In this document: positions 1-64,000 of the stretch, one piece after another
How positions within the stretch are numbered: position 1 is the stretch's first letter
How the letters are laid out: every line of letters starts with the position of its first letter
The notes under the pieces: generated by a model
Databases searched by the model: none
Told to the model about the DNA's origin: nothing
The model's input: the letters and a program-made list of their open reading frames with translations, nothing else
Source: an uncultured Candidatus Bathyarchaeia archaeon
GTDB lineage: Archaea > Thermoproteota > Bathyarchaeia > 40CM-2-53-6 > CAYOZM01
Assembly (NCBI GenBank): GCA_964533795.1
Contig: CAZHMI010000001.1
Location: forward strand, 51,869-115,868
Length of the DNA stretch: 64,000 nt
Reading direction: 5' to 3'
Position numbers and translations under genes: made by a program

Positions 1-76
1 GCCTCCCTATTATTGCTTTCCGCGTGCAAAGTCTTAATCCCCGACCCCAGCCTAACAGTACTGAACGCGATATCCT

Positions 77-1391
77 ATGAGGAAGAGAGAGAAGGATAGA
101 ACGGATCTTTCGATTGACGACTTCTATAGCATAAAATCGTGGTATAACATCCTTCCAGACTTACCTGAACCACTTCCTCCACCAAAAGAACCTGGTGATG
201 GAATATCGAGAATAAAATTCATGCAAAGTCATGGCGAGAACATGCTTTATTCAAGAATCTTCATCGAAGAGTAGGATCCCCATCCCAAACGAGGTTCTGA
301 AGCTCTATGTGCAAGCTGGTAGACCGCGTCCACTTTATAGAGCTAGACGACTTGAAGAATACTTGAAACTCAAGAGTGTCAAATTGTTCTACAAGAGGGA
401 AGATCTTTCACCAACAGGAAGTCATAAGGTCAACACCGCTATCGCGCAAGCCTTCTTCGCATGGAAAGAAGGAAAAGCGAAACTAATCACAGAGACTGGA
501 GCTGGACAATGGGGAACCGCTCTCTCGTACGCAGCTAAACTACTGGGTCTAGAATGCGTTGTCTTCTGGGTTAGAGCTGTCCACAAATGGAAAACCGATC
601 GAAGCACTCTAATGAAGTTGTATGGGACTGCCGTGTATCCCTCCCCAAGCGATCAAACCGAAACTGGAAGGAAACTGCTTAAAGAAAGCCCAGATCACCC
701 CGGCTCCTTGGGAATCGCGGTCTCAGAAGGACTAGAATATGCCGAGAAGCGAGAAGAAAGCGTATACTGTTTAGGTTCAGTCCTGAACCATGTGCTCATG
801 CACCAGACAATCATCGGCCTTGAAGCAATTAAACAGTTCGAATCAATAGATGAATCCCCTGATCTAATGATAGGATGTCTAGGCGGGGGCAGTAACTTCG
901 GCGGATTCATCTTACCTTTCGCAGGTGAAGTACTGCGAAAGAAGAGAACGTGCGAGTTCCTCGCAGCCCAATCGATGGCTGCACCAAATCTAGTTAAAGG
1001 TCAATACAGGTACGATTTCGCGGATGTAAGCGAACACACCCCTTTATTAAAGATGTGTACTTTGGGCCACGACGTTGAGATGCCCCCGATAAAGGCTGAT
1101 GGTCTGAGGTACCATGCCGCCGCTCCTATCATAAGCCTTCTACGCCACCATGGCGTAGTCAAAGTGAAAGCCTACCCGACAGATGAGAAAGCGATCTTCG
1201 AAGCGGCTAGAATCTTTCTTGGAACAGAGGGATGGCTTGCTGCACCCGAATCAAGCTATGCGATTAGAGCGGCAATAGATGCTGCGCGAGAATTCGAAAA
1301 GAGAAAAGAGAACAAAGTTATAGCATTTAATATTTCAGGCCATGGATTCCTAGATTTGCCAGCTTACAATGAGAAACTTTTCCCGAACTAG
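77..1391 (+). pseudogene. trpB2: TrpB2-type tryptophan synthase beta-chain paralog, reading frame interrupted by a frameshift near 225-275
   Basis: The ORF at 77..274 encodes an N-terminus ([14 protein letters not shown]) that aligns with the N-terminus of the intact TrpB2 at 26673..28067 ([14 protein letters not shown]). The alignment then continues in a different frame in ORF 231..1391, which carries the PLP-lysine motif GSHKVNTA and a GAGQWG glycine-rich loop. This is either a true frameshift or a single-base sequencing error. Confidence 0.55.
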
Positions 1392-2725
1392 CTCTTTGCA
1401 ACCTCTTTTATCGCGCCTTGAATTATCTCAAGAGCAGAGTCCAAAAGATCTCGCTTTATGGTCAATGGCGGAACTATTCTTATCGTAGAGACTCCACATG
1501 TGATTAAGGCTACTCCTCTCCTCCAACACTTCTTCATAATCTCATTGGCCTCTTCCTTCCCTGGAGCCTTGTTCTTAGGGTCTTTTACAATCTCAACCCC
1601 AATCATTAGTCCTTTACCTCGAACGTCGCCTATGATGCTATATTTCTCCTGCAACTCTCTAAGCCGCTTCATCACATATGTTCCTTGCTTCGTAGCGTTC
1701 TCAAGAAGATGCTCATCTCTGATAATGTTGATTACTTCCAGTGCAGCAGCGCAAGCTACAGGGTTTCCGCCAAAGGTATTCGCATGTGAACCTCCTTCCC
1801 AATCCATTAATTCAGTCTTAGCAACTGTGGCGCTGAGAGGAATTCCGGCGGCTATCGATTTCGCGATACAAACGATGTCAGGTTCTACCCCCCAATGTTC
1901 GATTGCAAACCATTTTCCTGTTCTCGCAAGTCCTGACTGAATTTCATCATCAACAAGGAGAATTCCGTACTTGTCTGCGAGTTTTTTCAATCGTTTGAAG
2001 TATTCAGGTGGAGGAAGAACGTAGCCCCCCTCTCCTTGAATTGACTCGAAGAAGATAGCAGCCGTATCTTCAGGTGGGACATATCTCTGAAGAACGTATT
2101 CGTCAATGAAGTCTACGCACCAATAGTTACACTCTGGATACGTCAGTTTGAATGGACATCGATAGCAATTTGGATAAGGCACATGCGTAGCCCCTGGCAT
2201 CAGCGGGAAGAAGTGCCTTCTATGGACAGGTTTACTAGCAGTTAGGCTAAGTGCACCAATCGTTCTTCCGTGAAAGGCGTTTACATATGCAAGGAACAAT
2301 TGTTTGCGCGTGTGCCACTTGGCAAGTTTTATTCCTGCCTCAATAGCCTCTGCTCCGCTATTGCCGTAGAAGACCTTCTTTTCGAATGATCCGGGTGTTA
2401 TCTTACATATCTGTTCCCCTAAATCCACGATGTTCTGATAGTAGAAGTCTGTGTACGAGTAATGGGTGAATTTCTCAGCTTGTTTCTTTACAGCTTCAAC
2501 AACTCTCGGATGACAGTGTCCAACGTTAAGGCAAACGAGCCCTGAGTTGAAATCGATATACTCGTTGCCGTCGAGATCGCGAATTATACAATCTCTCCCA
2601 GACTCTATAGCCAGTGGATAGAATCTAACCAATGACTGAGAAAGAAATTTTTCATCTTTCTCAAGCAGGGCTCTTGTCTTGGGTCCAGGTGGAGTAACGA
2701 CTATCTTCGGATACTCGTAAGTCAT
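1388..2725 (-). CDS. Class III PLP aminotransferase (4-aminobutyrate or acetylornithine aminotransferase-like)
   Basis: Shows the YGNSGAEAIE..K motif region and a HANTFGGNP block, with a length of 445 aa typical of the class. Its 3' end overlaps the convergent TrpB2 pseudogene by 4 bp. Confidence 0.85.
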   Translation of the reverse strand: MTYEYPKIVVTPPGPKTRALLEKDEKFLSQSLVRFYPLAIESGRDCIIRDLDGNEYIDFNSGLVCLNVGHCHPRVVEAVKKQAEKFTHYSYTDFYYQNIVDLGEQICKITPGSFEKKVFYGNSGAEAIEAGIKLAKWHTRKQLFLAYVNAFHGRTIGALSLTASKPVHRRHFFPLMPGATHVPYPNCYRCPFKLTYPECNYWCVDFIDEYVLQRYVPPEDTAAIFFESIQGEGGYVLPPPEYFKRLKKLADKYGILLVDDEIQSGLARTGKWFAIEHWGVEPDIVCIAKSIAAGIPLSATVAKTELMDWEGGSHANTFGGNPVACAAALEVINIIRDEHLLENATKQGTYVMKRLRELQEKYSIIGDVRGKGLMIGVEIVKDPKNKAPGKEEANEIMKKCWRRGVALITCGVSTIRIVPPLTIKRDLLDSALEIIQGAIKEVAKS

Positions 2726-2892
2726 GCTTGGTCCCCAAAATATAGATACTCGGCAACGAAAGTCGCACTCGAAGGCACACGTTATTCCGAGATTCGTTTC
2801 GTCCTGAGCCTGAAAAAGCTGAAATCAAAGGTGATGTACATTAGAATGTTGAGCATATCGAAGGCAACGAACTCGGGTTTAAAAGAATTTCG

Positions 2893-3345
2893 GTGAGTAA
2901 TATGGAACAAGTGGACGAGATAACGAATAGGATCTTGGCTATTCTCGAGAAGAATGCTCGAACATCGTACACTGAGATCGCGAGACAGCTCGGAGTATCT
3001 GAAACCACTATTCGGAACAGAATAAGAGGGCTAATGAAGGAGGGTGTACTCAAAGGGTTTACAACTCGAACATGCCCTGAGAAACTTGGAAAAGCCATAA
3101 CGGCCGTTGTCGGCGTCGATATCGGTGGCGAGACAACACCAGAGATCACCAATAAATTGGCTGACATAAAGGAGGTTTCAGATCTCTATGTCATTACTGG
3201 GGAATTCGATCTTCTATTGAGAGTCGTGTGTGAGAACATAAGTAGGTTGGATGAGATCTTAGAGGGAATTCGATCCTATGGTTTCGTTGAAGGAACAAGA
3301 ACGTTCGTAGTTCTCAGGAAAGTCAAAGAATCCGGATTATCCTAG
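2893..3345 (+). CDS. Lrp/AsnC family transcriptional regulator
   Basis: N-terminal HTH (ILAILEKNARTSYTEIARQLGVSETTIRNRI) followed by a C-terminal RAM domain, 150 aa. Confidence 0.85.
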   Translation: MSNMEQVDEITNRILAILEKNARTSYTEIARQLGVSETTIRNRIRGLMKEGVLKGFTTRTCPEKLGKAITAVVGVDIGGETTPEITNKLADIKEVSDLYVITGEFDLLLRVVCENISRLDEILEGIRSYGFVEGTRTFVVLRKVKESGLS

Positions 3346-3392
3346 ATTCGATTTGCGAACCGTTTATCTTTGAATACAGATAGACGCCGAGG

Positions 3393-3683
3393 CTATTTCT
3401 TGCCTAGAGTTATCTCGATAGTCGATATGCTTGCCATAGTCCCGTCTTGGCGTGTAATATCTTCAGACCCAACGTTAATCGACTTGATCACTAGATCTTT
3501 AACGAAAGCTCTCCGAAGCATCTCGACCGTATCGACTGCCTTACAGATCGCTTGACCTCTTGCCCTTACCATTATTTCTCCTCTACCAGAGTTGAACAGG
3601 GTCACGCATGCCACAACGTAGTTCATCACCGGCTTTTTCCCAATTCGAACAAGGTTTGTCTGGCTAGGAATCATCCATCGCAT
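3393..3683 (-). CDS. albA: Alba DNA/RNA-binding chromatin protein
   Basis: IGKKPVMNYV ... EIMVRARGQAICKAVDTVEMLRR; length and motifs are typical of Alba. The true start may be the second Met. Confidence 0.8.
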   Translation of the reverse strand: MRWMIPSQTNLVRIGKKPVMNYVVACVTLFNSGRGEIMVRARGQAICKAVDTVEMLRRAFVKDLVIKSINVGSEDITRQDGTMASISTIEITLGKK

Positions 3684-4018
3684 CGCTCCGATACAGCCTT
3701 GGATACTTCACCTAAGGAAACATGGTAGTAAGATTAAACTTGCTATTCTGCGGGGACAGCCTATTAGATAGCTTTCTAAACCCTCTACTTAAAAGTATGT
3801 AGTCCATATCACGGCGGCTATAAGGATCATGCCCATCCTCAGGCATAGCGTACTACGGTCCCCTAGGAATGTCTGCGTCGCCTCGCATCCCCTTATTCAT
3901 GTTTTTCCTTATGAACGGTAAAGGCAGAAGAAATTAGGTCAGAGTTTTGAGATCAATTGAGCTAATTGAGATCGCTTGTTCATCCCTTTTGTTAACTCGG
4001 ATGGCCAAAAATAATAGG

Positions 4019-4936
4019 CTAATCGGTGAGCGGGGGATAAACGCGTTGGCCGTTCAGCTTCGCATAATAGTCGAGTGTTGTATCCACAACCTTTTGGATC
4101 TGCGCTACATCGTTATCAGTTAGGTGTCTAAATCTTCCTTGCGGCTTGAGATACTCTTCCACCGGTTTCCTCTTAGTCTTGTCCAGTGCAATGCGGCTTG
4201 GTAGGCTTATTGAAAACACTCCATTTTCTATCTCGAAAAGGACCCACATTCCTGTCTGAACGGCAAGCATTCCCAACTCTATAGATAGATCCGCATCTGA
4301 CCGCCAACTTGGAGGGCAAGGTGTGAGAATATGAAGGTATCTAGTGCCCTTGATCTTCTTCGCTTTCTCAAGTTTCTCTGTGAAATCTGTTGGATATGAT
4401 GGAATCGCCGTTGCGATATAGGGGACCCTGTGAGCGGCCATTATAAAAGCCATGTCTTTCTTGTTCTCTCTCTTCCCAGTTGGTGTTGTCGTTGTCCATG
4501 CGCCTATCGGTGTGGCGCCGCTTCTTTGCATTCCAGTATTTCCGTAAGCTTCGTTATCATAACAGATGTAGATGAAATTTGTTCGTCTTTCAGCTGCTCC
4601 ACTCAATGCTTGAATCCCTATGTCAACCGTACCTCCGTCTCCAGCCCATCCTATCACTGTCACATCATTAATCCCTCGCACCCGGAGTCCTGCAACCACA
4701 CCCGATGCTGCGGCACCTGTCGCCGCAAATGCGATGTTCAAGACCGGAATGTTGAGCGAAGACGAGGGGAACTGCCCTTGGATTATGCTTGTGCAACAGG
4801 CAGGTACAACGAAGATCGTTTTTCTACCCATAACCTTCAAGGTTAGACGAACTGCTAGGTTTGCCGCGCATCCAGCGCATGACGCATTCCCGGGAAGTTC
4901 AAGTTCCTCTTTTGAAAGTTCCTTCAGCATTACCAT
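4019..4936 (-). CDS. porB: 2-oxoacid (pyruvate-type) ferredoxin oxidoreductase beta subunit, TPP-binding
   Basis: Cys-rich N-terminus (CAGCAANLAV), a GDG TPP-binding region, and position as the last gene of a GDAB operon. Confidence 0.8.
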   Translation of the reverse strand: MVMLKELSKEELELPGNASCAGCAANLAVRLTLKVMGRKTIFVVPACCTSIIQGQFPSSSLNIPVLNIAFAATGAAASGVVAGLRVRGINDVTVIGWAGDGGTVDIGIQALSGAAERRTNFIYICYDNEAYGNTGMQRSGATPIGAWTTTTPTGKRENKKDMAFIMAAHRVPYIATAIPSYPTDFTEKLEKAKKIKGTRYLHILTPCPPSWRSDADLSIELGMLAVQTGMWVLFEIENGVFSISLPSRIALDKTKRKPVEEYLKPQGRFRHLTDNDVAQIQKVVDTTLDYYAKLNGQRVYPPLTD

Positions 4937-4944
4937 TTATTCTG

Positions 4945-6132
4945 CTACCTCCTTATGTTCACCCAGTCTATCCCTTCGATGCCCACTCCACTCTCGAGGA
5001 TTCGAAATGTCTTCCTCGCGATCTCCTCGATATCATTTTGTGTTACGTCTCTTCCACCAAGTCCAGCTATGAAATTCTTCGTCAACGGCTTCTCTGGCAG
5101 ATCGGATAGCGCGCTCCTCACCTCTGTGAAAAGTATCCCTTCCATTCCGAAGCTTATGTCACGATCGATAATAGCGAGAGCTTTGGCTCTCATTCCAATT
5201 TCTCTTACGGCTTCTCGTGGAAATGGCCTGAAGACTCTTATTCTCGCTGAACCCACTCTATATCCTTCATCTCTAAGCTTCCTTACAGCTAACTTGGCTT
5301 CGCCGCCGATGGTCCCTATAGAAACTAAAATTACTTCCGCATCATCACACATGTATTCTTCAATTAGGCCGCCATAGTCTGGAAAACCCAATTTTTCTGA
5401 ATATTCTTTAGCAACCTTAGGTATGAGTTGCTTCGCGTTCTGCAAAGCCTCATGCATGAAGTATCTTAATTCCATATAGTATTCTGGTGAAAGCATGTTC
5501 CCATGCGTAACAGGGTTCTCAACATCGAGTACCCATCCGGGCCTAAACGGTTGAAGAAAATCATCTATCTCCTTCTGGTCTGGGATTTTTACCGGCATAC
5601 TTGTATGGGATAGAATGAAGCCTTCTAGGCAGATCATCGCTGGCATTAATACTCTTTGATCCTCACATACCCGATATGCTTGAATTATACTGTCAAATAT
5701 CTCTTGATTCGATGCGCAGTACACTTGAATCCAACCCGTGTCTCTCTGTGGTAACGAGTCCCCATGATCCGTCCATATGTTCCAAGGTGGACCCATAGCG
5801 CGATTGACCACAGCCATCACTATAGGCAGTCTAGCCGCGCTAGCCCAGTGTAACATTTCGTGCATGTAAGCTAGACCATGTGATGATGTCGCCGTAAAAG
5901 TTCGAGCTCCGACGGTCGAAGCGCCTATGCATGCGGACATTGCACTATGTTCAGACTCTACACAAATGTACTCAGCGTTCATCCTTCCCGAGTCTACGAG
6001 TTCAGCTATCTTCTCAACTATCTGAGTTTGCGGTGTAATCGGATAGGCTGCTACCACTTGAGCCCGAGCTGCAAGGGCAGCCAACCCTGCAACATGGTTT
6101 CCAGTCTCAACTATAGTCTTAAACATTCTCAT
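4945..6132 (-). CDS. porA: 2-oxoacid (pyruvate-type) ferredoxin oxidoreductase alpha subunit
   Basis: The N-terminus GNHVAGLAALAARAQVVAAYPITPQT is the typical PorA/VorA start. It overlaps porD by 4 bp. Confidence 0.85.
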   Translation of the reverse strand: MRMFKTIVETGNHVAGLAALAARAQVVAAYPITPQTQIVEKIAELVDSGRMNAEYICVESEHSAMSACIGASTVGARTFTATSSHGLAYMHEMLHWASAARLPIVMAVVNRAMGPPWNIWTDHGDSLPQRDTGWIQVYCASNQEIFDSIIQAYRVCEDQRVLMPAMICLEGFILSHTSMPVKIPDQKEIDDFLQPFRPGWVLDVENPVTHGNMLSPEYYMELRYFMHEALQNAKQLIPKVAKEYSEKLGFPDYGGLIEEYMCDDAEVILVSIGTIGGEAKLAVRKLRDEGYRVGSARIRVFRPFPREAVREIGMRAKALAIIDRDISFGMEGILFTEVRSALSDLPEKPLTKNFIAGLGGRDVTQNDIEEIARKTFRILESGVGIEGIDWVNIRR

Positions 6133-6419
6133 TCCTCACGGATCATTGAAATCGCTTTAACCTTGCATTCTTTTGCGCAGATTCCACAGCCCTTACAAAA
6201 GTCGTAGTTGATCCTTGGAGTATCGTTTTCCATGCGTTCGATAACAGCCTCAGTACAGAAAACCCAACACAGAAGACATTTCGTACACTTCTCTAAGTCG
6301 ATCACAGGTCTGAACGTCCTCCAAGTATCTGTCCTTCCCGCAGATCCCTTGGTAGGAATCGATATGCAAGTAAATGGCATGTCGAACTGCTTATTCGATC
6401 GTTTAGCATGTTCCAACAA
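6129..6419 (-). CDS. porD: 2-oxoacid ferredoxin oxidoreductase delta subunit (2x[4Fe-4S] ferredoxin)
   Basis: Two CxxCxxCxxxC-type motifs (CTKCLLCWVFC; CKGCGICAKEC) in 96 aa. Confidence 0.85.
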   Translation of the reverse strand: MLEHAKRSNKQFDMPFTCISIPTKGSAGRTDTWRTFRPVIDLEKCTKCLLCWVFCTEAVIERMENDTPRINYDFCKGCGICAKECKVKAISMIREE

Positions 6420-6486
6420 AACTGCGCCTCTTCAGGGCGCTTGATAACTACATTGAAGGAGATAAATACGTTGCTGGAAGCGAACC

Positions 6487-7077
6487 TTATCTGGTTAGGA
6501 TTGCCCTTTCGAACGCGAGTTCAGCTGCATGCGCATTCTTCTCACCGATCTTTCCCGGCCACGCCTCCCTGATGACGGAGGTGACTGATTCAAGCTTCAC
6601 TTCGTCAGTGGCTCTTGCGAAGGCACCTAGAATAGCAGTATTGACTACTGGAAGGCCTGCTACAAGAAGCCCCAACTCCAGCGCTATACTCGTTGCATCT
6701 ACCGTCGCCAACCTACAGTTCTTTCTAAGTTGGATTTCCGCCGGCTTTTTGCGAGTATTTATCAAAAGCAGTCCTCTTTCTTTCAGTCCCTCTGTCACGT
6801 CGATTATCCCAAGTAGACTTGAATCTAAGACGACCACGTAATCTGGGTAGTAGATTTGGCTCCGAATCAAGATCTCCTTATCGTCAATCCTCGCAAAAGC
6901 CTTTACAGGCGCTCCACGCCTCTCTGCCCCGAACAGCGCGAATGCTTGAACGTACCCCCCTTCGTTGAAAACCGCCTTCGCTAATAGCTCGGCGGCCGTA
7001 ACCGCGCCTTGGCCTCCCCGTCCGTGAAATCTGATCTCTTTCAGAGCCGTAAATCCCCTGAAAGTGAACGGCACCAC
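6487..7077 (-). CDS. porG: 2-oxoacid ferredoxin oxidoreductase gamma subunit
   Basis: [17 protein letters not shown] is the gamma-subunit signature. It is the first gene of the minus-strand GDAB operon. Confidence 0.85.
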
Positions 7078-7134
7078 TGATATACCTCCACGAATTTAAA
7101 AGAACGACGGTAAGGAGTAAACAGTGGAAAGGTC

Positions 7135-7692
7135 ATGCCTTCTAAGACCCGAATGCCAGACGTAAAGTGCCCTGTCTGCGGTGCCCAGAGTCTAACGGAA
7201 CAGAAGACGAAATATATTGTAGACTACTTTGGGCCTGTTCTACTTACCACAATCGTTTGCGCCAACTGCGGTTTCAAACATAGCGACGTCATCTCCCTCA
7301 ATGTACAAGAGCCGGCCTCCATAAGCGCGTCGATAGAAGACCGAGAAGATTTGAAGATGCCCGTAGTACGTTCCAGTAGCGCTACTATTCAAATCCCTGA
7401 ATTCGGTGTGCTCATCACCCCTGGACCGGTAGCTGAAGGATTCATTTCCAACATCGAAGGAGTTTTAGAGAGAGTTGAACAGGCTACGCGCATGCTACTT
7501 CGCGATCCAGAGAAAAGGGATCAAGCCGAAAAATTTTTGCGGAAGATAAAAAGAGCGAGAGATGGATACGCTAAATTCACGTTAATCATCGAGGATCCTC
7601 TTGGGAATAGTGCGATAATATCTAAGGATGAGAGAAAAGTCAAAAGAAGAAAGCTGACTAACAAAGAGATAGAGAAACTTAGGGCCAAGTGA
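7135..7692 (+). CDS. ZPR1-type zinc-finger protein
   Basis: CPVCG...(Y)FGPV...CANCGFKHSDV matches the ZPR1 zinc-finger pattern CPxCG...IPxF...CxxCGxK. Confidence 0.6.
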   Translation: MPSKTRMPDVKCPVCGAQSLTEQKTKYIVDYFGPVLLTTIVCANCGFKHSDVISLNVQEPASISASIEDREDLKMPVVRSSSATIQIPEFGVLITPGPVAEGFISNIEGVLERVEQATRMLLRDPEKRDQAEKFLRKIKRARDGYAKFTLIIEDPLGNSAIISKDERKVKRRKLTNKEIEKLRAK

Positions 7693-7789
7693 CAAACCTC
7701 ATTGCCTAATCACCGATAGACATGTTGCGATCGCGATAATTCCAAAAGGCTTTTCTCATGCATCCTCTTATCAATGATGAAGACTCTAT

Positions 7790-8080
7790 ATGTCCCAACC
7801 TCGTGACTTAAGTTCCAAGATGGTCGACATCTTCCATCTGGCTGAGCGGTATCTCGATAGGAAGGTTATAGTAACGATCGATAAAGATCATGGTTTCGAA
7901 GGGACACTATCAGCCGTCTCAAGGTCCCCTCCTGGGATCTGGCTTTCTGGCGCAGACGCTGTAATATTTCGAAGCACTTTAGCAAATCCTATTCCTCAAA
8001 TAGTCTCTCGTCATAAGAAGAGTGAGATTTTCATTAATCTGAACTCTGTTCAGCGGATGGAGATTCTCCCATCCGAATGA
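7790..8080 (+). CDS. Small protein, possibly Sm-like fold (tentative)
   Basis: KVIVTIDKDHGFEGTLSAV...WLSGADAVI loosely resembles the Sm1 motif and EIFINLNSV loosely resembles the Sm2 motif. The resemblance is weak. Confidence 0.3.
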   Translation: MSQPRDLSSKMVDIFHLAERYLDRKVIVTIDKDHGFEGTLSAVSRSPPGIWLSGADAVIFRSTLANPIPQIVSRHKKSEIFINLNSVQRMEILPSE

Positions 8081-8242
8081 AGCTGCCCTTGACTTGCTTC
8101 TGACTAAGCATGATGATGAATGAGCACTCAGCTTTAAGAGCCCCTATCAAAAACCTTTAGAAGAGTTGCTATGCCTTTTCGTAGAAAATAGTGATTAGCA
8201 ATAAGTAGGCATAGGCTGGATTCGGAGCTGAACTATTCAACA

Positions 8243-9268
8243 ATGAATCGTGAAGCCAAGGATGAGCAAATCGGATGGCTTGGCGGCGTAACGTTTAGAA
8301 CGAAAGAGGCTAAACTCGTATTCGATCCTGTTCCGGGCTGTCTAGTGGAACAGGATGCTCACGTCTTCATATCTCACGCACATGCGGATCATACTTTTGG
8401 GTTCTCAACCGGTGCCGCAAAGTATTCAACTATAGAGACTAAGAAGATCTTCGAGGATGTGCGTAAAAAGACCGTTCGTAATTTTAAGGAGGTCAAGGTT
8501 AAGCACAGGGTCAAGATAGGTGATGTTGCAGTAACAGCCTTGAATGCTGGACACGTTCTTGGATCTGCTCAATTCAAAGTTGAGTTACCTCAGAAGACCG
8601 TTCTATATACGGGCGACATTAACTGCGTTGATACATTGACAACATTTTCAGCCGACGAAATACGGTGCGACCTCTTGGTAATCGAAGCAACTTACGGAAA
8701 TCCCTCCTACGTCTTTCCTCATAGAGAAAGGACGTATGCAAGGATTGTTGAGTGGGCGGCTCAACAAGCAAAAAATGGAAGGGTCCCAACTTTTCACGTC
8801 TACGCGGCCGGAAAGGCGCAAGAGATCGTGAAGCTCTTTAATGTATATACGAAGCTACGTGTGGTTACTCATCCAGTTATTGCCAAGGTGAATGAAACTT
8901 ATTCGAATGAAGGGATAAGGCTGCAGTATACTAGCGCTTTCAGTCACGAGGCTGCCAAGATGTTGGAAGACGGTGCTTGCGTCTGTGTAACTACGCCTTC
9001 CAAACAGTCGTTTTCAGCAGATAGATCAGTAAGGGCGGTAGCAACCGGCTGGGCCGTTAGAATGCCTCCAGAATGCTTCTCAGCCTTCCCCTTGAGCAGT
9101 CACGCCGACTTCAATCAACTTACGCAATTTGTTAAGGCGACGAAAGCGAAGACTGTTTACACATTCACCGGATACACGAATATGTTCGCAACATACCTGC
9201 AGAGGAAACTTGGAGTGAATGCACGTCCAATTCCAGCATTCGTGCAAAGAAGGCTATTCGAATTCTAA
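8243..9268 (+). CDS. Metallo-beta-lactamase fold / beta-CASP family nuclease
   Basis: HAHADHTFG (HxHxDH) motif near the N-terminus and a SSHAD motif-B-like histidine near the C-terminus, in 341 aa. Confidence 0.7.
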   Translation: MNREAKDEQIGWLGGVTFRTKEAKLVFDPVPGCLVEQDAHVFISHAHADHTFGFSTGAAKYSTIETKKIFEDVRKKTVRNFKEVKVKHRVKIGDVAVTALNAGHVLGSAQFKVELPQKTVLYTGDINCVDTLTTFSADEIRCDLLVIEATYGNPSYVFPHRERTYARIVEWAAQQAKNGRVPTFHVYAAGKAQEIVKLFNVYTKLRVVTHPVIAKVNETYSNEGIRLQYTSAFSHEAAKMLEDGACVCVTTPSKQSFSADRSVRAVATGWAVRMPPECFSAFPLSSHADFNQLTQFVKATKAKTVYTFTGYTNMFATYLQRKLGVNARPIPAFVQRRLFEF

Positions 9269-9801
9269 CATTTCTCTCTAGAAGACTTTAACACCTAGAC
9301 AAATTGAATAAGATCCTTAAATCATAGCCGGATTTACGGCTCCTTAAGGAAACCACCACAAGTGGTGAAAAAGGTGGTCAATTATCGATGAATGTCAACG
9401 CCATATAAGACGCTTGTGAAGCTTAATGACTATATTTTGCCTTCTTACACCACACTCTTTTCATCAAAATATGTCTACATGGACGCCGGGTTGCTAATCA
9501 GCAAAAAAAGGTTACAACGAAATAAACCCACGACAAACCGAATGACTCACAGCATATTCTCAGGACATGCTAGGCTAAGACACCAGTCCTTCTCCCATAT
9601 CGCCCTCTTTATGAAAGACTCTGCATACGAAAGCTTTAGCCTAAATCGCCGTTTGAAGGCTCCATACTACCTTGGAAAGTATGGATTGAGTCATGGTTAG
9701 AATGATCTTTCCTTGCTTTTGCAACGAAACACATAAGTGCCTTCTATGCCTTACCTTAGTTTCAAAATGCGGTTCGAACTGATTTTCAAGGATGATGTGG
9801 A

Positions 9802-11421
9802 ATGAAGTCTGGAAAAGGGATTCTTTTACTCCTCTTAATTATTGCAGCAACTTTCTTGGTATTTTCAAGCTCCGTTGAAGCAGCAGTTCCCCCTCAACTC
9901 AAAGCATCTAAGACCATAACGCCAAGCTTTGCCAAGGCTTCCAACGATCTTACAATAACGATACGCCTCGAAGGTATCGGCGAGCCTGCATTGGCTCCTA
10001 CGCCCGCAGATATCGTGCTTCTCGTAGATAGATCGGGCAGCATGAAAGGCCAGAAGCTTACTGATGCTAAAACTGCGGCGAAGACCTTCGTGGATCTGCA
10101 AGGGTCGAACAATAGGGCTGAACTCATCTCTTTCGCAGGTACGGCCATAATTGAAGTGCAGTTCACAAGCATGACTGCAGACGGCAAGACTACGGTCAAG
10201 AATGCTATCGACAAGTTGACCTCGGTTGACAAGACCAATATCTATGAGGCGATACAGAAAGCGAATAGTGAACTTGAAACTAAGGGCAGAGATAACGTTC
10301 TACTGGTTGAAATCTTACTAACAGATGGAAGACCCACCACCGGAAACACGGATGCCGATGACATAATAGATTTAGCTGTTAGCGCTAATGCGACGGGAAT
10401 TCGAATCTACACAATCGGATTGGGCAACGATGTCGACGCAAACTTGTTGAGCAGTATCGCTAACGCGACTGACGGCAAATACTATTTCGCGCCCACGAGC
10501 GCAGACCTCCAAGCGATCTACACAGAAATTTCTGAGGAAATTTCGAAGATAGTTGGAACCGACATTAAAGTTCGTGAAGAGTTGCCGACAACGCTTGTCA
10601 CATACAACAACGATGCGACAGTCGCGCCTTCAAGCGTTCAAGATGGGAAGTTGACTTGGAATGTAGGAACATTGGACGTCGGCGACATATGGCAAGTCAC
10701 GTTTACTGTGCACGCCATTAAAGACGTTCTCGTCGATGCCACTGTTGTTCAAGCTAAGGTCGAATACATCTTAGCAGGAGCGTCTCAAACTATGAATCTC
10801 ACACCAGGCATAATCGTCCGCGATTTTTCTGCTGTCGAACAGGTTGCCTCAAAGACATCGGCAACTGTTGGCGAAGTAGTTCAAGTAAATGTCACCGTGA
10901 AGAACCTCGGCACAAAGTCTGAAACTTTCAGTGTTGGAGCGTACTATAACGATCTATCCATCGCCACTCGCACGGTTACATTAAGCGCCGGAGCCTCCTC
11001 CGTCCTCACTTTCAATTGGAATACCACGAACGTTGCACCTGGAACCTACAACATATCAGCAAAAGTTGATACCGGTAATGCGCTTACCGAAACCAACGAG
11101 ACTAATAACGTCTGTTTGAAGCCGCTCTATGTAACGATTACGACAGGCGGCGAAGGATTTCCTTTTCTGCTTCTTGCACTTCTCGCCGTTTTCATTGCTA
11201 TCGCCGTTCTCCTCCCCGTACTAGGGATCGCTGGAAGAGGAGCCCCACCGCCAGCAAGACCCCCGGCTGCTCGACCGGTGAGATGGGTTCCCCGTTTTAG
11301 ACCTAGTCGCGGAATTGGATTCTGGAGGAGGAGGGTTGTCTGTCCAATCTGCCTCATGCCAGTTCAATACGATCCGGCTTCCAAACGATGGTACTGTCCA
11401 TACTGCCGGCGGTACTGTTAG
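9802..11421 (+). CDS. Secreted/membrane-anchored vWA-domain protein with CARDB-like Ig domains and a C-terminal TM helix followed by a proline-rich segment and a cytoplasmic zinc ribbon
   Basis: Signal peptide; a vWA MIDAS region (LLVDRSGSM...LLTDGRPT); CARDB-like segments ending ETNETNN; a hydrophobic stretch FPFLLLALLAVFIAIAVLL; then PPPARPPAARP and CPICL...CPYCRRYC. Confidence 0.75.
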   Translation: MKSGKGILLLLLIIAATFLVFSSSVEAAVPPQLKASKTITPSFAKASNDLTITIRLEGIGEPALAPTPADIVLLVDRSGSMKGQKLTDAKTAAKTFVDLQGSNNRAELISFAGTAIIEVQFTSMTADGKTTVKNAIDKLTSVDKTNIYEAIQKANSELETKGRDNVLLVEILLTDGRPTTGNTDADDIIDLAVSANATGIRIYTIGLGNDVDANLLSSIANATDGKYYFAPTSADLQAIYTEISEEISKIVGTDIKVREELPTTLVTYNNDATVAPSSVQDGKLTWNVGTLDVGDIWQVTFTVHAIKDVLVDATVVQAKVEYILAGASQTMNLTPGIIVRDFSAVEQVASKTSATVGEVVQVNVTVKNLGTKSETFSVGAYYNDLSIATRTVTLSAGASSVLTFNWNTTNVAPGTYNISAKVDTGNALTETNETNNVCLKPLYVTITTGGEGFPFLLLALLAVFIAIAVLLPVLGIAGRGAPPPARPPAARPVRWVPRFRPSRGIGFWRRRVVCPICLMPVQYDPASKRWYCPYCRRYC

Positions 11422-11515
11422 AACAGTTCAGTCATCTCTCCCACTCTATTTTTACGTAGACCGTCTCTGAGAAGGGAATAGAATTCTTTCGGTAGGAAGT
11501 GTTTTGGCGTGAGCA

Positions 11516-11878
11516 ATGCTCCTAGTTTTAGATGCCTCTCGAGGTAGCTGTATGTCTCCTTTGGGATTTGTTTCGAATAAAGAATACTCGCGGCTGCAAC
11601 ACGAAAAGGAAGAGGTTAAGCGGAACTTTCATGAAGCGAATAAGAAGATTCAACGTCTCACCGCTGAGAACAGCGCCCTAGTCAAAAGGAACAAGCTTCT
11701 TGAGAATCGGTTGGTAGTGGTCGAGAGAGAAAGGGATGACTTGAAAGTCAGAGTTGACACTTTGATAGAGGAGCGACAGCTTTTCCAGAGGTTGATAGGC
11801 CAGCTTGAGGCAAGAGCTAAGAAAAGAAAGAAAGAGGAATTAGCAGGGCAAAGTTTCCCCTCGAACCCAAAGGTTTAG
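11516..11878 (+). CDS. Coiled-coil hypothetical protein
   Basis: Heptad-rich charged sequence (KRNKLLENRLVVVERERDDLKVRVDTLIEERQ). There is no homolog I can name. Confidence 0.4.
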   Translation: MLLVLDASRGSCMSPLGFVSNKEYSRLQHEKEEVKRNFHEANKKIQRLTAENSALVKRNKLLENRLVVVERERDDLKVRVDTLIEERQLFQRLIGQLEARAKKRKKEELAGQSFPSNPKV

Positions 11879-13647
11879 ATCAGACCATTCAACTCGGCGA
11901 TCAAGTCGTTCGCTTGGCCGATAAGATCTATCGCAAAGTCTTCCGTTATATGTTTATCTGATTGCGCTTGAACGTGATTTATGAATGCGTTAAGTATGTT
12001 TATCGCTGTCTTATATTGCCCTTCCTCAATTTTGTTTTCGCACGCTTCAAGTTTCGCTATTAGACTCCGTCCTATCCCATTATTATCGATCTGACCTGTC
12101 TCTAACCCGCTCTCGATTGTTTCAACCAGATCGTCGATTGAGATTCTTTGCGTAGGTTCGTCCTCGTCCCCATCATCGTCTCCAGTCGAGTTGACGACGC
12201 TAAAGCTTACGGCCTCGGTAGCAGTGTTGCCTGCAAAATCTATAGCCGTCACAGTTAGAGTGTACTCGCCAAGCGATAGACTGGAAAGGACGGAACCGTT
12301 TCCGACAGATGCGCCGTCAAGCCTTGCAGTAGCGTTTTCCAGACCCGACGTTGTATCTGATGTCTCAAAGGTTACTGTGATGGACTCATCAGATGCGTAG
12401 CTTCCAGCCTCTGGAGAGGTTATTATTATCGTTGGAGCAGTCTTGTCGACCCCTACAGTTATGTTCTTGGTCTCCTCAATGTTTCCAGCCATATCGGTTG
12501 AGTAGAATTCTATTAAGACTTGGCCATCAGCTGTAATATTTAGCGGTTGATAGTATTTCGCCCAAGTGCCATTGTTGAAGCGATACCATGTCTCGTTCAG
12601 TAGAGCTGTTGAATTCACTAGGAATGTGACTTGGACGTCTGAGATATACCAACCGTTGTTTCCAACCGTTCCTGAAAGAGAAGCTGTGGTTGTCGGAGAC
12701 GTTGTCGCTAATGTTATCGTATCGAAGTAGGCTGGCAAAGCGGTTCCATCGCTGAATTTCACATAAACTGTCTTTAGGCCCTCTCCATCTGAAAGATTCC
12801 AAGCTCTTGTGCCTGCATATGCTTCCCATTCTGTCCAGTTCATGTTATTGTTTGAGAATGACATGTTGATAACGCCGGGCATCACAAGCTCTGCTGAGAG
12901 TGTCAAGTTCACTGTGGGCGAATTTGTGTAGACTGCGTCGTTGTTTATCTTGATCGGTTTCTCTACGGTGATGTTCGTGGTTCTTGTCTGTTCTACATTT
13001 CCGGCATGGTCCGTTGAGTTATACTGAATCGTGAAGTTTCCATCTAAGCTGACTAGGAACGGTTCATTGTAGCACACCCATGAGTTGTTGTTTATGTTAT
13101 AGGCGGTCTCTGCAACTCCGGAACCGTCTAGGTTGTCCTCTGCCAATAATGTTACAAGCACATCTGATCGGTATTTGCCGTCAGGTCCAAGTACGCCATC
13201 CATAGCCAAGGTTGTAGTTGGGCTGACGTGATCTTCAACTATTGTGAGTTGAATTTGTGCGGACTGATTGATTGAATCTGATACGGCGCGTACAGTTACA
13301 TTATAGGTTCCAGTAGTGGCGTTTAGGGATGCCGTGAACGTCATCGTTACGTTTGCTGGCGGGGTTAATTGTTCAGGTTGGAATGCAACCGTCGTTCCGT
13401 TCGGTAGCCCTGTGACATTCGCTGGTTGGAAGCGGACTGTTTGGTTGAAGTTTCCAATAGGTTCTACGATGAGGGTTACTGTCGCTTGTCCAGCTTGGCT
13501 TAATGTTACCGAGGCTGGCGACGCTGTAAGGGTGAAACTGTCCTCTTGACTTGAGGCTGGGTTTACTAGTGGTGAAAGTAATGCTAGAAATATAGTTACC
13601 AAGACGAACGCTCGCGTTCCGAAAACGCTTCTTCCATGTATCTCCAT
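11875..13647 (-). CDS. Large secreted surface protein with multiple Ig-like/adhesin domains, dense N-glycosylation sequons and a C-terminal helical FIMAH-like module
   Basis: N-terminal signal peptide; many N-x-S/T sequons (NQT, NVT, NGT, NAT ...); an acidic linker DDDGDEDE; and a C-terminal helix bundle AKLEACENKIEEGQYKTAINILNAFINHVQAQSDKHITEDFAIDLIGQANDLIAEL. Confidence 0.65.
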   Translation of the reverse strand: MEIHGRSVFGTRAFVLVTIFLALLSPLVNPASSQEDSFTLTASPASVTLSQAGQATVTLIVEPIGNFNQTVRFQPANVTGLPNGTTVAFQPEQLTPPANVTMTFTASLNATTGTYNVTVRAVSDSINQSAQIQLTIVEDHVSPTTTLAMDGVLGPDGKYRSDVLVTLLAEDNLDGSGVAETAYNINNNSWVCYNEPFLVSLDGNFTIQYNSTDHAGNVEQTRTTNITVEKPIKINNDAVYTNSPTVNLTLSAELVMPGVINMSFSNNNMNWTEWEAYAGTRAWNLSDGEGLKTVYVKFSDGTALPAYFDTITLATTSPTTTASLSGTVGNNGWYISDVQVTFLVNSTALLNETWYRFNNGTWAKYYQPLNITADGQVLIEFYSTDMAGNIEETKNITVGVDKTAPTIIITSPEAGSYASDESITVTFETSDTTSGLENATARLDGASVGNGSVLSSLSLGEYTLTVTAIDFAGNTATEAVSFSVVNSTGDDDGDEDEPTQRISIDDLVETIESGLETGQIDNNGIGRSLIAKLEACENKIEEGQYKTAINILNAFINHVQAQSDKHITEDFAIDLIGQANDLIAELNGLI

Positions 13648-14320
13648 CGGCGTTCCCTAGATCTCTACTTTCGGGAGGCGTTGCATATTTAAGTGTTGCT
13701 CTGTGCTACACGCCTACGATTTCGCGTGATGCGCCCAGATGTCAAGCGCTTTCTGTAAGGATGGGTAGCAGTGTATCTATCCATAAGAAAAGATGGAGGT
13801 GCCCAGTCCGAGCAAGAGAAGGGAGGGGAGTAAAGTCGAAACGTCAACCATCTTCTTCACCAACCCAAATGGTCCTAAGCCTTCAATTGCACTAGGAGCG
13901 GAAGAATACAGCTGTAGCTGAGCGGGGTAGCATCAAAATAGTAAATCTAATTATCATTCTCCTTGTTTCTATAAACCATTAAATAATGAATAAACGCTGA
14001 TGCATCAACTGTGACTTGCTATTTTAGGCACCTTCAGGAAATTTTCAAGGAAGCTGGCGTCAAGGTTACAAATGAGAATAAAAGGCAGATCGAACCAAGC
14101 GATTCACAAGCTTGTAAATGTGAAGTATAAGAACTGCCCTCTAGCTTGGAAACAAGTGAAGAAGAGAATGAACTTGAGTTAGACTGCTTGTTCATCGCTT
14201 CGGTCGAATATTTCGTAATTCTGAAAGGGTCAAAGGCTCGAGCCAACAAGGCTGTCTAGAAGCGTTTAAAAGGCGCGTCAAAAGGCTTCGACAAGATTGA
14301 AAATGAAGACTGCTCTATTG

Positions 14321-15094
14321 TTATCTGCAATGCATGACTGTTATTGTCAGTGAGGCTAAGTCGACCGTCATGTCGAATATATGACCCAGACCTTCTTCAT
14401 TTACGCCCCATGTGAAATGCGTTTCTATCAGTTGCCCCTCAATTACAAGTGAATCCAATCTGTAGGCCGCGTTTCCCATAACAGTCAAGAATGTTGTTTC
14501 CGCTATCTCTTGCGCTTCTTCTTCAGTTACCCCATCGGTTATGTCTACGTCTACAACTACATCCAGCTTTCTTCCTTCATTAACTACGGCTATGAATCTT
14601 GTTGGTCTTGTGGTTGGTTGAGGCAACTCCCTGTCTGCTAAGAGATCCCAGATGCCATCGCATATGGCCGCAATTATTTCCCCTCTCTGTCCTACCGTGA
14701 CTATCGCCTCATGTTTAGTCACGACTTGTAGGAGGATTTGGCCTGTTCTGTCTCCATGGCCAGGGTGAGCTGTATAGAATGCGATTCGGATAACCCAAGA
14801 ATAGCCATAGGGAGGGGTTTCATTGACTGTCTTCTGAGTTTCAATCACCTCGAATCCTTCCTCTAGACCGTCGAACCTGAATGTGGATGTGCTACGGACG
14901 AATATTGCGGCTGTAGCCACAGCTTCTTCTTGATTGATGCCGCCAGTTACAGTTTCTATTATGTGATTTACGAGCACCATGATGCCGTTCTGAATCGTAA
15001 TCAACTGATTTGGCAACAGCGTCTCTGAGGCCCATTCATCCACCCATACCACGGTCTTATTGGTTTTCACATCTGCTTCCTTGTGTATCGTCAC
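14321..15094 (-). CDS. Hypothetical protein (257 aa), likely co-transcribed with the upstream membrane-anchored ORF
   Basis: Long clean ORF on the same strand, immediately downstream of 15206..15715. No recognisable motifs. Confidence 0.45.
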   Translation of the reverse strand: MTIHKEADVKTNKTVVWVDEWASETLLPNQLITIQNGIMVLVNHIIETVTGGINQEEAVATAAIFVRSTSTFRFDGLEEGFEVIETQKTVNETPPYGYSWVIRIAFYTAHPGHGDRTGQILLQVVTKHEAIVTVGQRGEIIAAICDGIWDLLADRELPQPTTRPTRFIAVVNEGRKLDVVVDVDITDGVTEEEAQEIAETTFLTVMGNAAYRLDSLVIEGQLIETHFTWGVNEEGLGHIFDMTVDLASLTITVMHCR

Positions 15095-15205
15095 CGTAAG
15101 CTCGTATGTGAAATAGTCCGCTACCCCAGGCCTTGCTTGGTATCTTTCAGGATCTACAGCTGTGAAGTTGTTTCCTAGGATGATTCTCTTGACCTCTCTG
15201 ATCTG

Positions 15206-15715
15206 TTAAGGCATCAAATCTACTTTAAACGTTTTTCCGGCATGAAATTTGCTTGAATAGTAGGCTATGTTATCCATGCCGATTGTGAGGTTATCGTCGG
15301 CTCCGGCGAACCCTCCTGTTCTCTTCCACTTCATCTCTAAGTATGTTCGTGGACCTTGAATCGACATGACTTCAACGTAGACTTGGGGTGCATCCAGAAT
15401 CCCGGGTTGGTAGTGAATTTTGCCTTCTACAGTGACTTCAGAGAACAAATATGGCGTTGGGTCTGGTTCCTGCGGAAACGTCAAGGAGATCGCTCCTGTC
15501 GAGTCTTCGAGTAAGATCGGTACCCCGAATTGGAACGTCACCATTATCATCGTGCCGCGAAGCTTGACTAACCTATTGTCGTACGACGCTGGATTCGCCG
15601 AGATCTCTCTTATTGAAATGTTGCGTGTGTAGTAATATCTCTCGTAGATGACTGTACTAACTCCAACTAGAACTAGAAGAATCGCGACGATTGTGATTTT
15701 TATATATCTGTGCAT
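15206..15715 (-). CDS. Membrane-anchored hypothetical protein (N-terminal TM helix)
   Basis: MHRYIKITIVAILLVLVGVSTVIY TM anchor followed by a soluble domain. Confidence 0.45.
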   Translation of the reverse strand: MHRYIKITIVAILLVLVGVSTVIYERYYYTRNISIREISANPASYDNRLVKLRGTMIMVTFQFGVPILLEDSTGAISLTFPQEPDPTPYLFSEVTVEGKIHYQPGILDAPQVYVEVMSIQGPRTYLEMKWKRTGGFAGADDNLTIGMDNIAYYSSKFHAGKTFKVDLMP

Positions 15716-15830
15716 CTCGGTTTCTTCCCTAATGACGAAGAACTGCGTCAGTCATTAATCTTCAGTTTGGAACGTCTGTTCGAAATCCTAGAACAAGTCT
15801 TTTAGCGTACAGACTCATTAGTTCAATTCC

Positions 15831-17039
15831 TTGATGTTTACTTGCGAAGAGGTGTCAAAGTTGAGAAGCGGACCTATAGCTTCAGCTCGCACTTTGGCTG
15901 TTGAGCCTTCGCCGATAAGGAAACTTGTGGACGCTATTTCTGCTACTTCAGGAGTAGTCGGTCTCCATGTTGGGGAGCCTGACTTTGATACACCTGCCAA
16001 TATTAAAGAGGCTGCGACAAAAGCGCTGAACGCGGGTTACACACATTACACGAATACAGCCGGGGTCCCCGAGCTTCGTGAGGCGATAGCTCAGAAGCTT
16101 AGAAGAGAGAATAAGGTCGATGTTGACCCGGAGAGCGAAGTAATAGTGACACATGGCGGTTACGCAGCAATCTATGTTTCGCTTCAGGCTTTGATAAACC
16201 CGGGTGATGAGGTCCTCTTGATCGAGCCTGCTTGGACCTATGATGGCTTCATAGCTTTGGCTGGAGGAATCAAGGTTCCGTGCCCTCTACACGGTCCGGA
16301 TTTCGAGTTGACGAGAGATGCTCTTGAATCGAAGGTTTCTGATAGGGCTAAGCTGATTATTGTCAGTTCCCCAAACAATCCTACTGGGAATATGTTCTCA
16401 AGGGAGGAGCTGGGGATTGTCGCTCAAGTTGCTGAGAGGAAGAATATGCTTGTCTTGTCTGATGAGGTTTATGAGAAGCTTGTCTATGATGGTCTAAGTC
16501 ACTATAGTATTGCCTCGTTTCCAGGCATGAGGGATAGAACGATAACGGTGAATTCTTTCTCTAAAACTTACGCGATGACTGGGTGGCGTATCGGGTACAT
16601 CGCCGCTAGTAAGGAGATTATTACAGCCATAAGGAAGGTTGTTGCTTACGGTTATGGTTGCATCAATGCGGCTGTCCAGAAGGCTGCCGTAGAGGCTTTG
16701 ACGGGACCGCAGGAGTGTGTCAAGGAGATGCTGGAGGAGTATGATCGCCGGAGACATCTCATAGTCAACGGACTCAACGAGATTTCTGGCATAGAGTGCA
16801 AGAAGCCTAAGGGAGCTTTCTACGCCTTCGCGAATATTTCAAGCTTCAAGCTTCCCTCTCAAAAATTTGCGACGATACTGCTGCAAAAGGCTAAGGTTGC
16901 GACTATACCTGGAAGCGTCTTCGGCTCGTCCGGCGAGGGGTACCTTAGAATCTCATTCGCTACATCACAAAGGAATATAGTTGAGGGGCTCGACAGAATC
17001 AGAAAGTTCGTTAATGTATTAAGACAGAGCCTTTCGTAG
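15831..17039 (+). CDS. Class I/II PLP aminotransferase (aspartate aminotransferase-like)
   Basis: SSPNNPTGNMFS and SFSKTYAMTGWRIGY (PLP lysine) motifs. Confidence 0.85.
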   Translation: MMFTCEEVSKLRSGPIASARTLAVEPSPIRKLVDAISATSGVVGLHVGEPDFDTPANIKEAATKALNAGYTHYTNTAGVPELREAIAQKLRRENKVDVDPESEVIVTHGGYAAIYVSLQALINPGDEVLLIEPAWTYDGFIALAGGIKVPCPLHGPDFELTRDALESKVSDRAKLIIVSSPNNPTGNMFSREELGIVAQVAERKNMLVLSDEVYEKLVYDGLSHYSIASFPGMRDRTITVNSFSKTYAMTGWRIGYIAASKEIITAIRKVVAYGYGCINAAVQKAAVEALTGPQECVKEMLEEYDRRRHLIVNGLNEISGIECKKPKGAFYAFANISSFKLPSQKFATILLQKAKVATIPGSVFGSSGEGYLRISFATSQRNIVEGLDRIRKFVNVLRQSLS

Positions 17040-17074
17040 TACCGTACGGTTTCGCTCGCCGTGGGCTTTGAACG

Positions 17075-17443
17075 CTAATATCGTTCTCTCGCTGCTACGA
17101 AGAGGATCGTCCAGAACAGTAGTCCAGCAATAGATATTATGAATGAGATTATTCCGAAGTCGCCCATAGTCAACCACGGTGTCCAACTTGATAATGGCCA
17201 GCTTGAGCTGTTGGGTATCGTTATCTTGAATGAGGCTACGTAGAGCCATCCGAGCAAGCCGAAAACAAATACGACGAATCCTATCATTGAGATCGCTCTT
17301 AACGTTGAGCCTCGTATCGGTGCAGAATAGTAATACGGTGGGTAATAGTCTTCTGTGAATGGAAGCCCACAATGAGCGCAGAGCGCTGCATAGTAAGGAT
17401 TCAAGCGTGTGCATCTCGGGCAGATCTTAACACTCATCTTCAA
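17075..17443 (-). CDS. Small membrane protein with N-terminal zinc ribbon
   Basis: CPRCTRLNPYYAALCAHCG followed by two hydrophobic helices. Preferred over the overlapping alternative-frame ORF 17019..17414. Confidence 0.4.
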   Translation of the reverse strand: MKMSVKICPRCTRLNPYYAALCAHCGLPFTEDYYPPYYYSAPIRGSTLRAISMIGFVVFVFGLLGWLYVASFKITIPNSSSWPLSSWTPWLTMGDFGIISFIISIAGLLFWTILFVAARERY

Positions 17444-17549
17444 TCGCCTTCAGAATTCAGCTTCTAGCAAGTCCTACCAAAAGAATTTGTCGCGCTTTGA
17501 ATTTGAATCTATCGCAAAGCAAGCATTACGTGCTTCTGCCTACGATCCA

Positions 17550-18368
17550 CTACAGGAGGCAGTTTGCGATCATCCTTAAACCTATCAGTATTATGATGAG
17601 ACCGAAGATTCTCACTAGAGTTTTTTCTTTAATCCTATTTCCTATTGCCGCGCCGAGTTGAGTTCCAGCTATCGTTCCGAGAATTAGATACGCGGCGTAT
17701 TCAAGCTGAGCATTTCCGAATGTTAGATGAGTAACGGCGCCCGAGATGGAGGTGAATATCATTATGAACATTGAGGCAGCCACAGCTAGATGGATTGGAA
17801 ATCCCACAGCTAAACTCAATACAGGCACCATGACTACCCCACCGCCGATGCCGAGCAAACCTGACGCATAGCCTCCTAGAAAGCTGAGCGCTAATCCCGG
17901 TTTCATGTTGGCTGAGTATTCGAATATGAGACCCTTTGAGTCTACGAGTCTTCTATGCCATCCTGTACTCGCGGTCGGGCTTCTGATAGAGGAAAACTTC
18001 AAGATCCCAATCATTCTTAAAGCGATAAGCATCAAGGAGACGCCGAATACCGCTCCAAGCACTCTATCAGTTATGAGGTTGGTTGTGTATGCGCCAAGGA
18101 ATGCTCCTGGAATAGTTCCCATGGTGAATATTAAGCCTAGCCTATAGTCGATCCTCCTTTGCCTTGCATAGGCAAACGTCGACAAAAGCGCTGTGAAAAT
18201 AATAGTCACTAAACTTGTTCCTACAGCTTGGTGAACCGGTAAGTTGAAAACTAGATTCAAGATTGGAACTATAAGAAAGCCGCCTCCCACGCCAGTCATA
18301 GCTGCAACCATTCCAACTAAGACTGCGAGCAGAGCTAATGTGAGGATTGCTATTACTTCCACAGTCAA
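17550..18368 (-). CDS. TauE/SafE (DUF81) family sulfite/anion exporter-like permease
   Basis: Two internal repeats with GxGGG motifs (MTGVGGGFLIVPILN; LGIGGGVVMVPVL); polytopic membrane protein. Confidence 0.8.
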   Translation of the reverse strand: MTVEVIAILTLALLAVLVGMVAAMTGVGGGFLIVPILNLVFNLPVHQAVGTSLVTIIFTALLSTFAYARQRRIDYRLGLIFTMGTIPGAFLGAYTTNLITDRVLGAVFGVSLMLIALRMIGILKFSSIRSPTASTGWHRRLVDSKGLIFEYSANMKPGLALSFLGGYASGLLGIGGGVVMVPVLSLAVGFPIHLAVAASMFIMIFTSISGAVTHLTFGNAQLEYAAYLILGTIAGTQLGAAIGNRIKEKTLVRIFGLIIILIGLRMIANCLL

Positions 18369-18729
18369 ACACCTGAATCCTACAACCTATATCACTCAAA
18401 GTATATTTGCGCGACAGACCCTGAGAATATGAAGACCAGAAAGAAAATGTTTCTCCTTCATAGGCGTTAAAATCGCCCAGTAGAGTAAGATACCTGCAAA
18501 AGATTGAGCTATGTAGGCTTTGCGAATCCGATCGTTGATACCAATAGTCATTGTGACCTTTGTCGCCAAAAGAGAGAAGATTCACTATACCGCCACTATC
18601 CTCATTCAACCTATAAGAGCAATTACCTTCCAACTGTTCTAAGATCTGAACAGCGCGTTCTAATCCCTAGAATTAAGTCAAGCCAGTAACATAGATCATT
18701 CCGCAACATCTAGCCTAGGAGGTGAGAAC

Positions 18730-19503
18730 TTGAGCATAGAAGTGAGTTCGCGGCTCTACAAGCTGGCAATAGTAGCTATCATAGGCCTCGTTGTTCTCAG
18801 TGGCTTCTCAATGTACTACGCTTACAGCATGGCTCTACCAAACGCGGGTCGTTTAGTAAATTTGCCGTTCACCGGACAGAGTTCTGAAAACAAACCTAAT
18901 ACAATCTCCATTTCAGGCACAGGCATAGTCTGGGCGACCCCAGACATTGCTCAAGTGAGTATAAGCGCCGTAACTGAATCCACTAGCGCAACAGAAGCAC
19001 AGCAGAATAATGCTGCAATAATGACTAAGGTTATTCAAGCTTTAATGGATGCTGGAGCATCCAAAGAAGATATCAAGACGATAAGCTACAGTCTCTCGCC
19101 TAGATACAGTTATGATGGAAAACAGACCCTCGTCGGGTATGAATGCAGAAACATGATTGCAGTAACGACCAAGAATACGTCCGAGGTAGGAAAACTCATC
19201 GATGTAGCTGTAAGTGCTGGTGCAAACGAGGTCGGTAACGTCTTCTTCACCGTCTCTGAAGAGAAGAGGGCACAGTTAATGGCCGACGCGATCAAGAAGG
19301 CTGTTGGTGATGCAGATGCCAAAGCTCAAGCGATAGCTAGCGCCTTAGGAGTGACGATCACGGGAAAGAGCTACGCCTCAATCAGTCCCATGTATCAGCC
19401 GTATGGAGCTGTATATGAAGTGAAAGCTTCAGAACCAACACCAATAATCCCCGGAGAACTGCAGTTAACAGTAACGGTTCAAGTGGACTACACATTCGCA
19501 TAA
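18730..19503 (+). CDS. SIMPL/DUF541 domain protein with N-terminal membrane anchor
   Basis: TM anchor followed by a sequence pattern typical of the 26 kDa periplasmic immunogenic protein/SIMPL family (ISISGTG...VSISAV...; repeated alpha/beta core). Confidence 0.7.
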   Translation: MSIEVSSRLYKLAIVAIIGLVVLSGFSMYYAYSMALPNAGRLVNLPFTGQSSENKPNTISISGTGIVWATPDIAQVSISAVTESTSATEAQQNNAAIMTKVIQALMDAGASKEDIKTISYSLSPRYSYDGKQTLVGYECRNMIAVTTKNTSEVGKLIDVAVSAGANEVGNVFFTVSEEKRAQLMADAIKKAVGDADAKAQAIASALGVTITGKSYASISPMYQPYGAVYEVKASEPTPIIPGELQLTVTVQVDYTFA

Positions 19504-19514
19504 TCTCAACGTAA

Positions 19515-19814
19515 TTGCCAACTCCTCCCTTTCTTTTGAAGCTGGTGAAAGTGATTCGCAAAGAAATTGTGTACACTGTTTTGGGCCTTATTCTCGCGTT
19601 AGTAGCGGTAGCCATAGGCTTCCAAGTTCCTCAAAACGGACATGTGGACATGAAGTACGTGGCTCTAAGTCCTTCGGAAAACATGCCCAGTCGAGTAGCT
19701 AATCCAATTGGCTTTCTACTACCCGGTTTGACTGGATTGATCTTCGCTACAATGGTGTATGTAGCGGCGAAAAGAGGTCGATCCGAGAGAGTTCAACACG
19801 GATATAGCGAATAA
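19515..19814 (+). CDS. Small membrane protein, hypothetical
   Basis: Two predicted TM helices; no homology recognised. Confidence 0.3.
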   Translation: MPTPPFLLKLVKVIRKEIVYTVLGLILALVAVAIGFQVPQNGHVDMKYVALSPSENMPSRVANPIGFLLPGLTGLIFATMVYVAAKRGRSERVQHGYSE

Positions 19815-19918
19815 ATGAATGAGTTTATCTCTAAGCTTTCTTGCCGTAACTTGATGGATAGCTTACGCGCCAAACCTCTCTAATCTTCAAAGCGATGATT
19901 ACCTGTGCTCTTTTAAGC

Positions 19919-20206
19919 TCATAATCTCTTGGATATTTTTTCCCACATAGATTTCCAAAACAAGCGCCACTTATCAAGGAACCTTCCATATATTCCGCCA
20001 GTCGTCCAGTTGATTATGTTCCAGACGATGGTTGAGGCGAAATAATATTTGGCGAATGGCATCATGGGAATACCGACTCCAGCCGCTATCAAGAAGCTTG
20101 TTACAGCGCCTATCGTCCCATAGAAGACGTTGTACGCTACGGTGTCGCCTACAAACTTCGTCCTCAAAGCCTTTATAACTGTCTCAGTAGCTCCCAAAGA
20201 ACTCAC
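19919..20206 (-). CDS. Small membrane protein, hypothetical
   Basis: Hydrophobic helices (AVTSFLIAAGVGIPMMPF); no homology recognised. Confidence 0.3.
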   Translation of the reverse strand: MSSLGATETVIKALRTKFVGDTVAYNVFYGTIGAVTSFLIAAGVGIPMMPFAKYYFASTIVWNIINWTTGGIYGRFLDKWRLFWKSMWEKISKRL

Positions 20207-20426
20207 CTCACGATTTGTTTCGTGAAAGAGGAAATCTTCTACCCTATATTTTTAGGAGGACATTTGAATAGGTTTGTGCAACCGAAAGATGGGAACTGCG
20301 TAGCCTAGATGATAGCTTCGGCGGGATTTGGGAACGCATAAGTAATTACTATTCGCTGAGATGAAGGGAGCTCGTACGTGTGAATTGGGCATGGGCTTTA
20401 TATAACAGCGTTATAGAATACATCTT

Positions 20427-21353
20427 TTGCGCCCTACCTATGTGAGCATGATGTTTGCACAAGATGCCCTAGACCTGATCGGCAACACTCCGCTGGTCAA
20501 AATCAACAGGCTAACTCAAGAGAACGATGCAATCATACTCGCGAAGCTAGAGCAATACAATATAGGCGGCTCAGTCAAAGACCGAATCGCGAAATACATG
20601 ATTGAACTCGCAGAGAAAGAAGGCAAACTAACCAAAGACAAGATAATACTCGAACCTACATCCGGGAACACCGGCATCGGCTTAGCAATTGTAGCCGCTG
20701 TCAAAGGATACCGAGCATTATTTGTCATGCCCGAGTCCGTAAGCACAGAGAGAAGGAGAATCCTTCAAGCATTTGGAGCAGAAGTCATCCTAACGCCGGG
20801 TGAGAAAGGCACCCCGGGCGCAATTGAAGTAGGCTACAGAATGGCTGAAGAACATCCTGAGAAATACTTCCTTCCAGACCAATTCAACAATCCCCACAAC
20901 ATTCTGGCGCATTATGAGACAACAGGTAGAGAGATCATCGAACAAACTGCTGGAAAGCTAGATGCCTTCATAGCGGCCATGGGAACCACTGGAACGCTGA
21001 TGGGCGCTGGAAAGCGACTAAAGGAATATGATCCGAAGATCAAAGTCATAGGCGTTGAACCTGTCTTCGGTCAAAGGATTCAGGGCATGAGAAGCATGAA
21101 GGAACCTTTCCCGCCTTCCATCTTCGATGCCAGAAAGCTTGATGAACGGATCTACGTCCGCGAGAAAGACGCCTTTGAAATCGCAAGAGAACTAGCACGC
21201 AAAGAGGGGTTACTTGTCGGCATGAGTTCAGGCGCGGTCATGTTCGTTGCACTGCAGAAAGCTAGAGAATTCGGGAAAGGCAAAGTGATCGTTGCGGTTC
21301 TACCGGACACTGGTGAACGCTACTTGAGCACTGCTCTCTTCGACGTGAAGTGA
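20427..21353 (+). CDS. cysK: Cysteine synthase / O-phosphoserine(O-acetylserine) sulfhydrylase family (fold-type II PLP)
   Basis: SVKDRIA (PLP lysine), the EPTSGNTGIGLA glycine loop, and GxSSGA near the C-terminus. The true start is probably the internal MMFAQ. The stop overlaps the next gene by 4 bp. Confidence 0.85.
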   Translation: MRPTYVSMMFAQDALDLIGNTPLVKINRLTQENDAIILAKLEQYNIGGSVKDRIAKYMIELAEKEGKLTKDKIILEPTSGNTGIGLAIVAAVKGYRALFVMPESVSTERRRILQAFGAEVILTPGEKGTPGAIEVGYRMAEEHPEKYFLPDQFNNPHNILAHYETTGREIIEQTAGKLDAFIAAMGTTGTLMGAGKRLKEYDPKIKVIGVEPVFGQRIQGMRSMKEPFPPSIFDARKLDERIYVREKDAFEIARELARKEGLLVGMSSGAVMFVALQKAREFGKGKVIVAVLPDTGERYLSTALFDVK

Positions 21354-21985
21354 AGGACACTGTGTTAATCGATATCTTAAGACTTAGAGATCATGAAGAA
21401 GTCGATCCCTTCCGGTTTAAGAAACTCATGAATGAAATGATTGAGGATCAGTTCCAGAGAGACCCAATCATCGTTGACAAAGAATCCGGCGTAGTGTTGG
21501 ATGGACATCATAGACGGAACATCCTGAAGACCCTAGGCTACTCGAAGATTGCTTCTTACCAAGTTCAATATATCAAAGACGATAAGATCAAAGTCAAGAC
21601 TTGGTATCCAATCGTAGTAGACTTGGAAAAGAAATTGATGCAGACGATCTATGACTACAAGATAGAGTTAACGCCAAATACCAAGAATAATTCGAAGAAC
21701 CAACTTGTACTCAAGGGTAAAGCCTTCCAGTTAGTATCTAACAGAAACGAGGTCATGAAGTCTTTACTTGGGAAGATAAGATTCCGGTACGTACCCACTT
21801 TGAGTATTGCCTTACGCTTAGTCGAGGAAGGGGGAGCCGCTGCCGCCTTTGTCTTTGAGCCAGTTAAAAAAGAGGATGTGTTGGAGGCTGCTCTTTCAGG
21901 AGAACCTTTCCCACCGAAGACTACGAGGCATATTTTCGCTAGTAGGCCGAGAAACTGGTTCATACCTCTAAAGGAATTAAAGTAA
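21350..21985 (+). CDS. ParB/Srx-fold protein, inferred ADP-dependent free-serine kinase (SerK)-like (copy A)
   Basis: DPIIVD...VLDGHHR is a ParB N-terminal/sulfiredoxin-type motif. It is translationally coupled to cysK. A paralog lies at 25906..26577, and the two copies are 100% identical over their last 124 nt. Confidence 0.55.
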   Translation: MKDTVLIDILRLRDHEEVDPFRFKKLMNEMIEDQFQRDPIIVDKESGVVLDGHHRRNILKTLGYSKIASYQVQYIKDDKIKVKTWYPIVVDLEKKLMQTIYDYKIELTPNTKNNSKNQLVLKGKAFQLVSNRNEVMKSLLGKIRFRYVPTLSIALRLVEEGGAAAAFVFEPVKKEDVLEAALSGEPFPPKTTRHIFASRPRNWFIPLKELK

Positions 21986-21991
21986 AGACTT
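21868..21991. repeat. 124-bp perfect inverted repeat, left copy (3' end of ParB/SerK-like copy A)
   Basis: Reverse complement is identical to 25901..26024, checked base by base. Identity is lost immediately outside on both sides. Confidence 0.9.
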
Positions 21992-22208
21992 AGAAGATAT
22001 GAAGACTATTTCGCAACTAGCATCTTCTTAGAGATTATCTGCAGTATCAGGATTTATTTCCTAAAGGGTCTAGCCGCTGAAACTTTGTATACCGGTTGAA
22101 GATTTATCGTGTTTTAGTTTGAATGAATGGTTTCAAAGAAACGTCTATAAGGTCATCAATTGAGTTTGCTTTCCTTGTTGACCGTGCGTTTTGTTGGAGC
22201 AGATCTGA

Positions 22209-23087
22209 TTGAAAGCTGAACCTGCTTGTATTCCATGTATTCTGCACGATGTATTCTGCACTGGAAAGCTTGCGACGAATAATGTGAATACGCAGATGGC
22301 CATTCTGAGAGAAGCAAGCAGAGTAGTGGCAGAGAAGACCTCAGCCCATGTCACCCCTTCGCAACTCAACACACACGCTTACAGAGTCGTGAAGCGTATG
22401 ACTGGCATCGACGATCCATATAAAAGGATCAAACGTGCCAGTGGTTCGATTGCGGTGAAGGTTGCCAAGCTTGTCGAAAGAGAACTTACGAAAATAAGGA
22501 ATCCTGAAGTCAGATTTAGACGATGCATCCTTTATGCGATTGCAGGAAACCTTATAGATTACGGGGTTATGGGGCACACATTTCGGGGGAAGAAGAGTCT
22601 TGAGAAAGCCATCAGGCAAGGATTGGCTTTTGATGATGTCTCAAAGATCTTTAGAAAGGTGAGATCATCGCGGAATGTGCTCTATCTACTGGATAACAAT
22701 GGTGAAGCTTTCTTTGATGCTTTGTTGATAAAGGAAATAAAGCGGTATGGACCAAGAGTGGCGGTCGTAGTTAGAGGCGGCCCAGTGTCAAACGACGTAA
22801 CTTTGGCTGACATCTCACAGATAAGCTTGGATAAGCTTGCCGACGAGGTTATCACTACAGGTAGCGATGCGTATGGAATTGAGTTCGCTAGAGCAAGCAG
22901 GAAACTTATGAAAACGTTGAAGACATGCGATCTGATAATAAGTAAAGGCCAAGCGAACTATGAGGATCTTAGCGAGATAGAGGACGGCATATCAGGATCG
23001 ATTGTCTATCTTTTGAACGCGAAATGCGAACCCATGGCACGAACAATGAAGGTTAAGATCGGCGAAAACGTAGCGAAGTACGTTTAA
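22209..23087 (+). CDS. DUF89 (ARMT1-like) metal-dependent phosphatase family protein
   Basis: DNNGEAFFD and KGQANYE signature motifs of DUF89. Confidence 0.7.
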   Translation: MKAEPACIPCILHDVFCTGKLATNNVNTQMAILREASRVVAEKTSAHVTPSQLNTHAYRVVKRMTGIDDPYKRIKRASGSIAVKVAKLVERELTKIRNPEVRFRRCILYAIAGNLIDYGVMGHTFRGKKSLEKAIRQGLAFDDVSKIFRKVRSSRNVLYLLDNNGEAFFDALLIKEIKRYGPRVAVVVRGGPVSNDVTLADISQISLDKLADEVITTGSDAYGIEFARASRKLMKTLKTCDLIISKGQANYEDLSEIEDGISGSIVYLLNAKCEPMARTMKVKIGENVAKYV

Positions 23088-23163
23088 GGCGAGGGTTCTT
23101 GCCAAGAGGGTTCCGCCAAAACACCTGAATTGCGTGATGCGGCAGGCTGAATTTAAGCTATCA

Positions 23164-24024
23164 TTACAGAATCGTTTTGATTTCTATCGCTTCTTCTATT
23201 GTTTCTAGCGCCTTTACTCCATCCCGAATAGAGGGGGCTGGATGGACCTTCTGCTTTACGGACGAGATAAAAGAGTTCAACTCTTTTTCAAGAGGCGGCT
23301 TCCAAGCGATCGGAACTTCTGCCCTGTCTACGAACAGTCTCCATCTGTTATCTTCAAAGAAGGCATAAACGACTCTGTCTTCAAACTCAAGCACCCATCG
23401 CCGAACCCTCGGTCCAAGACAATCGGATATAATCATAGCTTCTGTTCCGCCTTCGAACTTGAGCTCCAACTGCCCAAAATGAAATCTTTCCATGGAACGG
23501 ATCACTGTTCTTCGAGGTTCGCCTAACATCCAGCGCAGTAGGTCCACATCATGAATCGCTAGATCTTTCAAGACCCCCGTTTTCTGCGCCACAAGAGTTG
23601 GGGTGCCTGACCTCTGGCAGAAGATTCTCAATGGCTTCTTCAATGCGCGTGTAACAAAATGAATTTTCCGAAATACCGGGTTGAATCTTTCAATAAAGCC
23701 GACCATGACAATTATGTCAGGGTTTTCTTTGGCAGCATCCTCTATCTTTCGTGCTTCCTGTAAGGAGCTCGCCATAGGCTTTTCGATGAAAGTATGTCTT
23801 CCTGCCAGTATAGCTTTCGAGGCCACATCGGCTAAAGATTCGGCTGGAACAACGACATCAACAACATCAACGTTTTCTATTAGACTGTCTAGCGAGGGTG
23901 TTGAGTTAGAGTAACGGGGGTCATAGATTGCTCTTAGTTCAATATCTGCATGTCTGCTCCATGCGTTGTAGTGTCTCTTCCCCCAGTTTCCGAAGCCCAC
24001 TAAACCCAATTTCAGCTTTGACAT
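23164..24024 (-). CDS. Gfo/Idh/MocA family NAD(P)-dependent oxidoreductase
   Basis: N-terminal Rossmann motif LGLVGFGNWG and the EKP motif (TFIEKPMA). Confidence 0.8.
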   Translation of the reverse strand: MSKLKLGLVGFGNWGKRHYNAWSRHADIELRAIYDPRYSNSTPSLDSLIENVDVVDVVVPAESLADVASKAILAGRHTFIEKPMASSLQEARKIEDAAKENPDIIVMVGFIERFNPVFRKIHFVTRALKKPLRIFCQRSGTPTLVAQKTGVLKDLAIHDVDLLRWMLGEPRRTVIRSMERFHFGQLELKFEGGTEAMIISDCLGPRVRRWVLEFEDRVVYAFFEDNRWRLFVDRAEVPIAWKPPLEKELNSFISSVKQKVHPAPSIRDGVKALETIEEAIEIKTIL

Positions 24025-24027
24025 CCG

Positions 24028-24354
24028 CTATCCCTTCTCAATCTGTTTTCTAAGCTCGTTCTGCCAGACTCCAAGATCGCCTTTACGAATGACAGTATCC
24101 CAAGCCTCCTCTATGTCATCTACATCAATTTTTCTTTTCGACTGAGAGGCAATCCAATTCGCTTGTTTCTGGATGAAACGGCGTAGCTTGTCCTTAGAAA
24201 CGCGTAGATTCTTGATGAATTCCTGACTTTCTTCAGAGTCCAGCAATTCCTCAACCCTAAAATCGGCCTCACTCGTTAGTGGCAAATCTGTGGGTGATTC
24301 AAGTGATTTGTTGTCCAGTTTTCTGTCGTGGCTCAAGAGTTTCTCCTGATTCAA
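24028..24354 (-). CDS. Hypothetical acidic/charged small protein
   Basis: ORF abutting the oxidoreductase gene (4-bp spacing); no motifs recognised. Confidence 0.35.
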   Translation of the reverse strand: MNQEKLLSHDRKLDNKSLESPTDLPLTSEADFRVEELLDSEESQEFIKNLRVSKDKLRRFIQKQANWIASQSKRKIDVDDIEEAWDTVIRKGDLGVWQNELRKQIEKG

Positions 24355-24477
24355 TAGAGAACTGCTCGAAATTTATGTAAGTATCGGAAACCTGAGGTTA
24401 ACCGCCAAGATAGAGTCATGCTTCACCCGCTTCGCCACCTTTGTAGAGTAGTATAAAAGGAGGAATGTGCACGTTGA

Positions 24478-25884
24478 ATGGAGACCACGTCAATGGCGAG
24501 TTTGAATAGAAGTCGTTTTGCAGCACTCGTGATCATTGCGCTTTGCATTAGCATTAGTCTATTGGCCTTCTTCTACTTCGGTGTCCTACAAAGCGTCTAT
24601 CAAGAGCGAACGACGGGGCAAGACGCGTATAGCCAGCAGACTGAATTTCTGCTTCGCGAGGTTTTAGAAAAGATAGGCCAAGTTAGAGAACTCTCTCCAC
24701 CACAAAACATACCTTTGAAGGCCGTCACGGTCGACTGGGTTGAGGAGAACTGGGGAAAAAAATTTGCTGAAGAAGCATCGACGGAGTTACAAGTTGAAGA
24801 AGAGATCTATAAAGCACTTTTCCTCATGCCTCAGAACCTTTCTCTTGCTGACGTTATGGTTGAGCAGTCTGGGGCTACGATGGCGGCGGTGTGGGAAGGT
24901 AGCTTGTATGTTGTTAGAGAACATTTCAATCCATTCGATAAACTGTCTGCGGAGCGGACTTTGGCTCATGAGATTATGCACATCATGCAGGAGCATTACT
25001 TCAAGGATCCTGACGCGCGTCTTCACGACGAACTCCAAGCTTGGGGCGCTCTAATAGAAGGAGACGCAGGATTTACTGCGGACAAGTATATAGACGAAGC
25101 AATGGCTAGACCCGTAATTTCGGATGTCCTCGTATTTGTCTCCCTTTCTGAGAAACCATTGATCGTGACTCACTTCCTCGCAGTGGAAATGCCAGAATCA
25201 CTTGTTGAACTATGGCTTTTCCGCTACAGATACGGGGAGAATTTTGTCTCTGCGTTATACGGAGTAGGCGGGTGGGATAAGGTTAACGCAGCCTACATGA
25301 ATCCTCCTCGAACTACTGAACAGATTTTGCATCCGGAAAAGTATCTTGAAGGTGAGAGTTTCGCGGTGGTAGATTCTATCTCGTTGAATAGTTCCTACTG
25401 GAATCTTGTTAAGACGGAAAGGTTTGGCGAACATTTCGTACGTGTAATGTTGAGCCGCCACATACCGCGAGATGATGCTGTAAAGGCGGCAGAGGGATGG
25501 CAAGGAGACAATTTCACGTATTATAGGAACGAAGAAAGTCATCTATTCATATGGAAGATCGTTTGGGATACTGAGCGCGACTCGATTGAATTCTTCGATT
25601 CGTTTGGACAAATGATGGATGCTGTCGGAGCTCGTCAGATACAGCCTAGCTGCAAATGTTCCTCGAATAACACCGTCAAGTGGAAAGCTGGAAATCAATA
25701 TGTTTCACTCGTAAGAAACCAATCGTCAACCATCATCACTGGTTCCACTGAGCTGAACGGGTACCAGCCAAATTTCTATGCAAGCTCGCCCATCCCATTT
25801 CTGGCCGTATCTTCGGGCTCGTACGACATGAAAGATCTATATTTGTGCCAAGAGAACTTGAAAACTTCTAGAAGATTCGCTTAA
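24478..25884 (+). CDS. Membrane-anchored putative zinc metallopeptidase (HExxH)
   Basis: N-terminal TM (AALVIIALCISISLLAFFYF) and an HEIMHIMQEH (HExxHxxQ) motif. Confidence 0.5.
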   Translation: METTSMASLNRSRFAALVIIALCISISLLAFFYFGVLQSVYQERTTGQDAYSQQTEFLLREVLEKIGQVRELSPPQNIPLKAVTVDWVEENWGKKFAEEASTELQVEEEIYKALFLMPQNLSLADVMVEQSGATMAAVWEGSLYVVREHFNPFDKLSAERTLAHEIMHIMQEHYFKDPDARLHDELQAWGALIEGDAGFTADKYIDEAMARPVISDVLVFVSLSEKPLIVTHFLAVEMPESLVELWLFRYRYGENFVSALYGVGGWDKVNAAYMNPPRTTEQILHPEKYLEGESFAVVDSISLNSSYWNLVKTERFGEHFVRVMLSRHIPRDDAVKAAEGWQGDNFTYYRNEESHLFIWKIVWDTERDSIEFFDSFGQMMDAVGARQIQPSCKCSSNNTVKWKAGNQYVSLVRNQSSTIITGSTELNGYQPNFYASSPIPFLAVSSGSYDMKDLYLCQENLKTSRRFA

Positions 25885-25900
25885 TCAATACGCCCGTTCA

Positions 25901-26024
25901 AGTCTTTACTTTAATTCCTTTAGAGGTATGAACCAGTTTCTCGGCCTACTAGCGAAAATATGCCTCGTAGTCTTCGGTGGGAAAGGTTCTCCTGAAAGAG
26001 CAGCCTCCAACACATCCTCTTTAC
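25901..26024. repeat. 124-bp perfect inverted repeat, right copy (3' end of ParB/SerK-like copy B)
   Basis: Identical to the reverse complement of 21868..21991. Confidence 0.9.
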
Positions 26025-26577
26025 TTATCGGATCGAAGATTATTGCACAGCTTGCTCTTCCAGTCTCAACAAGTTTTCTGGCAAACGTCGCAGATGGCGC
26101 ATAATTAATCCTGACTTTTCCCACTAGAACGCCCATTATTCTTCTCCTATCCGATCTCACTGTCAGTATTCTATCGCGAAATATTAGATGACCTGAGTTG
26201 CCTCGCGCTTCCCTATCTGGATTTATTCCGCTGTCTCCCAGAAGCTTCAGCAGGCTACTCTCAGAATCCATAATCGTTGGATACCAAGCTTTCACCATTA
26301 TGCTAGCGTCGTTCAGATAGTTGACAGAATGAGCGGCGATCCTTGAGCAGCCCAATGTTTTCAATATTCTTACTCTGTGATGACCATCAAGGATTACCTT
26401 ATGGTTTGCGTCGATGATTATTGGGTCCCTTTGATATCCGTCCTGAACCAATTCCTTTTTCAATTCTTCTAGATGGAATGGATCTATTTCTTCGTGTTCT
26501 TTCAGCTCTGAGATTTTGGTCAAGGCAAGTGGCGGCCTAGCACTTGCCTGAATAGCTATAATCGCTGACATATTCAA
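25906..26577 (-). CDS. ParB/Srx-fold protein, inferred SerK-like (copy B)
   Basis: DPIIIDANHKVILDGHHR motif. Its N-terminal half matches copy A at about 55% amino-acid identity (eyeballed over ~90 residues), and its last 38 codons are nucleotide-identical to copy A. It lies immediately downstream of TrpB2. Confidence 0.55.
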   Translation of the reverse strand: MNMSAIIAIQASARPPLALTKISELKEHEEIDPFHLEELKKELVQDGYQRDPIIIDANHKVILDGHHRVRILKTLGCSRIAAHSVNYLNDASIMVKAWYPTIMDSESSLLKLLGDSGINPDREARGNSGHLIFRDRILTVRSDRRRIMGVLVGKVRINYAPSATFARKLVETGRASCAIIFDPISKEDVLEAALSGEPFPPKTTRHIFASRPRNWFIPLKELK

Positions 26578-26672
26578 GCGCTGAAGCCCTCAATGGATGC
26601 TTTTACCGAGAAATCTTGTCCAGCTTGTGGAATCAAATGGAGCTTTACGTTCCTTGTTGGGAAGGGTAAAGG

Positions 26673-28067
26673 TTAGTAAGGCAAGGTTTCCAGCCATGGA
26701 TAAAGCTCCCTCAGCTTCTTCATGGCCTTCTGCACTTCTTCTTGTGGGTACGCGTAGGGTGGAAGTTTGCCTTGGAGGTAGTCGTCGAAGGCTTGCATGT
26801 CGAAGTGTCCGTGGCCACATAGAAGGAACAGGATGGTCTTCTCCTCGCCAGTTTCCTTGCATCTCAACGCTTCGTCGATGACGCCTTTAATGGCGTGGGA
26901 TGGCTCTGGAGCCGGTATCGTGCCTTCAGTCTTGGCGAAAAGCTTGGCTGAGTCAAAGACTTCCACTTGGTTGTAGGCTCTTGTTTCCACTTTCTTCTCC
27001 AAGGCGAGCAAGCATAAGGTGGGAGCCATACCGTGATAGCGCAGGCCTCCCGCATGGATCGGTGGCGGTATGAACTCGTGGCCTAAGGTATGCATCTTAA
27101 TCAAGGGGCTTAGCCTCGCCGTGTCACCATGGTCGTACATGTATTCTCCCTTGGTAATGGAGGGACAAGCCGTGGGTTCAACAGCTACGAACTTGATGTC
27201 CTTCGGGGCCTTTCCTGAAACTTTGTCATAATAGAAGGGCCAGTAAAGCCCAGAGAAGCTGCTGCCTCCGCCTATACACCCGATTATTACGTCCGGGTAA
27301 TCGTCCACCACTTCAAGTTGCTTTTGGGCTTCCAACCCTATCACGGTTTGGTGCGTGAGGACGTGGTTGAAGACGCTTCCTATGCCGTAATTGGCTTCCT
27401 CGTGGACGAGGGCGTCCTCTGCGGCTTCGCTGATGGCGATCCCTAGGCTGCCAAGATTGTCGGGATCTTCTTTTAAGATCTTTCTGCCAGCCTCTGTTTT
27501 GGTGCTCGGACTTGGATATACCTCGCCACCCCAAAGCTCCATTAGAACCCTTCTGTAGGGCTTCTGATAGTAGCTCGCCTTCACCATATACACGGTGCAC
27601 TTAAGCCCGAAAGTCATACAACCAAAGACTAGGGCGGAGCCCCATTGGCCAGCCCCCGTTTCCGTAGTCATGCGTTCTACGCCTTCCTTCATATTGTAGT
27701 ATGCCTGCGGAACGGCGGTGTTGGGCTTATGGCTTCCTGGGGGGCTAACGCCCTCGTACTTGTAATAGATCTTGGCAGGGGTCTTCAAAGCCTTCTCTAG
27801 TCCAAAAGCCCTGAAGAGAGGGGTAGGTCTCCAGAGCTGATAGACTTCCCTTACTTCTTCAGGAATGTCTATCCATCTTTCCTTGCTAAACTCTTGAGCA
27901 ATAATCTCTTTAGGAAACAGCTTGGGGACGATTCCAGGTCCAGGTGCCCTCTTGTCTGGCTCTATTGTTGGAGGCAACGGTTTCGGTAGATCAGGTAGTA
28001 TGCAGTACCATTGTTTGGGTATTTCCTCTTCATTCAATAAGATCTTCTTAGATGGCATGTTTTTCAC
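26673..28067 (-). CDS. trpB2: TrpB2-type tryptophan synthase beta chain (stand-alone, fold-type II PLP)
   Basis: N-terminal extension typical of TrpB2 (464 aa); [12 protein letters not shown] lysine; GAGQWGSA; [10 protein letters not shown]. Confidence 0.85.
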
Positions 28068-28148
28068 TTACCACGCTGTGGTGTATTGGCGCTGAATATT
28101 TCACAGTAGTGGGGATATAGGAAATATTTTAAGCTTACGCGTACAAAT

Positions 28149-28670
28149 ATGTACGCGTGGCGCTCCATGTGGAACAGGATAGTGAAATACCTAGAAACCC
28201 ATCCAGAGCGGTTATCCGTGGCAAAACTACTAGTGCAGAATGGTCTGAGCATACGGAATGGAAAGATATATTGTAACGAGATAGAGGTTCCGCCCATAAG
28301 AATAGCTAGGGTCTCAAGGGTTGATCGAAGAACCGTAACCGAGACAATAAAAACCATCGAAGGAAACCCTGATCTCCAAGTCATATTCAAGAACATAAGG
28401 TCGGCAGGCCACTCGCTCAAAGAGATCGCTCGACATCTGGGCTTGGGCGTGGTGGAGATAACGCCTATGGATGCGAAAACCCCGGGAATACTTGCTCGTT
28501 CAGCTACATTGATAGCCGAGAGAAACATCAGCATCAGACAAGCGATAGTTGATGATCCGGAACTCTCGCCAGAGCCGAAGTTGACACTGATTACTGAGAC
28601 AAAAATCCCTGGAGAACTCGTTCCAGAGCTTCTTAAGGTAAGAGGTGTCGCAACAGTCTCAATATACTAG
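28149..28670 (+). CDS. Putative regulator of amino-acid metabolism (HTH plus C-terminal ACT-like domain), divergent from trpB2
   Basis: HTH-like LSVAKLLVQNGLSIRNG and a C-terminal ACT-like beta-alpha-beta region. Its divergent placement recalls TrpY. Confidence 0.4.
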   Translation: MYAWRSMWNRIVKYLETHPERLSVAKLLVQNGLSIRNGKIYCNEIEVPPIRIARVSRVDRRTVTETIKTIEGNPDLQVIFKNIRSAGHSLKEIARHLGLGVVEITPMDAKTPGILARSATLIAERNISIRQAIVDDPELSPEPKLTLITETKIPGELVPELLKVRGVATVSIY

Positions 28671-28925
28671 AAATCTTCATCATTTGAACGCTAAGTAAGC
28701 GATTAAGCTTATCGCTATAAGCCCCGCTGCCATCAAGAGTACTACTTCAGGTCTCAATTTTATCCCGAGCGTCTCTTCCTCAAAGAACCTGAGTAACCCT
28801 GCGCTTGCGGCGGGCATTGGCGCCTCGCTTCGACGCCTCTTCTCTCTACGACTCAACCACTATCCCTTTGCAACAAAGATAGTCGGCAACGGTGCTTTAA
28901 ACTTTAAAACCGGAAGCAGGCGGCG

Positions 28926-30251
28926 TTATCTTACGCGCAGGTATTCGTAGGCGTCTCTAGCTGTATCGAATGCGAAGTGCACCTTCTGAAAGCTTTTTCT
29001 GAATTCCTCCACATCTCCTCTCACTTTCTCGGTCGGTTCGTTGTCGATTACAACTCTCTTCATAAACTCGGCGATTTCGATCATCTCAGATTCTCTCATG
29101 CCCAACCTAGTCACTTCCGATGCCCCGACTCTTATTCCTCCAGGGTTTTGGAAGTGCCGACCTTCTTTAATGTCCCATGGAAGCAGATTTCTATTCAGTA
29201 TAATGTTTGCTTTTTCCAGCTTCCTTTCTAAATCGCCGCCGAGCCCGTACTTTGTTACATCTATGATTACCACATGAGACTCCGTGAATCCTTTATGTTC
29301 GCCTAGCACTCGAAAACCTCGTTCGAAAAGCGCTTGCCCCAGAGCCTTGGCGTTCTTCACTATTTGTCTACTATACTCTTTTCCAAACGCGAGCATCTCA
29401 GCTAATACAACAGCTTTGCCAGCAACATGGTGCAAGTGATGGTTACTAACATTACTCGGAAAGACTTTGCTCTTTATCAAATCACCATACTTGCTCCAAG
29501 AGAGTATTAAGCCGCCTTGGGGTCCAGGCAACGTCTTATGTGTGCTACAAGTCATGGCGTCCGCTCCCTCCCTCAATGGATCTTGAAAAACCCCGCCCGC
29601 GATCAACCCGGCCACATGGGCTCCATCATAGCAAGCTTTTGCGCCTACGCTATGAAACGTCTCAACCAATTCTTTGACTGGATGCGGGAAGGGCAAGACG
29701 CTAGCGCCGAACATAGCGAGTTTGGGAGGAAAATTCTCCTTCGCCATCTCCTCAACTTTGGCCTTCGTCTTATCGACGTCGATGGTCAACTCTTTATGGT
29801 CAAATGGAAAATACTCAACCTTGAGTCCGTGCACAGCGCCAGCTGTGCCGCCGAACTCAAGTTTTCCCATGCTTATATGACCGCCAGCAGGGATAGCCAA
29901 AGCCATCATTCGGTCGCCCGGGTTGCTGAATGCGGTATAAACTGAAAGGTTAGCGCATACGCCTGAAACTGGGCGGACATCGGCAAACTCAGCGTTGAAC
30001 AGTTTCTTAGCCAGTTCGACACAGAGAAGTTCAACCTGATCTATAAAGGTGCAACCAGCGTAAACTCTCTCTCCAGGCCATCCCTCTGCATAGCGGTTTC
30101 CGAAATCTGTTATAATCGCTTCTCGAACCGCTGGGCTTGGAATATTTTCGCTGGCGATCAGTGGAATGCTTTTGGAGAACCAGTCGTGATGCTGCTGCAG
30201 AAGTTGAAACACTTTATCATAATACTCACGAGGCGTAGACATCTCTCTCAA
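28926..30251 (-). CDS. glyA: Serine hydroxymethyltransferase
   Basis: SIPLIASEN...; PLP lysine region THKTLPGPQGG; 441 aa. Confidence 0.9.
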   Translation of the reverse strand: MREMSTPREYYDKVFQLLQQHHDWFSKSIPLIASENIPSPAVREAIITDFGNRYAEGWPGERVYAGCTFIDQVELLCVELAKKLFNAEFADVRPVSGVCANLSVYTAFSNPGDRMMALAIPAGGHISMGKLEFGGTAGAVHGLKVEYFPFDHKELTIDVDKTKAKVEEMAKENFPPKLAMFGASVLPFPHPVKELVETFHSVGAKACYDGAHVAGLIAGGVFQDPLREGADAMTCSTHKTLPGPQGGLILSWSKYGDLIKSKVFPSNVSNHHLHHVAGKAVVLAEMLAFGKEYSRQIVKNAKALGQALFERGFRVLGEHKGFTESHVVIIDVTKYGLGGDLERKLEKANIILNRNLLPWDIKEGRHFQNPGGIRVGASEVTRLGMRESEMIEIAEFMKRVVIDNEPTEKVRGDVEEFRKSFQKVHFAFDTARDAYEYLRVR

Positions 30252-30335
30252 TCCTTAGCATACTCACTTTGGAGCAAACAGCCGAATTAAGGTTTTGCAG
30301 GAAATACGTTTCGCCTAAACGGAGATGTAAGCACA

Positions 30336-30794
30336 CTATTTCGCTCTCTTAGCAGGCAGCAATGATAATTCAAAAGCCCTCTCAGAATCTACAATATGCA
30401 CAACTCGAATACCTCTACGTTGAAGAGATCTGGCTATGAAGCGTCTATGACACTTGAACACGATCTTTTCGCTACACATTATAGCTACTCTGCGATTCCG
30501 AGCAAGTTCCTTAACCTGCTTTAGCCCCCTCTTGAATTCTTCAGTCCTCATATGCCTTTCATATCCGCCTTTACGAAAACCTCCTAGCAGATCACCCAGA
30601 TGCTCGTAGCGGATACTCCCTTTGTTCAGCGCTTCTCGAAGGTTTTCTTTCTTGAACCACTCCCACTTGGAAGAGGGAAAACGTCTCACATCAACTACAA
30701 GTTCTATGCCGTACTTCTTCAGAATCCCTAAGAATTCATCAAGAGGTCTATTGCTGTGTCCGACAGAAAAAATTGTCAGGATACGCTTCTTCAT
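30336..30794 (-). CDS. DUF488 family protein
   Basis: N-terminus TIFSVGHSNRPLDEF...LVVDVRRFPSS is typical of DUF488. Confidence 0.55.
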   Translation of the reverse strand: MKKRILTIFSVGHSNRPLDEFLGILKKYGIELVVDVRRFPSSKWEWFKKENLREALNKGSIRYEHLGDLLGGFRKGGYERHMRTEEFKRGLKQVKELARNRRVAIMCSEKIVFKCHRRFIARSLQRRGIRVVHIVDSERAFELSLLPAKRAK

Positions 30795-30805
30795 TAGACC
30801 ACGTA

Positions 30806-31678
30806 CTAGATTCTAGGTTTCATAGCTACGCCTTTAGCATTCACCTGATACCAATACTGCTTGGTAGAGTACTGCATCTCTCTAAGCTTCTGAACTTGCA
30901 ATATAGATTTAGACCCATGTTTATCATCAACTTTCTTTATCTCGATCACCCCGTCGACGATGTGTTCCAACGCTTTTACAGTCTCAGGCTTGTGCGCGCC
31001 CTTGTGTATAACATAGATCAACGTGTTTCCGTAATTCTTCTGAGCGGCCATTTGGTGATGGATATAGTTGAAAACTTCCTTTTCATCCTGTGAAGAAAGC
31101 AACAGAGTTGAAAGCGAGTCGACAACTCCACGAAGGTTGTTCTTTGGTTTAACGGATGAAACGACGAGGCGAATAACATCGTGAACTTCCTTTATGTTCC
31201 TGATATCGTGGACAACATGTTTTACATCAGATTGGAACTCCCCCCAACCAAAAGCGTCCGTGAACCCATCGATTAGAAATAGCTTACCAAGGTTCACAAA
31301 CTTCTGAACGTCCATCGCATAAGAAGCCAGCATCTTCATTATCATTCTAGGCGGATGTTCAGTGTTCAATATGTAGCAGAACTCGTTTTTTCGAAGCCCT
31401 TCCGCAATAAAATGTGCAATCAATGCGTCAGGTTTTGTGCCAGTATCTTCCTCAAGAAGTAGAACTGTTCCTCGAGGCACTCCGCCTCCTAATGCTTTAT
31501 CTAGGACGCTCAGACCGAACATAGCTAACTCCGATTGTGCCAAGAAAGAGAGCCCTCCAAGAGAATGAGCATACTTCCATAAGCTCAGGCTGTCATTAAA
31601 TGTAAGCATTTCGGAGGGGAAAGCGACTTGCCGACAATTAGAGGATTCCAGAAATTGATGAAGAGGATGTACATACAC
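30806..31678 (-). CDS. KaiC/RecA-superfamily ATPase-fold protein with degenerate Walker A (likely non-catalytic)
   Basis: LDKALGGGVPRGTVLLLEEDTGTKPD matches the KaiC-domain entry, but GxxGxGKT is replaced by EEDTGTKP. The annotated 5' end overlaps the divergent MazG ORF, so the true start is probably internal. Confidence 0.55.
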   Translation of the reverse strand: MYVHPLHQFLESSNCRQVAFPSEMLTFNDSLSLWKYAHSLGGLSFLAQSELAMFGLSVLDKALGGGVPRGTVLLLEEDTGTKPDALIAHFIAEGLRKNEFCYILNTEHPPRMIMKMLASYAMDVQKFVNLGKLFLIDGFTDAFGWGEFQSDVKHVVHDIRNIKEVHDVIRLVVSSVKPKNNLRGVVDSLSTLLLSSQDEKEVFNYIHHQMAAQKNYGNTLIYVIHKGAHKPETVKALEHIVDGVIEIKKVDDKHGSKSILQVQKLREMQYSTKQYWYQVNAKGVAMKPRI

Positions 31679-31921
31679 CGTGATGTAAAGAGAGGCCCAG
31701 AACGGACGATGCTCTGGTTTGTTTCTGAGGTCGGAGAGTTCGTCGAGGCTTTCGTTAAGAAGAATAGATCAAGCATGGAGGATGAGGCCGCTGATGTTCT
31801 GGCGTGGCTCTGTAGCATATGTAATTTGTTGGAAGTGGATCTTGAACAAACAGTCAAAAGGAAATACCGAAAGTGCCCTCTTTGCAAGAGCCTTCCATGC
31901 AAATGCACTCGCGAGCCCTAG
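31628..31921 (+). CDS. MazG-like nucleotide pyrophosphohydrolase domain protein (small)
   Basis: VSEVGEFVEAF ... EAADVLAWL is the EExxE/D metal-binding helix pair of MazG. It has a C-terminal Cys cluster (CPLCKSLPCKC). Confidence 0.55.
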   Translation: MPTIRGFQKLMKRMYIHRDVKRGPERTMLWFVSEVGEFVEAFVKKNRSSMEDEAADVLAWLCSICNLLEVDLEQTVKRKYRKCPLCKSLPCKCTREP

Positions 31922-32014
31922 AGCGAGTTTGAGAAGGCGCGCTTGACGACATTTACCCCCAATACCTAAATTAATCGAAGCTGCTTTGATGACTAGGCCT
32001 GGAAGGGAGAACCG

Positions 32015-33886
32015 TTGGTTGACTGTGCGCCGGGAAAACTGTTGCGTGTCAATCTCTCTTCATCGAAAATCAAAACAGAAACGATTCCTACTCAGATCTA
32101 CAAAAACTTTCTTGGAAGCAAAGGCTTCTCCGCACAACTACTCTTCAGGGAGCTCAAAGCTCACACAAATCCACTGAGCGAGATGAATAGACTCGTATTT
32201 ATGACTGGGCCTCTTACCGGCACAGCAGCTCCAGCTGCCTGCAAATTCTCAGTGGCTACGAGAAGCCCCTTGACTGGAACTTGGCTTGATGCACATTGCG
32301 GAGCATTGTGGGGGACTGAGCTAAGATCCGCTGGGTTCGAAGGAGTCATAATAGAGGGACGGGCATTGAAACCGGTATACCTGCACATTGAAGACGATCA
32401 AGCGCAGATCTGTGATGCTTCTCATCTTTGGGGGAAGAACACTTTCGAAACAATGGAGATTTTGAGGGAGCGGCACAAAACGGATAGAACCGTCAGGGTT
32501 GCGTCTATCGGTCGATGTGGCGAAAATCTTGGGCTACTGGCAAGTATTATCGCTGATGTTAGAGCTGCTGGAAGAGGCGGCTCTGGCGCTGTAATGGGCT
32601 CGAAGAATTTGAAAGCCATCTCTGTTGTTGGACACAGAAACTTGGACGTTGCGCAACCGGAGGAGTTCCGTGAAGCATGCAACGTTGCAAATCAGAAGAT
32701 TAGAGAGAATGAAGTTACAAGCGTTAGCCTGCCGAACTACGGAACGGCAAACATTGCGCTTGCGGTGAATGAGGTTGGAGGCTGGCCTACTAGAAACTTC
32801 CAGTCAGGATATTTCAATGGAGCGGATGAGGTGAGTGGTGAAGCTTTCAGTGAAGATCTTTGGGATGGCGGTCGCGCTTGGAGACCTTGTTTCGGTTGCA
32901 CGATTAGATGCTCGCACGTGAGCAAACTCACAAACGGGAAGTATGCTGGGATCGTGGATGAGGGTCCTGAATACGAGACGATCTGGGCTTTCGGACCTCA
33001 GTGTGGAATCTCAAATAGAGAAGCCATAGCTGCGGCCGATTACTACAGCGACTACTACGGAATCGATACGATATCGTTGGGAAATACAGTAGGCTTCCTC
33101 ATGGAGTGTTATGAGAAAGGACTTATCACAAGCGAAGAGACGAACGGCGTGGAATTAAGATTCGGAAATGATGACGCTTTACTCGCTGCTGTGCATGCTG
33201 CCGGGCGTTTGGAGGGAAGACTAGGCAGATTAGCTGGGAATGGTGTAAAGAGAGCATCAGAACAGATTGGAAGAGGGGCGGAGAAATTCGCTATGCATGT
33301 CAAAGGCTTGGAGATCCCAGCCTACGACCCTCGATCAGCTCAAGGAATGGCTCTTAGCTACATATTGGCTGATAGAGGGGCATGCCATCTTCGACCGTGG
33401 ACTTATGGAGCAGAATGGCTGGGAACAGAGCCTAGGATCGACCCCTTCACCATTGAAGATAAGCCCACTGTGGTCAAAGCGAAGACTGAAGCAGCGGCAA
33501 TAATTGATAGCGTTGGGATTTGTATGTTCGCGACGTTTGCAATATCTGTAGAAGAGGACTTGCTGAATCTGATAAATGCAGCTACGGGCTTCGAGTTTTC
33601 AAGAGAGGATTTCATGTTGATCGGAGAACGAATCAATAATCTAACTCGTTCATTCAATGTTAGAGAGGGGTTTACGAGCAAAGATGATAAACTCCCTTGG
33701 AGAGCAGTTTACGAGCCAGCTCCTGAAGGGGGATGTAAAGGTATGACTGCCAAAGCTCAAGAAATACTGCAACGCTACTATAGAATCTCGGGTTGGACAA
33801 CGGATGGAATACCAAAAAGAGAGAAGTTGAAACAACTCGGACTGGACTTCGTAGTTGACGAGTTATATCCAAGAGAAAGAAAGTGA
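32015..33886 (+). CDS. Tungsten-containing aldehyde:ferredoxin oxidoreductase (AOR family)
   Basis: 623 aa; N-terminal AOR_N domain pattern; Cys ligands (CFGCTIRC); overall AOR-family similarity. Confidence 0.85.
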   Translation: MVDCAPGKLLRVNLSSSKIKTETIPTQIYKNFLGSKGFSAQLLFRELKAHTNPLSEMNRLVFMTGPLTGTAAPAACKFSVATRSPLTGTWLDAHCGALWGTELRSAGFEGVIIEGRALKPVYLHIEDDQAQICDASHLWGKNTFETMEILRERHKTDRTVRVASIGRCGENLGLLASIIADVRAAGRGGSGAVMGSKNLKAISVVGHRNLDVAQPEEFREACNVANQKIRENEVTSVSLPNYGTANIALAVNEVGGWPTRNFQSGYFNGADEVSGEAFSEDLWDGGRAWRPCFGCTIRCSHVSKLTNGKYAGIVDEGPEYETIWAFGPQCGISNREAIAAADYYSDYYGIDTISLGNTVGFLMECYEKGLITSEETNGVELRFGNDDALLAAVHAAGRLEGRLGRLAGNGVKRASEQIGRGAEKFAMHVKGLEIPAYDPRSAQGMALSYILADRGACHLRPWTYGAEWLGTEPRIDPFTIEDKPTVVKAKTEAAAIIDSVGICMFATFAISVEEDLLNLINAATGFEFSREDFMLIGERINNLTRSFNVREGFTSKDDKLPWRAVYEPAPEGGCKGMTAKAQEILQRYYRISGWTTDGIPKREKLKQLGLDFVVDELYPRERK

Positions 33887-33892
33887 GAGAAT

Positions 33893-34789
33893 TTGGTCTA
33901 TACACCTGAAGGAATCTTCTCAGCGATGCCGACCCCGTTCAAGAAGGATGAATCACTAGATCTAGATGCTATACGAACCTTGATTAGATTCTACATTGAG
34001 GCAGGGTTGAATGGAGTTCTAGTCTTAGGAACCTCAGGAGAACTCGCCATGCTCACGGACAGAGAAGTAGAACAGGTGGTAAGCGTTGCCGTAGATGAAG
34101 CGAAAGGAAAGACTAGGATAGTGGTAGGAACTGGCGCGCCTTCCACAAAGAAAACCGTACAACTCACCCAATACGCTAAAGATGTTGGAGCTGACGCAGC
34201 ACTCGTAGTAACTCCATACTATTTTCATCTTGGCGCCGTTGGAGTGAAGGATCATTATGTTGCTGTCGCACGAGAAACCCAATTCCCGATCATTGTGTAT
34301 AATATTCCAAGCTTTGCGGGAAACGCGATTACTCCAGACATGATCTACAGGTTCTCACAGGAAGAATACATTGTAGGTATAAAAGACAGCTCCGGAGCAA
34401 TCTTCGATCTTACTGAAATAATTCGGCTCTCCCCTCAAAGAATCTCAGTCTTATGCGGCTGGGACCCATTGCTCATGGCTGGCCTGTTCCTCGGAGCTAA
34501 AGGAGGAATGCTTGGAACTGCAGCTGTGGCGCCTAAACTCGTGTTGGACTTATACAAAGCATCCTTAGATAAACGGGTTGATGAAGCTAGGGACCTACAG
34601 AAGAGGGTCCACTTTATCTTCAGAGCGATGTTTGTCGGAACATTCCCAGCTGCATTGAAGGCAGCTTTGAACCTGATGGAGTTGCCGGGAGGATTTGTTC
34701 GAAGCCCACTTGAAAACTTGAAGACAGCGGAGATGGCGCGAGTTCGGTTCGATCTTGAACGTGCAGGCGTCTTGGAACAACTTGAATAA
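33893..34789 (+). CDS. DapA/DHDPS-family class I aldolase (dihydrodipicolinate synthase / KDG-aldolase-like)
   Basis: GTSGE...; Schiff-base region YNIP; 298 aa. Confidence 0.8.
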   Translation: MVYTPEGIFSAMPTPFKKDESLDLDAIRTLIRFYIEAGLNGVLVLGTSGELAMLTDREVEQVVSVAVDEAKGKTRIVVGTGAPSTKKTVQLTQYAKDVGADAALVVTPYYFHLGAVGVKDHYVAVARETQFPIIVYNIPSFAGNAITPDMIYRFSQEEYIVGIKDSSGAIFDLTEIIRLSPQRISVLCGWDPLLMAGLFLGAKGGMLGTAAVAPKLVLDLYKASLDKRVDEARDLQKRVHFIFRAMFVGTFPAALKAALNLMELPGGFVRSPLENLKTAEMARVRFDLERAGVLEQLE

Positions 34790-34837
34790 AATCTAGTAAG
34801 GAAGTTGTAGTAACCTTCTCGAACGCTATTTCAGTTC

Positions 34838-35611
34838 CTACGTTGCGCAAGGAAGCCCATACTTCGCCAAGGAAATGGTCTTCCGTTGAGTAAGATTTCT
34901 CTCAGTCACTTCTACCGTTCCATCTTCAAAGATGTCTATTAGGTTGAATGAATGGCCTAGCATCCCTCGTGTTCTGACGCTTGAAGTTGTTCCGGCATTA
35001 ACCAGTACCGTATCGTTTATTCTCATGACTCTTGTTACATGCCGATGCCCCATCAAAACGAGATCAATCTTATGCTTAAGCACCATCTCCAAGATGTCCC
35101 CTGCATCTTCTAGCACATTGGCTTCGCGTCCCGAATACGGAACTGGGACCAAATGGTGGTGGAAGACGAGAATCTTAATTGTCCGGCTCGGTAGGGCCCT
35201 AAATTTCTCTTCAAGATAATCCTGCCGCCTTCTGCCGAGTCTTCCATCGTCGCGGTCAGGTTGAGGGCTGTTCGAGATGAATACTATGGCTCTACCAACT
35301 TTGACCTCATAGTCCATGGGTCCTACTGTCTCCTTGAAAAGAGATTGACCGTAATTTCTCTCGTCGTGATTCCCCGGCGCTACCGCAACCTTAGCCTTCA
35401 GCAGCTTCATCTTCTCCACTGCCAACTCATAATCCGCGAGCACCCCAATGTCTGTCAAATCGCCCGAATGAACGATGACATCAGGCAGAGGCTTGAGCCG
35501 ATTTATTTCTCTGGCAGCAGCATTGAACGCCTTCTCGACGAACTGCCCGTACCTTGAGACGTGGGTATCAGAGATCTGAGCTATCCTTAGAGCTAAATCT
35601 GTCATTTTCAA
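34838..35611 (-). CDS. Calcineurin-like metallophosphoesterase
   Basis: Motifs DTH, GDLTD, GNHD, HHH (FHHHL) and GHRH in order. Confidence 0.8.
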   Translation of the reverse strand: MKMTDLALRIAQISDTHVSRYGQFVEKAFNAAAREINRLKPLPDVIVHSGDLTDIGVLADYELAVEKMKLLKAKVAVAPGNHDERNYGQSLFKETVGPMDYEVKVGRAIVFISNSPQPDRDDGRLGRRRQDYLEEKFRALPSRTIKILVFHHHLVPVPYSGREANVLEDAGDILEMVLKHKIDLVLMGHRHVTRVMRINDTVLVNAGTTSSVRTRGMLGHSFNLIDIFEDGTVEVTERNLTQRKTISLAKYGLPCAT

Positions 35612-35818
35612 TCACCCAACATGTTGACTTGAGCGCCGAACATTTAAAGCATAACGATTCCATCTGAGGATCATACTTCACATGAGTTACTACGATCTCA
35701 GTATGACCACACGGAAAGTTCGAAGAGAACTCGAAACAAGATTCCGCGGATCCGCTTATCCGAAGTTGTTCATTCGCTATCATGTCACGATGACCCGGCC
35801 GGTTCGGTTCGGATTTAT

Positions 35819-37177
35819 ATGTTTGAACCGATAAGACTGCACGAGAGGATGGCTACGATGAGTGGAAGCTCAAAAAGCTATGCCGCTATTAAGACAGCTG
35901 TCGATAAGATCAAACTAATAGATACCCATGAGCATCTGCCCCAAGAGTCGGAACGCATAAAAGGTAAGCCCGACCTTTTTGCAACCTTCCTAATCCATTA
36001 CCTGTCTTCAGACTTAGTTTCTGCTGGCATGTCTAAAGACGTACTATATAGGGTTCGGAACGCAAGCCTACCGCTTAACGAGCGATGGAGATTACTAGCC
36101 CCATTTTGGGAGAAGATTCAGAATACCGGTTACGCTAGAACCCTCAATCTAGCTGTTAAGGGACTCTACAATGTCGATGGTCTGAACGAAAGAACGTACA
36201 AGGATTTGGAGACGAAGTTGAGGTCTGCCAATAAGGCAGGATTATACAAGTGGGTGTTGAAGGAGAAGGCGGGCGTAGACCTATCGATTCTTGACAATGA
36301 AACCGTTGATGTTGACCGATCGTTGTTTGCGCCTGTAATTCGATTTGACGAATTTATCCTTCTGAAGGAGAGAGGTGATATAGAAGCGCTGGAGAGAAAA
36401 TGCGAGATGAAGATTCACTCATTGTCAGATTTAACTAAGGCGTTGAGGCTACACTTCAAGAAGCTCTCCAAGTCCATAGTAGGGGTAAAGATAGCATTAG
36501 CCTATAGAAGACCTATTAATTTCGAGAAGACGACGACCGCCGATGCTGAAAGAGTGTTCAACAAGATCTATTCTCAAAAGGTCTTCAGACGAATTGAGTT
36601 GCCGGATGGTGCGAGAATGAACATTCCGGAGGGAATCTCCTTCGAGGAAGCCAAGCCTCTTCAAGACTTCGTTGTTCATAATGTTCTCCAACTCTCAGGG
36701 ACCTACCAGCTGCCGGTCCAGATTCATACAGGCCTTCAGGAAGGAAACGAGAACATGGTCGCAAGCTCCAACCCTGTGCACCTAGTTAACCTTTTCATGG
36801 AGTACAAAGAGGTCAAATTCGATGTGTTTCACGGCGGATACCCGTATACAAGCGAACTCGCAACGCTCGCGAAGAATTTTCCAAATGTTTACGTAGACTT
36901 GTGTTGGCTTCATATAATATCGCCGACAGTAGCTCGTCGTGTGCTTTCAGAACTCATAGATACTGTGCCGAGTAACAAGATCCTCGGATTCGGTGGAGAC
37001 TACAGATTTGTTGAAGGCGTTTATGGACATGCTTTGTTAGCCAGAGAGAATACAGCGAGAGTACTTGCGGAGAAGGTAGAGGAGGACAACTTCACTCAAA
37101 AAGAGGCTCTTCTACTTGCACAAAGACTGCTGAGAGATAATGCAAATGAATTGTACTTTCCGCGTGGACGCCGTTAA
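35819..37177 (+). CDS. Amidohydrolase-superfamily (TIM-barrel metal-dependent hydrolase) protein
   Basis: N-terminal metal-binding IDTHEHL, later HTG..E and CWLH...GGDY elements. Family assignment is tentative. Confidence 0.5.
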   Translation: MFEPIRLHERMATMSGSSKSYAAIKTAVDKIKLIDTHEHLPQESERIKGKPDLFATFLIHYLSSDLVSAGMSKDVLYRVRNASLPLNERWRLLAPFWEKIQNTGYARTLNLAVKGLYNVDGLNERTYKDLETKLRSANKAGLYKWVLKEKAGVDLSILDNETVDVDRSLFAPVIRFDEFILLKERGDIEALERKCEMKIHSLSDLTKALRLHFKKLSKSIVGVKIALAYRRPINFEKTTTADAERVFNKIYSQKVFRRIELPDGARMNIPEGISFEEAKPLQDFVVHNVLQLSGTYQLPVQIHTGLQEGNENMVASSNPVHLVNLFMEYKEVKFDVFHGGYPYTSELATLAKNFPNVYVDLCWLHIISPTVARRVLSELIDTVPSNKILGFGGDYRFVEGVYGHALLARENTARVLAEKVEEDNFTQKEALLLAQRLLRDNANELYFPRGRR

Positions 37178-37188
37178 GAGGAAAATGC

Positions 37189-38502
37189 ATGTCTGATATC
37201 TTTCTAGTGCAGCCCCCCATGCCTGAACATTTGCGTCAATATGCACGAGAGGTTATAGTATGCCCACCTCTAGGACTTGGCTATCTTGCGTCGATCCTTC
37301 TAGAAAAAGGGTTTACCGTAGAACTGAATGACCTTTCTATCGAGAACCCAGACAAGGAAGGAATTGCATCAGAACTCCAAAGAAGACAGCCGAAGATCTT
37401 GGGCGTCACAACTACGACAAGCACCTATAAGAATGCGTTGAATGTCGCCGCGATTGCGAAGGAGATTGATCCTAACATTGTGACGGTTCTAGGAGGCCCG
37501 CATGTAACATTCACGGATGAAGAGACTCTCAGGAATAGGCAGGTGGATGTCGTGGTTCGGCATGAAGGGGAGCTAACAATGCTTGAGCTCTGCCAGAGGA
37601 TCCTAAACGGGGGCGAAGAACTTGAACAAATTGCTGGGATAACGTATCATAAAGATAACGCAATCGTGAAGAATCCAGATCGGCCACTAATCGAGAATCT
37701 CGATCAGATACCGTTCCCAGCAAGACATTTGATGCGATTGGACAAATACCTCTCGCCCGGAGCGATTATCACAAGTCGAGGATGCCCATCGAAATGCATC
37801 TTCTGTGCGGCAGAGGCAATGTCTGGAGGAAAATACCGTGTAAGAAGCCCTGCAAATGTTGTATCTGAGATTGAGAAAATGGCAAACGATTTCAACCCGA
37901 GGTTTTTCTTCATTGCAGATGATACGTTCACTGTTTTCCGAGATAGGACCAGAGAGATCTGTAAACTCTTGCGTAGCCTTGCGAAGAAAGTCGAGTGGGT
38001 GTGCGAGTCCAGAGCCAACTTCATAGACAAACCTATACTGCAAGAGATGGCTGAGGCAGGGTGCACTGCAATCCAATTTGGAGTTGAATCTGGTTCAGAG
38101 AAGATTCTGAAATCGATCAAGAAAGGGATTAATCTCGATCAAGTGAGAAGAGCTGTTCGATGGGCTGTCGACGCGAAGATCCTGCCCGTTTGCAGCTTCA
38201 TGGTCCCTCACCCTGAAGACACTTGGAAGACTGTGAAGGAGACGAAGAAGTTCATGCTCGAATTGAAAGACATGGGTGCATTCATCTACGTCAGCATGAC
38301 CACGCCGTTTCCCGGGACCCACCTGTATTTGCATGCTAAGGAGTTGGGAGTGACAATAGTCACTGAGGATATGGATAAGTATGATTTGACTGGCGAGAGC
38401 CCAGTGATGAGAACCCGCAACTTGTCAGTCGAAGCGATAAAGGCTGCGTATGATGATCTCGTATCGATCTGCCCCGAAGAGCCACCGTACCTTAAAAGAT
38501 AA
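37189..38502 (+). CDS. B12-binding domain / radical SAM domain protein
   Basis: N-terminal cobalamin-binding-like Rossmann region, then TSRGCPSKCIFCAA (CxxxCxxC radical SAM cluster). Confidence 0.8.
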   Translation: MSDIFLVQPPMPEHLRQYAREVIVCPPLGLGYLASILLEKGFTVELNDLSIENPDKEGIASELQRRQPKILGVTTTTSTYKNALNVAAIAKEIDPNIVTVLGGPHVTFTDEETLRNRQVDVVVRHEGELTMLELCQRILNGGEELEQIAGITYHKDNAIVKNPDRPLIENLDQIPFPARHLMRLDKYLSPGAIITSRGCPSKCIFCAAEAMSGGKYRVRSPANVVSEIEKMANDFNPRFFFIADDTFTVFRDRTREICKLLRSLAKKVEWVCESRANFIDKPILQEMAEAGCTAIQFGVESGSEKILKSIKKGINLDQVRRAVRWAVDAKILPVCSFMVPHPEDTWKTVKETKKFMLELKDMGAFIYVSMTTPFPGTHLYLHAKELGVTIVTEDMDKYDLTGESPVMRTRNLSVEAIKAAYDDLVSICPEEPPYLKR

Positions 38503-38580
38503 TGCGCCTCGAGTGTAGTTGAGGGTCAAGGTAAGAGAGGGTGTGGTCTCTGCTTAGAGGAAACTGAGGGTTGAGAATAA

Positions 38581-38784
38581 TCACTGGCGTCTTCCACACA
38601 TTAAGCAGTATATGTCATCCTTTGGCATTTGCGCTCCGCAATAGAGACATTGTTTCGTTTCGATAGCGTGGACTTGAGCTGGAATCTTTCTTGAGATAAC
38701 TCTTCTTCTAAGCATAGTCCACATGATTAAAGCCCCAACCCCGAGGCCAATGGATATTCCTGCGATTACGTAGACCTGAATCAA
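38581..38784 (-). CDS. Small membrane protein with C-terminal zinc ribbon
   Basis: TM helix (VIAGISIGLGVGALIMW) plus CLYCGAQ...CLMCG. Confidence 0.35.
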   Translation of the reverse strand: MIQVYVIAGISIGLGVGALIMWTMLRRRVISRKIPAQVHAIETKQCLYCGAQMPKDDIYCLMCGRRQ

Positions 38785-38921
38785 GAAATTCAGTCTCTAA
38801 GAATGGCAGATAAGAGAGGTTTCACTATTTTGTTATAGATGAGCTGCAAAAGAGAAAAAGACTCGGATGATCTTAGAGTTGAAGCAGACAGTTCTTTACA
38901 GTATTTAAGCAAGAAATAGGC

Positions 38922-39179
38922 TCACTGGAGCTTCTGTTGCCCCAGATTGGTTAGCGCCCAGATGAAGGGCTTTTTAGCACCAGAACAGGAAACGAGCTTC
39001 TCAGTCCTCAGGGATTTCAAGTGATAAATTACGCATGCGTATGAGAGCCCTGACTCTTTGCAAAGGTCCCGTGCGCCCTTGTTGCCGGTTTCAAGGACAT
39101 TAAGAATCTTGGTCCTAGTGATAAGCCCAGCTTTCACGTTCCTCTTGCGCCGCAAATATGCGTTTGGATGAAAAGGCAA
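38922..39179 (-). CDS. Small winged-helix transcriptional regulator
   Basis: ILNVLETGNKGARDLCKESGLSYACVIYHLKSLRTEKLV is wHTH-like (ArsR/PadR-type). Confidence 0.45.
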   Translation of the reverse strand: MPFHPNAYLRRKRNVKAGLITRTKILNVLETGNKGARDLCKESGLSYACVIYHLKSLRTEKLVSCSGAKKPFIWALTNLGQQKLQ

Positions 39180-39197
39180 ACCTGTACCCTCGCTAAA

Positions 39198-42100
39198 CTA
39201 CATATAGTCGCTTAATCCACGTTGTTCATGTTCGCGCCTACGCTCTTGAAAGAGAGAATCAATCTCCTTCTCAATCAAAAGGAGCCTCTGCCAATAGTAC
39301 CAAAGATTCTCATCCCTGAAATCTGCATACGCAACCTTACTCGCCTCTAAGTCTGTTCGACCAGTTCCATACTTCAAGATGAGTTCCTTAGCAACCTCCA
39401 GATACTTCTCAATTGTGCCGCGATAAACTGTTAGCGAGATCTTGCCGCCGCATTTAGGGCATATTCCGCGTAGAGGAACCCGCCTAAACTTAGCGTTACA
39501 CTTTACACATCTAAGCTTCTGACTTGAGAAAGCCTTCAAATTCCCCGTAACATCACGCATAAAGTGAGTGGACAGAACTTTCCTAGCAACTTCACCGGCG
39601 TTAACAGCTTTAATCTTCTCTGCTAGACCAAGTTGCTCTCTAACCTTCTCCAGCATAGACCCTAATTTCTTATAGGTGCTCTCATGATTCCCAACGTTGA
39701 TGTCGCCAACTCTGTGCGTGAAGCCCCAAGACTCAAATTGATCCTCTTTACCCAGCCTGTGATACACCGTTTCAATGAAATCCGTTGCAACTCTAGGGTC
39801 CGTCCCTCGGGCAGCCTCCTCAAAGAAGACGGTCGGAAATCCGTCAACCACCTCTATGTTAGTAGCTTGACGAGCAACTTCAGACGGGTTAATAACCAAG
39901 GTTAAGAGCAGGGGGGCATCCATTAATCCGCCAATCTTAGCAGGGAGGAAGGCCCTAGAGAAATTCAAGAGCACGTCCAAAGCTAGGATCAATGCGTCCT
40001 CATCTCCATCGCAGTCACGTCTTTTCGCGGCGTGCCAGAAGGGGTGAGCGAAGCAAGCATTCGCCTTCGTAAACCCTATGATCCTACCAGCCACACCAAC
40101 AGATGTGTGTGGTGATAGCCCTATGACCATGTGGCCAACGAGATCGTCCTTAGATCGAACCTTATAGTAAGCAGGCAGCCCATACAACCGCTCAAGAAGC
40201 TCGTCAAGGAATCCAGCAACTCTGACGAAATATTCTGCGCACGTATCTGGAATTATTACGTCCCCAACCTTAATGGCGCAAAGCTGATCATCGCTAGCTA
40301 GGTCCTCGCCATCCATATCATAATCGTAGCCTAAGCCGCGGATCTTCCGAACAGGAACCCCCACTTCCCTTGGCTTGAAGTGCGTCAAAGGACAGTTCGT
40401 TGCATCGAAACGTACCGTTCCATCCTTGAAAACAGAAAGATTGTACTTAGCCCTTAGAATTCCCTTTTCGATGGGTTCAGGCACTCTGTTACCACTCGTT
40501 AGCCCTCTAACGCCCTTCACGACTTCGAGAGACTTCTCGACGCGAAGTCGGTTACACGCAGAATCAAAGATGTCCTTGAGGTCGATCGTTCTCCTCTCAT
40601 AAGAAACCACGGGAATTTTGCAAGCTGGACAAATGTCTTGCGGAAAGCTTCTTCCACAGTTAGGGCAGGCACGCTCGATTGAAGCCTCTACATGACACTT
40701 AGGACATGAAACTAGGTGCATTAACTCCTTACACGCGGGACAACGCCGCCTCACCAGCTCAACAGCAATCATTTGCTTAGTCGCAGCCGCCTCAACGATG
40801 TTCCTTCTTGGTCCGCCAGAGAGGCCAACCGGAAAGAGACAGTGAACTACTGGCCGCATTTCTCTGCGTTTAGCTTTCTCAGGTCGGCCCATTCTCGCTC
40901 CAACGAAAGTTGGGGCTTTATCATGAATCTTCACGCCAGACAGTTTGCTCGCAAGCTCCACGGTAGAGCTAGCGTCAAGTTCTCCATCGCCAACTTCCTT
41001 ATGCAACCCCAAACATCTATAGATGATCGCGGCTTCATCGTCAATCCTTATGATTTCGCCGGTCAGAACGTGTGGTATACAGAGCGTTTCAAGGGTTGCC
41101 TTCAACTCAGGGTTAAACTTCACCTCCACCTTAACCGGGAAAGCGCCTTCATGCTGAAATGCGGCAGAGCCGAAATATCGGCGAAGATTCTTGAACTCGT
41201 CGATCGATACGCTTCCCCAGAAATACGTGTATCTCGGATGCAACGGGATGCCTAGGGTATCAGATAGTTTAAGCGCCTCAATTGGCGTAGGTTTAGCCTC
41301 AAGAGCATCGGAGAGTAGGGAAGCGAGCCGCGGCTCCTCTATCTCGGTCTTCAACGCAATTTGCGATATAGATAATCCAGAGGCCTTGACGGCGCCGACA
41401 AGGAGTTCGCCCCACCACTCTTCTACGAACCCAGAAGGAACCAAAGGACGGTTGTTCTCAAGAAACTCTCCAAAATCAACAAGAAGATCGCCTAGAAACA
41501 GTATAGCTTCAACTGAACCAGCAACCCGTTCAGCAGTCTTCAAATCTTCAACCCGAAGAACCGCCCCATCATTCAGTCTTACGATTGGAGGCTCAATGGA
41601 CTCAACCGGAAGCACCACCCCCGCTTTCCCAGGCTTCTCTATCCGCAATTGTGTTCCAGCTGCGATGAAGCCCCCCAAAATAGCCATTGACGCAGGATGA
41701 ACGCCCAAAGCGGCCAATCCAGTATTCCTGGAACGGCCGTAGCGAAGTCTAAACCCTCCAGCAGACGCGGGAAAAGAGAAGATGGGTCTGCCTGCAACCA
41801 CATCTTCCATGTACATGAACTCACGAACTTCCTCATTCTCCGTCGTAGGCGGCCTTATCTCTCTCAGCCAGCCCCAGCCGCCGATCCCGAGCTTCTCCAC
41901 TATCTTCAGGACCTTCTGCGTTCTCCCAACGAGTCCATCGTTAACGACCCGTAGTGCACCTCCGCGAACGCGGTTCGTTTCAATTCTAGGGAGATTCCTG
42001 AAAGAAGCCACTTCGATAGGGTCTGTCTCTACACCGTTGACTTCAACAGGCAGATTCAACACGGCGTTGATAAGTTCTCTGTCAGAGAGCTTGTATTGGA

Positions 42101-42695
42101 AACGTGCAACTTCTCTTTCATAGAGCCTCAGCTCCTCTACGAATCTTCTCGCCTCCATCTCTGTACTCTTGTATCTATCCAACCCGAGTAAACGCCTGAC
42201 GAAGTCCGCGACGATAAGAATAAGAGCCATCTCCGTCCCTCCTGCTGAACGGATAGGACCCGCGAAATAAACCGCCAGATACTTGGTCTTATCCGGATTC
42301 GTCTTTATCCTAACGCTAGATATTCCTTGAATCGGAGCGACCGTGACGCCTTCATCAAGGATTCCCAAAGCTGTTCGAATGGCTTGCTCAGCAGCAGCCT
42401 CCCCTGAAACGCCAAATCTTCCGTAAACTATCTCCTCAGCAACCTTGAAAGCCAACTCTTCCCTAGGCATCAGTTTGCTGAGCTCACGAATTCTCGTAGC
42501 TATTTCAGGTGGCCCAACCGATTTTTCAACTCGCTCAGCTAAATCCAAGGTGACGATTGATTCTGGCTGAGAAGCAGGATCAAGCCCTTTCAATCGAGCC
42601 TGTTTAGCTATCGAGGCGATCTCCTCGAAGTCGCGTTCGAGCTTCAAGAAGTATTCTTCTTGAAGCTTAAGAAGGGGGCTCTCCAAAATATGCAC
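39198..42695 (-). CDS. DNA polymerase II (PolD) large subunit DP2, intein-free
   Basis: 1165 aa; N-terminal LAERVE.LVGP..IA.RIREL region; central zinc-finger cysteines (CPACK...CPKCH...CPNCG...CPACK; CVKCNAKF...CPKCGG). Confidence 0.9.
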   Translation of the reverse strand: MHILESPLLKLQEEYFLKLERDFEEIASIAKQARLKGLDPASQPESIVTLDLAERVEKSVGPPEIATRIRELSKLMPREELAFKVAEEIVYGRFGVSGEAAAEQAIRTALGILDEGVTVAPIQGISSVRIKTNPDKTKYLAVYFAGPIRSAGGTEMALILIVADFVRRLLGLDRYKSTEMEARRFVEELRLYEREVARFQYKLSDRELINAVLNLPVEVNGVETDPIEVASFRNLPRIETNRVRGGALRVVNDGLVGRTQKVLKIVEKLGIGGWGWLREIRPPTTENEEVREFMYMEDVVAGRPIFSFPASAGGFRLRYGRSRNTGLAALGVHPASMAILGGFIAAGTQLRIEKPGKAGVVLPVESIEPPIVRLNDGAVLRVEDLKTAERVAGSVEAILFLGDLLVDFGEFLENNRPLVPSGFVEEWWGELLVGAVKASGLSISQIALKTEIEEPRLASLLSDALEAKPTPIEALKLSDTLGIPLHPRYTYFWGSVSIDEFKNLRRYFGSAAFQHEGAFPVKVEVKFNPELKATLETLCIPHVLTGEIIRIDDEAAIIYRCLGLHKEVGDGELDASSTVELASKLSGVKIHDKAPTFVGARMGRPEKAKRREMRPVVHCLFPVGLSGGPRRNIVEAAATKQMIAVELVRRRCPACKELMHLVSCPKCHVEASIERACPNCGRSFPQDICPACKIPVVSYERRTIDLKDIFDSACNRLRVEKSLEVVKGVRGLTSGNRVPEPIEKGILRAKYNLSVFKDGTVRFDATNCPLTHFKPREVGVPVRKIRGLGYDYDMDGEDLASDDQLCAIKVGDVIIPDTCAEYFVRVAGFLDELLERLYGLPAYYKVRSKDDLVGHMVIGLSPHTSVGVAGRIIGFTKANACFAHPFWHAAKRRDCDGDEDALILALDVLLNFSRAFLPAKIGGLMDAPLLLTLVINPSEVARQATNIEVVDGFPTVFFEEAARGTDPRVATDFIETVYHRLGKEDQFESWGFTHRVGDINVGNHESTYKKLGSMLEKVREQLGLAEKIKAVNAGEVARKVLSTHFMRDVTGNLKAFSSQKLRCVKCNAKFRRVPLRGICPKCGGKISLTVYRGTIEKYLEVAKELILKYGTGRTDLEASKVAYADFRDENLWYYWQRLLLIEKEIDSLFQERRREHEQRGLSDYM

Positions 42696-42749
42696 CAGAA
42701 TAATTAGAACCCTTCCAGCATTTAATGCGCTCGCTATGTTGCAACGATT

Positions 42750-43007
42750 CTAGTGCTCTGTCGTCTGACTTGAGGCTGGCTTCCCTGTTGCGTAGAACTT
42801 GTCAGTGAACTTGCAGTATACATCGACCGGCTGCGAAGACCTCGCTGCTTCAAGTTCATCCTTCAGGCCGCAAGCACCACAATGGACAATGAAGCGGGCA
42901 GGCTCTTTGATGATCTTAACCGCCTCTTCCCCACAGCTCGGACATACAAACACTGTAGGTAGTTTCTTTTTAACTACCTTAACTACTCTTCTCCGTCTTC
43001 TACCCAA
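42750..43007 (-). CDS. elf1: Elf1-like zinc-ribbon transcription elongation factor
   Basis: MGRRRRRVVKVVKKKLPTVFVCPSCG...CGACG: a basic N-terminus plus a C4 zinc ribbon in 85 aa. Confidence 0.65.
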   Translation of the reverse strand: MGRRRRRVVKVVKKKLPTVFVCPSCGEEAVKIIKEPARFIVHCGACGLKDELEAARSSQPVDVYCKFTDKFYATGKPASSQTTEH

Positions 43008-43073
43008 TCATGTAGCCTCGAGAGTTATACCAAAAACTGTGCCTTTAAACATAGTGGGTCTAACTTAACTCAC

Positions 43074-44090
43074 TCAAAGACTATATGGAAGCCGCAAATC
43101 ATGCGCAACCGTTCTATACCCAATTTTCATAGCTAACGGCGGCCTACGCTTATGTTCATTCCGAAGCCACCTCTCTTCAACCCGTTTTACATCCTCAACT
43201 GGTAGCCCTAGCTGCCTAGAAATCTCCTCTGGCAGCATAAAGTGTTCAAGCCCGTACAGGATTAAGTCAAGAGCCTCGTATTTCAACCCGAGTTCTTGTT
43301 CAGCCGACTGCCCAGGCCATAGAGCCGGGGTTGGAGCCTTCTCCACTATCTCCTTCGGTATGTTAAGATGCCTCGCAAGAGCTTGAACTTGGGTCTTAAA
43401 TAGATCTGCTAACGGGGCGATATCAGCGCAGTAGTCACCCCACTTGGTGAAGTATCCCAGCATTATCTCGCTCTTGTCGCCACTCCCCGCTACTAATCTA
43501 TGCAGGCTGTTAGCATAATAATAAAGAACAATCATTCGGGAACGCGCCTTTATATTCCCGTCGGGAACGCGTTCCTCGTACTTGTATTCAGGAATTGTTT
43601 TCCGAAGAGCCTCGACGACTGCGGTGATATCGATCAGTCCAAACTGTATCTCGAACATTTCGCTAACCGCTTTGGCATGTCGCACATCTTGTTCGTTCCA
43701 CGTTTGGCGTTCAGGGAGGAAGATGCCTAAAACCTTGTTTCCTCCGATAGCCTTAGCTGAGAGCGCGGCAACCGTGGAACTATCTAAACCCCCGCTTAAG
43801 CCAACCACCAATCCATCTGCTTGCGTCTTCTCCACATATCCACGGATGAAGTTCAGCAGTCGCCGTTCGGTTTCCGGTATATCGATGTTAAGAATGGCCG
43901 GAGTGAGATTCAATCTTTGCCGCCTCTGGAAAAGATGATTGAGGAGCGCACTCTTAAACGCTTGGACGGTCAATTGAGCTTCTACACAAAAATTAATGCC
44001 GTGGTGAAATCCATCTCTATTACTTGGGACGAAGAACATGAAATCTGCTACTGTGGCTCTAGGGCAATTTGAGCCTAAAGTATGTGACAA
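43074..44090 (-). CDS. nadE: NH3-dependent NAD+ synthetase
   Basis: PP-loop GLSGGLDSS; about 290-aa core. The annotated N-terminal extension is probably not translated, because it overlaps the divergent nitrilase gene. Confidence 0.85.
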   Translation of the reverse strand: MSHTLGSNCPRATVADFMFFVPSNRDGFHHGINFCVEAQLTVQAFKSALLNHLFQRRQRLNLTPAILNIDIPETERRLLNFIRGYVEKTQADGLVVGLSGGLDSSTVAALSAKAIGGNKVLGIFLPERQTWNEQDVRHAKAVSEMFEIQFGLIDITAVVEALRKTIPEYKYEERVPDGNIKARSRMIVLYYYANSLHRLVAGSGDKSEIMLGYFTKWGDYCADIAPLADLFKTQVQALARHLNIPKEIVEKAPTPALWPGQSAEQELGLKYEALDLILYGLEHFMLPEEISRQLGLPVEDVKRVEERWLRNEHKRRPPLAMKIGYRTVAHDLRLPYSL

Positions 44091-44865
44091 AGACTACAAC
44101 ATCAAGAAGATGGAAGAACAAGCGACTCACGCCGCCAAAAACGAATGTGACCTCATTATCTTCCCAGAGATGAGTTTAACAGGATACATTTGTCGAGATC
44201 TTATCTACAAGTTGGCAGAACCGATAAATGGGCCCTCCATCGACAAACTAGAAAGAGTAGCCCGAGATCACAATCTTCATATCGTCTTAGGAATGCCGGA
44301 GGAAAGTGAAGCGAGGGGCATAATTCACAATGCTTCCGTACTACTAGGTCCAACTGGCGTACTTGGTACATACCGGAAAATGTACCTCCCTACACATAGC
44401 GTATTCGAAGAGAAACGCTACTTCCGCCTAGGCTACGAAATCCAGACCTTCAAAACCAAAATTGGCAATATTGGCATGTTAATATGCTATGATATTTTTT
44501 TTCCTGAAATCGCTCGCTTTCTCACCGTGGACGGCGCTCAGATCATCGTCTGCATCTCCGCTTCACCGAGTGGAAGAAGAGATTACTTTGAAACACTGAC
44601 AAAAGCGAGAGCGATCGAGAACAGCGTTTTCTTGGCTTATGTTAACTTGGTTGGGATAGAGGATGGCTTGCAATTCTGGGGCGGTAGCCACTTGTTGAGC
44701 CCTGAAGGGAGGCTTCTAGCTAAAGCGAAGTATGATGAAGAAGACGAAGTCTTCGTAACAATTGATTACGAAGATGTGCCTCGAGCGAGAACCTTCATCG
44801 CCACGCTCAAAGATTTGAGGCCTGAGTTGCTTGACTCCTTGAGGAAGAAGGTAAGCGAGCTTTAA
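44038..44865 (+). CDS. Carbon-nitrogen hydrolase (nitrilase superfamily)
   Basis: E-K-C triad context: IIFPEMSLTGY, YRKMYLP and LICYD (catalytic Cys). Confidence 0.8.
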   Translation: MKSATVALGQFEPKVCDKDYNIKKMEEQATHAAKNECDLIIFPEMSLTGYICRDLIYKLAEPINGPSIDKLERVARDHNLHIVLGMPEESEARGIIHNASVLLGPTGVLGTYRKMYLPTHSVFEEKRYFRLGYEIQTFKTKIGNIGMLICYDIFFPEIARFLTVDGAQIIVCISASPSGRRDYFETLTKARAIENSVFLAYVNLVGIEDGLQFWGGSHLLSPEGRLLAKAKYDEEDEVFVTIDYEDVPRARTFIATLKDLRPELLDSLRKKVSEL

Positions 44866-45103
44866 GCGCAGACAGGCAATTACGTCTTTTGTCCCCTTGA
44901 TCTAACCGCCCCTGGGAATGACTATTGTTCGTTGATTATCGGAATATCGGCACCATATCTTTTTAGGTCAAATGAGAATACAAAATTGTATTCGATAGAG
45001 GGGGACCCCTACGCTCGAGGATAAAACGGTCGAAGAAGAACGCTCGTGGCTCAAACGGACACTCGATGACCCGTTTGTCGTTCTTCTGCTCGAAAATAGT
45101 AAT

Positions 45104-45502
45104 TTGACCAAGAAACAGTTTGAAACATTCATTATCGATCTGTTGGGAACCCAATTTTCCACGCAATCTCGCGGAAGAATAAGAAAACTGAGAACTAGGA
45201 CAGATACACTCAAGATATCAAGAGGCGCATTCAACAGGACCTTGAATCAAGCGAAAGTGAACGTCGTCAGATCCATCTACACGCTCTTTCTACTCGGCTA
45301 TGCTGGAGTTTTCGACACCCCTCAACTAGGTCCCTTCATCGAGTTGGCAGACAACATAAAAGCATATCTCGAAGAGAGAAAGACGGCCGCGGAGCACGTT
45401 GGTGACGAAGAGTACAAAAAAGCAGTTCAAGACATATCAAAGAAACTGGCAGAGCTCATAGAAAACCTTGCTGAACGCCCTGCGTCCGCGGACGGACTGT
45501 GA
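45104..45502 (+). CDS. Hypothetical protein
   Basis: ORF only; no motifs recognised. Confidence 0.3.
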   Translation: MTKKQFETFIIDLLGTQFSTQSRGRIRKLRTRTDTLKISRGAFNRTLNQAKVNVVRSIYTLFLLGYAGVFDTPQLGPFIELADNIKAYLEERKTAAEHVGDEEYKKAVQDISKKLAELIENLAERPASADGL

Positions 45503-45806
45503 CGCTGTGACGTCGCACCGCGTTCGTTTCATTCACCTCGCATACTCCTGATATTGAACAAGAGCACAGGGGTTTTTGAGTTGTGCCACGGATGAGGAGG
45601 TCTGCCCATACCTCCGAACATATCACACATATCAAAGCCATGTCACGCAGAGCTCACCTATGATGAGCAATTTATGCTGGTCCCAGCGCTTAGAGAGAAC
45701 CCTACACATCACGTCAATATCATCCTTCCGAGCGGAGCGGGCTTCATGCCAATCTTCACGAGAAAGGTAAAAATACATGTGACGTCACATAACATCACAG
45801 ATAGCC

Positions 45807-46511
45807 TTGAACTCAGTGGACTGGGCGGTTTCTGCTTTCGTTGGCCTAGCGCTGTCTGTTGGCGTTCTTCTTCTGGCGTTGTCTATGCGCTATAGGCGCG
45901 ACCGACGATTGTTCATGGAATCGAAGGACCTTGTCGGCGGAGTTGTTCGAGTTTTCAGTGGCCGGCTCCAAGAGCAGGGGGAAATGCTAGTTGCACTGGA
46001 GGGAACCGTGCGCCGAGTCTTGAAGACGCAAGAGGAACAGCAAGCAAGACTGGAGAAGATTACAGAGCATATGGCGCAATCGATGGATCTCCAACAACGA
46101 TCAATAGGAGTATTAGCAAGACTTGGACGAAAGGTCACCCAGCTTTTGCCCATTTCTGCTTCGAAAGAAAAGGAAGGCGCTCTGCAGGAGTTAGTGGCGA
46201 GCGAATCTGTGACGCCTATTGATGTCGCGCTCTCAAGGTTGACTCCCACTGAATTAAAGGTCCTACAATTGCTTGTCATGGAGGGCCCACTACCATCTCC
46301 GAGTATCAGAATGACCATCGGAAAGTCCAGAGAGCATACGGCGAGGCTGATGAAAAGACTCTACGAACAGGGCTACGTAGATCGGGAGACGTCAAGGATT
46401 CCTTATCGATATAAAGTGAACGACAAGATACATGGCGTATTAGAGAAGAGGGAGAAAGAACACATTAAGCAGAAGGTTGAACGACAGGCCCAGGAGAAGG
46501 GGGCTGCTTAA
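45807..46511 (+). CDS. Membrane-anchored coiled-coil protein with C-terminal winged-helix domain
   Basis: N-terminal TM (AVSAFVGLALSVGVLLLAL), then a coiled coil, then LTPTELKVLQLLVMEGPLPSPSIRMTIGKSREHTARLMKRLYEQGYV (MarR-like wHTH). Confidence 0.45.
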   Translation: MNSVDWAVSAFVGLALSVGVLLLALSMRYRRDRRLFMESKDLVGGVVRVFSGRLQEQGEMLVALEGTVRRVLKTQEEQQARLEKITEHMAQSMDLQQRSIGVLARLGRKVTQLLPISASKEKEGALQELVASESVTPIDVALSRLTPTELKVLQLLVMEGPLPSPSIRMTIGKSREHTARLMKRLYEQGYVDRETSRIPYRYKVNDKIHGVLEKREKEHIKQKVERQAQEKGAA

Positions 46512-46935
46512 CGGCATAGCGCCATTCGTTTGACGATCCGGATCGTGTGATCAGGCCCCTGTCGACAAGCCTTGAAAGGTAAGTGGAAACCGTACTGAGC
46601 GCAGGACAATCAGCATAGACCATTTCATACTCCCTTTGAACATCCTTTGACGAAAATATTCGGTCAGAGAAGCGGCCGAGCACGAGCGCCGTCAAGCGGT
46701 CAAATTTGTTACTGGGGGCAGAGAGGAGTGTTCTATCAGAGGAAACTCCGCCCGCGGTCCCCGCCATGAGTTCCATATAATCCAGCAGCTGAGAGATCTT
46801 TTCCCGGGTGATTTGTCCTTCGACAGTGACCGTATGCTTTATTCCACGGTCGTCTGTAAATTGAATTCTCACTTTCCTTTTTACCATAAGGAAGCCAGGT
46901 CTGCGGCTGCGCAGTTTCACTAGCTTCATGTTCAC
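46465..46935 (-). CDS. Hypothetical protein with C-terminal winged-helix motif
   Basis: LSTVSTYLSRLVDRGLITRS recognition-helix-like segment. Convergent overlap with the preceding gene. Confidence 0.35.
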   Translation of the reverse strand: MNMKLVKLRSRRPGFLMVKRKVRIQFTDDRGIKHTVTVEGQITREKISQLLDYMELMAGTAGGVSSDRTLLSAPSNKFDRLTALVLGRFSDRIFSSKDVQREYEMVYADCPALSTVSTYLSRLVDRGLITRSGSSNEWRYAVKQPPSPGPVVQPSA

Positions 46936-47442
46936 ATGCTTAAAGAATTTTCGGTGAATTTAGCGGAGGATGCAGGTAAGACGCAGAAGGTGCGCATGAG
47001 TCTCCAGTGGAAAAACATACGTTCCAGTGGAAATAAAGGGGTCTCTGACGTAATTCACAGCTGGAGTAAAGAAAAGTGACTCGTTGACTCGAAAGAGAAC
47101 CAAAATAGAAAGAGTTTTCCGCTTGTGAAGTGTCTTCGCGAACATCTAGACTCGCCCTTCGTTTCAATTGGAGACCTGCTAGGGCCAAAACTTGTGTCTT
47201 CAGGCCAAGAGCGAGTATTTAGTACAGGATCGTAAACGCCGTCTTTTTTACCTTAAGCTTGCGACTAACCGTTTGGAGACTATACAATATTCTAACACCA
47301 TACTCCAAAACCACCAGGAGGCTCCACTCGAAAAGTAGGGGTGCGGGGTATAGTTTCCTCTTGTTCCTCATCTCCTTTCCTGTACAATATTGGTTAATAT
47401 ACTTCCACTCGAAACACGACGGTTACCTTTGGAGGGCCTTCT
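46936..47442. promoter_or_regulatory. Candidate replication origin (oriC) with ORB-like repeats upstream of orc1/cdc6
   Basis: Tandem boxes CTCCAGTGGAAAAACATAC (47002-47020) and TTCCAGTGGAAATAAAGGGGT (47022-47042). The second carries the G-string. Further related boxes are TCCACTCGAAAAGTAGGGGTGCGGGGT (~47323) and TTCCACTCGAAACA (~47404), and TACAATATT is repeated twice. Confidence 0.6.
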
Positions 47443-48690
47443 GTGTCTGGCAAAACCCTAGAAGGAATCTTCGATAAGTTTCTCTCTGGCTCGACGATAT
47501 TCCTAGACAGAAATGTTCTCAGACACGACTATGTTCCTGGAACACTCCCGCACCGAGACGAACATATTCACAGACTCGGTGGAATACTAGGACCAGCGTT
47601 GAACTCATCGAAAATATCAAACATATTCCTCTATGGCAAGACGGGAACAGGAAAGACAGCGGTAGCAAAGTTCGTTCTCTCTCGCCTTGAGCGCAAAGCG
47701 CAGGAAGTGGGGGTTCCTCTAGGAAGCGCCTACGTGAACTGTAGGTTGGCAGGGACTAACTATAGGGTCCTAGCTGAGTTATGCCGAGCGGTTGGGGCTG
47801 AAGTACCCTTCACGGGGCTTGCAGTCGGGGAACTTCTTGATCGCTTTCGCGAAGCGTTGAGCCATACTGGATCCCCGCTCCTAGTTGTTCTAGACGAAAT
47901 AGATGCATTAGTCCGGCGGCAGGAAGACGATGTTCTTTTGTACGAACTGACGCGGATTAACGAAACGCTGAGGCGAAGCTGGGTTTCTCTCATTGGTGTG
48001 TCTAATGATCTTCATTTCAAAGAGTTTCTCGACCCTCGCGTTTTAAGTTCCTTGAGCGAAGAAGAAGTAGTGTTCAAACCGTACTTAGCGGACGAGCTGT
48101 ACGACATTCTTTCTGAAAGAGCGGGGACGGCGTTTCGGCCGGGTACGATGCACGATGCGACACTGCGGTTGTGTGCAGCATTAGCAGCTGGTGAGCATGG
48201 CGATGCGCGCAGAGCCCTCGATCTTCTTAGAGTGGCGGGAGAGATAGCGGAGAGAGAAGGTTCTTTTGCAGTTACGGAACAACACGTCAGGCTAGCCCAA
48301 CAGAAAATTGAACGAGATCGTGTTTCTGAAGTTCTGAAATCTCTTCCAGTTCACTCAAAGCTTTTGTTGACAGCGGTTCACTGCATCAGCATCAAGCTAC
48401 CTGATGGCGCGGTGACAGGGGATATCTACGAGGTCTACAATGAGCTGTGTAGTCAGGCCGGGATCGAGCCGCTAACTCAAAGGCGGGTCAGCACGCTTGT
48501 GAGCGAGTTAGACGTCATGGGCATCCTTAACGCCCGGATCGTTAGTTTCGGTAGATACGGAAGAACGAAGAGGATCCGCCTAGCGGCTTCAAGCAAAGCC
48601 ATTATAGAAGTATTCTCAGAGGATAGTCTAGTCGGGCGCCTACTAAAACATGTTCCAAGATGCCTCAAGCAACGTAAGAGTAGCCCTTAG
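47443..48690 (+). CDS. cdc6: Orc1/Cdc6 replication initiator (AAA+ with C-terminal winged helix)
   Basis: Walker A LYGKTGTGKT, Walker B LLVVLDEID, sensor regions and a C-terminal wHTH. Confidence 0.9.
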   Translation: MSGKTLEGIFDKFLSGSTIFLDRNVLRHDYVPGTLPHRDEHIHRLGGILGPALNSSKISNIFLYGKTGTGKTAVAKFVLSRLERKAQEVGVPLGSAYVNCRLAGTNYRVLAELCRAVGAEVPFTGLAVGELLDRFREALSHTGSPLLVVLDEIDALVRRQEDDVLLYELTRINETLRRSWVSLIGVSNDLHFKEFLDPRVLSSLSEEEVVFKPYLADELYDILSERAGTAFRPGTMHDATLRLCAALAAGEHGDARRALDLLRVAGEIAEREGSFAVTEQHVRLAQQKIERDRVSEVLKSLPVHSKLLLTAVHCISIKLPDGAVTGDIYEVYNELCSQAGIEPLTQRRVSTLVSELDVMGILNARIVSFGRYGRTKRIRLAASSKAIIEVFSEDSLVGRLLKHVPRCLKQRKSSP

Positions 48691-49252
48691 AACAGTCGGA
48701 GTAGACGACGGAGGATTTCAATCACACTGGTCCTCGATTGGCAGAAAAGGCAAAGCCGTTCTCGCAGCCGTCCTGTTAAGTGATTACTGGATTGACGACA
48801 TTCGCGTTGGAGAGATAACGGTTGACGGGCTAGATGCCACCGTTATTCTCGCAAAGCTTCTCACCTCTTGGGAGTTTGACGCCGTACTCCTAAGCGGAGT
48901 ATCCTTCGCCGGCTTCAACCTTATAGACGCGGAGACCATCCACAAGACGTTTCGGAAACCGGTTGTAATTGTTTCGGGAGACAAGCCAGACAACGTAGCG
49001 GTGAAGAAAGCCTTACAGAAACATTTCACGGATTGGGAGACAAGATGGAAGATCGTCAAGAAACTTGGTAGAATCTATCGCGTAGCTCCAAAAGTTGCGG
49101 AGCCTCCTCTATACTTTGAGGCGGTTGGGTTAAGCGCCAAATCGGCGAGGTTGATGATACGGGCTTTAGCCGTTTCCTCACGACTTCCGGAACCCATCAG
49201 AGTAGCGCGACTCCTCGCGCGCGGCTTGACGCGGCAGGGTGATGGCGCTTAA
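48650..49252 (+). CDS. DUF99/UPF0215 family protein (endonuclease-V-like fold)
   Basis: GVDDGGF near the N-terminus is typical of DUF99. It abuts orc1 and polD-DP1. Confidence 0.5.
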   Translation: MFQDASSNVRVALRTVGVDDGGFQSHWSSIGRKGKAVLAAVLLSDYWIDDIRVGEITVDGLDATVILAKLLTSWEFDAVLLSGVSFAGFNLIDAETIHKTFRKPVVIVSGDKPDNVAVKKALQKHFTDWETRWKIVKKLGRIYRVAPKVAEPPLYFEAVGLSAKSARLMIRALAVSSRLPEPIRVARLLARGLTRQGDGA

Positions 49253-50776
49253 CTATTGCGGGGATGTGAAGTCCATCATATGTACCTCCAGCGTTTGGAG
49301 GTTTAGGAGCGGCAGCATTCCAGGAGTAGGGTCGAGACCCATCTTCCTCTGGTAGTCAGTTTGCGCCTGCCAAGCCCCGCAGTTCACAACGAGGGTTCCG
49401 CGGTAGGTTTCATACTTGGTGACGTGTATATGACCTGATTGAAATACGTCCGGCGGGGTTTCCACGACAAGATCGTCCTCTGCTTCTGGCGCGATCGTAG
49501 TCCTTTTGCCGTACTCGGGCGCTAGATGCCTGCATTTGAGTAGGAGCTCCATCGCCTTCTCTGGGGTTTGAAAGCTGAGATTAGGGAAAGTTGCTACAAC
49601 ATCATCTAAACTTCTTCCATGATAGAGTAGAAAGTGTACATTGTGCAATTTTATTTCCGCTGGATTTCCTAGCGATATGACGTCTCTAGACGTGTAGATT
49701 GGGTCAGCGAACTCTCTCGGTATCGCAGGTTGCGGAAGCGCTTGTCTAACCGCGTCATGGTTACCAGGAATCAAGACGACATCTATGTAGTCTGGTATCT
49801 GTTCTATGTATTGCGCGACTAGTTTGTACTGCTCACGGGCATCCTTTATGCTCAGTTCATCCTCTTGCCTTGGATACACGCCGATTCCGTCAACCAAGTC
49901 TCCAACAATTATCGCATATTTCGTGCTCTCCGCGATCTCTGTTTGCTTCTGCCCCCCTATCTTTCCGTTGAGCCAAAGGACGAAACGATTGAAAGCATCC
50001 TCCAAGAAAGTTCTGCTTCCTACATGTATGTCGGAGAGAAGGGCTGCATAGACCGGCTCATCAGCGCGGTTAGCTCTCTTCTCGGGTATGTCAGGCAGGA
50101 TTATGTTTTGGCCTACGAACAAGTCTTCTCCTGCTCTGGTTGCTTCGATGCACACAACTTGGTCCAGCGGTGTTCTCTGTGCCGCCTCGACTAAAAGGCG
50201 GTCAGCTTCTGCTGGAATCAATACGGTAGCTACGTTCTCTAGGTCGTCAACTTGGAGAAAAATTCTTCTTCTCTTCTCCCTCTTCTCCATAACCATCGCG
50301 ATGAACTTCACTTTTTCGTTTAGGGGGGCTTCCAACGCTTCGCCGATAGTCCTCGCGTCTCTTACATCCAACCTTTCTCGCAGAATTCTACTGATCTTAT
50401 TGAATCTGTCTCGGAAGTGTTTGGTAAAGTCTTCTATGGTACCGCCTGACCCTATCACCTTCGTCGGGTCCCGTAGGATTTGAATTCTACTTTCCACTTC
50501 CTTCGCATAAGGAACTCGCGCTCTTAACGATTCCGTGGTTGGTGGCGTCACTAACTCCTTTTCCTTTCTCAGCCTCGCCGTAACACTCTCAACAATATCT
50601 TTCGTTACCATGATCGCCCTCGGTGTCAGCTGATTTGCTTCTTTGACTATCTCTTTCGTTACTTCCTCTAGCTCCTCTCGGTCTTGTAGGAGCTTCAGGA
50701 TCTCAAAGGCTTCTCTATCCAGCTGATATCCTGCCAAGAGGATTGTTTTGACCGCGGTCTTGAGACGCTCTGACAA
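49253..50776 (-). CDS. DNA polymerase II (PolD) small subunit DP1 (calcineurin-like exonuclease)
   Basis: Phosphoesterase motifs (LSDIHVGS; VGDLVDG; IPGNHD; LYHG; GHIH) and a DP1-type N-terminal region. Confidence 0.85.
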   Translation of the reverse strand: MSERLKTAVKTILLAGYQLDREAFEILKLLQDREELEEVTKEIVKEANQLTPRAIMVTKDIVESVTARLRKEKELVTPPTTESLRARVPYAKEVESRIQILRDPTKVIGSGGTIEDFTKHFRDRFNKISRILRERLDVRDARTIGEALEAPLNEKVKFIAMVMEKREKRRRIFLQVDDLENVATVLIPAEADRLLVEAAQRTPLDQVVCIEATRAGEDLFVGQNIILPDIPEKRANRADEPVYAALLSDIHVGSRTFLEDAFNRFVLWLNGKIGGQKQTEIAESTKYAIIVGDLVDGIGVYPRQEDELSIKDAREQYKLVAQYIEQIPDYIDVVLIPGNHDAVRQALPQPAIPREFADPIYTSRDVISLGNPAEIKLHNVHFLLYHGRSLDDVVATFPNLSFQTPEKAMELLLKCRHLAPEYGKRTTIAPEAEDDLVVETPPDVFQSGHIHVTKYETYRGTLVVNCGAWQAQTDYQRKMGLDPTPGMLPLLNLQTLEVHMMDFTSPQ

Positions 50777-51025
50777 TTTTTATGGGTCCCTTTATGACCT
50801 TCTAGTGTACTCTGTGGCTTTTAATCGTCTTCCTTGATATGGTTATCTTGAGGGATTCATCTGTTTCGCCGGGAATTGTTTTGCTCTGCTTTGAAGCGGA
50901 GCACGATATATCCGAGGCGGGATCCTAGATCCAAAATAACCACGCATATTTCTTTTTGTCTTATCGCTACTCCTTCTTGTAGGAAATATGTTTAATCCGT
51001 GGTTCCCACGTATTTGATTCGAGTC

Positions 51026-51141
51026 GCCGGGATGGCTGAGTGGTTAAAGCGACGGCCTCGAGATCTTTATACGGATGGGCCTGACAGGATAGCCGTTGGG
51101 CGCTTGCGCCCTCGAGGGTTCGAATCCCTCTCCCGGCGCCA
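51026..51141 (+). tRNA. tRNA-Ser (anticodon CGA), type II long variable arm, ~28-nt intron in the anticodon loop, encoded CCA
   Basis: Acceptor stem GCCGGGA/TCCCGGC; D arm GCT-GAGTGGTTAA-AGC; anticodon stem ACGGC/GCCGT with loop CTCGAGA, interrupted by an intron at ~51064-51091; variable arm GGGCGCTTGCGCCC; T arm GAGGG-TTCGAAT-CCCTC; then G-CCA. Confidence 0.7.
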
Positions 51142-51224
51142 CGCTCCATCTTCGTTTGGCAAACCGCTTGCTTTTCAGTATCACAACGCGCTACTGGACA
51201 TGTTTTGAAGGCGGTGAACACGAT

Positions 51225-51881
51225 CTACGCTCGCGTTCTGAGCGTCTTCGCCGCTACGGTAAACACATGTTCGCCTTTAGCGTTGGACCCCCAGTAGGTC
51301 AACAGCTTCACACTTTCAGGATTGAGAGTGAACCCTCTTTTCGTTTCCCCATCAACCGCATCTTCGTCCAGCGAGGCTGTCAATACCCTGCCGACGACAA
51401 GCCCGCCGTCGCCCAACTCCTTTGTAAACTCTACAGCGCACTCCATGTGTAACTTACACTCTTTGATGCGAGGAGGCTTGACTCGTTCCGAGGAGATCGG
51501 CGTCAAACCAGATATCTTCAGCTTATCGGTTCCCTTCGGGTAGCCTTTTGAGGTCGCAAGCAACGGCTTCAACAATTCTTCACCCGGCAGATTCACCACG
51601 AACTCCCGCGTAGCCAGAGCATTCTTCCAAGTCTTATGCTCAAGGTCAGAGGCAAACGCGATTAACCAAGGATTGACGGAAACGCCAATGACCCATCCAT
51701 AGGGCGCAGCGTTAGGCGTACCCTTCTCGTCTATCGTCGTTATTATCGTTGTGGTCGTTGGAAGAAGCTTCCAATTCTCAGAATTCAGTTCTTTGGGAAA
51801 GACGACCTTGGTCAAAACACCTTCCTCATCCGCTTGCTTAGAGGCTAACACAGATTCATGATTTGAAACTTTTGCGTACAC
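51225..51881 (-). CDS. Flavin reductase-like FMN-binding domain protein
   Basis: Loose match to the split-barrel flavin reductase domain (TTTIITTIDEKGTPNAAPYGW...VNLPG). Confidence 0.5.
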   Translation of the reverse strand: MYAKVSNHESVLASKQADEEGVLTKVVFPKELNSENWKLLPTTTTIITTIDEKGTPNAAPYGWVIGVSVNPWLIAFASDLEHKTWKNALATREFVVNLPGEELLKPLLATSKGYPKGTDKLKISGLTPISSERVKPPRIKECKLHMECAVEFTKELGDGGLVVGRVLTASLDEDAVDGETKRGFTLNPESVKLLTYWGSNAKGEHVFTVAAKTLRTRA

Positions 51882-52039
51882 AGGGCAAGAAACCCATGGT
51901 TTTGGCTAGAGGCCCGTTATCAGCGGGCTGTTCCGACTAAACCTGATCGAAAATCATATAAATTTCGAAAATCACACAAATTCTCTGTTAATCAATTACG
52001 AAAACTCTAAGGCAATAACAAACACTGGAGAGATTTAAG

Positions 52040-53635
52040 ATGCGACGCGGAACAAAGATAGGAGTTGCGATCGTTATTATCGTCATAGTCGCGCTTGGTG
52101 CATGGTGGTACTACCAGTCGATTCCGACTGTTCCAGCTACTGATCTTGATACGCTAGTCTTCGCGGTCCCCTCAGATCCCAGATCATTCGATCCAGCGGT
52201 CGTATTGGATGACTCGATGAGACAACTAGCCCCTATGTACGAGGCTCTTACTCACGTGACGCCTGATGGGAAGGCAGAGCCCCGCTTGGCAACATCTTGG
52301 GAAGCGTCTCCTGACGGCATGGTCTGGACATTCCATCTTAGACAAGGCGTGAAGTTTCACGACGGCACACCATTTAACGCCACCGCGGTGGAGTTCAACT
52401 ACGATAGAATATTGACGATAAATCAAGCGGGATCATACATGCTTTATTGCGTTAACAAGACAGAGATAATCGACCCGTACACGATAAGATTCACCTTAAA
52501 CTGGCCGACCCCATTCGACTATGTCGTAGGCGCCGCATATACGCTCTACATTTTGAGTCCAACGTACGTTCTCGCGCATGAGGAGAATGGCGACCTAGGA
52601 CGCGCTTGGATGGATGAGCACACATGCGGGACCGGGCCGTATCAGCTTGACAGCTGGGTCCATGGACAGCAGGTGACACTACTGAAGTTCGATGGATACT
52701 GGGGAGGTTGGGAAGGCAAACACGTAAGCAAGATAATCATCAAGGTGATTCGCGATCCAAGTACAGCTGAGATTGCGCTCAAGAAAGGAGAGTTGGACGC
52801 AGTATACTATGACATAATTCCGTACGACAAGTACGAGGAACTGAAAAAAGATCCGAACATAAAGGTGGAGATGGACCCAAGCTTCAATACGCTTTACTTT
52901 AGGCTGAACACCATAAAACCACCTCTCGACGACGTGAGAGTCAGGAAGGCTATCTCGTACGCGTTCCCATACGATGATGCGAGAACCTCGATCTTCTTAG
53001 GAGGAGTTGAACAAATGCAAGGACCACTTCCATCCGACTTCTGGGGTCACGACGACGCGTTGCCCAAATATACATATGACTTAGAAAAGGCGAAACAGCT
53101 TCTGAGTGAGGCTGGGTATCCGAGTGGCGGGTTCACCCTAACTATGTACTATTACTCTGGCGTCGACCACCTAAGAAGATGCGTAGAACTTTTCGCCAGC
53201 AGTCTATCCAAACTGGGGATCACCCTAGACGCGCGGGGCTTTCCATTCGACGAGCTGTTTCCTCTTTGCGTAGACCCAGATACCGCTCCACATATCAGCG
53301 TTCACAACTGGGATCCTAGCTACGCAGACCCCTTCGACTATCTCTACGGAATGTTCCACACAGACTCCATAGGAATCTTCAACTGGGCGTTCTACAAGAA
53401 CTCTGACTTTGACAACCTGATAATAGAGGGCAATGCAATCGCGGGAACCGACAAAGAAGCAGCTATCGAAAAGTATAAGCAAGCACAGGCAATACTGGTA
53501 GAAGACGCTCCAACAATCTTCCTATTCCAACTTAACTACCATAGAATATCAAGAACGTGGGTACACGGATGGCAATTCAACCCATACTATCAATACCATA
53601 TAGACTACTATCACATCTACAAAGAAGTCGTTTAG
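52040..53635 (+). CDS. ABC transporter substrate-binding protein, family 5 (peptide/nickel, DppA/OppA-like)
   Basis: N-terminal TM/signal anchor; SBP_bac_5-type length (531 aa) and motif pattern. Confidence 0.85.
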   Translation: MRRGTKIGVAIVIIVIVALGAWWYYQSIPTVPATDLDTLVFAVPSDPRSFDPAVVLDDSMRQLAPMYEALTHVTPDGKAEPRLATSWEASPDGMVWTFHLRQGVKFHDGTPFNATAVEFNYDRILTINQAGSYMLYCVNKTEIIDPYTIRFTLNWPTPFDYVVGAAYTLYILSPTYVLAHEENGDLGRAWMDEHTCGTGPYQLDSWVHGQQVTLLKFDGYWGGWEGKHVSKIIIKVIRDPSTAEIALKKGELDAVYYDIIPYDKYEELKKDPNIKVEMDPSFNTLYFRLNTIKPPLDDVRVRKAISYAFPYDDARTSIFLGGVEQMQGPLPSDFWGHDDALPKYTYDLEKAKQLLSEAGYPSGGFTLTMYYYSGVDHLRRCVELFASSLSKLGITLDARGFPFDELFPLCVDPDTAPHISVHNWDPSYADPFDYLYGMFHTDSIGIFNWAFYKNSDFDNLIIEGNAIAGTDKEAAIEKYKQAQAILVEDAPTIFLFQLNYHRISRTWVHGWQFNPYYQYHIDYYHIYKEVV

Positions 53636-53714
53636 AGCAACAAGCGCGTAAGACGACCAACAACCACTCCTCATTTTTTCGAAAGAAATATGTCATAGCT
53701 AACATCCTATTGCA

Positions 53715-54746
53715 GTGGACATGATGAAGTTCAGATACTATGTTGCAAGACGAATTATAGCGATGCTCATCGTCTTGCTCGGCGTATCACTCATAACCTT
53801 CTCGATAACACGTATAGTCCCAAGCGACCCAGCCAGACTCTGGGTAGGCACTAGAGCAACGGAACAGCAGATAGAGCAGGCTAGACATGAACTTGGTTTA
53901 GACCAACCTTTACACACCCAATACTTCATCTATCTAGATGATCTCCTTCATGGCGACTTGGGCGTCTCAATGCACAGTCGACGTTCCGTCGTCGAAGATA
54001 TTAGAGACTATTTTCCAGCTACTTTCGAGTTGACCAATCTTGCGATGATTCTTGCAGTAGCCATAGGCCTTCCTCTAGGCATAATCTCTGCAACAAAAAG
54101 AGACACAAAGACGGATCATGCCGTCAGAGTATTCTCGCTATGGGGCGTCTCTATGCCTGTCTTCTGGCTGGGTTTACTGCTTCAACTGTTACTTAGTAGT
54201 ACGCTCCACATCTTGCCGACCACGGGGAGAGTCGACCCTTTTGTAAACCTCCAAAGCCCATTAAGAACGATCACTGGCATGTATACAGTCGACAGTTTGC
54301 TGACTGGGAACTTCCTAGTTTTCATCAGCACACTTCAACATATGATAATGCCAGCGTTCGCGCTCTCATATAGCTCGCTAGTTATAATTACCAGAATCAC
54401 ACGCTCATCAATGCTAGAGGTTTTGAGGCAGGACTACATCAAGACAGCTAGGTCTAAAGGTCTCGCTGAGAGAACGGTTATTTACAAACATGCTTTGAAA
54501 AACGCTATGATTCCAACAACAACTGTCGTGGGATTAACTTACGGTTTTCTATTGGGAGGCTCCGTTTTAGTCGAGTCAATTTTCGATTGGCCGGGCATAG
54601 GCCTCTATGCTGTAGGATCGACTTTGCTCATAGACTATCCAGCAATAATGGGGGTCACGTTACTGTTGGCGCTGGTATACAGCGTGGTCAATCTTGTAGT
54701 CGACATACTGTACGCCTTCCTAGATCCGCGAATTAGATATGGGTGA
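53715..54746 (+). CDS. ABC transporter permease (DppB/OppB-like)
   Basis: Six TM helices and an EAA-like loop (IKTARSKGLAERTV). Confidence 0.85.
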   Translation: MDMMKFRYYVARRIIAMLIVLLGVSLITFSITRIVPSDPARLWVGTRATEQQIEQARHELGLDQPLHTQYFIYLDDLLHGDLGVSMHSRRSVVEDIRDYFPATFELTNLAMILAVAIGLPLGIISATKRDTKTDHAVRVFSLWGVSMPVFWLGLLLQLLLSSTLHILPTTGRVDPFVNLQSPLRTITGMYTVDSLLTGNFLVFISTLQHMIMPAFALSYSSLVIITRITRSSMLEVLRQDYIKTARSKGLAERTVIYKHALKNAMIPTTTVVGLTYGFLLGGSVLVESIFDWPGIGLYAVGSTLLIDYPAIMGVTLLLALVYSVVNLVVDILYAFLDPRIRYG

Positions 54747-55650
54747 AATTTTGGAAACGCTCGGAGCCAAGATCAAGAGACGGATAAGAAGGCTGGGGCT
54801 ACGAGGAGAAGAATGCTCTGTCCTCTTCGATCTCTTGAAGAAGAATCCTCTATCTTTAGCTGGCATAATCATAGTATTCAGCCTAATCCTTGTAGCAGTA
54901 TTCGCGCCGTTAATCGCCCCGTATCCTAGCGACGTGACGGATGTCCATTTGGAAAGAAGCCTTAGACCTATGAGTTGGGAACATCCCTTTGGCACAGACG
55001 ACATGGGCCGGGACATATTCAGTAGAGTCATCCTTGGGAGTCGAATATCGCTTGAGATAGCAGTCGTAGTCATCGCAGTATCGCTTGCAGTCGGTATACC
55101 CTTGGGCGCAATCGCGGGTTACACGGGCAGCTGGATTGACGAGACAATCATGCGGCTCACAGATATGTTTCTGGCTTTTCCTTCAATTCTACTTGCAATG
55201 GCTATAGCCGCCGCGCTCGGGCCTTCTCTTACAAATACTATGATCGCAATCTCGCTCACGTGGTGGCCGTGGTACACTAGACTTGTGCGAGGCCAAGCGC
55301 TCTCGATCCGTGAACGGACGTTCGTTGAAGCCGCGAAAGCTATGGGTGTAAGCCAGAAACGCATAATCTTCCAACACATCCTGCCACACACGTTCAGTTC
55401 TATTATTGTCCAAATCTCAATGGACGTTGGATACGTCATCCTAACGGCTGCAGGTCTAGGATTCGTAGGGTTAGGCGCTCAACCTCCAGCACCTGAATGG
55501 GGCTTAATGATAAGCATAGGGCGAACATTCATGCCTCAATGGTGGTGGTACGCAACCTTTCCTGGACTTGCAATAATGATTGTAGTTTTGGGCTTCAACT
55601 TCCTCGGAGACGCATTAAGAGACATAATGGACCCTAGACTTAGAAGATAG
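54739..55650 (+). CDS. ABC transporter permease (DppC/OppC-like)
   Basis: EAA-like loop FVEAAKAMGVSQKRIIFQHILP; overlaps the preceding gene by 8 bp. Confidence 0.85.
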   Translation: MGEILETLGAKIKRRIRRLGLRGEECSVLFDLLKKNPLSLAGIIIVFSLILVAVFAPLIAPYPSDVTDVHLERSLRPMSWEHPFGTDDMGRDIFSRVILGSRISLEIAVVVIAVSLAVGIPLGAIAGYTGSWIDETIMRLTDMFLAFPSILLAMAIAAALGPSLTNTMIAISLTWWPWYTRLVRGQALSIRERTFVEAAKAMGVSQKRIIFQHILPHTFSSIIVQISMDVGYVILTAAGLGFVGLGAQPPAPEWGLMISIGRTFMPQWWWYATFPGLAIMIVVLGFNFLGDALRDIMDPRLRR

Positions 55651-55692
55651 GAGGGCGCTTCACCTACGGAAAGTAGACAGCCATCTGAACCT

Positions 55693-56658
55693 TTGCTGAA
55701 AATCGAAGGACTGAAAACGTACTTTTACACCTACAAAGGCTTGATCAAGGCAGTTGACGGCGTCGACCTAGAGATAGGCAAAGGAGAGATATTCGGACTA
55801 GTTGGAGAAAGCGGCTGCGGCAAATCTACAGTCGCTTTATCAACCATAAGGCTCGTCAGCTGGCCTCCAGGCAAGATAGTTGATGGAAGAATACTCTTCG
55901 AAGGCGAAGATCTTCTACAGAAGACAGACGAGGAAATAAGGCGCATCAGGGGAAGTAAGATCTCAATGATTTTCCAAGAGCCGACGACATCGCTTAACCC
56001 AGTGTTGACGATTGGGGATCAGATAGCTGAAGCTATTGTGCTTCATCAAAACGCGGACAAGGATACAGCGAAAAGGAAGACACTTGAGATGCTGAATAAA
56101 GTTCGGATTGCAGACCCTAAGAGAGTTTTCAGACAGTATCCGCATGAGCTAAGCGGCGGTATGATGCAAAGAGCGATGATTGCGATCGCTCTTTCTTGCA
56201 ACCCGAGACTACTTATAGCTGACGAACCTACCACCTCTCTCGACGTTACAATAGGCTTCGAGATCCTACAGCTAATCAAGGAATTGGTCAACAGCATCGG
56301 AGCTTCCGTCATGCTGATAACGCATGACTTGGGGATTGTCGCTGAAATCTGCGACAAAGTAGCTGTGATGTACGCTGGACACGTAGTAGAGAAGAGTGAT
56401 GTGAAGAGACTTTTTGAGAATCCTAGGCACCCGTATACCAAAGGCCTACTCGCTTCTCTTCCCAGCAGGTCAGGGCTTCTAGAGGAGAAGAAAAGTTTAC
56501 TCCACGTAATCAGAGGGTCTGTACCGGATTTGATAAACCCGCCTCAAGGATGCCGATTTCATCCGCGATGCGAGTCGGTAAAGGAGGCATGTACGAAAGG
56601 TAAACCACGCCTTCTTGAGGTGGAGCGAGGACATTACATCGCCTGTCATATGCAATAG
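55693..56658 (+). CDS. ABC transporter ATP-binding protein (DppD/OppD-like)
   Basis: Walker A GESGCGKST, signature LSGGMMQR, Walker B LLIADEPTT, and an oligopeptide C-terminal domain. Confidence 0.9.
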   Translation: MLKIEGLKTYFYTYKGLIKAVDGVDLEIGKGEIFGLVGESGCGKSTVALSTIRLVSWPPGKIVDGRILFEGEDLLQKTDEEIRRIRGSKISMIFQEPTTSLNPVLTIGDQIAEAIVLHQNADKDTAKRKTLEMLNKVRIADPKRVFRQYPHELSGGMMQRAMIAIALSCNPRLLIADEPTTSLDVTIGFEILQLIKELVNSIGASVMLITHDLGIVAEICDKVAVMYAGHVVEKSDVKRLFENPRHPYTKGLLASLPSRSGLLEEKKSLLHVIRGSVPDLINPPQGCRFHPRCESVKEACTKGKPRLLEVERGHYIACHMQ

Positions 56659-56667
56659 CGAAGGATA

Positions 56668-57639
56668 GTGGTTAAAATGGCAGATGCGATTCTTGAGGTC
56701 AAAAACTTGAAGAAGTATTTCCCGGTTAAGGGCGGCTTCTTCTCGAGGACTCTCTCATACTTACGTGCTGTTGATGGCGTAGATCTGACAATTAACAGGG
56801 GAGAAACGCTAGGCGTGGTAGGAGAGTCAGGTTGCGGCAAGACAACTCTGGCAAGAACCATCATGCATCTTGTCGAACCTACAGAAGGGGAAATCTATTT
56901 TGAAGGGAGAAATCTGCGGAAGCCAGACGAAATGAAGAAAGCAAGAAGGAACATGCAGATGGTATTTCAGGATCCCTTCTCTTCTCTCGACCCTCGAATG
57001 AAGGTCAAAGATCTATTGTATGAACCGATAATCGCTCAGGGTGGCGAGGAGAAGGAAGCGCTTAAGGAAAGAGTTCCAACACTCTTAAGGACGGTTGGAC
57101 TTGAACAATGGCATCTGGACAGCTTTCCTCATGAGTTCAGTGGAGGCCAGAAGCAGAGGATAGCCGTAGCAAGGGCACTGACACTCAATCCAAGTTTCCT
57201 TATACTGGACGAACCGACATCTTTCCTCGATGTTTCTGTTCAAGCACAGATATTGAATCTTCTTCAGAAAATACAAAGTGACTTCAAGCTTTCCTACATG
57301 TTCATCTCTCACAATCTCAGAGTGGTCGCCCATATGAGCGATAAGGTCGCAATCATGTACTCGGGGAACATCGTGGAGAAGGGGCGTGCAGAGGATATCT
57401 TCAAGGCACCATCTCATCCATATACGGAAGCTCTATTCTCAGCTGTTCCGATTCCTGACCCAAATTATAGAAGGACTAGAATAACTCTGAGAGGGGAAGT
57501 GCCCAACCTAGTGAACCCTCCTCCCGGCTGCAAATTTAACCCAAGATGCCTAAGAGCAGATAAGATATGCTCACAGATGGTTCCAAGACTTGTGGAGGTA
57601 GGCGCTGACCACTTTGTAGCCTGCCACCATGCAGGCTGA
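56668..57639 (+). CDS. ABC transporter ATP-binding protein (DppF/OppF-like)
   Basis: Walker A GESGCGKTT, signature FSGGQKQR, Walker B LILDEPTS. Confidence 0.9.
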   Translation: MVKMADAILEVKNLKKYFPVKGGFFSRTLSYLRAVDGVDLTINRGETLGVVGESGCGKTTLARTIMHLVEPTEGEIYFEGRNLRKPDEMKKARRNMQMVFQDPFSSLDPRMKVKDLLYEPIIAQGGEEKEALKERVPTLLRTVGLEQWHLDSFPHEFSGGQKQRIAVARALTLNPSFLILDEPTSFLDVSVQAQILNLLQKIQSDFKLSYMFISHNLRVVAHMSDKVAIMYSGNIVEKGRAEDIFKAPSHPYTEALFSAVPIPDPNYRRTRITLRGEVPNLVNPPPGCKFNPRCLRADKICSQMVPRLVEVGADHFVACHHAG

Positions 57640-57723
57640 TCTCCATAGCTCTGTAAGCTTTAAAATGCTAAGTCATGTCCAGAAGGATGTTTATTTCACG
57701 AATCCATTTAAAGGCGGGGTATC

Positions 57724-58728
57724 TTGAGGCGCTTAGGCATCGGATTCACCGGCGATCTTAGAGCAACGGAGATCGCTCGATATGTTCAATTAGCTGAGAA
57801 TCTTGAGTACGAGTCTTTCTGGATGGCTGAGGACTACTATCTTAGAGACGCCATCTCAATACTTGCGTTTCTCTCACATATCACCAAGGAGATTGAACTT
57901 GGAGCAGGAATAATCAGTGCTTACACTCGGTCGCCAGTGGTCATAGCAGAGACTATGGCAACACTCGATGAGATATCGAATAGAAGAGCAATTCTTGGGA
58001 TAGGAGCTGGAGTTAAACCTCTTATTGAGAACATGGGAATTCAATTCCAAAAACCTCTGTCGGCTGTGCGAGAATGCGTGAGTATTATAAGAAGATTGAT
58101 TGCTGGCGAACAGGTTGACCACCGAGGGGTTAGCTTTGATATTCACGTCACGCTAGGAGTGAATCCATATACTCTCAACAAATTCACACCGATCAGAAGA
58201 TTCATTCCTATATACATTGGAGCAATCGGTCCCAAGATGTTGCAACTTGCCGGAGAAATAGGCGACGGCATCCTACTGACATCGGGGTTGTCTCCAAGAC
58301 AAGCAGCTCTTGCGGTTGAGAACGTTAAGATTGGAGCCGCGAAGAGCGGAAGAGACTTGAAGGTTGACATAGCTTGTTATATCCCGTCCTGCATTTCCTA
58401 TCGTGGTAGAATAGACAGTCTCGCCACCAAAGCATACCTAGCTCACGTCTTAGCAAATTCAAGCGAGGAATCTCTAAATCTAGATGGACTCGATCTTCGT
58501 GATGTGGTATCGATACGGCAGGCAGTAGACAAGGGGCGGTCTCGTGAAGCAGCACATCTAGTGACAGACGAAATGCTAGAGATTTACACAGCATCCGGTA
58601 CTCCCGAGAGAATCTGCGAGAGAATTGGAGAGTACCGATCGTCCGGCGTGACTTTACCTATCATATGCCCAACTGGCTCACAGATCAAACGCATAATTGA
58701 AGCCGCGTCGAAAATCATAATGGACTAA
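57724..58728 (+). CDS. LLM-class (luciferase-like) F420-dependent oxidoreductase
   Basis: The N-terminus ESFWMAEDYY and overall pattern match F420-dependent LLM TIM-barrel enzymes. Confidence 0.75.
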   Translation: MRRLGIGFTGDLRATEIARYVQLAENLEYESFWMAEDYYLRDAISILAFLSHITKEIELGAGIISAYTRSPVVIAETMATLDEISNRRAILGIGAGVKPLIENMGIQFQKPLSAVRECVSIIRRLIAGEQVDHRGVSFDIHVTLGVNPYTLNKFTPIRRFIPIYIGAIGPKMLQLAGEIGDGILLTSGLSPRQAALAVENVKIGAAKSGRDLKVDIACYIPSCISYRGRIDSLATKAYLAHVLANSSEESLNLDGLDLRDVVSIRQAVDKGRSREAAHLVTDEMLEIYTASGTPERICERIGEYRSSGVTLPIICPTGSQIKRIIEAASKIIMD

Positions 58729-58828
58729 GCACTTTCCAACATTTCTATCCTCGATTCATTTCACTCTTCAGGGCAACCTTAACGTACATCGCCTTAATAG
58801 AACAATACTAGATCGAATCCTAATTACG

Positions 58829-59677
58829 GTGACTTGTTTGAAAACCAAATTCATTTCAGCAGCCCATCCACGAACGAAAGCAGGCCGGCAGTACCATATC
58901 GGATGTAAGAGAGGCGATGTCGGCCGATACATCTTTCTGCTAGGCGATCCCGATAGAGTTCCAAAGATTGCTGAGTTCTTGGACGCACCTCAACAAATTT
59001 CTTCACATCGGGAGTATAAGGTGTGGACCGGACGGCTGGATGGAATTATCGTTTCGGCGTGCTCTACTGGCATCGGCGGCCCAGCAACGGCAATCGCATT
59101 TGAAGAACTGGCAGCAATAGGCGCGGACACATTTGTTCGTGTTGGAACGTGCGGCGCTCTTCAGAAAGAAATTCGATGCGGAGACTTTGTCATCTCAACT
59201 GCTGCTATGAGGCTTGATGGAACAAGCAAACAGTACGTGCAACCCGAGTATCCAGCAGCAGCTAACTACGAGATAGTTCTCAGTCTTATAGAGGCTGCTG
59301 AGAAACTCGGCTATCGTTATCATGTCGGATGTACCGCGTCTTCAGACAGCTTTTACGTGGGCCAAGGAAGACCTGGGTTTAATGGATACCTTCCTTTGGG
59401 CGCAGAAAAAATTGTGGAAACCCTGAGCAGGGTAAACATCTTGAATTTCGAGATGGAAGCTGCGACGATCTTTACGCTTGCAGGAATATACGGGTTGAGA
59501 GCTGGTGCTGTCTGCGCGGTATACGCGAACCGTATCACGAATAGATTCGAGACCAAGGGCGAAGAGGAAGTTTGCAAAGTCGCTGTCGAAGCCCTGAGAA
59601 TTCTTTCACGATGGGATGAAGAACGTGTAAAGAAACGGAAGCAGTGTTGGTATCCGAGCTTGGTTTTCAGAAGGTGA
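58829..59677 (+). CDS. PNP/UDP-family nucleoside phosphorylase (uridine/purine nucleoside phosphorylase-like)
   Basis: GDPDRV ... VRVGTCGAL ... EMEAAT motifs of the PNP_UDP_1 family. Confidence 0.8.
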   Translation: MTCLKTKFISAAHPRTKAGRQYHIGCKRGDVGRYIFLLGDPDRVPKIAEFLDAPQQISSHREYKVWTGRLDGIIVSACSTGIGGPATAIAFEELAAIGADTFVRVGTCGALQKEIRCGDFVISTAAMRLDGTSKQYVQPEYPAAANYEIVLSLIEAAEKLGYRYHVGCTASSDSFYVGQGRPGFNGYLPLGAEKIVETLSRVNILNFEMEAATIFTLAGIYGLRAGAVCAVYANRITNRFETKGEEEVCKVAVEALRILSRWDEERVKKRKQCWYPSLVFRR

Positions 59678-59681
59678 AGAG

Positions 59682-61061
59682 TTGCTCCAGCTCTTCGGAA
59701 CATCTGGTATTCGCGGAAGCCTACACAAGATTACACCTCAACTACTCGTTAGTTTCGGTTTAGCACTCGCGACATTCTTGGAGAGTGAAGGCGAAGTTAC
59801 GGTCGCATCGGATGCTAGAACATCATCAGAGGCACTCAAGAACGCCTTGTCATCAGGGTTGATGTCAGGAGGATGTACTATCTTCGATCTGGGTTTGATT
59901 CCGCTTCCAGCTTTCGCGTACACAACCCGAGAGCGTAAATCGAAAGCAGGAGTAATCGTGACAGCTTCACATAGTCCACCTCAAGACAACGGATTGAAGT
60001 GTTATGACAGAAGAGGTATGGAGTACACCCCTCGAGAGGAAGAAATCCTAGAGGACTTGATCTTAAACGAGAAGTACAAGCCTGTTGACTGGAAGAAGGT
60101 CGGTAACAGAGCGCACGTTGCAAACACTAATGAAGAATATATTGAAGCAATTCTTCGTCAAGTTGCAAATATTGAAAGGGGGATCATAGTTCTAGTTGAT
60201 TGTGCCAATGGAACAGCTTCAAACGCTACACCTATGGTCCTGTCGAAACTGGGATGTACGGTTATCACCATTAACTCATCTATCGACGGGACCTTTGCTG
60301 GAAGGCTTCCAGAACCCTCACCTGAGAATTTGGGAAACACCTGCAGACTTGTTAGAGAGATCGGAGCTGACATTGGGATAGCTCATGATGCAGACGCGGA
60401 TAGACTCGCAGTCATAGACGAGAAAGGGAGATACATAACAAATGACAGTGTCCTAGCGCTCTTCGCAAAGTTACTTCTTGAGAGGTACGGCGGTGGACAC
60501 ATAGTCACATCCATAGACACATCGTTCAGAATAGATCAAGTTGTAGAGAAGACTGGCGGAACTCTTGAGCGGACTAGACTCGGAAAGACGCATGTGATTC
60601 TCAAAGAGAAACAGGATGCAAACATCATCCTTTGCTGTGAGCCTTGGAAGATAATAGATACGCATTGGGGCTATTGGGGAGACGCAATCTACGCAGCAAC
60701 CGAACTGATAAAACTCTTGGACGAGAGCAAAGGTTCAATATCAGAACTCTTCGAGGAGATCCCGAATTATCCGCAAGAGAGAATCTACCACCCATGTCCA
60801 GACAACTTGAAACAGCCAACTATGGCGTTGATCAAACAAAAACTCTCAGTGGAGAAAGCGGTAGAAAGCATATGGACATACGACGGCATTAGAGTAAACT
60901 ACTCAGACGAAAGCTGGGTCTTAATTAGGCCTTCAGGAACAGAGCCGAAGATAAGAATCTACTGCGAAGGTGTAACAACGAAGCGGCTGAATCAACTTTC
61001 AAAACAATCAATCTCGCTGGTAAAGACAGCGATAAACAAAGCAGAAAAAGAACAGAGTTGA
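59682..61061 (+). CDS. alpha-D-phosphohexomutase family (PGM/PMM); by context possibly archaeal-type phosphopentomutase
   Basis: GTSGIRG; active-site Ser loop TASHSP; metal loop DADADR; sugar-binding CEPW/GEx region. Confidence 0.8.
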   Translation: MLQLFGTSGIRGSLHKITPQLLVSFGLALATFLESEGEVTVASDARTSSEALKNALSSGLMSGGCTIFDLGLIPLPAFAYTTRERKSKAGVIVTASHSPPQDNGLKCYDRRGMEYTPREEEILEDLILNEKYKPVDWKKVGNRAHVANTNEEYIEAILRQVANIERGIIVLVDCANGTASNATPMVLSKLGCTVITINSSIDGTFAGRLPEPSPENLGNTCRLVREIGADIGIAHDADADRLAVIDEKGRYITNDSVLALFAKLLLERYGGGHIVTSIDTSFRIDQVVEKTGGTLERTRLGKTHVILKEKQDANIILCCEPWKIIDTHWGYWGDAIYAATELIKLLDESKGSISELFEEIPNYPQERIYHPCPDNLKQPTMALIKQKLSVEKAVESIWTYDGIRVNYSDESWVLIRPSGTEPKIRIYCEGVTTKRLNQLSKQSISLVKTAINKAEKEQS

Positions 61062-61198
61062 GAGGAAGTTCTGAGGATCAATAGAAACAGTCTGCATTGA
61101 GCTTGACAGCGCATCGCAGGAACACAAACTCCACGTTTTTAGATCCCCTGGAGGAGGGGGGAATATGTGAGCTAGGATCTTAATGATTAGGTCGGCTT

Positions 61199-62359
61199 CT
61201 ACTTTAATGCTTCTTTAACAGTTTGAATTCCTTTATCGAGAGCCGCTTGGCCGGCTACGCCAACGAGATAGCCTTGTTCGTAGCCTCCTGCTAGCATCAC
61301 GATGGCATATGAATCGCGACTAGTTATGATGGAAGCGATCCTCTTCAACCCGTCTATTGGAAAGTTCGGTAGCCATTTCACGGCGATCTTGAAATCGCCC
61401 ACAACCTCTGCCTTCTTCAGCATTTCTAAGGCTTCATTTTCAGCTGAAGCCATCATCAAATCTCTAATCTGGTCCTGAAGGCTTTTTCTCTCTTGCGTAA
61501 GAGCGGAGATCTTTCGATAGATCTCGCTTGTCGGTACATGTAGGAGTCTAGCCGTTTGCTCCAGCATACTCATCGATTTGTCATAGATTATGTAGGCCTC
61601 TTGCCCAGATGTGAACTCAATCCTTTCAACTCCCTTCTGTAGCCTAAACCTTCTGAGGACTTTGATCGGCGTACACTCTGCAGTTGATTTGACGTGAGTT
61701 CCACAACAGAGAGCAACGTCGCAGTCTTCAATTTCTACGACGCGGACATTTCCGTAGGGCGTTACATCTGTTATTTCGAGGCGATCTCCATACAGCCTCT
61801 CGGCTTCTTCTCTAGTACCCCATGAAATTCTTACGGGGGCATTCTTCATGCAAATTTGGTTGGCCAGCTTCTCAATGTCATGTAGTTGTTCCTGTTCAAT
61901 GGCTTCACCGTAGTTAATGTCTATGTGAGATTTATCAGAACCAAGCTGAACGCCCATATACTGTAGCCTTTCAAGACAGAGCACCCGTCTTATCGAAGAG
62001 AAAACAATATGCGAGCCTGTGTGCTGCTTCATATAGGCGTAACGACGAATCCAATCAACTTCTCCTTCAACCTTTTGACCTTCAGTCAACACGCCTTTCA
62101 GGCCGTTGAGTACATGGACCGTAACTTCCCCAACCGATTGTGTATCTAAGACCTCGAACTTCTGTGGTTTCAGGAAGATTGAACCTTTATCTCCTAGTTG
62201 CCCACCTCCTTCCGGGAAAAAGCAAGTTTCCTCAAGAACCAGAAAGGTCTTCGTTTCAAACTCGATGGCTCTCAGAACATTGCTCTTGAATTTTCTTTGG
62301 TAAGAATCGTCGTAGTAGAGCGTCCTCGTTCCAGACAGTTTCTGAACTTCTTGAGCCAC
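61199..62359 (-). CDS. alaX: AlaX-type alanyl-tRNA editing protein (long form)
   Basis: Zinc-binding HTGSHIV (HxxxH) and CCGTHV (CxxxH) motifs; 386 aa. Confidence 0.8.
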   Translation of the reverse strand: MAQEVQKLSGTRTLYYDDSYQRKFKSNVLRAIEFETKTFLVLEETCFFPEGGGQLGDKGSIFLKPQKFEVLDTQSVGEVTVHVLNGLKGVLTEGQKVEGEVDWIRRYAYMKQHTGSHIVFSSIRRVLCLERLQYMGVQLGSDKSHIDINYGEAIEQEQLHDIEKLANQICMKNAPVRISWGTREEAERLYGDRLEITDVTPYGNVRVVEIEDCDVALCCGTHVKSTAECTPIKVLRRFRLQKGVERIEFTSGQEAYIIYDKSMSMLEQTARLLHVPTSEIYRKISALTQERKSLQDQIRDLMMASAENEALEMLKKAEVVGDFKIAVKWLPNFPIDGLKRIASIITSRDSYAIVMLAGGYEQGYLVGVAGQAALDKGIQTVKEALK

Positions 62360-62634
62360 AACTTCCGGAATTAATTATATTTTTAAGCAATTTTTCATGC
62401 CTCCTAGAACAATCTCTAGAGATAAACCGACGAGCAAAGCCTTTTTAAAGAATTTGCACCGGAAGCTAGCATTCTGTTCCGAAGCCTCATTCTAAACTTT
62501 AGGCTCGCCACAAGCGGCTCTTCTCGCTGACCGGTTGGTGGTTTGCGTTTGAGTGCCATATTTGGTCCTATATAGTGATGTTATTGTCATCTTGAAGCCG
62601 AAGGCTGTTACTATACAGATTCTTTATAAGGCAT

Positions 62635-63885
62635 GTGTCTAGATTCAACTTGGTTTTCAGTCAGGGTGAACTTGCGATGCCAAACCTATCCTACAGAGCA
62701 GGCATGATTAGGCTTTCACCAATTCGCCAAGTCGCAATGTTGCTCGATGAGGCTAGAAAAAGGGGAGACATAATCTCCTTTGGAGGAGGCGCGCCGAGCG
62801 TTCCTCCTGCGAAAGAAGTTGTCGACCATATGTGCGACCTAGTGAAGAACGATTCGCTCAGAGTTTGCGGATATACTGGCTCCAGAGGGAGAATGGAGCT
62901 CAGGAATCTCATCGCTCAAGACGTAGAAAAGTATGGAGGGGTAGAATATCCCCCTGAAAAGCAAATCATTGTTACAGATGGTGGAACGGAGGCAATCTTC
63001 TCGGCGCTTATGGCGATTCTGAACAAGAATGATGAAGTGATTATTACAGATCCAACCTACTTGGGCTATAGTGAATCTGTGAAGCTGGCTGGAGGAAGAA
63101 TTAAAACTCTTCCAGTGACAGTTGAGAAAGACTATCAACCGAGTGTTGAAGACCTTAAAAAAATTATATCGAATAGAACCAAAGCATTTGTTCTTCTGTC
63201 GCCGGATAATCCTACCGGGAGGGTAATCGACAAAGAATTTGCGAAAGGACTGATCGATCTGGCGACAGACCACAACTTCTGGGTAATTAGCGACGACACA
63301 TACAAGCATATTATATATGAAGGAGAACACGTCTGGATTAGCAGCCTTCTTGGAGCTTACGAAAGAACTATTCTGTTATGCAGTTTCTCGAAGGAAGCTT
63401 CGATTCCTGGGTTGAGGCTCGGATACGCCTTAGGCCCGACCGAGGTAATAGACGCCATGGAGCGAATAAAGCAGTACACGAGCCTCGCGCCGAATACGAT
63501 TGCACAGTACGCCATGGTCAAATTCCTCAGCGACGATGTGAAGGAACGATACTTAAGCGAAGTCGTGATTCCGACCTACAGAAAAAGAAGAGACTTGATG
63601 GATGAATGCATAAAGAAGCACCTGCCAGAAGCAAAGACAGTAAAACCCCAAGGCGCATTCTACTTCTTTGTAAACATGAGTGCGTACCTAGCGAAAATGG
63701 AGAGGGTTGACGAGGAATTCGCGAACAGGCTGCTCTATAGAAAGAATGTGGCTGTAATTCCAGGATCGTTCTTCGGTACCAACGGACAGCGACACATACG
63801 GTTAACGTTTGTAAGCGAACCGGAAGACAGAATAGAGGCAGGCATAAGAGACATAGGAGAATACGTTTTCAGCTACACATTCTAG
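62635..63885 (+). CDS. Class I/II PLP aminotransferase
   Basis: LSPDNPTGRV and SFSKEASIPGLRLGY motifs. The true start is likely an internal Met (~62677). Confidence 0.85.
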   Translation: MSRFNLVFSQGELAMPNLSYRAGMIRLSPIRQVAMLLDEARKRGDIISFGGGAPSVPPAKEVVDHMCDLVKNDSLRVCGYTGSRGRMELRNLIAQDVEKYGGVEYPPEKQIIVTDGGTEAIFSALMAILNKNDEVIITDPTYLGYSESVKLAGGRIKTLPVTVEKDYQPSVEDLKKIISNRTKAFVLLSPDNPTGRVIDKEFAKGLIDLATDHNFWVISDDTYKHIIYEGEHVWISSLLGAYERTILLCSFSKEASIPGLRLGYALGPTEVIDAMERIKQYTSLAPNTIAQYAMVKFLSDDVKERYLSEVVIPTYRKRRDLMDECIKKHLPEAKTVKPQGAFYFFVNMSAYLAKMERVDEEFANRLLYRKNVAVIPGSFFGTNGQRHIRLTFVSEPEDRIEAGIRDIGEYVFSYTF

Positions 63886-64000
63886 CGTATAATACTATTT
63901 GAGAGAATAGGAAACAACAAATTATCTTTCTATTTAAGAAATTGGAGATACGTAGAATCGACGAGATCATTGCAGGAAGCGTCCCGGTTTGAATTCAAGA

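Follow-up and report, generated by a model that had tools for sequence, protein, structure and literature searches.

Gene A (9802..11421, plus strand), within the 64,000-nt stretch of DNA analyzed here (the window), encodes a 539-aa protein whose reading frame, Pfam matches and AlphaFold2 model describe a type-I membrane protein. We lean, by a modest preference, toward reading it as an adhesin or receptor that binds through a MIDAS and bears, on the cytoplasmic side, a zinc ribbon to which a docking function is ascribed. Under this proposal the signal peptide would be cleaved and A displayed on the archaeal cell surface, where a MIDAS von Willebrand A (vWA) head, set in a DUF11 sandwich, would stand atop a CARDB stalk, anchored by one C-terminal transmembrane (TM) helix. 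A would most likely bind its ligand via the MIDAS metal ion; the ligand would probably be an acidic side chain, offered by a protein of another cell, of a surface or of the cell's own envelope. The ribbon, just inside the membrane, would most likely be a module that docks the adhesin onto a partner in the cytoplasm or clusters it with other copies of A; both the ligand and the type of binding partner are what we infer. The nested vWA domain, the conservation of the ribbon, the extent of its family and the restriction of the gene adjacency to close relatives are new here.

Architecture and topology of protein A

From its N-terminus, A consists of a signal peptide, a DUF11 sandwich split by the vWA domain, CARDB, a TM helix, a linker and the zinc ribbon (mean AlphaFold2 pLDDT 83). 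The entire layout, ribbon included, recurs in 21/21 full-length homologs, down to 33% identity. Two hydrophobic segments were found by Kyte-Doolittle analysis, a signal-like N-terminus and aa ~452-478. The predicted signal peptide (aa 1-27; 9802..9882, plus strand) comprises MKSGKG, a hydrophobic core and VEA/A, with a hydropathy peak of 2.67 and a modeled helix at aa 3-21, and a signal-like N-terminus is found in every full-length homolog.

Two strands, modeled at aa 32-40 and 49-59, open the CLIPPER-type DUF11 beta-sandwich (aa 30-62; 9889..9987, plus strand) and are followed by the inserted vWA domain (PF00092, aa 70-241, E 3e-26, 93 bits against a cut-off of 23.8; 10009..10524, plus strand). 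Its MIDAS is intact (D76-x-S78-x-S80, T145, D175), and across 24 sequences D76, S80, T145 and D175 are invariant, with S or T at position 78. The C-terminal part of the sandwich (aa 250-340; 10549..10821, plus strand), with modeled strands at aa 250-338, matches positions 33-100 of PF01345. Unspliced, the DUF11 match spans profile positions 34-100 and scores 22.1 bits, below the cut-off of 24.6; when aa 30-62 were spliced to aa 250-345, it extended to positions 2-100 of 114 and reached 26.2 bits. Since splicing raises the match above the cut-off, the nested layout is confirmed: the vWA domain sits within the DUF11 sandwich. Next comes a membrane-proximal CARDB beta-sandwich stalk (PF07705, aa 346-438, E 6e-15, 55.7 bits against a cut-off of 22.7; 10837..11115, plus strand), whose sequence matches in the PDB are 3idu and 2kl6. 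The vWA and CARDB assignments of the initial annotation were thus both borne out by Pfam. Protein A shows no significant excess of sequons (7 against 4.4 expected).

The TM helix (aa 452-478; 11155..11235, plus strand) has a Kyte-Doolittle peak of 3.18 and a modeled helix at aa 452-475; its sequence identity to distant homologs is just 0.17, yet the segment is always there. It is followed by a Pro/Arg-rich cytoplasmic linker, recognized by composition (aa 479-511; 11236..11334, plus strand), with pLDDT <50 and weak conservation (identity 0.23 to distant homologs). The tail as a whole (~59-60 aa) carries 13 R/K and 1 D/E, and by the positive-inside rule this would place the vWA domain outside and the ribbon inside, as the initial annotation had it. 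Soluble kinases with neither signal peptide nor TM helix carry a ribbon of this type as well, which further indicates that the ribbon of A is cytoplasmic. In homologs, about 9 to 35 aa lie between the end of the TM helix and the first cysteine, and several have a linker of only 9-16 aa, so any ribbon partner would have to work close against the membrane.

The C4 zinc ribbon and its family

The single TM helix, the linker and the C4 ribbon all hold as initially described. The ribbon (CPIC-x14-CPYC, aa 514-535; 11341..11406, plus strand), recognized by motif and conservation, has its cysteines at C514, C517, C532 and C535, a pattern from which zinc binding is inferred, and AlphaFold2 models it as beta hairpins with pLDDT 73-80. 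The CxxC-x14-CxxC spacing is kept in 21/21 full-length homologs, in which W530, Y531 and R537 are conserved together with the four cysteines, within the signature CPxC..PL.Y.....RWYCPxCRRY. Identity to distant homologs is 0.45 for the ribbon vs 0.43 for vWA; the ribbon is as well conserved as the vWA domain and is under purifying selection.

A profile search (E<=1e-3) retrieved 722 cluster representatives, with a median score of 23 bits per copy among matches. Members usually carry 2-12 tandem copies, and 353/361 of the detected copies have an identical 22-aa span. The profile is specific to its family, scoring <=7.2 bits on other ribbons of the window and <=3.9 bits on DZR ribbons. By annotation the family is mostly archaeal; it is unnamed, and no curated model for it was found. 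Members with names are Thermoplasmata archaeon 'zinc ribbon' or 'SAP domain-containing' proteins, whose 22-residue repeat, CPxCGxxLxYIxxYxRWYCxxCxxY, shares with the ribbon of A the identical cysteine spacing and the P, L, Y and RWY residues. Whereas most family members are tandem arrays, many of them soluble, A has a single copy after a TM helix. The ribbon was found in 81 proteins with no TM helix and in SAP-domain proteins, and its fusion partners include soluble kinases, SAP proteins, an RND transporter and other type-I surface proteins. Three soluble kinase-motif proteins lacking a TM helix end in this ribbon type, and Pfam Pkinase was detected in three members of the scanned ribbon set. 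Tails of A's type are also borne by the type-I surface proteins P0345, P0356 and P0287, the first being a 1759-aa protein with papain, lectin, beta-helix and PKD domains. The ribbon is, therefore, a member of a large family of intracellular modules, and calling the architecture 'unusual', as the initial annotation did, was an overstatement, given the size of this family, its presence on many membrane proteins and the parallel layout of P0039 and P0043. These two proteins have the signal peptide, vWA domain, TM helix, Pro-rich linker, zinc ribbon and predicted topology of A; however, they lack CARDB and carry a double ribbon (PF13240/PF12773) of the short DZR type (CxxC-x10-CxxC), to which the profile for the ribbon of A gives <=3.9 bits, and the likeness in layout is probably convergent.

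A structural role in the envelope is unlikely in our view, while deserving consideration. In that case A would be no adhesin for external ligands: its MIDAS would bind S-layer or pseudo-periplasmic proteins of the same cell, and the ribbon would be only a folded basic 'stopper' that fixes anchor orientation and stability. The short, stalk-like ectodomain is in keeping with this, as are the frequency of CARDB and DUF11 in archaeal envelope proteins, the short linkers of many homologs, which put the ribbon at the membrane, and the fact that no partner gene was seen conserved beside A. A plain stopper, however, would require neither conserved residues besides the cysteines (P515, Y, RWY, RRY) nor a ribbon as well conserved as the vWA domain, and the occurrence of the same ribbon in long soluble arrays and kinases argues for a binding function.

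By sequence, the closest solved ribbons in the PDB are those of the ribosomal proteins eS31 and eL43, at marginal significance (E 0.0015-0.007). Both proteins are RNA-binding, so protein docking is not the sole option for the ribbon of A. An Arg-rich ribbon that binds RNA or ribosomes, or that is freed by intramembrane proteolysis and makes A an outside-in sensor, would fit these matches, the 13 R/K of the tail and the SAP-domain proteins and kinases of the family. We nevertheless consider it improbable: besides the marginal matches, Arg richness is not family-wide (the member P0252 is Gln-rich), and in none of the contexts examined was a protease or regulator linked to A.

Comparison with known vWA proteins

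The solved structures nearest to A by Foldseek are 4fx5, SpaC, PitA, ArnB, Mfa5, ITIH1, integrins (beta3 and alpha-I) and ANTXR2/TEM8. Ligand binding through the MIDAS metal is how integrin I-domains and ANTXR/TEM8 work, as do the pilus-tip adhesins SpaC and PitA. Against the adhesin reading, vWA domains also have non-adhesive roles, such as those of chaperone cofactors and of regulators like ArnB. A shares its layout with integrin alpha-I/beta-I and ANTXR2/TEM8 (matches include 6bxj, 1mf7, 9rt2 and 3n2n): the MIDAS vWA domain stands on an Ig-like stalk, one TM helix crosses the membrane and the tail is short. The cytoplasmic tails of integrins and ANTXR2/TEM8 dock adaptors; the vWA fold alone is held in common with A, the tails are unrelated, and we know of no talin- or actin-type partner in the host archaeon. 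The likeness is a mechanistic analogy and does not make A a member of these families. The pilus-tip adhesins SpaC (6m48), PitA (7w6b) and Mfa5 (6to1), among the top structural matches, likewise present a surface MIDAS vWA head on Ig-like domains; they attach by sortase or pilus assembly, whereas A does so by its TM helix, and neither an LPXTG- or PGF-type signal in A nor pilus genes nearby were found.

The nested core itself resembles Sulfolobus ArnB/ArnE, the Catenulispora vWA protein 4fx5 and YfbK-type proteins, in which the MIDAS vWA domain follows the first two sandwich strands, and pilus-tip adhesins have this nested layout too; Foldseek E-values against such vWA-split-sandwich proteins run from 3e-21 to 2e-14, with both domains covered. 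ArnB has its vWA domain inserted within a beta-sandwich, and this sandwich is bound by the zinc finger of ArnA (PMC12852372). In contrast to A, ArnB is a regulator that is soluble in the cytoplasm; its helical bundle is phosphorylated, and ArnA supplies the zinc finger in trans. Protein A begins with a signal peptide, adds CARDB and a TM helix to the nested core, and carries a ribbon of its own across the membrane. That A might instead be tethered to the membrane from the cytoplasmic side, as a relative of ArnB or Sec23/24 with the ribbon packing on the vWA/sandwich core, strikes us as very improbable. The ArnB matches (8s05, 5a8j) do span both vWA and sandwich, ArnA offers a precedent for a zinc finger on that sandwich (PMC12852372), and zf-Sec23_Sec24 is the top Pfam match of the tail; its 20.3 bits, however, lie below the cut-off of 25, the TM helix and CARDB stand between ribbon and core, the signal sequence and basic C-terminal tail place the two parts across the membrane, and A lacks the C-terminal helical bundle of ArnB.

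Neighboring genes

All three ORFs reported initially are present. Between A and C lies gene B (11552..11878, plus strand), a conserved ORF for a 108-aa coiled-coil-like cytoplasmic protein, whose matches to coiled-coil families are all sub-threshold. Its start had been put at 11516 and is most likely 11552, because orthologs begin there and relatives differ by an in-frame 21-nt indel. The stop of A and the start of B are separated by 130 nt, with a T-run after A's stop and a TATA-like TTTTAGA ~25 nt upstream of B's own ATG.

Gene C (11875..13647, minus strand) encodes a secreted protein of 590 aa that is dense in sequons and has several beta domains and, at its C-terminal end, a FIMAH bundle; at this length it is no 'giant', as it had been called. 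Its 23 N-x-S/T sequons exceed the 10.0 +/- 2.7 of shuffles (z = 4.9), their density of 3.9 per 100 aa is the highest among 51 window ORFs (rest <=1.5), and the count is held at 20-26 in its 21 orthologs; C is probably N-glycosylated. Seven sequons fall in the N-terminal region (aa 36-141; 13225..13542, minus strand; pLDDT about 30), where InlK_D3 matches weakly. Four beta domains follow (aa 143-485; 12193..13221, minus strand), seen as profile matches and model strands. The beta domains had been labeled Ig-like; the better label is three OmpL47-type barrel domains (NCBIfam NF047446, E 4.5e-34, 3 stretches) plus Big_13 (E 2e-12, 3 stretches), and their Foldseek matches are SiiE, GhpA and S-layer proteins. 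The FIMAH four-helix bundle (PF22888, aa 504-584, E 4.6e-10, 40.4 bits against a cut-off of 24.8; 11896..12138, minus strand) was correctly anticipated, with AlphaFold2 helices at aa 505-517, 523-541, 545-562 and 569-589 (pLDDT 80-94). No sequence relatives of this region were found in the PDB. The initial annotation had tied FIMAH to bacterial wall-anchored adhesins, a putative link for which the literature searched held no paper naming the domain; among the proteins examined, FIMAH co-occurred with melibiase, CBM6 and Big_13 domains. C resembles Leptospira OmpL47/Big_13 surface proteins and the FIMAH family, each domain scoring above its curated cut-off; it is not an OmpL47 equivalog (77 bits vs a cut-off of 250), and it is archaeal, sequon-dense and outside any outer-membrane context.

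The initial annotation had grouped the genes as a 'surface/adhesion locus', and this was not supported by comparison. Cooperation of the three products, e.g., with A holding C at the surface and the ribbon binding B, seems to us improbable. In its favor, A, B and C lie side by side in five loci, C has no TM helix or known C-terminal anchor that we could see, and B is cytoplasmic and just downstream of A. All five loci come from relatives at 82-90% identity, in which the adjacency is uninformative because the entire region is syntenic. Four distant full-length A homologs have unrelated neighbors, with neither a FIMAH protein nor a coiled-coil gene, the genes form separate transcription units with A and C convergent, and in the same genomes C orthologs diverge faster (64-72% identity) than A orthologs (82-90%). 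These comparisons indicate that the A/C pairing is not a conserved functional unit. The two proteins are unrelated; B is a separate small cytoplasmic protein and C a separate secreted one, neither demonstrably linked to A. Among the homolog contexts examined, no conserved neighboring gene hints at a partner for A. The archaeal setting was confirmed by PolD DP1/DP2, Orc1/Cdc6 and a 113-nt tRNA match in the window.

Domain architecture of protein A

The three ORFs of the initial annotation were recovered at their coordinates, and the first of them, gene A (9802..11421, + strand), encodes a protein of 539 aa. The vWA and CARDB domains proposed for it were borne out by Pfam, with VWA (PF00092) at aa 70-241 (E 3e-26, 93 bits vs. 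a cut-off of 23.8) and CARDB (PF07705) at aa 346-438 (E 6e-15, 55.7 bits vs. 22.7), and a weak DUF11 match was found at aa 252-319 of the unspliced sequence. Two hydrophobic segments were detected, a signal-like one at the N-terminus and a second at aa ~452-478. In the AlphaFold2 model, computed from 24 homologs (mean pLDDT 83), a signal helix (aa 3-21) and two strands (aa 32-59) come before the vWA fold (aa 69-248). After it lie further strands (aa 250-338), another beta-sandwich (aa 342-445) and a long helix (aa 452-475), then a disordered linker and the small hairpins of a zinc ribbon (aa 508-532, pLDDT 73-80).

Joining aa 30-62 directly to aa 250-345 widened the match to the 114-position DUF11 profile, which had spanned positions 34-100 (22.1 bits) and now spanned 2-100 (26.2 bits; cut-off 24.6), and the vWA of A is consequently placed within a beta-sandwich. 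Judging from this match and the model, the N-terminal strands and those following the vWA form a single DUF11 sandwich. The nested layout is consistent with the best Foldseek matches (4fx5, the pilus adhesins SpaC and PitA, ArnB/ArnE, Mfa5, ITIH1, integrins, and ANTXR2/TEM8). Indeed, the splice match, the strand positions and the Foldseek matches to 8s05, 5a8j and 4fx5 all show the ArnB type of nesting. ArnB and A have in common the vWA family and its insertion into a sandwich, whereas the regulatory C-terminal helical bundle of ArnB is absent from A, where CARDB and a transmembrane (TM) helix take its place (Pfam, AlphaFold2), and the signal peptide of A differs from the cytoplasmic location of ArnB. 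A reversed, ArnB/Sec23-like cytoplasmic assembly is thus, in our judgment, very improbable. Integrin and ANTXR receptors and pilus-tip adhesins resemble A in overall layout, but A is not a member of those families.

The MIDAS of A is complete, as annotated, with DxSxS followed by Thr ~65 aa and Asp ~100 aa further on; across the 24 sequences compared, D76, S80, T145 and D175 are invariant and position 78 is Ser or Thr. Metal-dependent ligand binding by this site is putative. No model for a sortase or archaeosortase sorting signal (LPXTG, PGF-CTERM and similar) matched A or C at E<=0.1 in NCBIfam and Pfam, and a sortase-type anchor was rejected on these grounds; a "marine sortase target" match, at 50.7 bits, stayed below its cut-off (551). 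A genome scan with the single protein returned domain-level relatives only, the best being a Bathyarchaeia MAG in which CARDB alone was matched.

Conservation of the architecture

The protein search gave 12 orthologs of A at 82-90% identity and nine homologs at 33-39%, the latter covering 81-100% of the query. The most distant homolog (P0022) is N-terminally truncated and has lost the first ribbon knuckle. In the full-length set, composed of A itself and 20 homologs, the signal segment, the DxSxS motif, the C-terminal TM helix and a ribbon of 22-residue span (CxxC-x14-CxxC) were kept in 21/21 sequences, so that the C4 ribbon noticed in the tail holds throughout. In this family the ribbon signature exceeds the cysteines (CPxC..PL.Y.....RWYCPxCRRY). 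Between A and its distant homologs, identity was 0.45 in the ribbon, 0.43 in the vWA, 0.30 in CARDB, 0.23 in the linker and 0.17 in the TM helix, and the nearly equal first two values indicate that the ribbon is constrained to the same degree as the ligand-binding head. Among the homologs, some 9 to 35 residues separate the membrane from the ribbon. Beside this pattern of constraint, a purely structural role for A in the envelope, with the ribbon as a mere stopper, seems doubtful to us.

The tail of A and its topology

After the second hydrophobic segment, A has a tail of 59 residues with 13 Arg/Lys and one Asp/Glu, in which CPIC-x14-CPYC (C514, C517, C532 and C535; window 11341..11406) forms two CxxC knuckles that lie on beta hairpins in the model and are kept across homologs; this ribbon is predicted to bind zinc. 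From the positive-inside charge of the tail we infer a topology with the vWA head outside and the tail in the cytoplasm. Moreover, relatives of the ribbon are fused to soluble kinases and many proteins of the family are devoid of a signal peptide, which argues for an intracellular module, in agreement with the charge of the tail.

None of the curated ribbon families (zf-Sec23_Sec24, DZR, Zn_Ribbon_1, Auto_anti-p27 and others) matched the tail above its Pfam cut-off, and NCBIfam gave no match to it. The best Pfam match, zf-Sec23_Sec24, scored 20.3 bits against a cut-off of 25, and a Sec23/24-like cytoplasmic assembly was rejected for A on this score. When the ribbon profile was compared with the PDB, the nearest solved ribbons by sequence were those of ribosomal eS31 and eL43, both marginal (E 0.0015-0.007), with Sec24 weaker. 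With matches so marginal, we give little weight to an RNA-linked or signaling tail on A.

A family of 22-residue ribbons

A word-indexed search with the ribbon profile scored 19 candidates and gave two matches; an exhaustive HMM search of the tail profile against 1.84 billion cluster representatives (50% clustering) was then used, and it returned 722 proteins at E<=1e-3, including 104 at E<=1e-10, mostly with 2-12 matched ribbon stretches per protein. Among the 147 best new matches, 353 of 361 ribbons detected by regular expression had a CxxC-x14-CxxC span identical to that of A. In the HMM matches, the median score of a copy was 23 bits. With this profile, the ribbons of ZPR1, PolD and any other protein in the window reached at most 7.2 bits and DZR-type ribbons at most 3.9 bits; the profile is specific. 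The wider family (P0214-P0362) has the signature CPxCGxxLxYIxxYxRWYCxxCxxY, and its copies usually follow one another in tandem, with low-complexity stretches between them. Their fusion partners are Ser/Thr kinases, TPR repeats, an MMPL/RND transporter, large surface proteins, and SAP domains that come with two C-terminal TM helices.

No TM segment was present in 81 of the 147 proteins, which comprised small two-copy proteins and long arrays, and in three of these a kinase catalytic motif lay upstream of C-terminal ribbons. In 33, the ribbons precede one or two TM helices at the C-terminus, and it is here that the SAP domains occur (e.g., P0244 and P0228); in 16, TM helices come first and the ribbons are C-terminal; the remaining 17 had no copy by the strict regular expression. 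Pfam detected SAP domains in 12 of the 67 members scanned and Pkinase in three of that set. The TM-then-ribbon class includes the MMPL/RND transporter, a beta-helix membrane protein and type-I surface proteins such as P0356, P0287 and P0345, a protein of 1759 aa in which papain protease, lectin, beta-helix and PKD domains precede a TM helix and two ribbons. Where names were given, family members were called "zinc ribbon" or "SAP domain-containing protein [Thermoplasmata archaeon]"; unlike these, the array protein P0216 is labeled bacterial in MAG records. Pfam and NCBIfam gave scattered, mostly sub-threshold matches to many ribbon models on the tail of A and on the arrays; the family is without a model in these curated libraries, and it is the part not described there.

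No other member of the ribbon family occurs elsewhere in the window or in any fetched homolog locus. Adjoining one distant homolog of A (locus L003), two small proteins (5082..5429, - strand, and 7308..7910, + strand) carry other zinc-finger-like segments at their N-termini, one matching Zn_Ribbon_1 (29.4 bits) and one weakly B-box-like, neither belonging to the ribbon family of A.

Putative function of protein A

Archaeal surface adhesion and any link from it to the cell interior are poorly understood. Given its domains, the nesting of its vWA, its intact MIDAS, the conservation of its ribbon and the fact that the ribbon family is intracellular in character, we lean toward regarding A as a type-I, MIDAS-dependent adhesin or receptor that is docked or clustered on the inner side of the membrane through its single cytoplasmic ribbon. 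The vWA head would bind a ligand outside the cell, and the ribbon would dock to a partner or cluster A beneath the membrane. The initial annotation considered this architecture unusual; however, P0039 and P0043 show a parallel order of signal peptide, vWA, TM helix, Pro-rich linker and ribbon, but with unrelated DZR ribbons, so that the predicted arrangement of a cytoplasmic ribbon behind an extracellular vWA is recurrent and not unique. Our literature search found no paper on a vWA protein from archaea whose tail is a zinc ribbon. The A family offers a compact, conserved test case, with a MIDAS head for a ligand search and a well-conserved ribbon for a partner search.

A bolder and rather unlikely proposal is that the "RWYC" ribbon is a dedicated, hitherto undescribed and mainly archaeal cytoplasmic adaptor domain that binds one common intracellular partner or self-associates, and so attaches highly dissimilar membrane proteins, together with soluble kinases, to one scaffold beneath the membrane, with A as an archaeal functional analogue of integrin. 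If so, A, the 1759-aa protease/lectin surface protein, the RND transporter and the SAP-domain tail-anchored proteins would share that scaffold, and A would couple MIDAS-dependent adhesion outside to an organized structure inside. The ribbon family would be worth defining formally, and it could bring to light a network of interactions shared beneath the membrane.

Protein C

Gene C (11875..13647, - strand) encodes 590 aa, a length that does not justify the description of its product as a giant. Apart from a signal-like N-terminus it has no hydrophobic segment, and no TM helix, lipobox or sorting signal was found. Three OmpL47-type barrel/Big_13 domains were identified (NCBIfam NF047446, E 4.5e-34, 116.7 bits vs. 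a cut-off of 40; Pfam Big_13, E 2e-12); only this domain model passes, the OmpL47 equivalog NF047441 reaching 77 bits against a cut-off of 250. The FIMAH-like C-terminal module was confirmed at aa 504-584 (PF22888, 40.4 bits vs. 24.8). In the structure model (mean pLDDT 64, confident only from aa ~320 onward), four beta domains from aa 143 to 485 and an acidic linker precede a predicted four-helix bundle at aa 505-589, and chains of Ig-like domains, belonging to S-layer proteins and to giant adhesins (SiiE, GhpA), were the structural neighbors by Foldseek. No PDB entry matched C or its FIMAH segment by sequence. In the proteins compared here, FIMAH co-occurs with melibiase, CBM6 and Big_13 domains; a literature search on FIMAH returned papers on fimA/fimH and none on the domain.

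The sequon density claimed for C was likewise upheld, since 23 N-x-S/T sequons were counted vs. 10.0 +/- 2.7 in shuffled sequences (z = 4.9). At 3.9 per 100 aa it ranks first among 51 ORFs of the window, all others being at <=1.5. The 21 orthologs of C carry 20-26 sequons, with seven sites kept in every ortholog having a residue there, and the count stays in this range even though C evolves much faster than A. Such enrichment in a secreted protein is that of an archaeal N-glycoprotein, and glycan attachment to C is predicted on this basis.

Gene B and the neighborhood

The coiled-coil ORF placed between A and C is a real gene, since its orthologs differ by an in-frame 21-nt indel, but its earlier start did not stand: the orthologs begin at 11552, most likely the true start of gene B (+ strand, 108 aa). 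A PHROGs search with B gave no match. The A-B intergenic DNA (11422..11560) is 88% conserved among three relatives. A T-run lies just past the stop codon of A, and a TATA-like TTTTAGA precedes the ATG of B at 11552 by about 25 nt, which suggests that B is transcribed on its own and that its leader is very short or absent. C is convergent.

A, B and C had been presented as one surface/adhesion locus. In the relatives at 82-90% identity they do adjoin, but the whole region is collinear there (POR, ZPR1, a metallo-beta-lactamase gene, A, B, C and a 257-aa ORF), and this adjacency is consequently uninformative. The four distant homologs of A have entirely different neighbors, with no FIMAH protein or small coiled-coil gene nearby, and their upstream genes are mutually unrelated, leaving no conserved partner gene. 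Furthermore, the T-run, the promoter-like element of B and the convergent orientation of C stand against a three-gene unit, as does the faster divergence of C, whose orthologs retain 64-72% identity in the same related genomes vs. 82-90% for A. We consider such a unit improbable; A, B and C do not form a locus. On present evidence each part is of a familiar kind, and the result is useful as annotation but not surprising. A MoxR-vWA or BatA-D system was also rejected, as neither the window nor any of the eleven homolog loci (L001-L007, L016-L019) has an AAA+ MoxR gene or Bat partner genes.

Upstream of A, the non-coding gap is unusually long (9269..9801, 533 nt); it measures about 560 nt in relatives and 263 nt in one clade, and a 102-aa ORF within it (9392..9700) was called in no relative. 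Near C, two ORFs on the - strand, of 257 aa (14321..15094) and 169 aa (15206..15715), had no Pfam, NCBIfam or PHROG match. The latter has an N-terminal hydrophobic segment; the former is also called in relatives, and both may accordingly be real genes.

Host and other features of the window

The window carries PolD DP1 and DP2, Orc1/Cdc6 and a tRNA match, on which basis the host is archaeal. An ORF of 468 aa (24478..25884, + strand) may encode another glycosylated surface protein: its N-terminus is signal-like, it contains six sequons (z = 2.4), and Pfam gave nothing for it at E<=1e-5. The tRNA match (51026..51138, Rfam, 52.7 bits) was missed by ARAGORN, and its length of 113 nt is consistent with an intron-containing archaeal tRNA. 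Orc1/Cdc6 lies near the PolD small subunit (47443..50776), with the large subunit at 39198..42695, an arrangement often seen near archaeal replication origins.

Follow-up and report, generated by a model that had tools for sequence, protein, structure and literature searches.

The window analysed here is a 64-kb stretch of a contig from an uncultured Bathyarchaeia archaeon, and it holds two modules in which the gene of a PLP enzyme is followed by an ORF of ParB/sulfiredoxin (Srx)-like fold (Table 1). All the ParB/Srx-fold ORFs and partner ORFs reported by an earlier sequence-only reading are indeed present, at the coordinates given there. That reading also put a PLP enzyme directly upstream of each ParB-like ORF; this is the order in both modules, with one correction for the second pair: serK1 is translationally coupled to cysK via a 4-bp GTGA overlap of its GTG start with the cysK TGA stop, while trpB2 and serK2 are separated by a 95-nt spacer and do not abut.

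Table 1 Features of the two modules and their surroundings in the window.
Feature	Position	Strand	Basis
CysK/CysM-type fold-II PLP enzyme (cysK), proposed O-phosphoserine sulfhydrylase	20427..21353	+	PALP, TIGR01136
serK1, SerK-family free serine kinase homolog	21350..21985	+	NF053625, 5X0B
Inverted-repeat arm 1, serK1 3' end and 6 nt beyond the stop	21869..21991	.	DNA alignment
3.9-kb segment separating the serK paralogs	21992..25899	.	gene order and strand against relatives
Inverted-repeat arm 2, serK2 3' end	25900..26022	.	DNA alignment
serK2, SerK-family free serine kinase homolog, 3' of trpB2	25906..26577	-	NF053625, 5X0B, AF2
TrpB2-type tryptophan synthase beta-like enzyme (trpB2), proposed OPS + indole to Trp	26673..28067	-	NF009057, TIGR01415
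Divergent promoter region, trpB2 / trpY-like gene	28068..28148	.	sequence, comparison with L076
Perfect palindrome, candidate operator	28138..28157	.	direct reading
TrpY-family HTH/ACT transcription regulator, divergent from trpB2-serK2	28149..28670	+	NF053754
Serine hydroxymethyltransferase (SHMT), context	28926..30251	-	SHMT 258 bits, NF000586 455 bits

The two ParB-like proteins share 52% identity over 207 aa (E 9e-84). The motif that had been ascribed to both, DPIIxD...ILDGHHR, is found with a trivial deviation: DPII[VI]D and LDGHHR occur in both, while SerK1 has VVLDGHHR instead of ILDGHHR. For both ORFs the top NCBIfam matches are SerK first and SbnI second, though the scores against SerK (NF053625; 94 bits for serK1 over residues 3–211, 67.8 bits for serK2) are far under the equivalog cutoff of 380 bits. 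In the PDB sequence search, 5X0B is matched over the full length by SerK1 (E 4e-12) and SerK2 (E 2e-12), at only 22–23% identity to the Thermococcus kodakarensis enzyme (Tk-SerK). The AF2 model of SerK2 (pLDDT 88.8) is aligned by Foldseek with 5X0K/5X0B at a TM of 0.83 over 228 columns and with SbnI at 0.74–0.77, while ParB, Noc and Srx cover only ~75–85 N-terminal columns (TM 0.25–0.29). The motifs HEE, DGHHR, WYP and PKTTRH are located at positions 15, 51, 85 and 189 of SerK1 and at 28, 64, 98 and 201 of SerK2. Glu30 (KPHEQL), the residue mutated in PDB entries 5X0E/5X0J, is kept in both as HEE, and HE, DGxHR and PKTTRH are invariant in 29 divergent homologs. Overall, the full-length match to 5X0B (E ~1e-12), the TM of 0.83 and the retained catalytic Glu, DGHHR and PKTTRH bear out the claim that these ORFs are SerK homologs, and the HMM and structure comparison with the T. 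kodakarensis SerK places them beside SerK and SbnI and away from partition ParB and sulfiredoxin. Members of the family occur in Bathyarchaeia, Asgard lineages, Thermoproteota and Thermoplasmatota.

The calls of the partners as CysK-like and TrpB2-type are also upheld. CysK scores 253 bits against PALP and 373.6 bits against TIGR01136 (cysKM, cutoff 344), is just under the cutoffs of the cysK and cysM equivalog models, and reaches 215 bits against the SbnA model (cutoff 350). Its R222 (IQGMRS) aligns with Arg297 (IPGIRR) of the Aeropyrum pernix O-phosphoserine sulfhydrylase (OPSS; 1WKV/3VSA), a residue involved in Sep recognition (Makino 2016), while classical O-acetylserine enzymes have Gly at this position and an extra ~7-residue segment. 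On the other hand, the window CysK lacks the ~100-aa N-terminal extension of OPSS and is overall closer to bacterial CysK/CysM, its nearest relatives being O-acetylserine sulfhydrylases. TrpB2 is above the cutoffs of both TrpB2 models, NF009057 (698.5 bits, cutoff 366) and TIGR01415 (632 bits), and matches the Sulfolobus structures 6HUL_B and 4QYS_B at 473 and 408 bits. It has R343 (GGLRYHG) in place of TrpB1 Asp300 (GLDYPGVGP), and D300 is Arg in TrpB2 (Merkl 2007); TrpB2 enzymes (4QYS, 6HUL, 6HTE) are those for which dependence on O-phospho-L-serine (OPS) is cited (Busch 2014). With an Arg linked to OPS use in each of them, both partners look OPS-competent.

The divergent regulator had been read as a TrpY-like HTH/ACT protein. 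Its TrpY-family assignment stands (NF053754 TrpY_fam, 191.4 bits, cutoff 180), while the ACT Pfam match is sub-threshold (22.6 bits, cutoff 27). Its position is kept in the related loci L076 and L081, and it adjoins TrpB2 in L083–L085, L088 and L090. The promoter region contains AT-rich TATA-like elements and is mostly conserved in L076. The palindrome, CGCGTACA-N4-TGTACGCG, overlaps the ATG of the trpY-like gene; for GTACAN4TGTAC, 0.01 occurrences would be expected in the 64 kb and one is present, and one half only is conserved in L076. We regard the palindrome as a candidate operator. The Methanothermobacter thermautotrophicus TrpY regulon likewise has a TrpY-family regulator and a trp gene that diverge from a common promoter region containing a palindrome, but there the adjacent operon is trpEGCFBAD instead of trpB2-serK. 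Membership of the TrpY family alone is no proof of Trp-responsive control, and in T. kodakarensis the homolog of TrpY is not a regulator of trp genes. A Trp-related regulator is found beside a trpB2-serK pair twice independently, i.e., the TrpY-family protein in the window and a YerC/YecD TrpR-related one in L045.

The two-module layout is kept in five independent metagenome contigs of close relatives (L073–L076 and L081) and the module pairing also recurs in distant lineages, in agreement with the expectation that it is conserved in related genomes. The cysK/serK1 4-bp overlap is shared by the window, L073 and L076, and in L076 trpB2 and serK2 overlap by 4 bp as well, in contrast to the spacer in the window. 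The SHMT neighbourhood is kept in L076 and L081, and the canonical trp operon is a neighbour of the module in L081.

For a wider census we have taken 71 species-level GTDB loci with SerK homologs, comprising 137 immediately flanking and 854 non-adjacent genes. PALP is the most frequent flanking family in these loci. CysK/OPSS/TrpB2-type enzymes make up 17 of the 137 immediate neighbours and 2 of the 854 other genes (odds ratio 60; Fisher p 1.3e-13, which is optimistic because the loci are phylogenetically related), and the adjacency of PLP enzymes and SerK is therefore more than chance. These 17 neighbours consist of 6 TrpB2, 2 CysK and 9 long CysK-like enzymes. The nine, from Acidilobaceae, Wolframiiraptor and one Sulfolobales MAG, lie beside short SerK homologs and all have the Arg297 equivalent (9/9).

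As for the trpB2–parB-like adjacency, it is found in a Bathyarchaeia-type clade and a distant Thermoproteota clade, so that two or more SerK clades far apart from each other have it, but it is a minority arrangement: when the 80 metagenomic loci with the closest TrpB2 are examined, SerK is present at none, not even where the TrpB2 is 91% identical. The SerK linkage is thus an addition confined to certain lineages and not a property of TrpB2 at large. Considering also a second TrpB2 of the window (231–1391) without SerK, TrpB2 usually works without a linked kinase.

Among known systems, the T. kodakarensis route from SerK (TK0378; structures 5X0B–5X0K) to CysK (TK1687) shares with the window the kinase family, the two-domain fold, the motifs and the proposed chemistry from serine through OPS to cysteine, and in its CysK, too, the residue that corresponds to ApOPSS Arg297 is positive. 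The window differs from it by the low kinase identity, by the coupling of the kinase to the cysteine synthase, and by a short CysM-like partner. The phosphate donor is ADP in Thermococcales and ATP in Desulfurococcales and for SbnI. While no clear SerK homologs were seen beyond four hyperthermophile genera (Makino 2016), the family found here is far broader. In the A. pernix pathway as described, OPS comes from 3-phosphoglycerate.

The closest precedent for the genetic pairing of a kinase with an OPS-dependent beta-replacement enzyme is SbnI–SbnA of Staphylococcus aureus (staphyloferrin B), where a SerK-family kinase supplies OPS to a PLP enzyme of CysK fold whose gene lies in one cluster with its own. 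This system, which also includes an SbnB-type partner, makes a siderophore diaminopropionate precursor and not a proteinogenic amino acid. SbnI is also bacterial and, according to its NCBIfam name, a transcriptional regulator as well. From known TrpB2 systems the window differs by the serine kinase gene after trpB2; a neighbourhood analysis reported that, apart from trp operons, the surroundings of trpB2 are not conserved (Merkl 2007). The trpB2-linked SerK had been proposed as an undescribed system, and our search of the searchable literature returned no link between TrpB2 and a serine kinase and no earlier description of a tryptophan-linked SerK pairing.

Based on the above analyses, the paired serine kinases probably provide a dedicated OPS supply to cysteine and tryptophan synthesis. 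SerK1 and SerK2 would be free L-serine kinases of the SerK/SbnI family that convert serine, perhaps derived partly from the adjacent SHMT, to OPS, and the OPS of each would be used by the PLP beta-replacement enzyme encoded just upstream. The CysK/CysM-type enzyme would combine it with sulfide, or another sulfur donor, to form cysteine, and TrpB2 would combine it with indole to form tryptophan. In this scheme we infer what the enzymes do, which phosphate donor (ADP, ATP or another NTP) and which sulfur donor they use, that the paired genes are co-transcribed, and that regulation responds to Trp.

It is possible, though unlikely, that these ParB-fold proteins are kinases or NTP-binders with another substrate or role, such as a different hydroxy-amino acid acceptor or a regulatory or chaperone-like function for the PLP enzymes, which would then use the conventional O-acetylserine (CysK) and serine (TrpB2). 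The scores far under the SerK cutoff and the overall similarity of CysK to O-acetylserine sulfhydrylases are in line with this, as is the fact that many of the SerK-family proteins encoded beside PLP enzymes are short (120–180 aa) and have no middle domain. Moreover, a recent survey reported an archaeal SerK-like protein which binds CTP rather than ATP, so the phosphate donor and the activity may vary across the family. Against it stand the retained catalytic Glu and all the family-invariant motifs, the full-length SerK fold, the OPS-associated Arg in both partners, and the serine specificity of Tk-SerK. In addition, the long CysK-like neighbour in L049 (Acidilobaceae), the only one searched against PDB, has as its top match the A. 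pernix OPSS, which is experimentally OPS-specific.

Equally doubtful to us is a role mainly in serine assimilation or OPS homeostasis (serine to OPS, 3-phosphohydroxypyruvate and 3-phosphoglycerate), where the PLP adjacency would reflect general serine metabolism. Such a role has been proposed for Thermococcales and Desulfurococcales, and in the latter serK lies beside 3-phosphoglycerate dehydrogenase and aminotransferase genes (Makino 2016). It also agrees with SerA-like 2-Hacid_dh genes flanking SerK homologs in 4 census members, with SHMT and a class I/II aminotransferase near the window modules, and with phosphatases adjoining the pairs (ARMT1-like in the window, MDP-1 in Thermoproteota). 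However, no SerA- or SerC-type gene is found among the genes scanned around both modules (14321–35611), the coupling is specific to OPS-type beta-replacement enzymes with stop/start overlaps, and catabolism hardly explains two paralogs in two biosynthetic operons. That the proteins are of ParB/sulfiredoxin type (partition, nuclease or peroxiredoxin repair) and adjoin PLP enzymes by coincidence is very improbable, despite the public annotation of relatives as 'ParB N-terminal domain-containing protein' and a P. furiosus homolog once reported as a nuclease, given the absence of both HTH and dimerisation domain, the match to ParB, Noc and Srx over only ~80 residues, and the strong PLP-neighbour enrichment specific to distance 1.

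At the DNA level, the 3' ends of the serK paralogs form a perfect 123-nt inverted repeat, in which the paralogs are 100% identical, compared with ~55–60% elsewhere; the repeat search gives arms of 140 nt at 95% (21852–21991 and 25900–26039). The paralog ends are identical at 117/120 nt in the window and at 74–80/120 in L073 and L076. The segment between them encodes the ARMT1-like phosphatase, a GFO/IDH/MocA oxidoreductase, a 108-aa ORF and an Hvo_1808/DUF8575 surface protein, and the window and L081 have its genes in an order and on strands that mirror those of L073, L074 and L076. Assemblers could be misled by an inverted repeat of this kind, and perfect tracts occur in just the two contigs, the window and L081, that show the 'inverted' orientation. 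Yet a layout, or identical ends, produced by chimeric joining or repeat collapse is hardly credible, since the flanking order TrpY-TrpB2-SerK2 ... SerK1-CysK is the same in five assemblies made independently, three of them from lineages that lack perfect repeats, and the tract of L081 has other boundaries. Ambiguity could affect only how the middle segment is oriented; that the modules exist does not depend on it.

If SerK1 and SerK2 do supply OPS to their partners, the duplication of the kinase would have placed this supply in two separately controlled operons, with the divergent TrpY-family regulator controlling trpB2-serK2. Such a separately regulated OPS-supply logic is plausible.

The window carries two modules in which a PLP-enzyme gene is followed by a ParB/Srx-fold ORF, i.e., cysK-serK1 and trpB2-serK2, the latter with a gene of the TrpY family divergent from it. 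All ORFs claimed in the sequence-only reading have been located, the claimed 4-bp stop/start overlap of cysK and serK1 is read as GTGA, and the two ParB-like ORFs, which had been called paralogs, are 52% identical along their length. Genes of Sec61-beta and SHMT are found past the regulator.

Features of the two modules and of other loci in the window
Feature	Position	Strand	Remarks
Second TrpB2-type gene	231-1391	+	386 aa; NF009057 515 bits
Class-III aminotransferase gene	1388-2725		
AsnC/Lrp regulator gene	2893-3345		
Class I/II aminotransferase gene	15831-17039		Upstream of cysK
TauE/SafE-family anion exporter gene	17550-18368		Upstream of cysK
CysK/CysM-type PLP enzyme gene	20427-21353	+	TIGR01136 373.6 bits (cutoff 344)
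serK1	21350-21985	+	211-aa ORF; GTG start overlapping the cysK TGA stop as GTGA
Inverted-repeat arms	21869-21991 and 25900-26022		Perfect, 123 nt; convergent serK 3' ends
Segment between the arms (3.9 kb)	21992-25899		
ARMT1-like phosphatase gene	22209-23087		Adjoins serK1
serK2	25906-26577	-	223-aa ORF; 95-nt spacer after trpB2
trpB2	26673-28067	-	NF009057 698.5 bits (cutoff 366); TIGR01415 632.1 bits (cutoff 518.85)
Perfect palindrome	28138-28157		Overlaps the ATG of the TrpY-like gene
TrpY-family regulator gene	28149-28670	+	NF053754 191.4 bits (cutoff 180); divergent from trpB2, 81-nt spacer
tRNA	51026-51138	+	113 nt; Rfam 52.7 bits

For both SerK1 and SerK2, the top NCBIfam match is the archaeal ADP-dependent serine kinase SerK, followed by SbnI, the relative from S. 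aureus. The SerK model NF053625 gives 94 bits for SerK1 and 67.8 bits for SerK2, both far under its equivalog cutoff of 380 bits. That is, they are distant subfamily members and not equivalogs of the Thermococcales enzyme. No Pfam family, ParBc included, matches either protein at E<=0.01. In a sequence search of the PDB, both ORFs align end-to-end with T. kodakarensis SerK (TK0378, entry 5X0B) at E ~1e-12, the SerK1 alignment spanning residues 17-241 of 5X0B; P. furiosus 1VK1 and then SbnI rank below, and a ParB nuclease appears at E>0.1 only.

The fold points in the same direction. We have searched an AlphaFold2 model of SerK2 (pLDDT 88.8, pTM 0.82) with Foldseek, which returns TM 0.83 to 5X0K/5X0B over ~228 columns (E 3e-18) and 0.74-0.77 to SbnI, while ParB, Noc, KorB, and sulfiredoxin are matched over ~75-88 N-terminal columns with TM 0.23-0.29. 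The SerK architecture, i.e., a ParB/Srx-like N-domain followed by a SerK-specific C-terminal domain, is thus present in the SerK2 model and likewise in the SerK1 alignment. An identity as partition ParB or sulfiredoxin is ruled out by this fold and domain coverage, the likeness to them being confined to the N-terminal columns; neither the HTH/dimerisation domains of ParB nor the GCHR site of Srx was found, the motif being DGHHR, without Cys.

The catalytic residues of SerK are kept in both ORFs. Glu30 of Tk-SerK (KPHEQL), which is replaced in PDB entries 5X0E (E30A) and 5X0J (E30Q), corresponds to E16 of SerK1 (RDHEEV) and E29 of SerK2 (KEHEEI), and the presumed nucleotide-site DGHHR and the C-terminal PKTTRH of both proteins align to the same motifs of 5X0B. 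In addition, H-E, D-G-x-H-R, and P-K-T-T-R-H are invariant in an alignment of 29 SerK homologs reaching down to 28% identity. Since grouping with ParB or Srx failed, and the HMM and structure comparisons place both ORFs with SerK/SbnI as the sequence-only reading had proposed, SerK1 and SerK2 are, as judged from their sequences and the predicted model, distant but genuine members of this family. The phosphate donor varies within the family: ADP and ATP are both known, and CTP binding has been reported, a recent survey having found one SerK-like archaeal protein that bound CTP.

We have then considered whether the pairings are kept elsewhere, taking homologous loci (numbered L001 and so on) from other genomes and metagenome contigs. 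The homolog search yields two groups, SerK2-type at 69-91% identity and SerK1-type at 47-54%. The same layout occurs in five independent JGI contigs (L073-L076 and L081), in the order TrpY-like (-), TrpB2, SerK2, ~4-5 kb, SerK1 (-), CysK (-). Because these five share it, the layout in the window is not an assembly chimera. The 4-bp cysK/serK1 overlap is also found in these contigs, such as L073 and L076, and in L076 trpB2 and serK2 overlap by 4 bp as well. L081, the closest relative, has a full trpE-G-D-C-F-B1-A operon at 1021-7514, with SHMT on one side and, on the other, the Sec61-beta and TrpY-like genes, which are followed by trpB2-serK2. No canonical trp operon is present in the 64-kb window, where a TrpB1 query matched only the two TrpB2 genes.

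The adjacency extends to distant lineages. We have surveyed 72 loci in GTDB representatives from Bathyarchaeia, Asgard lineages, Thermoproteota, Thermoplasmatota, and others. When the Pfam families of the genes directly next to SerK homologs are counted without preselection, PALP is the commonest family (17/137), followed by ThyX, the second commonest, with 8, Trm56 and CbiQ with 6 each, and SerA-like dehydrogenases with 4. CysK/TrpB-like genes make up these 17 of 137 genes at distance 1 vs 2 of 854 farther away (odds ratio 60, p 1e-13, the p value being optimistic as the loci are phylogenetically related). Six of the PALP neighbours are TrpB2, two are canonical CysK, and nine are long CysK-like proteins; all nine have the equivalent of Arg297 of A. 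pernix OPSS, and the one in L049 matches that enzyme best (181 bits vs 85 for the next). In a crude NJ tree, which is indicative only, the two paralogs of the window pair as sisters within a clade of Bathyarchaeia type, the members of which adjoin CysK (L001, L009) or TrpB2 (L029, L045, L057), and a distant Thermoproteota clade (L025, L028, L032) is likewise linked to TrpB2. Look-ups of genomic context add five further members with such linkage (L077, L079, L080, L162, L164). The pairing claimed from the window is therefore kept in close relatives and recurs in distant lineages. In L164 (2283-3695), a cysteinyl-tRNA synthetase gene lies ~0.8 kb downstream of the cysK-serK pair, which is a further tie of this module to cysteine supply.

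Seen from TrpB2, the linkage is more restricted. Among the closest 80 metagenomic TrpB2 loci (55-91% identity; 67 with at least 400 nt downstream), none has a SerK neighbour, the single weak and partial SerK match being in L139 (E 7e-5). The genes after TrpB2 in L082 and L083 (polyprenyl synthetase, LysE, and others) are unrelated to O-phosphoserine (OPS), and the divergent TrpY-like gene is found again in several of the 80. The window itself has a second TrpB2-type gene that no SerK adjoins. From these kinase-free loci and this second gene it follows that TrpY-TrpB2 is the common core and SerK a lineage-restricted addition, presumably useful where OPS is otherwise scarce. The second TrpB2-type gene converges on a class-III aminotransferase gene and lies near an AsnC/Lrp regulator.

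The partner enzymes have been examined for signs of OPS use. The exchange of an active-site Asp for Arg in TrpB2 reportedly concerns a single residue that determines specificity. Against Sulfolobus TrpB2 structures, TrpB2 of the window scores 473 and 408 bits, and in the HMMER alignment to TrpB1 structures its R343 (GGLRYHG) sits at the active-site Asp of TrpB1 (GLDYPGVGP), i.e., Asp300, or Asp305 in other numbering. The equivalent of R343 is invariant in 10 TrpB2 sequences, every SerK-linked one included, and the Arg is also kept in the second TrpB2-type protein of the window. Replacement of D300 of TrpB1 by Arg in TrpB2 has been described (Merkl 2007), and TrpB2 enzymes have been cited as OPS-dependent (Busch 2014).

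CysK of the window is overall nearest to O-acetylserine sulfhydrylases and CysM. It has 308 aa, does not have the N-terminal extension of OPSS, and finds its best PDB matches in CysK/CysM of 303-318 aa. Insertion sequences are a further mark of CysK enzymes that use O-phosphoserine (Makino 2016). Its loop RIQGMR222SMKE aligns with IPGIR297RVETG of A. pernix OPSS, in which a positive residue at the Arg297 position is involved in recognition of O-phosphoserine (Makino 2016). Arg is also found here in the orthologs of L073 and L076 and in L001, and Lys in L009; classical CysK structures (GxxGPHK-IQGIGAGF) have Gly together with an extra segment. This makes OPS use by CysK plausible, though less secure than for TrpB2. 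Other assignments fit less well: cystathionine beta-synthase is rejected at 309 bits vs a cutoff of 510, and an SbnA-like diaminopropionate synthase is not favoured at 215 bits vs 350 for the SbnA model. The genes of the TauE/SafE-family exporter and the class I/II aminotransferase upstream of cysK also lie close to the module of L073, L074, and L076, being conserved there, and may have a bearing on the sulfur donor or on serine metabolism.

The TrpY-family protein shows the HTH plus ACT-like C-terminal architecture, the ACT domain scoring 22.6 bits, under the Pfam cutoff. The perfect palindrome at its start, CGCGTACA-N4-TGTACGCG, matches once in 64 kb vs 0.01 expected and is conserved by one half only in L076; we regard it as a candidate TrpY operator. 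Its half-sites are TGTACA-like, as in the TRP box of M. thermautotrophicus. Regulation of trp genes is not universal in the TrpY family. In L045, a divergent YerC/YecD regulator related to TrpR precedes the trpB2-serK pair, so that a second, unrelated Trp-type regulator stands in the place of TrpY. A conserved ORF of 166-171 aa that follows the trpB2-serK pairs of Thermoproteota is not TrpY-like and has no NCBIfam match. The Rfam search of the locus gives no cis-regulatory RNA; elsewhere in the window it finds a tRNA missed by ARAGORN, consistent with an intron-containing archaeal tRNA. This tRNA and the nearest relatives indicate an uncultured archaeon close to Bathyarchaeia.

The 3' ends of serK1 and serK2 (the last 117 nt and 6 nt past the stop) are 100% identical, the remainder being ~55-60% identical. 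Since the two genes converge, they form a perfect inverted repeat around 3.9 kb, a tract specific to this lineage. Over 120 nt at the 3' end, the identity is 117 in the window vs 74-80 in L073 and L076. In the window and in L081, the genes of the enclosed segment stand in the exact mirror image of their order in L073, L074, and L076. L081 carries a perfect tract of its own, whose 3' boundary differs from that of the window, which suggests that recombination has been recurrent. The simplest reading is that recurrent recombination and gene conversion of the paralogs' 3' ends have flipped the intervening segment; that its orientation reflects an assembler ambiguity is a minor caveat. A consequence of such an inversion is that one of the two serK genes is always followed, in the same direction, by the gene of the ARMT1-like phosphatase, i.e., serK1 in the window and serK2 in L073. 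In the Thermoproteota clade, a gene for an MDP-1-type HAD phosphatase is divergent from trpB2-serK (L077, 3959-4492; L079, 4014-4529). These phosphatases belong to two unrelated families and may serve OPS homeostasis or the clearing of mis-phosphorylated products.

The SerK-like family, with 2970 cluster representatives at E<=1e-3 and 238 at E<=1e-30, is much wider than in its 2016 description from four hyperthermophile genera. Its hosts include Bathyarchaeia, Asgard lineages, Thermoproteota, Thermoplasmatota, Methanofastidiosa, and a few bacteria (Methylobacterium, Methylorubrum, and a Deltaproteobacteria MAG with SHMT upstream). Many homologs are minimal forms of 120-180 aa (L009, L027, L037, L038, L045, L049, L053, L057, L062, and others), in which the ParB-like N-domain is almost directly joined to PKTTRH without the middle domain; several of them adjoin TrpB2 or OPSS-type enzymes. 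Asgard MAGs (L003, L005-L007, L010, L012, L013, L017) hold a distinct clade of 235-246 aa, which the NJ tree places closest to Tk-SerK, with a conserved gene of ~259-272 aa upstream and one of ~196-202 aa downstream, a context unlike that with PLP enzymes.

Taken together, the homology, fold, motifs, and linkage observed here lead us to a scheme in which the activities, the donor, and the regulation are predicted. L-serine from SHMT and other sources would be converted by SerK1 or SerK2 to OPS, which would give cysteine with sulfide via the CysM/OPSS-like enzyme, and tryptophan with indole via TrpB2; the TrpY-like protein would repress the trpB2-serK2 operon. Beyond raising the OPS pool, a SerK and its cognate PLP enzyme might form a physical substrate-channelling complex, the kinase in TrpB2-SerK playing the part that TrpA plays for TrpB1, i.e., a subunit handing substrate to the beta-replacement site. 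We consider such a complex unlikely, though it would account for the separate kinase paralog of each PLP enzyme, the overlapping stop/start codons, the persistence of the 120-180-aa SerK forms beside TrpB2 and OPSS, and the confinement of gene conversion to the 38 C-terminal catalytic residues that the paralogs share.

All components of this scheme are already known, and bacterial SbnI-SbnA is a precedent for a SerK-family kinase paired with an OPS-consuming enzyme of the CysK fold. The trpB2-linked SerK had been put forward as undescribed, and in the literature searched we found no paper joining TrpB2 with a serine kinase or SerK in the relevant sense, nor a genomic or in vivo link of TrpB2 to an OPS source, though a prior mention is possible. 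A neighbourhood analysis of 2007 found the context of trpB2 not conserved outside trp operons.

TrpB2 enzymes are widespread and prefer O-phosphoserine in vitro; what they do physiologically has been under debate ever since they were discovered. That trpB2 is coupled to the gene of a serine kinase and flanked by Trp-type regulators, and this in two or more distant lineages of archaea, provides independent genomic evidence for OPS as the physiological substrate, and implies a two-enzyme pathway from serine, NTP or NDP, and indole to tryptophan. It also extends the SerK family well past the four genera that defined it, and suggests serine phosphorylation beside the consuming enzyme as a recurrent archaeal design, cysteine included, where it is seen with partners of both the CysK/CysM type and the Aeropyrum-type OPSS. 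The relatives are publicly annotated as 'ParB N-terminal domain-containing protein' or as 'hypothetical protein'. Annotation pipelines could rename hundreds of such entries, and this would close gaps in the cysteine and tryptophan pathways of uncultured archaea.

Follow-up and report, generated by a model that had tools for sequence, protein, structure and literature searches.

The 64,000-nucleotide stretch of DNA analysed here (the window), from an uncultured Candidatus Bathyarchaeia archaeon, carries a perfect inverted repeat of 123 bp that is very probably the scar of a homologous, strictly speaking homeologous, recombination event in which serK1 and serK2, two convergent genes for SerK-like proteins, exchanged sequence at their 3' ends (Table 1). 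The 3.9-kb segment between the arms lies the opposite way round in about 20 related metagenome contigs, all of them without the repeat. The first option offered by the first-pass annotation, an event of gene conversion, recombination or inversion involving both paralogs, is borne out by the inverted segment, by breakpoints within the repeat and by a serK2-type tract shared by both copies. The mechanism is already known from genes of the tufA/tufB type and makes this an ordinary genome rearrangement that calls for no new mechanism.

Table 1. Features around the inverted repeat (positions within the 64-kb window)
Feature	Position	Strand	Remarks
cysK/cysM-type cysteine synthase, upstream partner of serK1	20427..21353	+	TIGR01136, 373.6 bits vs cut-off 344
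serK1, predicted SerK-like kinase (ParB/Srx fold)	21350..21985	+	GTG start overlaps cysK stop by 4 nt
Recombinant junction, serK1 copy	21868..21869	+	left, serK1-type; right, serK2-derived, including downstream intergenic region and DUF89
Left arm of 123-bp inverted repeat	21869..21991	+	serK1 last 38 codons, stop, 6 nt
21-nt extension of arm identity, window lineage only	21971..21991	+	mirror 25900-25920; sister arms differ here
Inverted segment, 3.9 kb (orientation relative to related genomes)	21992..25899	.	blastn and gene maps
DUF89/ARMT1-like phosphatase	22209-23087	+	
Gfo/Idh/MocA oxidoreductase (GFO)	23164-24024	-	
Small ORF	24028-24354	-	
HExxH protein (DUF8575 / Hvo_1808-family surface protein)	24478-25884	+	
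Right arm of 123-bp inverted repeat	25900..26022	-	serK2 last 38 codons, stop, 6 nt
Recombinant junction, serK2 copy	25919..25923	-	mirror of 21968-21972
serK2, predicted SerK-like paralog downstream of trpB2	25906..26577	-	protein comparison, profile, diagnostic sites
TrpB2-type TrpB-like PLP enzyme, upstream partner of serK2	26673..28067	-	NF009057, 698 bits vs cut-off 366

The SerK-like paralogs and their shared 3' ends

The two arms are exact reverse complements of each other and form the sole repeat of at least 35 nt in the whole window; a repeat search extends them to 140 nt at 95% identity (21852-21991 and 25900-26039). In both genes the exact block takes in 38 codons (KEDVLEAALSGEPFPPKTTRHIFASRPRNWFIPLKELK), the stop codon TAA and the next 6 nt. 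The first-pass annotation had recognised the repeat and correctly placed it over the last 38 codons and the stop of both paralogs, but its length of 124 bp and its 7 nt beyond the stop are each one too many, and its pair 21868..21991 and 25901..26024 is 1-2 nt out of register and not an exact reverse complement. The serK1 and serK2 genes lie in opposite orientation on one replicon, and their proteins are 52% identical overall (108/207) and about 41% identical outside the shared 38 residues, in place of the roughly 55% first given for the rest of the genes. The same 117 nt of both paralogs are 66-71% identical in six related genomes, where the longest stretch of unbroken identity is 8-12 nt. 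At the relatives' level the chance of identity over 123 nt is 0.71^123, or about 5e-19, and chance is no explanation for the block.

Both genes appear to encode distant members of the SerK family and not equivalogs. The family profile matches the free serine kinase of T. kodakarensis (Tk-SerK, TK0378; PDB 5X0B) over residues 15-241 of 242 with an E-value of 1.9e-28, and serK1 alone does so with an E-value of 4.3e-12. The residues H15/E16, D51-R55 and P189-I195 are invariant in 23 of 23 sequences, E16 being aligned with E30 of 5X0B, which we take to be the catalytic base of Tk-SerK. The homology to Tk-SerK is full-length and includes the HE, DGHHR and C-terminal PKTTRH motifs (Makino 2016, PMC5120207), whereas the scores against NCBIfam NF053625 (94 bits for serK1 and 68 bits for serK2) lie far under the equivalog cut-off of 380 and there are two copies per genome. 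Each of these copies adjoins a gene for a PLP enzyme, cysK or trpB2, an arrangement that Makino et al. (PMC5120207) did not see in Thermococcales. SerK-like kinases supplying O-phosphoserine to a CysK-type enzyme would be a plausible role, and the phosphate donor and substrate of the window kinases (ADP and free L-serine in the case of Tk-SerK) are putative. The cysK-like and TrpB2 genes lie outside the inversion and are collinear in the relatives (cysK in all of them). The gene calls made earlier for these two and for the DUF89, Gfo/Idh/MocA, small ORF and HExxH genes hold.

Orientation in related genomes and the recombinant junctions

Gene order was compared in 14 related contigs that were mapped and in five more; L071, L074 and L077 belong to the added set, and L073, L075 and L076 figure in both. 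In the mapped relatives, serK1 converges with the HExxH gene and/or trpB2-serK2 is followed by DUF89 or GFO; the flipped order occurs only in the window and in a sister contig with 92.7% nucleotide identity to it (L059, the same contig as L001). Aligned by blastn to L068, L069 and L056, the window shows a collinear left flank, then an HSP on the reverse strand that begins exactly at 21869, in the 3' ends of the relatives' serK2, and extends to about 25811 (matching 14181-9735 of L068, and likewise in the other two), and from 25920 on a collinear alignment with the relatives' serK2 once more. Both breakpoints fall inside the repeats, and the flanks are collinear with the relatives. Rooting a serK2 tree on serK1 gives the branching (L072,(L071,(window,sister))), the clade as a whole having 95% bootstrap; L071, the branch next to the window and its sister, has the non-inverted order. 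The orientation of the segment in the assemblies follows phylogeny.

The junctions can be placed by means of diagnostic sites, the positions at which the relatives' serK1 and serK2 consensus sequences differ. Upstream of 21869 the window serK1 is of type 1 at 47 of 58 such sites and the window serK2 of type 2 at 49 of 58. From 21869 to 21970 the two copies agree with each other and, among 19 sites, are serK2-type at 14, serK1-type at two isolated positions (21910 and 21961) and neither at three; the sister contig is of type 2 at 15 of the 19. The last arm-to-arm mismatch is 21868 in the window and in the sister contig alike. At the other end of the tract, sites 21967 and 21968 are of type 2, 21972 and 21973 are of type 1, and the last five codons of the window serK2 (KELK and the stop) are serK1-type. 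The serK1 gene is chimeric, being serK1-type up to 21868 and serK2-derived from 21869 on. By the same sites, serK2 is serK2-type down to about 25923, its last approximately 14 nt and stop being serK1-derived; below this junction come KELK, the stop and the downstream end of the HExxH gene.

In the sister contig, serK2 ends in KELK, the stop TAG and ATT, with downstream sequence like that of the relatives' serK1, and serK1 ends in EDLK and the stop TAA, with downstream sequence like that of serK2 in L071, the nearest non-inverted relative (GDLK, stop TGA...GGAGCTGAAGGCTATTTC). These swapped ends and downstream DNA show the exchange to have been reciprocal. Between the junctions, which are about 100 nt apart, both copies are serK2-type, a 3:1 tract beside the reciprocal exchange that marks serK2 as the donor. 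The stop and 6 nt common to the window arms match the sister's serK1 version at 6 of 9 positions and the relatives' serK1 downstream sequence at 5 of 9, and their origin is ambiguous.

The identical tract measures 102 nt in the sister (equivalent to 21869-21970) and 123 nt in the window, and three window-specific substitutions (21874G, 21910C and 21937C) are present in both arms. The arms have evolved in concert after the inversion, the window lineage having been homogenised again later. The first-pass annotation's "very recent" is apt for this last homogenisation only; the inversion itself predates the split between the window and its sister, which is 7% diverged in DNA.

Origin of the repeat and effect of the inversion

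In the origin that we favour, the ancestral order would have been cysK>serK1> <HExxH small> GFO> <DUF89 <serK2 <trpB2, with the last approximately 115 nt of serK1 and serK2 only about 70% identical. An exchange between these 3' ends in the common ancestor of the window and its sister would have inverted the roughly 3.9 kb between them, through a crossover with an associated gene-conversion tract of about 100 nt in which serK2 was the donor and serK1 the recipient, as in double-strand-break repair. An equivalent route would begin with conversion and end with a crossover within the tract thus made identical. Such an exchange would have created a perfect inverted repeat of about 100 bp and so made further exchange possible; subsequently, one or more conversions in the window's own lineage added 21 nt of identity across the stops and placed the three new substitutions in both arms. 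The comparisons demonstrate the inversion, the positions of its junctions, the donor and the later homogenisation; we infer that the agent was general RadA-type recombination acting without a dedicated recombinase, in a single-step or a two-step order, and that the event served no regulatory purpose.

A flip had been expected to move the serK copy from trpB2 to cysK. This is mistaken: the repeats are the 3' ends of convergent genes, and therefore both serK bodies stay behind their own partners. Only the downstream genes are exchanged, with DUF89 coming to lie behind serK1 instead of serK2 and, from comparison of the two orders, the HExxH gene becoming convergent with serK2 instead of serK1. 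Because the repeat spans both stop codons, both proteins are unchanged by a flip in the window. The only structural consequence of the inversion is a change of operon: DUF89 now follows cysK-serK1 and no longer trpB2-serK2. The region upstream of this gene moves along with it (contiguous HSP 21869-23087), and no promoter brought by the flip was evident in a sigma-70-type scan, a type of consensus that is uninformative for archaea.

One could suppose that the segment is still invertible, general recombination on the repeat flipping the 3.9 kb and the assembly recording the majority orientation. The perfect 123-bp repeat is a competent substrate, and the three substitutions and the extended tract record that the arms exchanged sequence after the window and its sister had split. 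Further, a Logan contig breaks at the repeat edge and several JGI contigs (L059, L082-L084) break inside serK1, but these JGI breaks lie in the 5' part of that gene and not at the repeat. Conversion without crossover accounts for the homogenisation equally well, and both genomes of the clade have the same orientation, so that ongoing inversion is unlikely. It is quite unlikely that the segment acts in living populations as a recombinase-free "inverton" that switches DUF89 to and fro between two transcription units, that of cysK-serK1 (cysteine) and that of trpB2-serK2 (tryptophan); if it did, the repeated homogenisation of the arms would be a trace of flips.

A different route to the same inversion would run through a template switch during replication, or through microhomology-mediated repair, at the diverged 3' ends in place of strand exchange. 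Ancestral arms of 66-71% identity with perfect runs of at most 12 nt are a poor substrate for strand exchange and therefore leave room for this route, and each junction falls on a short motif that is shared (AAAGAAGA.GT for the left one, ATACC..TAA for the right one). Against it, the outcome is reciprocal throughout and neither junction shows lost or duplicated sequence, the continuous 3:1 tract of about 100 nt between the junctions is a classic outcome of double-strand-break repair, and short diverged donors are tolerated in archaeal recombination. We likewise regard this route as unlikely.

The polarity of the event could also be reversed, the window orientation being ancestral, the other lineages having been inverted once, and the identical tract of the window and its sister stemming from an unrelated non-crossover conversion. 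A first serK1/serK2 reciprocal-root tree, unresolved at bootstrap supports of 30-50%, did place the window and its sister as the first branch within serK2. With more taxa, however, the two are nested in the clade supported at 95%, in which the next branch, L071, is oriented as in the other relatives. This polarity is very unlikely, for it needs two events with boundaries within about 13 nt of each other at 21868/21869 where recombination between the 3' ends needs one.

All compared sequences are metagenome assemblies, and the orientation of the window rests on the assembler having resolved the 123-bp repeat, which is shorter than typical reads or the maximum k. Similar 3' ends might in such an assembly be collapsed or chimerised to give a false identity and possibly a false orientation, and the first-pass annotation had offered assembly collapse as one of its options. 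An independent JGI assembly of the 7%-diverged sister nevertheless shows this gene order too, along with an identical tract of 102 nt. The 21-nt extension peculiar to the window connects segments with no more than 8 nt in common, which is not enough to build a k-mer chimera, and the Logan contig (run SRR10095340) matches window 21988-23570 at 99.94% up to where it stops at the repeat edge. An artefact is highly improbable.

A programmed switch run by a dedicated site-specific recombinase, of the inverton or shufflon kind (Hin/Gin/Cin, Fim, Rci), resembles the present case in having a gene cassette between inverted repeats and an orientation that varies between genomes, but it is scarcely credible here, given that no recombinase, integrase or transposase Pfam domain was found in the ORFs scanned from 8243 to 44865, that the arms are diverged paralog coding sequence, identical in one clade only and absent as a repeat from the relatives, that orientation is fixed by clade, and that a flip yields no alternative protein end and no promoter evident in the (for archaea uninformative) sigma-70-type scan.

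Parallels and meaning

The closest parallel to recombination between the serK ends is offered by tufA and tufB of Salmonella enterica, which in the account given in PMC5485169 are likewise inversely oriented paralogs on one chromosome with non-reciprocal transfer and subsequent concerted evolution; about half of the selected conversions there come with inversion of the interval (Hughes 2000, as reported in PMC5485169). The two tuf copies share about 99% identity across 1.2 kb and are separated by hundreds of kb, whereas the serK paralogs, 41-52% identical in protein, exchanged only via their last approximately 115 nt of about 70% identity across an interval of 3.9 kb, in an uncultured archaeal host and in an event reconstructed by comparison as opposed to one witnessed in a laboratory strain. 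Bacterial and archaeal chromosomes also undergo inversion at rRNA operons or IS copies that face opposite ways, and these cases are similar in that general recombination flips the interval and related strains differ in its orientation. Those repeats, however, are long and near-identical beforehand, while the perfect repeat in the window would be the product of the event and not its precondition. For archaea, recombination in Sulfolobus acidocaldarius yields patchy, discontinuous short-patch conversions when the incoming DNA is short and moderately diverged (Mao and Grogan 2012, PMC3367456), which the mosaic tract seen here, mostly serK2-type with isolated serK1-type sites, recalls. The Sulfolobus work relied on transforming a cultured crenarchaeon in the laboratory, and the serK exchange would have taken place naturally, within one chromosome, in a lineage unrelated to it. 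The window lineage encodes PolD.

Recombination between the serK ends would constitute a natural archaeal case, resolved to within about 13 nt, in which short paralog ends of only about 70% identity cross over and invert a block of genes, and in which that one exchange also gives rise to a perfect inverted repeat subject to concerted evolution from then on. It could serve as a reference case for the tolerances of archaeal recombination, and it cautions against taking every repeat of this kind in a metagenome-assembled genome for an artefact. The pairing of genes may hold more biochemical interest than the inversion, each SerK-like kinase being tied to an enzyme, CysK-type in the one case and TrpB2-type in the other, that would be expected to use O-phosphoserine.

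The inverted repeat and the order of its surroundings

The two convergent SerK-like genes, serK1 behind cysK and serK2 behind trpB2, end in an exact inverted repeat of 123 bp (21869-21991 versus 25900-26022), each arm of which takes in the final 38 codons of its ORF, the TAA stop codon and the next 6 nt. The first-pass annotation had rightly reported a perfect inverted repeat, but the segments it paired, 21868..21991 and 25901..26024, are 1-2 nt off and not exact reverse complements. A repeat finder reports the same arms as 140 nt at 95%, and this inverted repeat is the only repeat of at least 35 nt in the whole 64-kb window. The two proteins are 52% identical overall and ~41% outside the common 38 residues. 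Purifying selection can be dismissed as the source of the arm identity: synonymous sites are identical too, and in non-inverted relatives the final 117 nt of the two serK genes agree at only 66-71% of positions, in perfect runs of 8-12 nt. Further upstream, serK1 and serK2 of these relatives show 47-50% identity, and no comparable repeat was found in them.

Coordinates of the features discussed (window positions; the last five rows refer to the related contigs named)
Feature	Position	Strand	Remark
cysK/cysM-type cysteine synthase	20427-21353	+	stop overlaps serK1 start by 4 nt (GTGA, 21350-21353)
serK1	21350-21985	+	convergent ORF; 3' end is the left arm
Junction, serK1 copy	21868/21869	+	serK1 to serK2 ancestry
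DUF89/ARMT1-like phosphatase	22209-23087	+	between arms
Gfo/Idh/MocA oxidoreductase (GFO)	23164-24024	-	between arms
Small ORF, 108 aa	24028-24354	-	between arms
HExxH protein, DUF8575/Hvo_1808 surface-protein family	24478-25884	+	between arms
serK2	25906-26577	-	convergent ORF; 3' end is the right arm
Junction, serK2 copy	25919-25923 (mirror of 21968-21972)	-	serK2 to serK1 ancestry
TrpB2-type enzyme	26673-28067	-	directly upstream of serK2
TrpY-family regulator	28149-28670		adjoins trpB2
SHMT	28926-30251		near trpB2 and the TrpY-family regulator
Extra-gene locus, L056	4660-5277
Extra-gene locus, L057	9544-10242
Extra-gene loci, L058	9710-10387; 13314-13973
Extra-gene loci, L062	6060-6770; 9824-10363
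Extra-gene locus, L068	12400-12939

The sequences from a homology search fall into two orthologous groups: serK1-type, of 211 aa and 70-77% identical, and serK2-type, of 218-223 aa. A single metagenome contig often carries both genes. Comparison with close relatives, as the first-pass annotation had proposed, shows the 3.9-kb inner segment inverted in the window and in one related contig, Ga0315314_1002001 (L001/L059, hereafter the sister), relative to all others mapped. The sister is collinear with the window at 92.7% nucleotide identity over 7.5 kb. The order in every other relative mapped, over the part that its contig covers, is cysK> serK1> <HExxH small> GFO> (<KptA) <DUF89 <serK2 <trpB2 (L056-L058, L060-L064, L066, L068, which is the same contig as L002, L003, L004, L069, L071 and L073-L077). 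In blastn comparisons of the window with L068, L069 and L056, alignment is collinear over the left flank, switches to the reverse strand at exactly 21869, stays there across the four inner genes (DUF89, GFO, small ORF, HExxH) to ~25811, and is collinear again from 25920. More distant relatives have a single serK and no DUF89 nearby, and hence could not polarise the inversion.

Among the relatives, the inner segment differs in gene content. In some, serK1 is followed by an inserted protein-L-isoaspartate-methyltransferase-like ORF; the L056 version looks internally deleted and lacks the GxGxG stretch. In several, GFO and DUF89 are separated by a gene for a KptA/Tpt1 RNA 2'-phosphotransferase. 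Neither extra gene is present in the window or the sister. DUF89 is absent from L057, L063, L064 and L077. The window is archaeal, encoding PolD DP2 and, at 51026-51138, what is probably an intron-containing archaeal tRNA: its Rfam match (52.7 bits) is 113 nt long for a model of 71 positions, and ARAGORN in bacterial mode calls no tRNA there. A scan for bacterial promoters and terminators gave nothing useful, its models being unsuited to archaea. A 156-aa ORF at 28064-28534 (-), antisense to the TrpY-family regulator gene and with no family match, is probably spurious.

Anatomy and polarity of the exchange

In the alignment, the serK1 proteins of relatives end in ...LKVALSNDPF..HIIPSRPKNWFIPLKELR, and that of the window has the serK2-type end ...LEAALSGEPF..HIFASRPRNWF. 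As diagnostic sites we took those at which the relatives have one consensus base in serK1 (type 1) and another in serK2 (type 2). Upstream of 21869, type 1 accounts for 47 of 58 sites in window serK1, and type 2 for 49 of 58 in window serK2. From 21869 to 21970, type 2 prevails in both copies, at 14 of 19 sites in the window and 15 of 19 in the sister, and the final 15 nt are mostly type 1. The sister, whose arms are identical over only 102 nt equivalent to 21869-21970, keeps the original product of the exchange. Its serK2 end (KELK, the stop TAG and ATT..., then the end of the HExxH gene) is the same as the serK1 ends of relatives, and its serK1 end (EDLK, TAA AGGTTC..CAGAGCTGAAGGCTATTTCGC) matches the relatives' serK2 end plus the serK2-DUF89 spacer, most closely in L071, the nearest non-inverted relative (GDLK, TGA GGATTCGGTCGGAGCTGAAGGCTATTTCAC). 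Together, the diagnostic sites and these end sequences place the switches of ancestry at 21868/21869 in the serK1 copy and 25919-25923 in the serK2 copy; from one junction to the other, over ~100 nt, the two copies alike are serK2-type. Such a tract would be expected from a crossover with an adjacent conversion tract; equally, conversion could have come first, followed by a crossover inside the newly identical tract. As the founding arms were ~70% identical, the perfect repeat is an outcome of the event and not its precondition.

A first NJ tree of serK1 and serK2, each rooting the other, gave no resolution. With L071, L072, L074 and L077 added, the topology is (L072,(L071,(window,sister))); the clade has a bootstrap of 95%, and the gene order in L071 is the common one. 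Were the window order ancestral instead, two independent events with boundaries coinciding within ~13 nt would be needed. Given this cost and the nesting of L071, we take the inversion to have occurred on the stem leading to the window and sister.

Window and sister are unlike at three positions inside the tract, 21874, 21910 and 21937, where both window arms read G, C and C, respectively: 21874 is A in every other sequence, 21937 is T in all serK2 relatives except L075, and the C at 21910 is the serK1-type state. Window arm identity also runs 21 nt beyond that of the sister, to 21991 and 25900. In this stretch lie the final five codons, with serK1-derived KELK now shared by the two genes, a TAA stop, and 6 more nt that are ambiguous in origin. 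These shared changes and the extension imply that, once separated from the sister, the window lineage went through one or more additional conversions. Hence, the "very recent" date first proposed holds for the later homogenisation and not for the inversion, which would predate that split.

Because it is convergent genes whose 3' ends form the repeats, each serK body stays behind its own partner, and the earlier idea that a flip exchanges serK copies between the operons is mistaken: only downstream DNA is swapped. Ancestrally, trpB2-serK2 is followed by DUF89, and serK1 and the HExxH gene are convergent. The window has DUF89, which by blastn carried along its own ~220-nt upstream spacer, behind cysK-serK1, with serK2 and the HExxH gene convergent. 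Another flip in the window would change neither serK protein, and since a flip alters no window protein, protein searches are blind to orientation.

Artefacts and known systems

Of the readings first offered, recombination, inversion and conversion between the paralogs survive around a repeat that is real at its corrected coordinates, but assembly collapse is unlikely, as the sister, an independent JGI assembly, shares the gene order and has arms identical over 102 nt. A k-mer chimera behind the 21-nt extension is rejected, the joined segments having at most 8 nt in common. An exact-sequence look-up for DUF89 found a short Logan contig (run SRR10095340), 99.94% identical to window 21988-23570. 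It breaks off 4 nt into the repeat, as a contig would at the edge of a genuine repeat; because it stops there, it is silent on orientation. Look-ups for serK1, serK2, P0001, GFO, the HExxH protein and trpB2 gave no match. Four JGI contigs from close relatives (L059 at its start; L082, L083 and L084 at their ends) break elsewhere than at the repeat, namely inside serK1, in its 5' third (residues ~34-85), and these breaks may stem from strain heterogeneity or short serK1/serK2 similarity around DGHHR.

A site-specific switch of the inverton or shufflon kind is rejected, since no ORF scanned (8.2-44.9 kb of the window) has a recombinase, integrase or transposase domain, a flip gives neither protein a different end, relatives lack the repeat and orientation tracks the clade. 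The closest precedent is Salmonella tufA/tufB, inverted paralogs in which about half of the conversions selected at one site also inverted the interval, according to PMC5485169. The patchy tract and tolerance of short diverged homology also recall Sulfolobus acidocaldarius, in which recombination is patchy and accepts such homology (Mao and Grogan, PMC3367456). The mechanism is thus of an already known kind and the window locus a new case of it, unusual in its founding exchange through arms just ~70% identical.

SerK-like kinases and their PLP-enzyme partners

Judged by sequence comparison, the serK1 and serK2 products are distant members of the archaeal free-serine-kinase family (SerK, ParB/Srx fold). 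A profile from 23 homologs matches Thermococcus kodakarensis SerK (PDB 5X0B) with E 1.9e-28 over residues 15-241 of 242; serK1 alone does so with E 4.3e-12, its E16 aligned with E30 of the solved enzyme. The HE, DGHHR and PKTTRH motifs are invariant across the family alignment. We call these proteins SerK-like and not SerK because they score 94 (serK1) and 68 bits (serK2) with the NCBIfam SerK model, well under its equivalog cut-off of 380. The best SerK-like matches in the genome-contig scan are 41-42% identical and come from Bathyarchaeota and Nitrososphaeria MAGs. SerK was previously found in Thermococcales and Desulfurococcales only, with no cysK operon (Makino 2016, PMC5120207).

Each kinase is paired with one PLP beta-replacement enzyme (20427-30251). 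A single-copy serK lies beside trpB2 in L009 (Bathyarchaeota) and beside cysK in L006 and L011. TrpB2 enzymes are reported as users of O-phospho-L-serine (Busch 2014, as cited in a passage of PMC11917138). The gene layout suggests dedicated serine-to-phosphoserine-to-Cys and serine-to-phosphoserine-to-Trp modules. Where present, DUF89 immediately follows a serK on the same strand, ancestrally serK2 and, after the inversion, serK1. We speculate that the adjacency of this damage-control phosphatase to a phosphoserine-producing kinase may reflect a functional link.

Follow-up and report, generated by a model that had tools for sequence, protein, structure and literature searches.

A candidate Orc1-1-type replication origin directly upstream of orc1/cdc6 in a Bathyarchaeia archaeon

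The orc1/cdc6 locus and its neighbouring genes

The window, that is, the whole 64-kb stretch of DNA that was analysed, carries at 46888-47442 a non-coding region located between a winged-helix protein gene on the minus strand and the orc1/cdc6 gene on the plus strand. This candidate origin region and the genes around it are as follows.

39198-42695, minus strand: PolD DP2 (large subunit), with the PolC_DP2 N-terminal, central and catalytic domains
46465-46887, minus strand: divergent gene for a winged-helix protein of 140 aa, with a tblastn match in 63/86 loci
46888-47442, no strand: candidate origin region, delimited by the ORF list, the lengths and alignment of homologues, indels in relatives and the absence of an Rfam match
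47443-48690, plus strand: orc1/cdc6 of the Orc1-1 type, 415 aa; Pfam AAA, Cdc6_lid and Cdc6_C; TIGR02928 with 410 bits
48650-49252, plus strand: Endo_dU (endonuclease dU, former DUF99); PF01949, E 1.3e-47; overlaps the 3' end of orc1 by 41 nt
49253-50776, minus strand: PolD DP1 (small subunit); NF003118 with 493 bits; convergent with orc1

A sequence-only reading of the same DNA had described a 507-bp non-coding gap at 46936-47442. This gap does lie inside the region, and only its upstream start had to be revised. The start codon of the upstream gene is most likely ATG 46887 and not GTG 46935, because the homologues are 130-144 aa long and align from that methionine; the non-coding stretch consequently extends over about 555 bp (46888-47442). 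The small ORFs found within it (82, 61 and 72 aa) are interrupted by one-base indels among close relatives and are therefore rejected as coding, as are, on the same grounds, a 204-aa call in the related locus L004 and a 42-aa call in L002. The Rfam scan of the region returned nothing at the gathering threshold, nor at E<=1, and no tandem repeats are present in it. The output of a sigma-70 promoter and terminator scan was set aside, since such a scan is not applicable to archaea.

The comparison with relatives is based on a class survey in which species-representative genomes, almost exclusively of Bathyarchaeia, provided 80 orc1 loci with an Orc1 identity of 52-70%; six contigs of close relatives complete the full set of 86 loci. 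The closest named Orc1 homologues belong to Candidatus Bathyarchaeia, the best species-representative genome being 70% identical in Orc1. In the closed Bathyarchaeia chromosomes CP070791.1, CP070828.1 and CP070730.1, the start of orc1 lies near 1,160,573, 246,023 and 801,852, respectively. Four metagenomic contigs encode Orc1 proteins that are 87-95% identical, and the orc1-Endo_dU-DP1 core is common to them; in the contigs that reach further upstream (L001/L002, L003), DP2, Elf1, NAD synthase and CN-hydrolase follow in the same order. L001 derives from JGI 3300031862 and L003 from ENA ERZ781360.

The start of orc1/cdc6 that had been read at 47443 holds: a GTG is present there, and four relatives have ATG at the aligned position. 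The encoded protein has its best structural matches in 2qby_A (E 2.9e-118), which is Sso Orc1-1, and in 2v1u_A (E 1.2e-113), which is A. pernix ORC1, two initiators whose crystal structures contain ORB DNA; the matches to Orc1-3 (1.8e-57) and to the Cdc6-2/ORC2 type (about 1e-24) are far weaker. In the Orc1 alignments, Walker A (GKTGTGKT) and Walker B (VLDEID) are conserved, together with the VPFTGL segment, the LCAALAA-EHGDARRALDLLR helix and the sensor-2 region (GDARR); in the winged helix, the TQRRVS recognition helix and the GRYGRTK wing are conserved as well. By homology, the initiator adjoining the region is an Orc1-1 orthologue.

On the downstream side, the positions given for the DUF99 gene and the PolD small subunit are confirmed, but DP1 does not follow orc1 in an operon, since it is encoded on the minus strand and is convergent with orc1. 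Endo_dU is found after orc1 on the plus strand in 28 loci, and DP1 is near orc1 in 75 of the 86 loci, with the minus-strand orientation in 70 of the 73 counted for strand. DP2, thought to be 5 kb away, was measured at 4.2 kb upstream of the candidate origin, and it occupies the same position in L001, L003, L008, L009, L011 and L012. A TrmB-like gene (50/86 loci) and a 132-aa ORF (41/86) also stay with orc1. A tRNA gene is located 3.6 kb downstream of the locus.

For the divergent winged-helix gene, the minus strand was found in 60 of the 62 loci counted for strand. The protein family occurs only in Bathyarchaeia and lacks a Pfam domain; searches of the protein against Pfam and NCBIfam gave only sub-threshold matches to RepC/MarR-like HTH families. 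In the AF2 model, the C-terminal wHTH has a pLDDT of 85-90, and its fold matches only generic RosR/PadR/MecI regulators.

With regard to base composition, the extremes of the cumulative GC skew within the 64 kb lie at 39.0 and 54.4 kb and not at the locus, a profile for which the whole replicon would be needed. The mean GC skew within the window is -0.012 to the left of the locus and +0.019 to its right. At a length of 64 kb, GC skew and the Z-curve are uninformative, because they mostly track the strand of the genes.

Five origin recognition boxes, their spacers and the orc1 promoter

Within about 415 bp immediately preceding orc1, the origin region contains five origin recognition boxes (ORBs), arranged + + - + +. 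The elements of the region are listed in order of position.

46936-46960, minus strand: promoter-like element of the winged-helix gene (TTCACCGAAAATTCTTTAAG); 72% invariant columns; putative promoter
47001-47016, plus strand: ORB1, mini-ORB without G-string (TCTCCAGTGGAAAAAC); PWM 16.2 bits
47021-47042, plus strand: ORB2, full ORB with G-string (GTTCCAGTGGAAATAAAGGGGT); PWM 31.2 bits, the best site of the window
47043-47152, no strand: spacer A, from ORB2 to ORB3; GC 41.5%, poorly conserved
47153-47174, minus strand: ORB3, inverted ORB with degenerate G-string (TCTCCAATTGAAACGAAGGGCG, minus strand); 17/20, PWM 17.0 bits
47175-47320, no strand: spacer B, from ORB3(-) to ORB4(+); putative duplex-unwinding and helicase-loading region
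47266-47278, plus strand: non-ORB motif TAACCGTTTGGAG in spacer B; class pattern T[AT]AC[CA]-N4-RGAG
47321-47342, plus strand: ORB4, full ORB with G-string (GCTCCACTCGAAAAGTAGGGGT); 17/20, PWM 25.9 bits
47343-47393, plus strand: G-rich, then pyrimidine-rich block ending in TGTACAATATT; 88% identity, 80% invariant columns
47394-47401, plus strand: TATA box TTAATATA of the putative orc1 promoter; 100% invariant in relatives
47402-47415, plus strand: ORB5, mini-ORB (CTTCCACTCGAAAC); PWM 15.6 bits, 93% identity in relatives
47416-47442, plus strand: orc1 5' leader with Shine-Dalgarno-like GGAGG (47432-47436); 88% identity

Four of these boxes had been recognised from the sequence. The two tandem boxes read at 47002 and 47022 correspond to TCCAGTGGAAA at 47003-47013 and 47023-47033, the earlier numbers counting the preceding pyrimidine (CTCCAGTGGAAA, TTCCAGTGGAAA), and the G-string behind the second of them is indeed present (AAAGGGGT at 47035-47042). 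The further degenerate boxes read at about 47323 and about 47404 are likewise real, with TCCACTCGAAA at 47323-47333 and 47404-47414; the first copy continues with GTAGGGGT and the second only with ...ACGGT. The total, however, is five, as the inverted ORB3 on the minus strand had been overlooked. A repeat finder detects it as an inverted copy, its minus strand reading TCCAATTGAAACGAAGGGCG at 47153-47172, and it is this box that defines the inverted pair with ORB4(+). In ORB2 and ORB4, GGGGT is found at +15 to +19 after the core, whereas the G-string of ORB3 is GGGCG, in the place of which relatives have GGGGA/GGGGAG.

Short sub-repeats had also been noted, and the copies exist, but they are weak and do not form separate elements. 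ACTCGAAA has 7 matches in the 64-kb window vs 3.4 expected; of the three local copies, two belong to ORB4 and ORB5, and the one at 47087 is not conserved. TACAATATT has 2 matches in the window vs 0.27 expected, with only the copy at 47383 conserved among relatives. Both were rejected as elements in their own right, being parts of ORB4/ORB5 or not conserved.

The identification of the boxes as ORBs agrees with published sequences, to whose consensus the boxes with G-strings fit. The 'Common' ORB expression of Ori-Finder 2, TCCA[CG]T[TG]GAAA[TC][GA]AAGGGGT (PMC4164010), has three matches in the window at <=3 mismatches, all of them in the region, with 0.04 expected; ORB2 (47023-47042) fits this 20-nt pattern at 20/20 positions. 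TCCANTNGAAA occurs six times in the 64 kb, five times within the region, compared with 0.91 expected over all 64 kb, and a count of six was not attained in any of 100 shuffles. Furthermore, when the PWM is trained exclusively on loci with <=70% Orc1 identity to the window, the five highest-scoring sites of all 64 kb are precisely these five boxes, and the best site elsewhere reaches 12.5 bits.

The boxes are also conserved. In four close relatives all five are kept, with 72-93% identity to the window vs 42-59% for the spacers; ORB1, the mini-ORB furthest from orc1, is 84% identical to its counterparts vs 42% for the adjoining spacer. Across the 86 loci, the TCCA-N3-GAAA core has a density of 2.33 per kb in the kilobase preceding orc1, compared with 0.092 per kb in the remaining sequence. 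Positions +15 to +19 of the core were left unconstrained in this search and are GGGGT in 71-86% of the boxes class-wide, which provides independent evidence that they are true ORBs. PWM sites of >=14 bits have a class-wide density of 0.03 per kb beyond the upstream 1 kb. The + / - / + / + layout upstream of orc1 recurs across Bathyarchaeia: the distal ORB(+) falls at roughly -420 to -630, the inverted ORB(-) follows between about -270 and -414, the proximal ORB(+) occupies about -122 to -204, and most loci add a mini-ORB(+) around -41 to -61, straight after a TATA-like element.

The two long spacers behave differently. In other Bathyarchaeia, spacer A is the longer one and varies in length (about 100-250 bp); with a GC content of 34% there, it is less AT-rich than spacer B. 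The latter has a near-constant length (median 160 bp in 49 Bathyarchaeia loci; 146 bp in the window's clade), exceeds every other segment of these 49 loci in AT content (GC 26% vs 42% for the locus) and is enclosed by the inverted pair ORB3(-)/ORB4(+), whose G-strings point outward. In the window itself, the GC content of spacer B is 44.5% vs 47% for the whole window, and no strongly AT-rich or low-stability unwinding element is marked between the ORBs in the window's clade. The least stable DNA of the region is the promoter block at 47349-47405, not the DNA between the ORBs; the least stable windows of 30-50 bp start at 47349-47375 and belong to the top 0.3-0.7% of the 64 kb. On the basis of positional homology, 47175-47320 is probably the unwinding and helicase-loading region.

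Within spacer B, the non-ORB motif is 82% identical in close relatives. Its class pattern, T[AT]AC[CA]-N4-RGAG, which was derived post hoc, is found in the + orientation in spacer B of 25/60 loci, corresponding to an enrichment of about 100-fold, and in 25 of 26 copies it sits 57-66 bp before the proximal ORB. In many relatives the pattern is followed by TATAT.

Directly upstream of orc1, TTAATATA is the putative TATA box according to the archaeal promoter consensus, which would place the orc1 transcription start near 47423, about 25 nt past the centre of the box. A TTTAT/TTAAT element directly before the mini-ORB is found at the same position across the class, and the (T)nGTAC element ahead of the TATA box is class-wide too. 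ORB5, which ends 28 bp from the orc1 start, is located between the TATA box and the presumed transcription start and is likely an Orc1 operator; Orc1 bound there would occupy the site of pre-initiation complex assembly, which makes negative autoregulation likely.

The origin reading and its alternatives

Taken together, the locus is most probably a chromosomal oriC1/Orc1-1-type origin of the Bathyarchaeia archaeon, coupled to the promoter that drives its initiator gene (probability of roughly 0.85). The sequence-only reading had proposed a candidate oriC in a classic archaeal neighbourhood, and the proposal is strengthened by the ORBs, the adjoining Orc1-1 gene, the inverted pair, the conserved layout and the syntenic replication genes.

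By analogy with Sulfolobus, Aeropyrum and Pyrococcus, Orc1 monomers would bind each ORB with fixed polarity, the winged helix contacting the TCCAnnnGAAA dyad and the ISM of the AAA+ domain contacting the G-string side. ORB3(-) and ORB4(+), with their outward G-strings, would bracket the 146-bp spacer at 47175-47320; ATP-bound Orc1 would recruit MCM hexamers to this spacer, the DNA would open and bidirectional replication would start. ORB1 and ORB2 would serve as additional sites of high affinity, in the manner of ORB1 in Sulfolobus oriC1. Finally, Orc1 on ORB5 would block the assembly of the pre-initiation complex and in this way repress its own synthesis.

The possession of an origin does not prove its use, since some archaea can replicate without their oriC: Thermococcus kodakarensis keeps a canonical oriC that it is able to dispense with (PMC5663688). 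Dormant origins are also known in Haloferax mediterranei (PMC4595724). The ORBs might thus serve only as operators of orc1 and of the divergent winged-helix gene, in a dormant or vestigial origin, with replication starting elsewhere or by recombination. The position of ORB5 inside the orc1 promoter, the distance of no more than about 60 bp that separates ORB1 and ORB2 from the promoter-like element of the divergent gene, and the lack of a marked AT-rich unwinding element in the window's clade would all suit such a role. Nevertheless, five sites distributed over 415 bp are more than simple autoregulation needs, and operators would leave unexplained the inverted pair of full ORBs, its class-constant spacing and the strong AT-richness of the spacer in most relatives. 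As the architecture moreover agrees with that of experimentally mapped origins, a purely regulatory function appears improbable.

Even less credible is the view that the locus is the origin/initiator pair of an integrated plasmid or virus and not chromosomal. Archaeal replicator-initiator pairs do often come from extrachromosomal elements (review PMC4010727), and the tRNA gene 3.6 kb downstream would be compatible with integration. However, the same orc1 and ORB layout beside DP1 (75/86) and the winged-helix gene (63/86) is found in loci with an Orc1 identity of 52-70%, and this class-wide association of orc1 with DP1, the winged-helix gene and further neighbours points to a chromosomal location. 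Housekeeping genes (PolD DP1 and DP2, NAD synthase, Elf1) surround the locus, and a Pfam scan of the 12 neighbouring ORFs (39.2-51.9 kb) revealed neither an integrase nor a viral gene. A chance cluster of short intergenic repeats would be in line with the merely marginal over-representation of 8-9-mers such as ACTCGAAA and TACAATATT; it has a practically negligible probability, given that the observed count was not reached in any of the shuffles, that the 20-nt consensus is found three times vs 0.04 expected and that the boxes are conserved both in the relatives and class-wide.

Read as a chromosomal origin, the locus presents itself as a canonical, well-understood Orc1-1/ORB-type origin linked to its initiator gene, a textbook arrangement that would be unsurprising to a specialist. 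Its relevance lies in the group that carries it. Bathyarchaeia are abundant, uncultured archaea of sediments, and a literature search, at the level of titles and abstracts, found no description of a Bathyarchaeial replication origin. A placed origin would anchor the coordinates of the genome and allow growth rates to be estimated from metagenomic coverage (peak-to-trough ratio), and the locus supplies a defined Orc1-ORB pair for biochemistry. Two modest extras add to this: a non-ORB motif at a fixed position within the putative unwinding region, and the conserved divergent winged-helix gene. It is conceivable, if rather doubtful, that the motif and the winged-helix protein (or another factor) binding it constitute a lineage-specific accessory system of the origin. 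Such a system could have a role like that of ucm/UBP in Sulfolobales or, alternatively, it could drive an origin-proximal transcript that aids opening in clades without an AT-rich spacer, such as the present one.

Comparison with known origins

Among the characterised systems, Haloferax volcanii oriC1 is also an orc1-adjacent intergenic origin between divergent genes, with DP1 nearby, and the ORBs of this species are close to the euryarchaeal consensus GTTCCAGTGGAAAC-AAA----GGGGG (PMC1868953). It differs from the present locus in the extended second G-string of halophile ORBs, in its long AT-rich DUEs and in its 1,360-bp intergenic region.

The oriC of Pyrococcus and other Thermococcales, an order whose origins have been mapped experimentally (PMC1904270; PMC4010727), shares with the window an identical core, TTCCAGTGGAAAT, which is carried by the P. 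furiosus ORB1 and ORB2 oligonucleotides (PMC1904270), and a linkage to cdc6 and PolD DP1. The Thermococcus locus L085 shows the same succession of ORB(-), AT-rich DNA and ORB(+), with G-strings pointing outward; in it, DNA of 18-26% GC is enclosed by two long ORBs, the ORB(-) at -1457 and the ORB(+) at -1202. In contrast to the window, the G-string of Thermococcales is located 9 nt further from the core (GAAACTCTGGGGG), mini-ORBs are much more numerous, and a second ORB cluster is found within dp1 (L085 +1474 to +1896). The dp1 gene of the window (49253-50776) contains no PWM site of >=8 bits and a single weak core match at 49664, and no dp1 ORB cluster was found across the Bathyarchaeia loci scanned. 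DP1 is co-directional with cdc6 in Thermococcales, whereas it is convergent with orc1 here.

The 22-bp ORB of Aeropyrum pernix probably has the same core-to-G-string spacing as the boxes described here. The initiator of A. pernix oriC1, present in the ORC1-ORB complex (PDB 2V1U), is an orthologue of the window's Orc1.

Sulfolobus/Saccharolobus oriC1 likewise has an orthologous initiator, lies directly beside the orc1-1 gene and contains an inverted ORB pair on either side of the presumed unwinding region. This pair consists in Sulfolobus of ORB2 and ORB3, which enclose the unwinding element and are each essential; initiation takes place at the DUE-ORB3 junction, and the ORB3-DUE-ORB2 region spans about 130 bp (PMC12141716). 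The differences concern the number of boxes, with three in Sulfolobus (ORB1, ORB2, ORB3) and five here, and the spacer, which is not AT-rich in the window's clade. The ucm motif of Sulfolobales, ATTATACAAAC (PMC12141716), has no match at <=2 mismatches in 46888-47442, and the window as a whole has 10 matches vs 14.6 expected; instead of ucm, the Bathyarchaeial loci have T[AT]AC[CA]-N4-RGAG, a different motif with a fixed position. At the level of the boxes, the 22-mer of ORB2, GTTCCAGTGGAAATAAAGGGGT, is identical at 21 of 22 positions, differing in one base, to TTTCCAGTGGAAATAAAGGGGT, the S. islandicus ORB oligonucleotide for Orc1-1/MCM recruitment (PMC12890983, citing Samson 2016). This near-identity illustrates the deep conservation of the Orc1-1/ORB recognition code.

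Conserved genes on the far side of the origin

The origin, the non-coding stretch at 46888-47442, separates orc1/cdc6 from a group of genes, the nearest of which is divergent to orc1:
46465-46887, minus strand: gene for a 140-aa winged-helix protein, divergent to orc1 with the origin between them
45807-46511, plus strand: gene for a 234-aa protein, kept class-wide (50 of the 86 orc1 loci compared), on the same side as the 140-aa gene
45104-45502, plus strand: 132-aa ORF, kept class-wide (41/86 loci), on the same origin side as the 140-aa gene

The 140-aa protein combines an N-terminal beta-beta-alpha module with a C-terminal winged helix, and its fold resembles only generic regulators of the RosR/PadR/MecI type. 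The family, which lacks a Pfam domain, is restricted to Bathyarchaeia, where database annotation is hypothetical only; in tblastn searches, a match to the gene adjoins orc1 in 63 of the 86 loci. The 234-aa protein carries a hydrophobic N-terminus followed by a TrmB/MarR-like winged helix, and the 132-aa ORF has no family match. Together, the three genes are a conserved origin-flanking cluster.

At the bathyarchaeial locus L019 (JBAUBP010000188.1), the triad of origin recognition boxes (ORBs) adjoins a homologue of the winged-helix gene and, counted from orc1, occupies -3188 to -2875, roughly 3 kb upstream. Consequently, an insertion of DNA seems to have separated the origin from orc1, the origin having been kept with the winged-helix gene.

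A motif in the presumed unwinding region

Spacer B (47175-47320), the presumed unwinding region between ORB3 and ORB4, contains a short motif:
47266-47278, plus strand: T[AT]AC[CA]-N4-RGAG, also found in spacer B of loci among L007-L084

In this spacer, 26 copies are spread over 25 of 60 Bathyarchaeia origins, and all but one (25/26) lie 57-66 bp before the proximal ORB, which in the window is ORB4. TATAT follows in many relatives. Within the presumed unwinding region, the motif could serve as a promoter or as a site for a factor.

The orc1 gene and its downstream neighbours

The orc1 start codon at 47443 is GTG; in the alignment, the four close relatives show ATG there. The leader of the gene holds, at 47423-47434, TTACCTTTGGAG, similar to the spacer-B motif. 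At its 3' end, orc1 overlaps the endonuclease dU gene (Endo_dU) by 41 nt (48650-48690). The same overlap in close relatives, together with the plus-strand position of Endo_dU downstream of orc1 in 28 of the loci fetched, suggests that the initiator and a dU-specific repair nuclease are co-transcribed. Further downstream lies a tRNA gene:
51026-51138, plus strand: tRNA of the Ser/Leu type, whose variable arm is long and whose anticodon loop is interrupted by an intron of about 28 nt; scored at 52.7 bits by Rfam and not detected by ARAGORN

ORB-like boxes elsewhere

Outside the origin, TCCANTNGAAA is matched exactly at only one site of the window:
11010-11020, minus strand: isolated TCCAATTGAAA core, followed by a weak purine-rich tail and scoring 12.4 bits with the ORB weight matrix trained on loci whose Orc1 is at most 70% identical to that of the window

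Five contigs carry an archaeal orc1, yet were deposited as bacterial MAGs, namely L013, L016, L024, L033 and L065 (Dormiibacterota, 'bacterium', Acidoferrum, Omnitrophota and Sulfotelmatobacter). Bathyarchaeia-type ORBs are present in L013 and L016, the two checked, and all five are probably mis-binned archaeal contigs.

Whereas the Bathyarchaeia loci have no comparable cluster, in L085, from a Thermococcus sp. MAG, mini-ORB-like boxes form a cluster at +1474 to +1896 relative to cdc6, downstream of the gene. This is the location of the cluster at dp1, the gene for the PolD small subunit, described in Thermococcales by Matsunaga et al.
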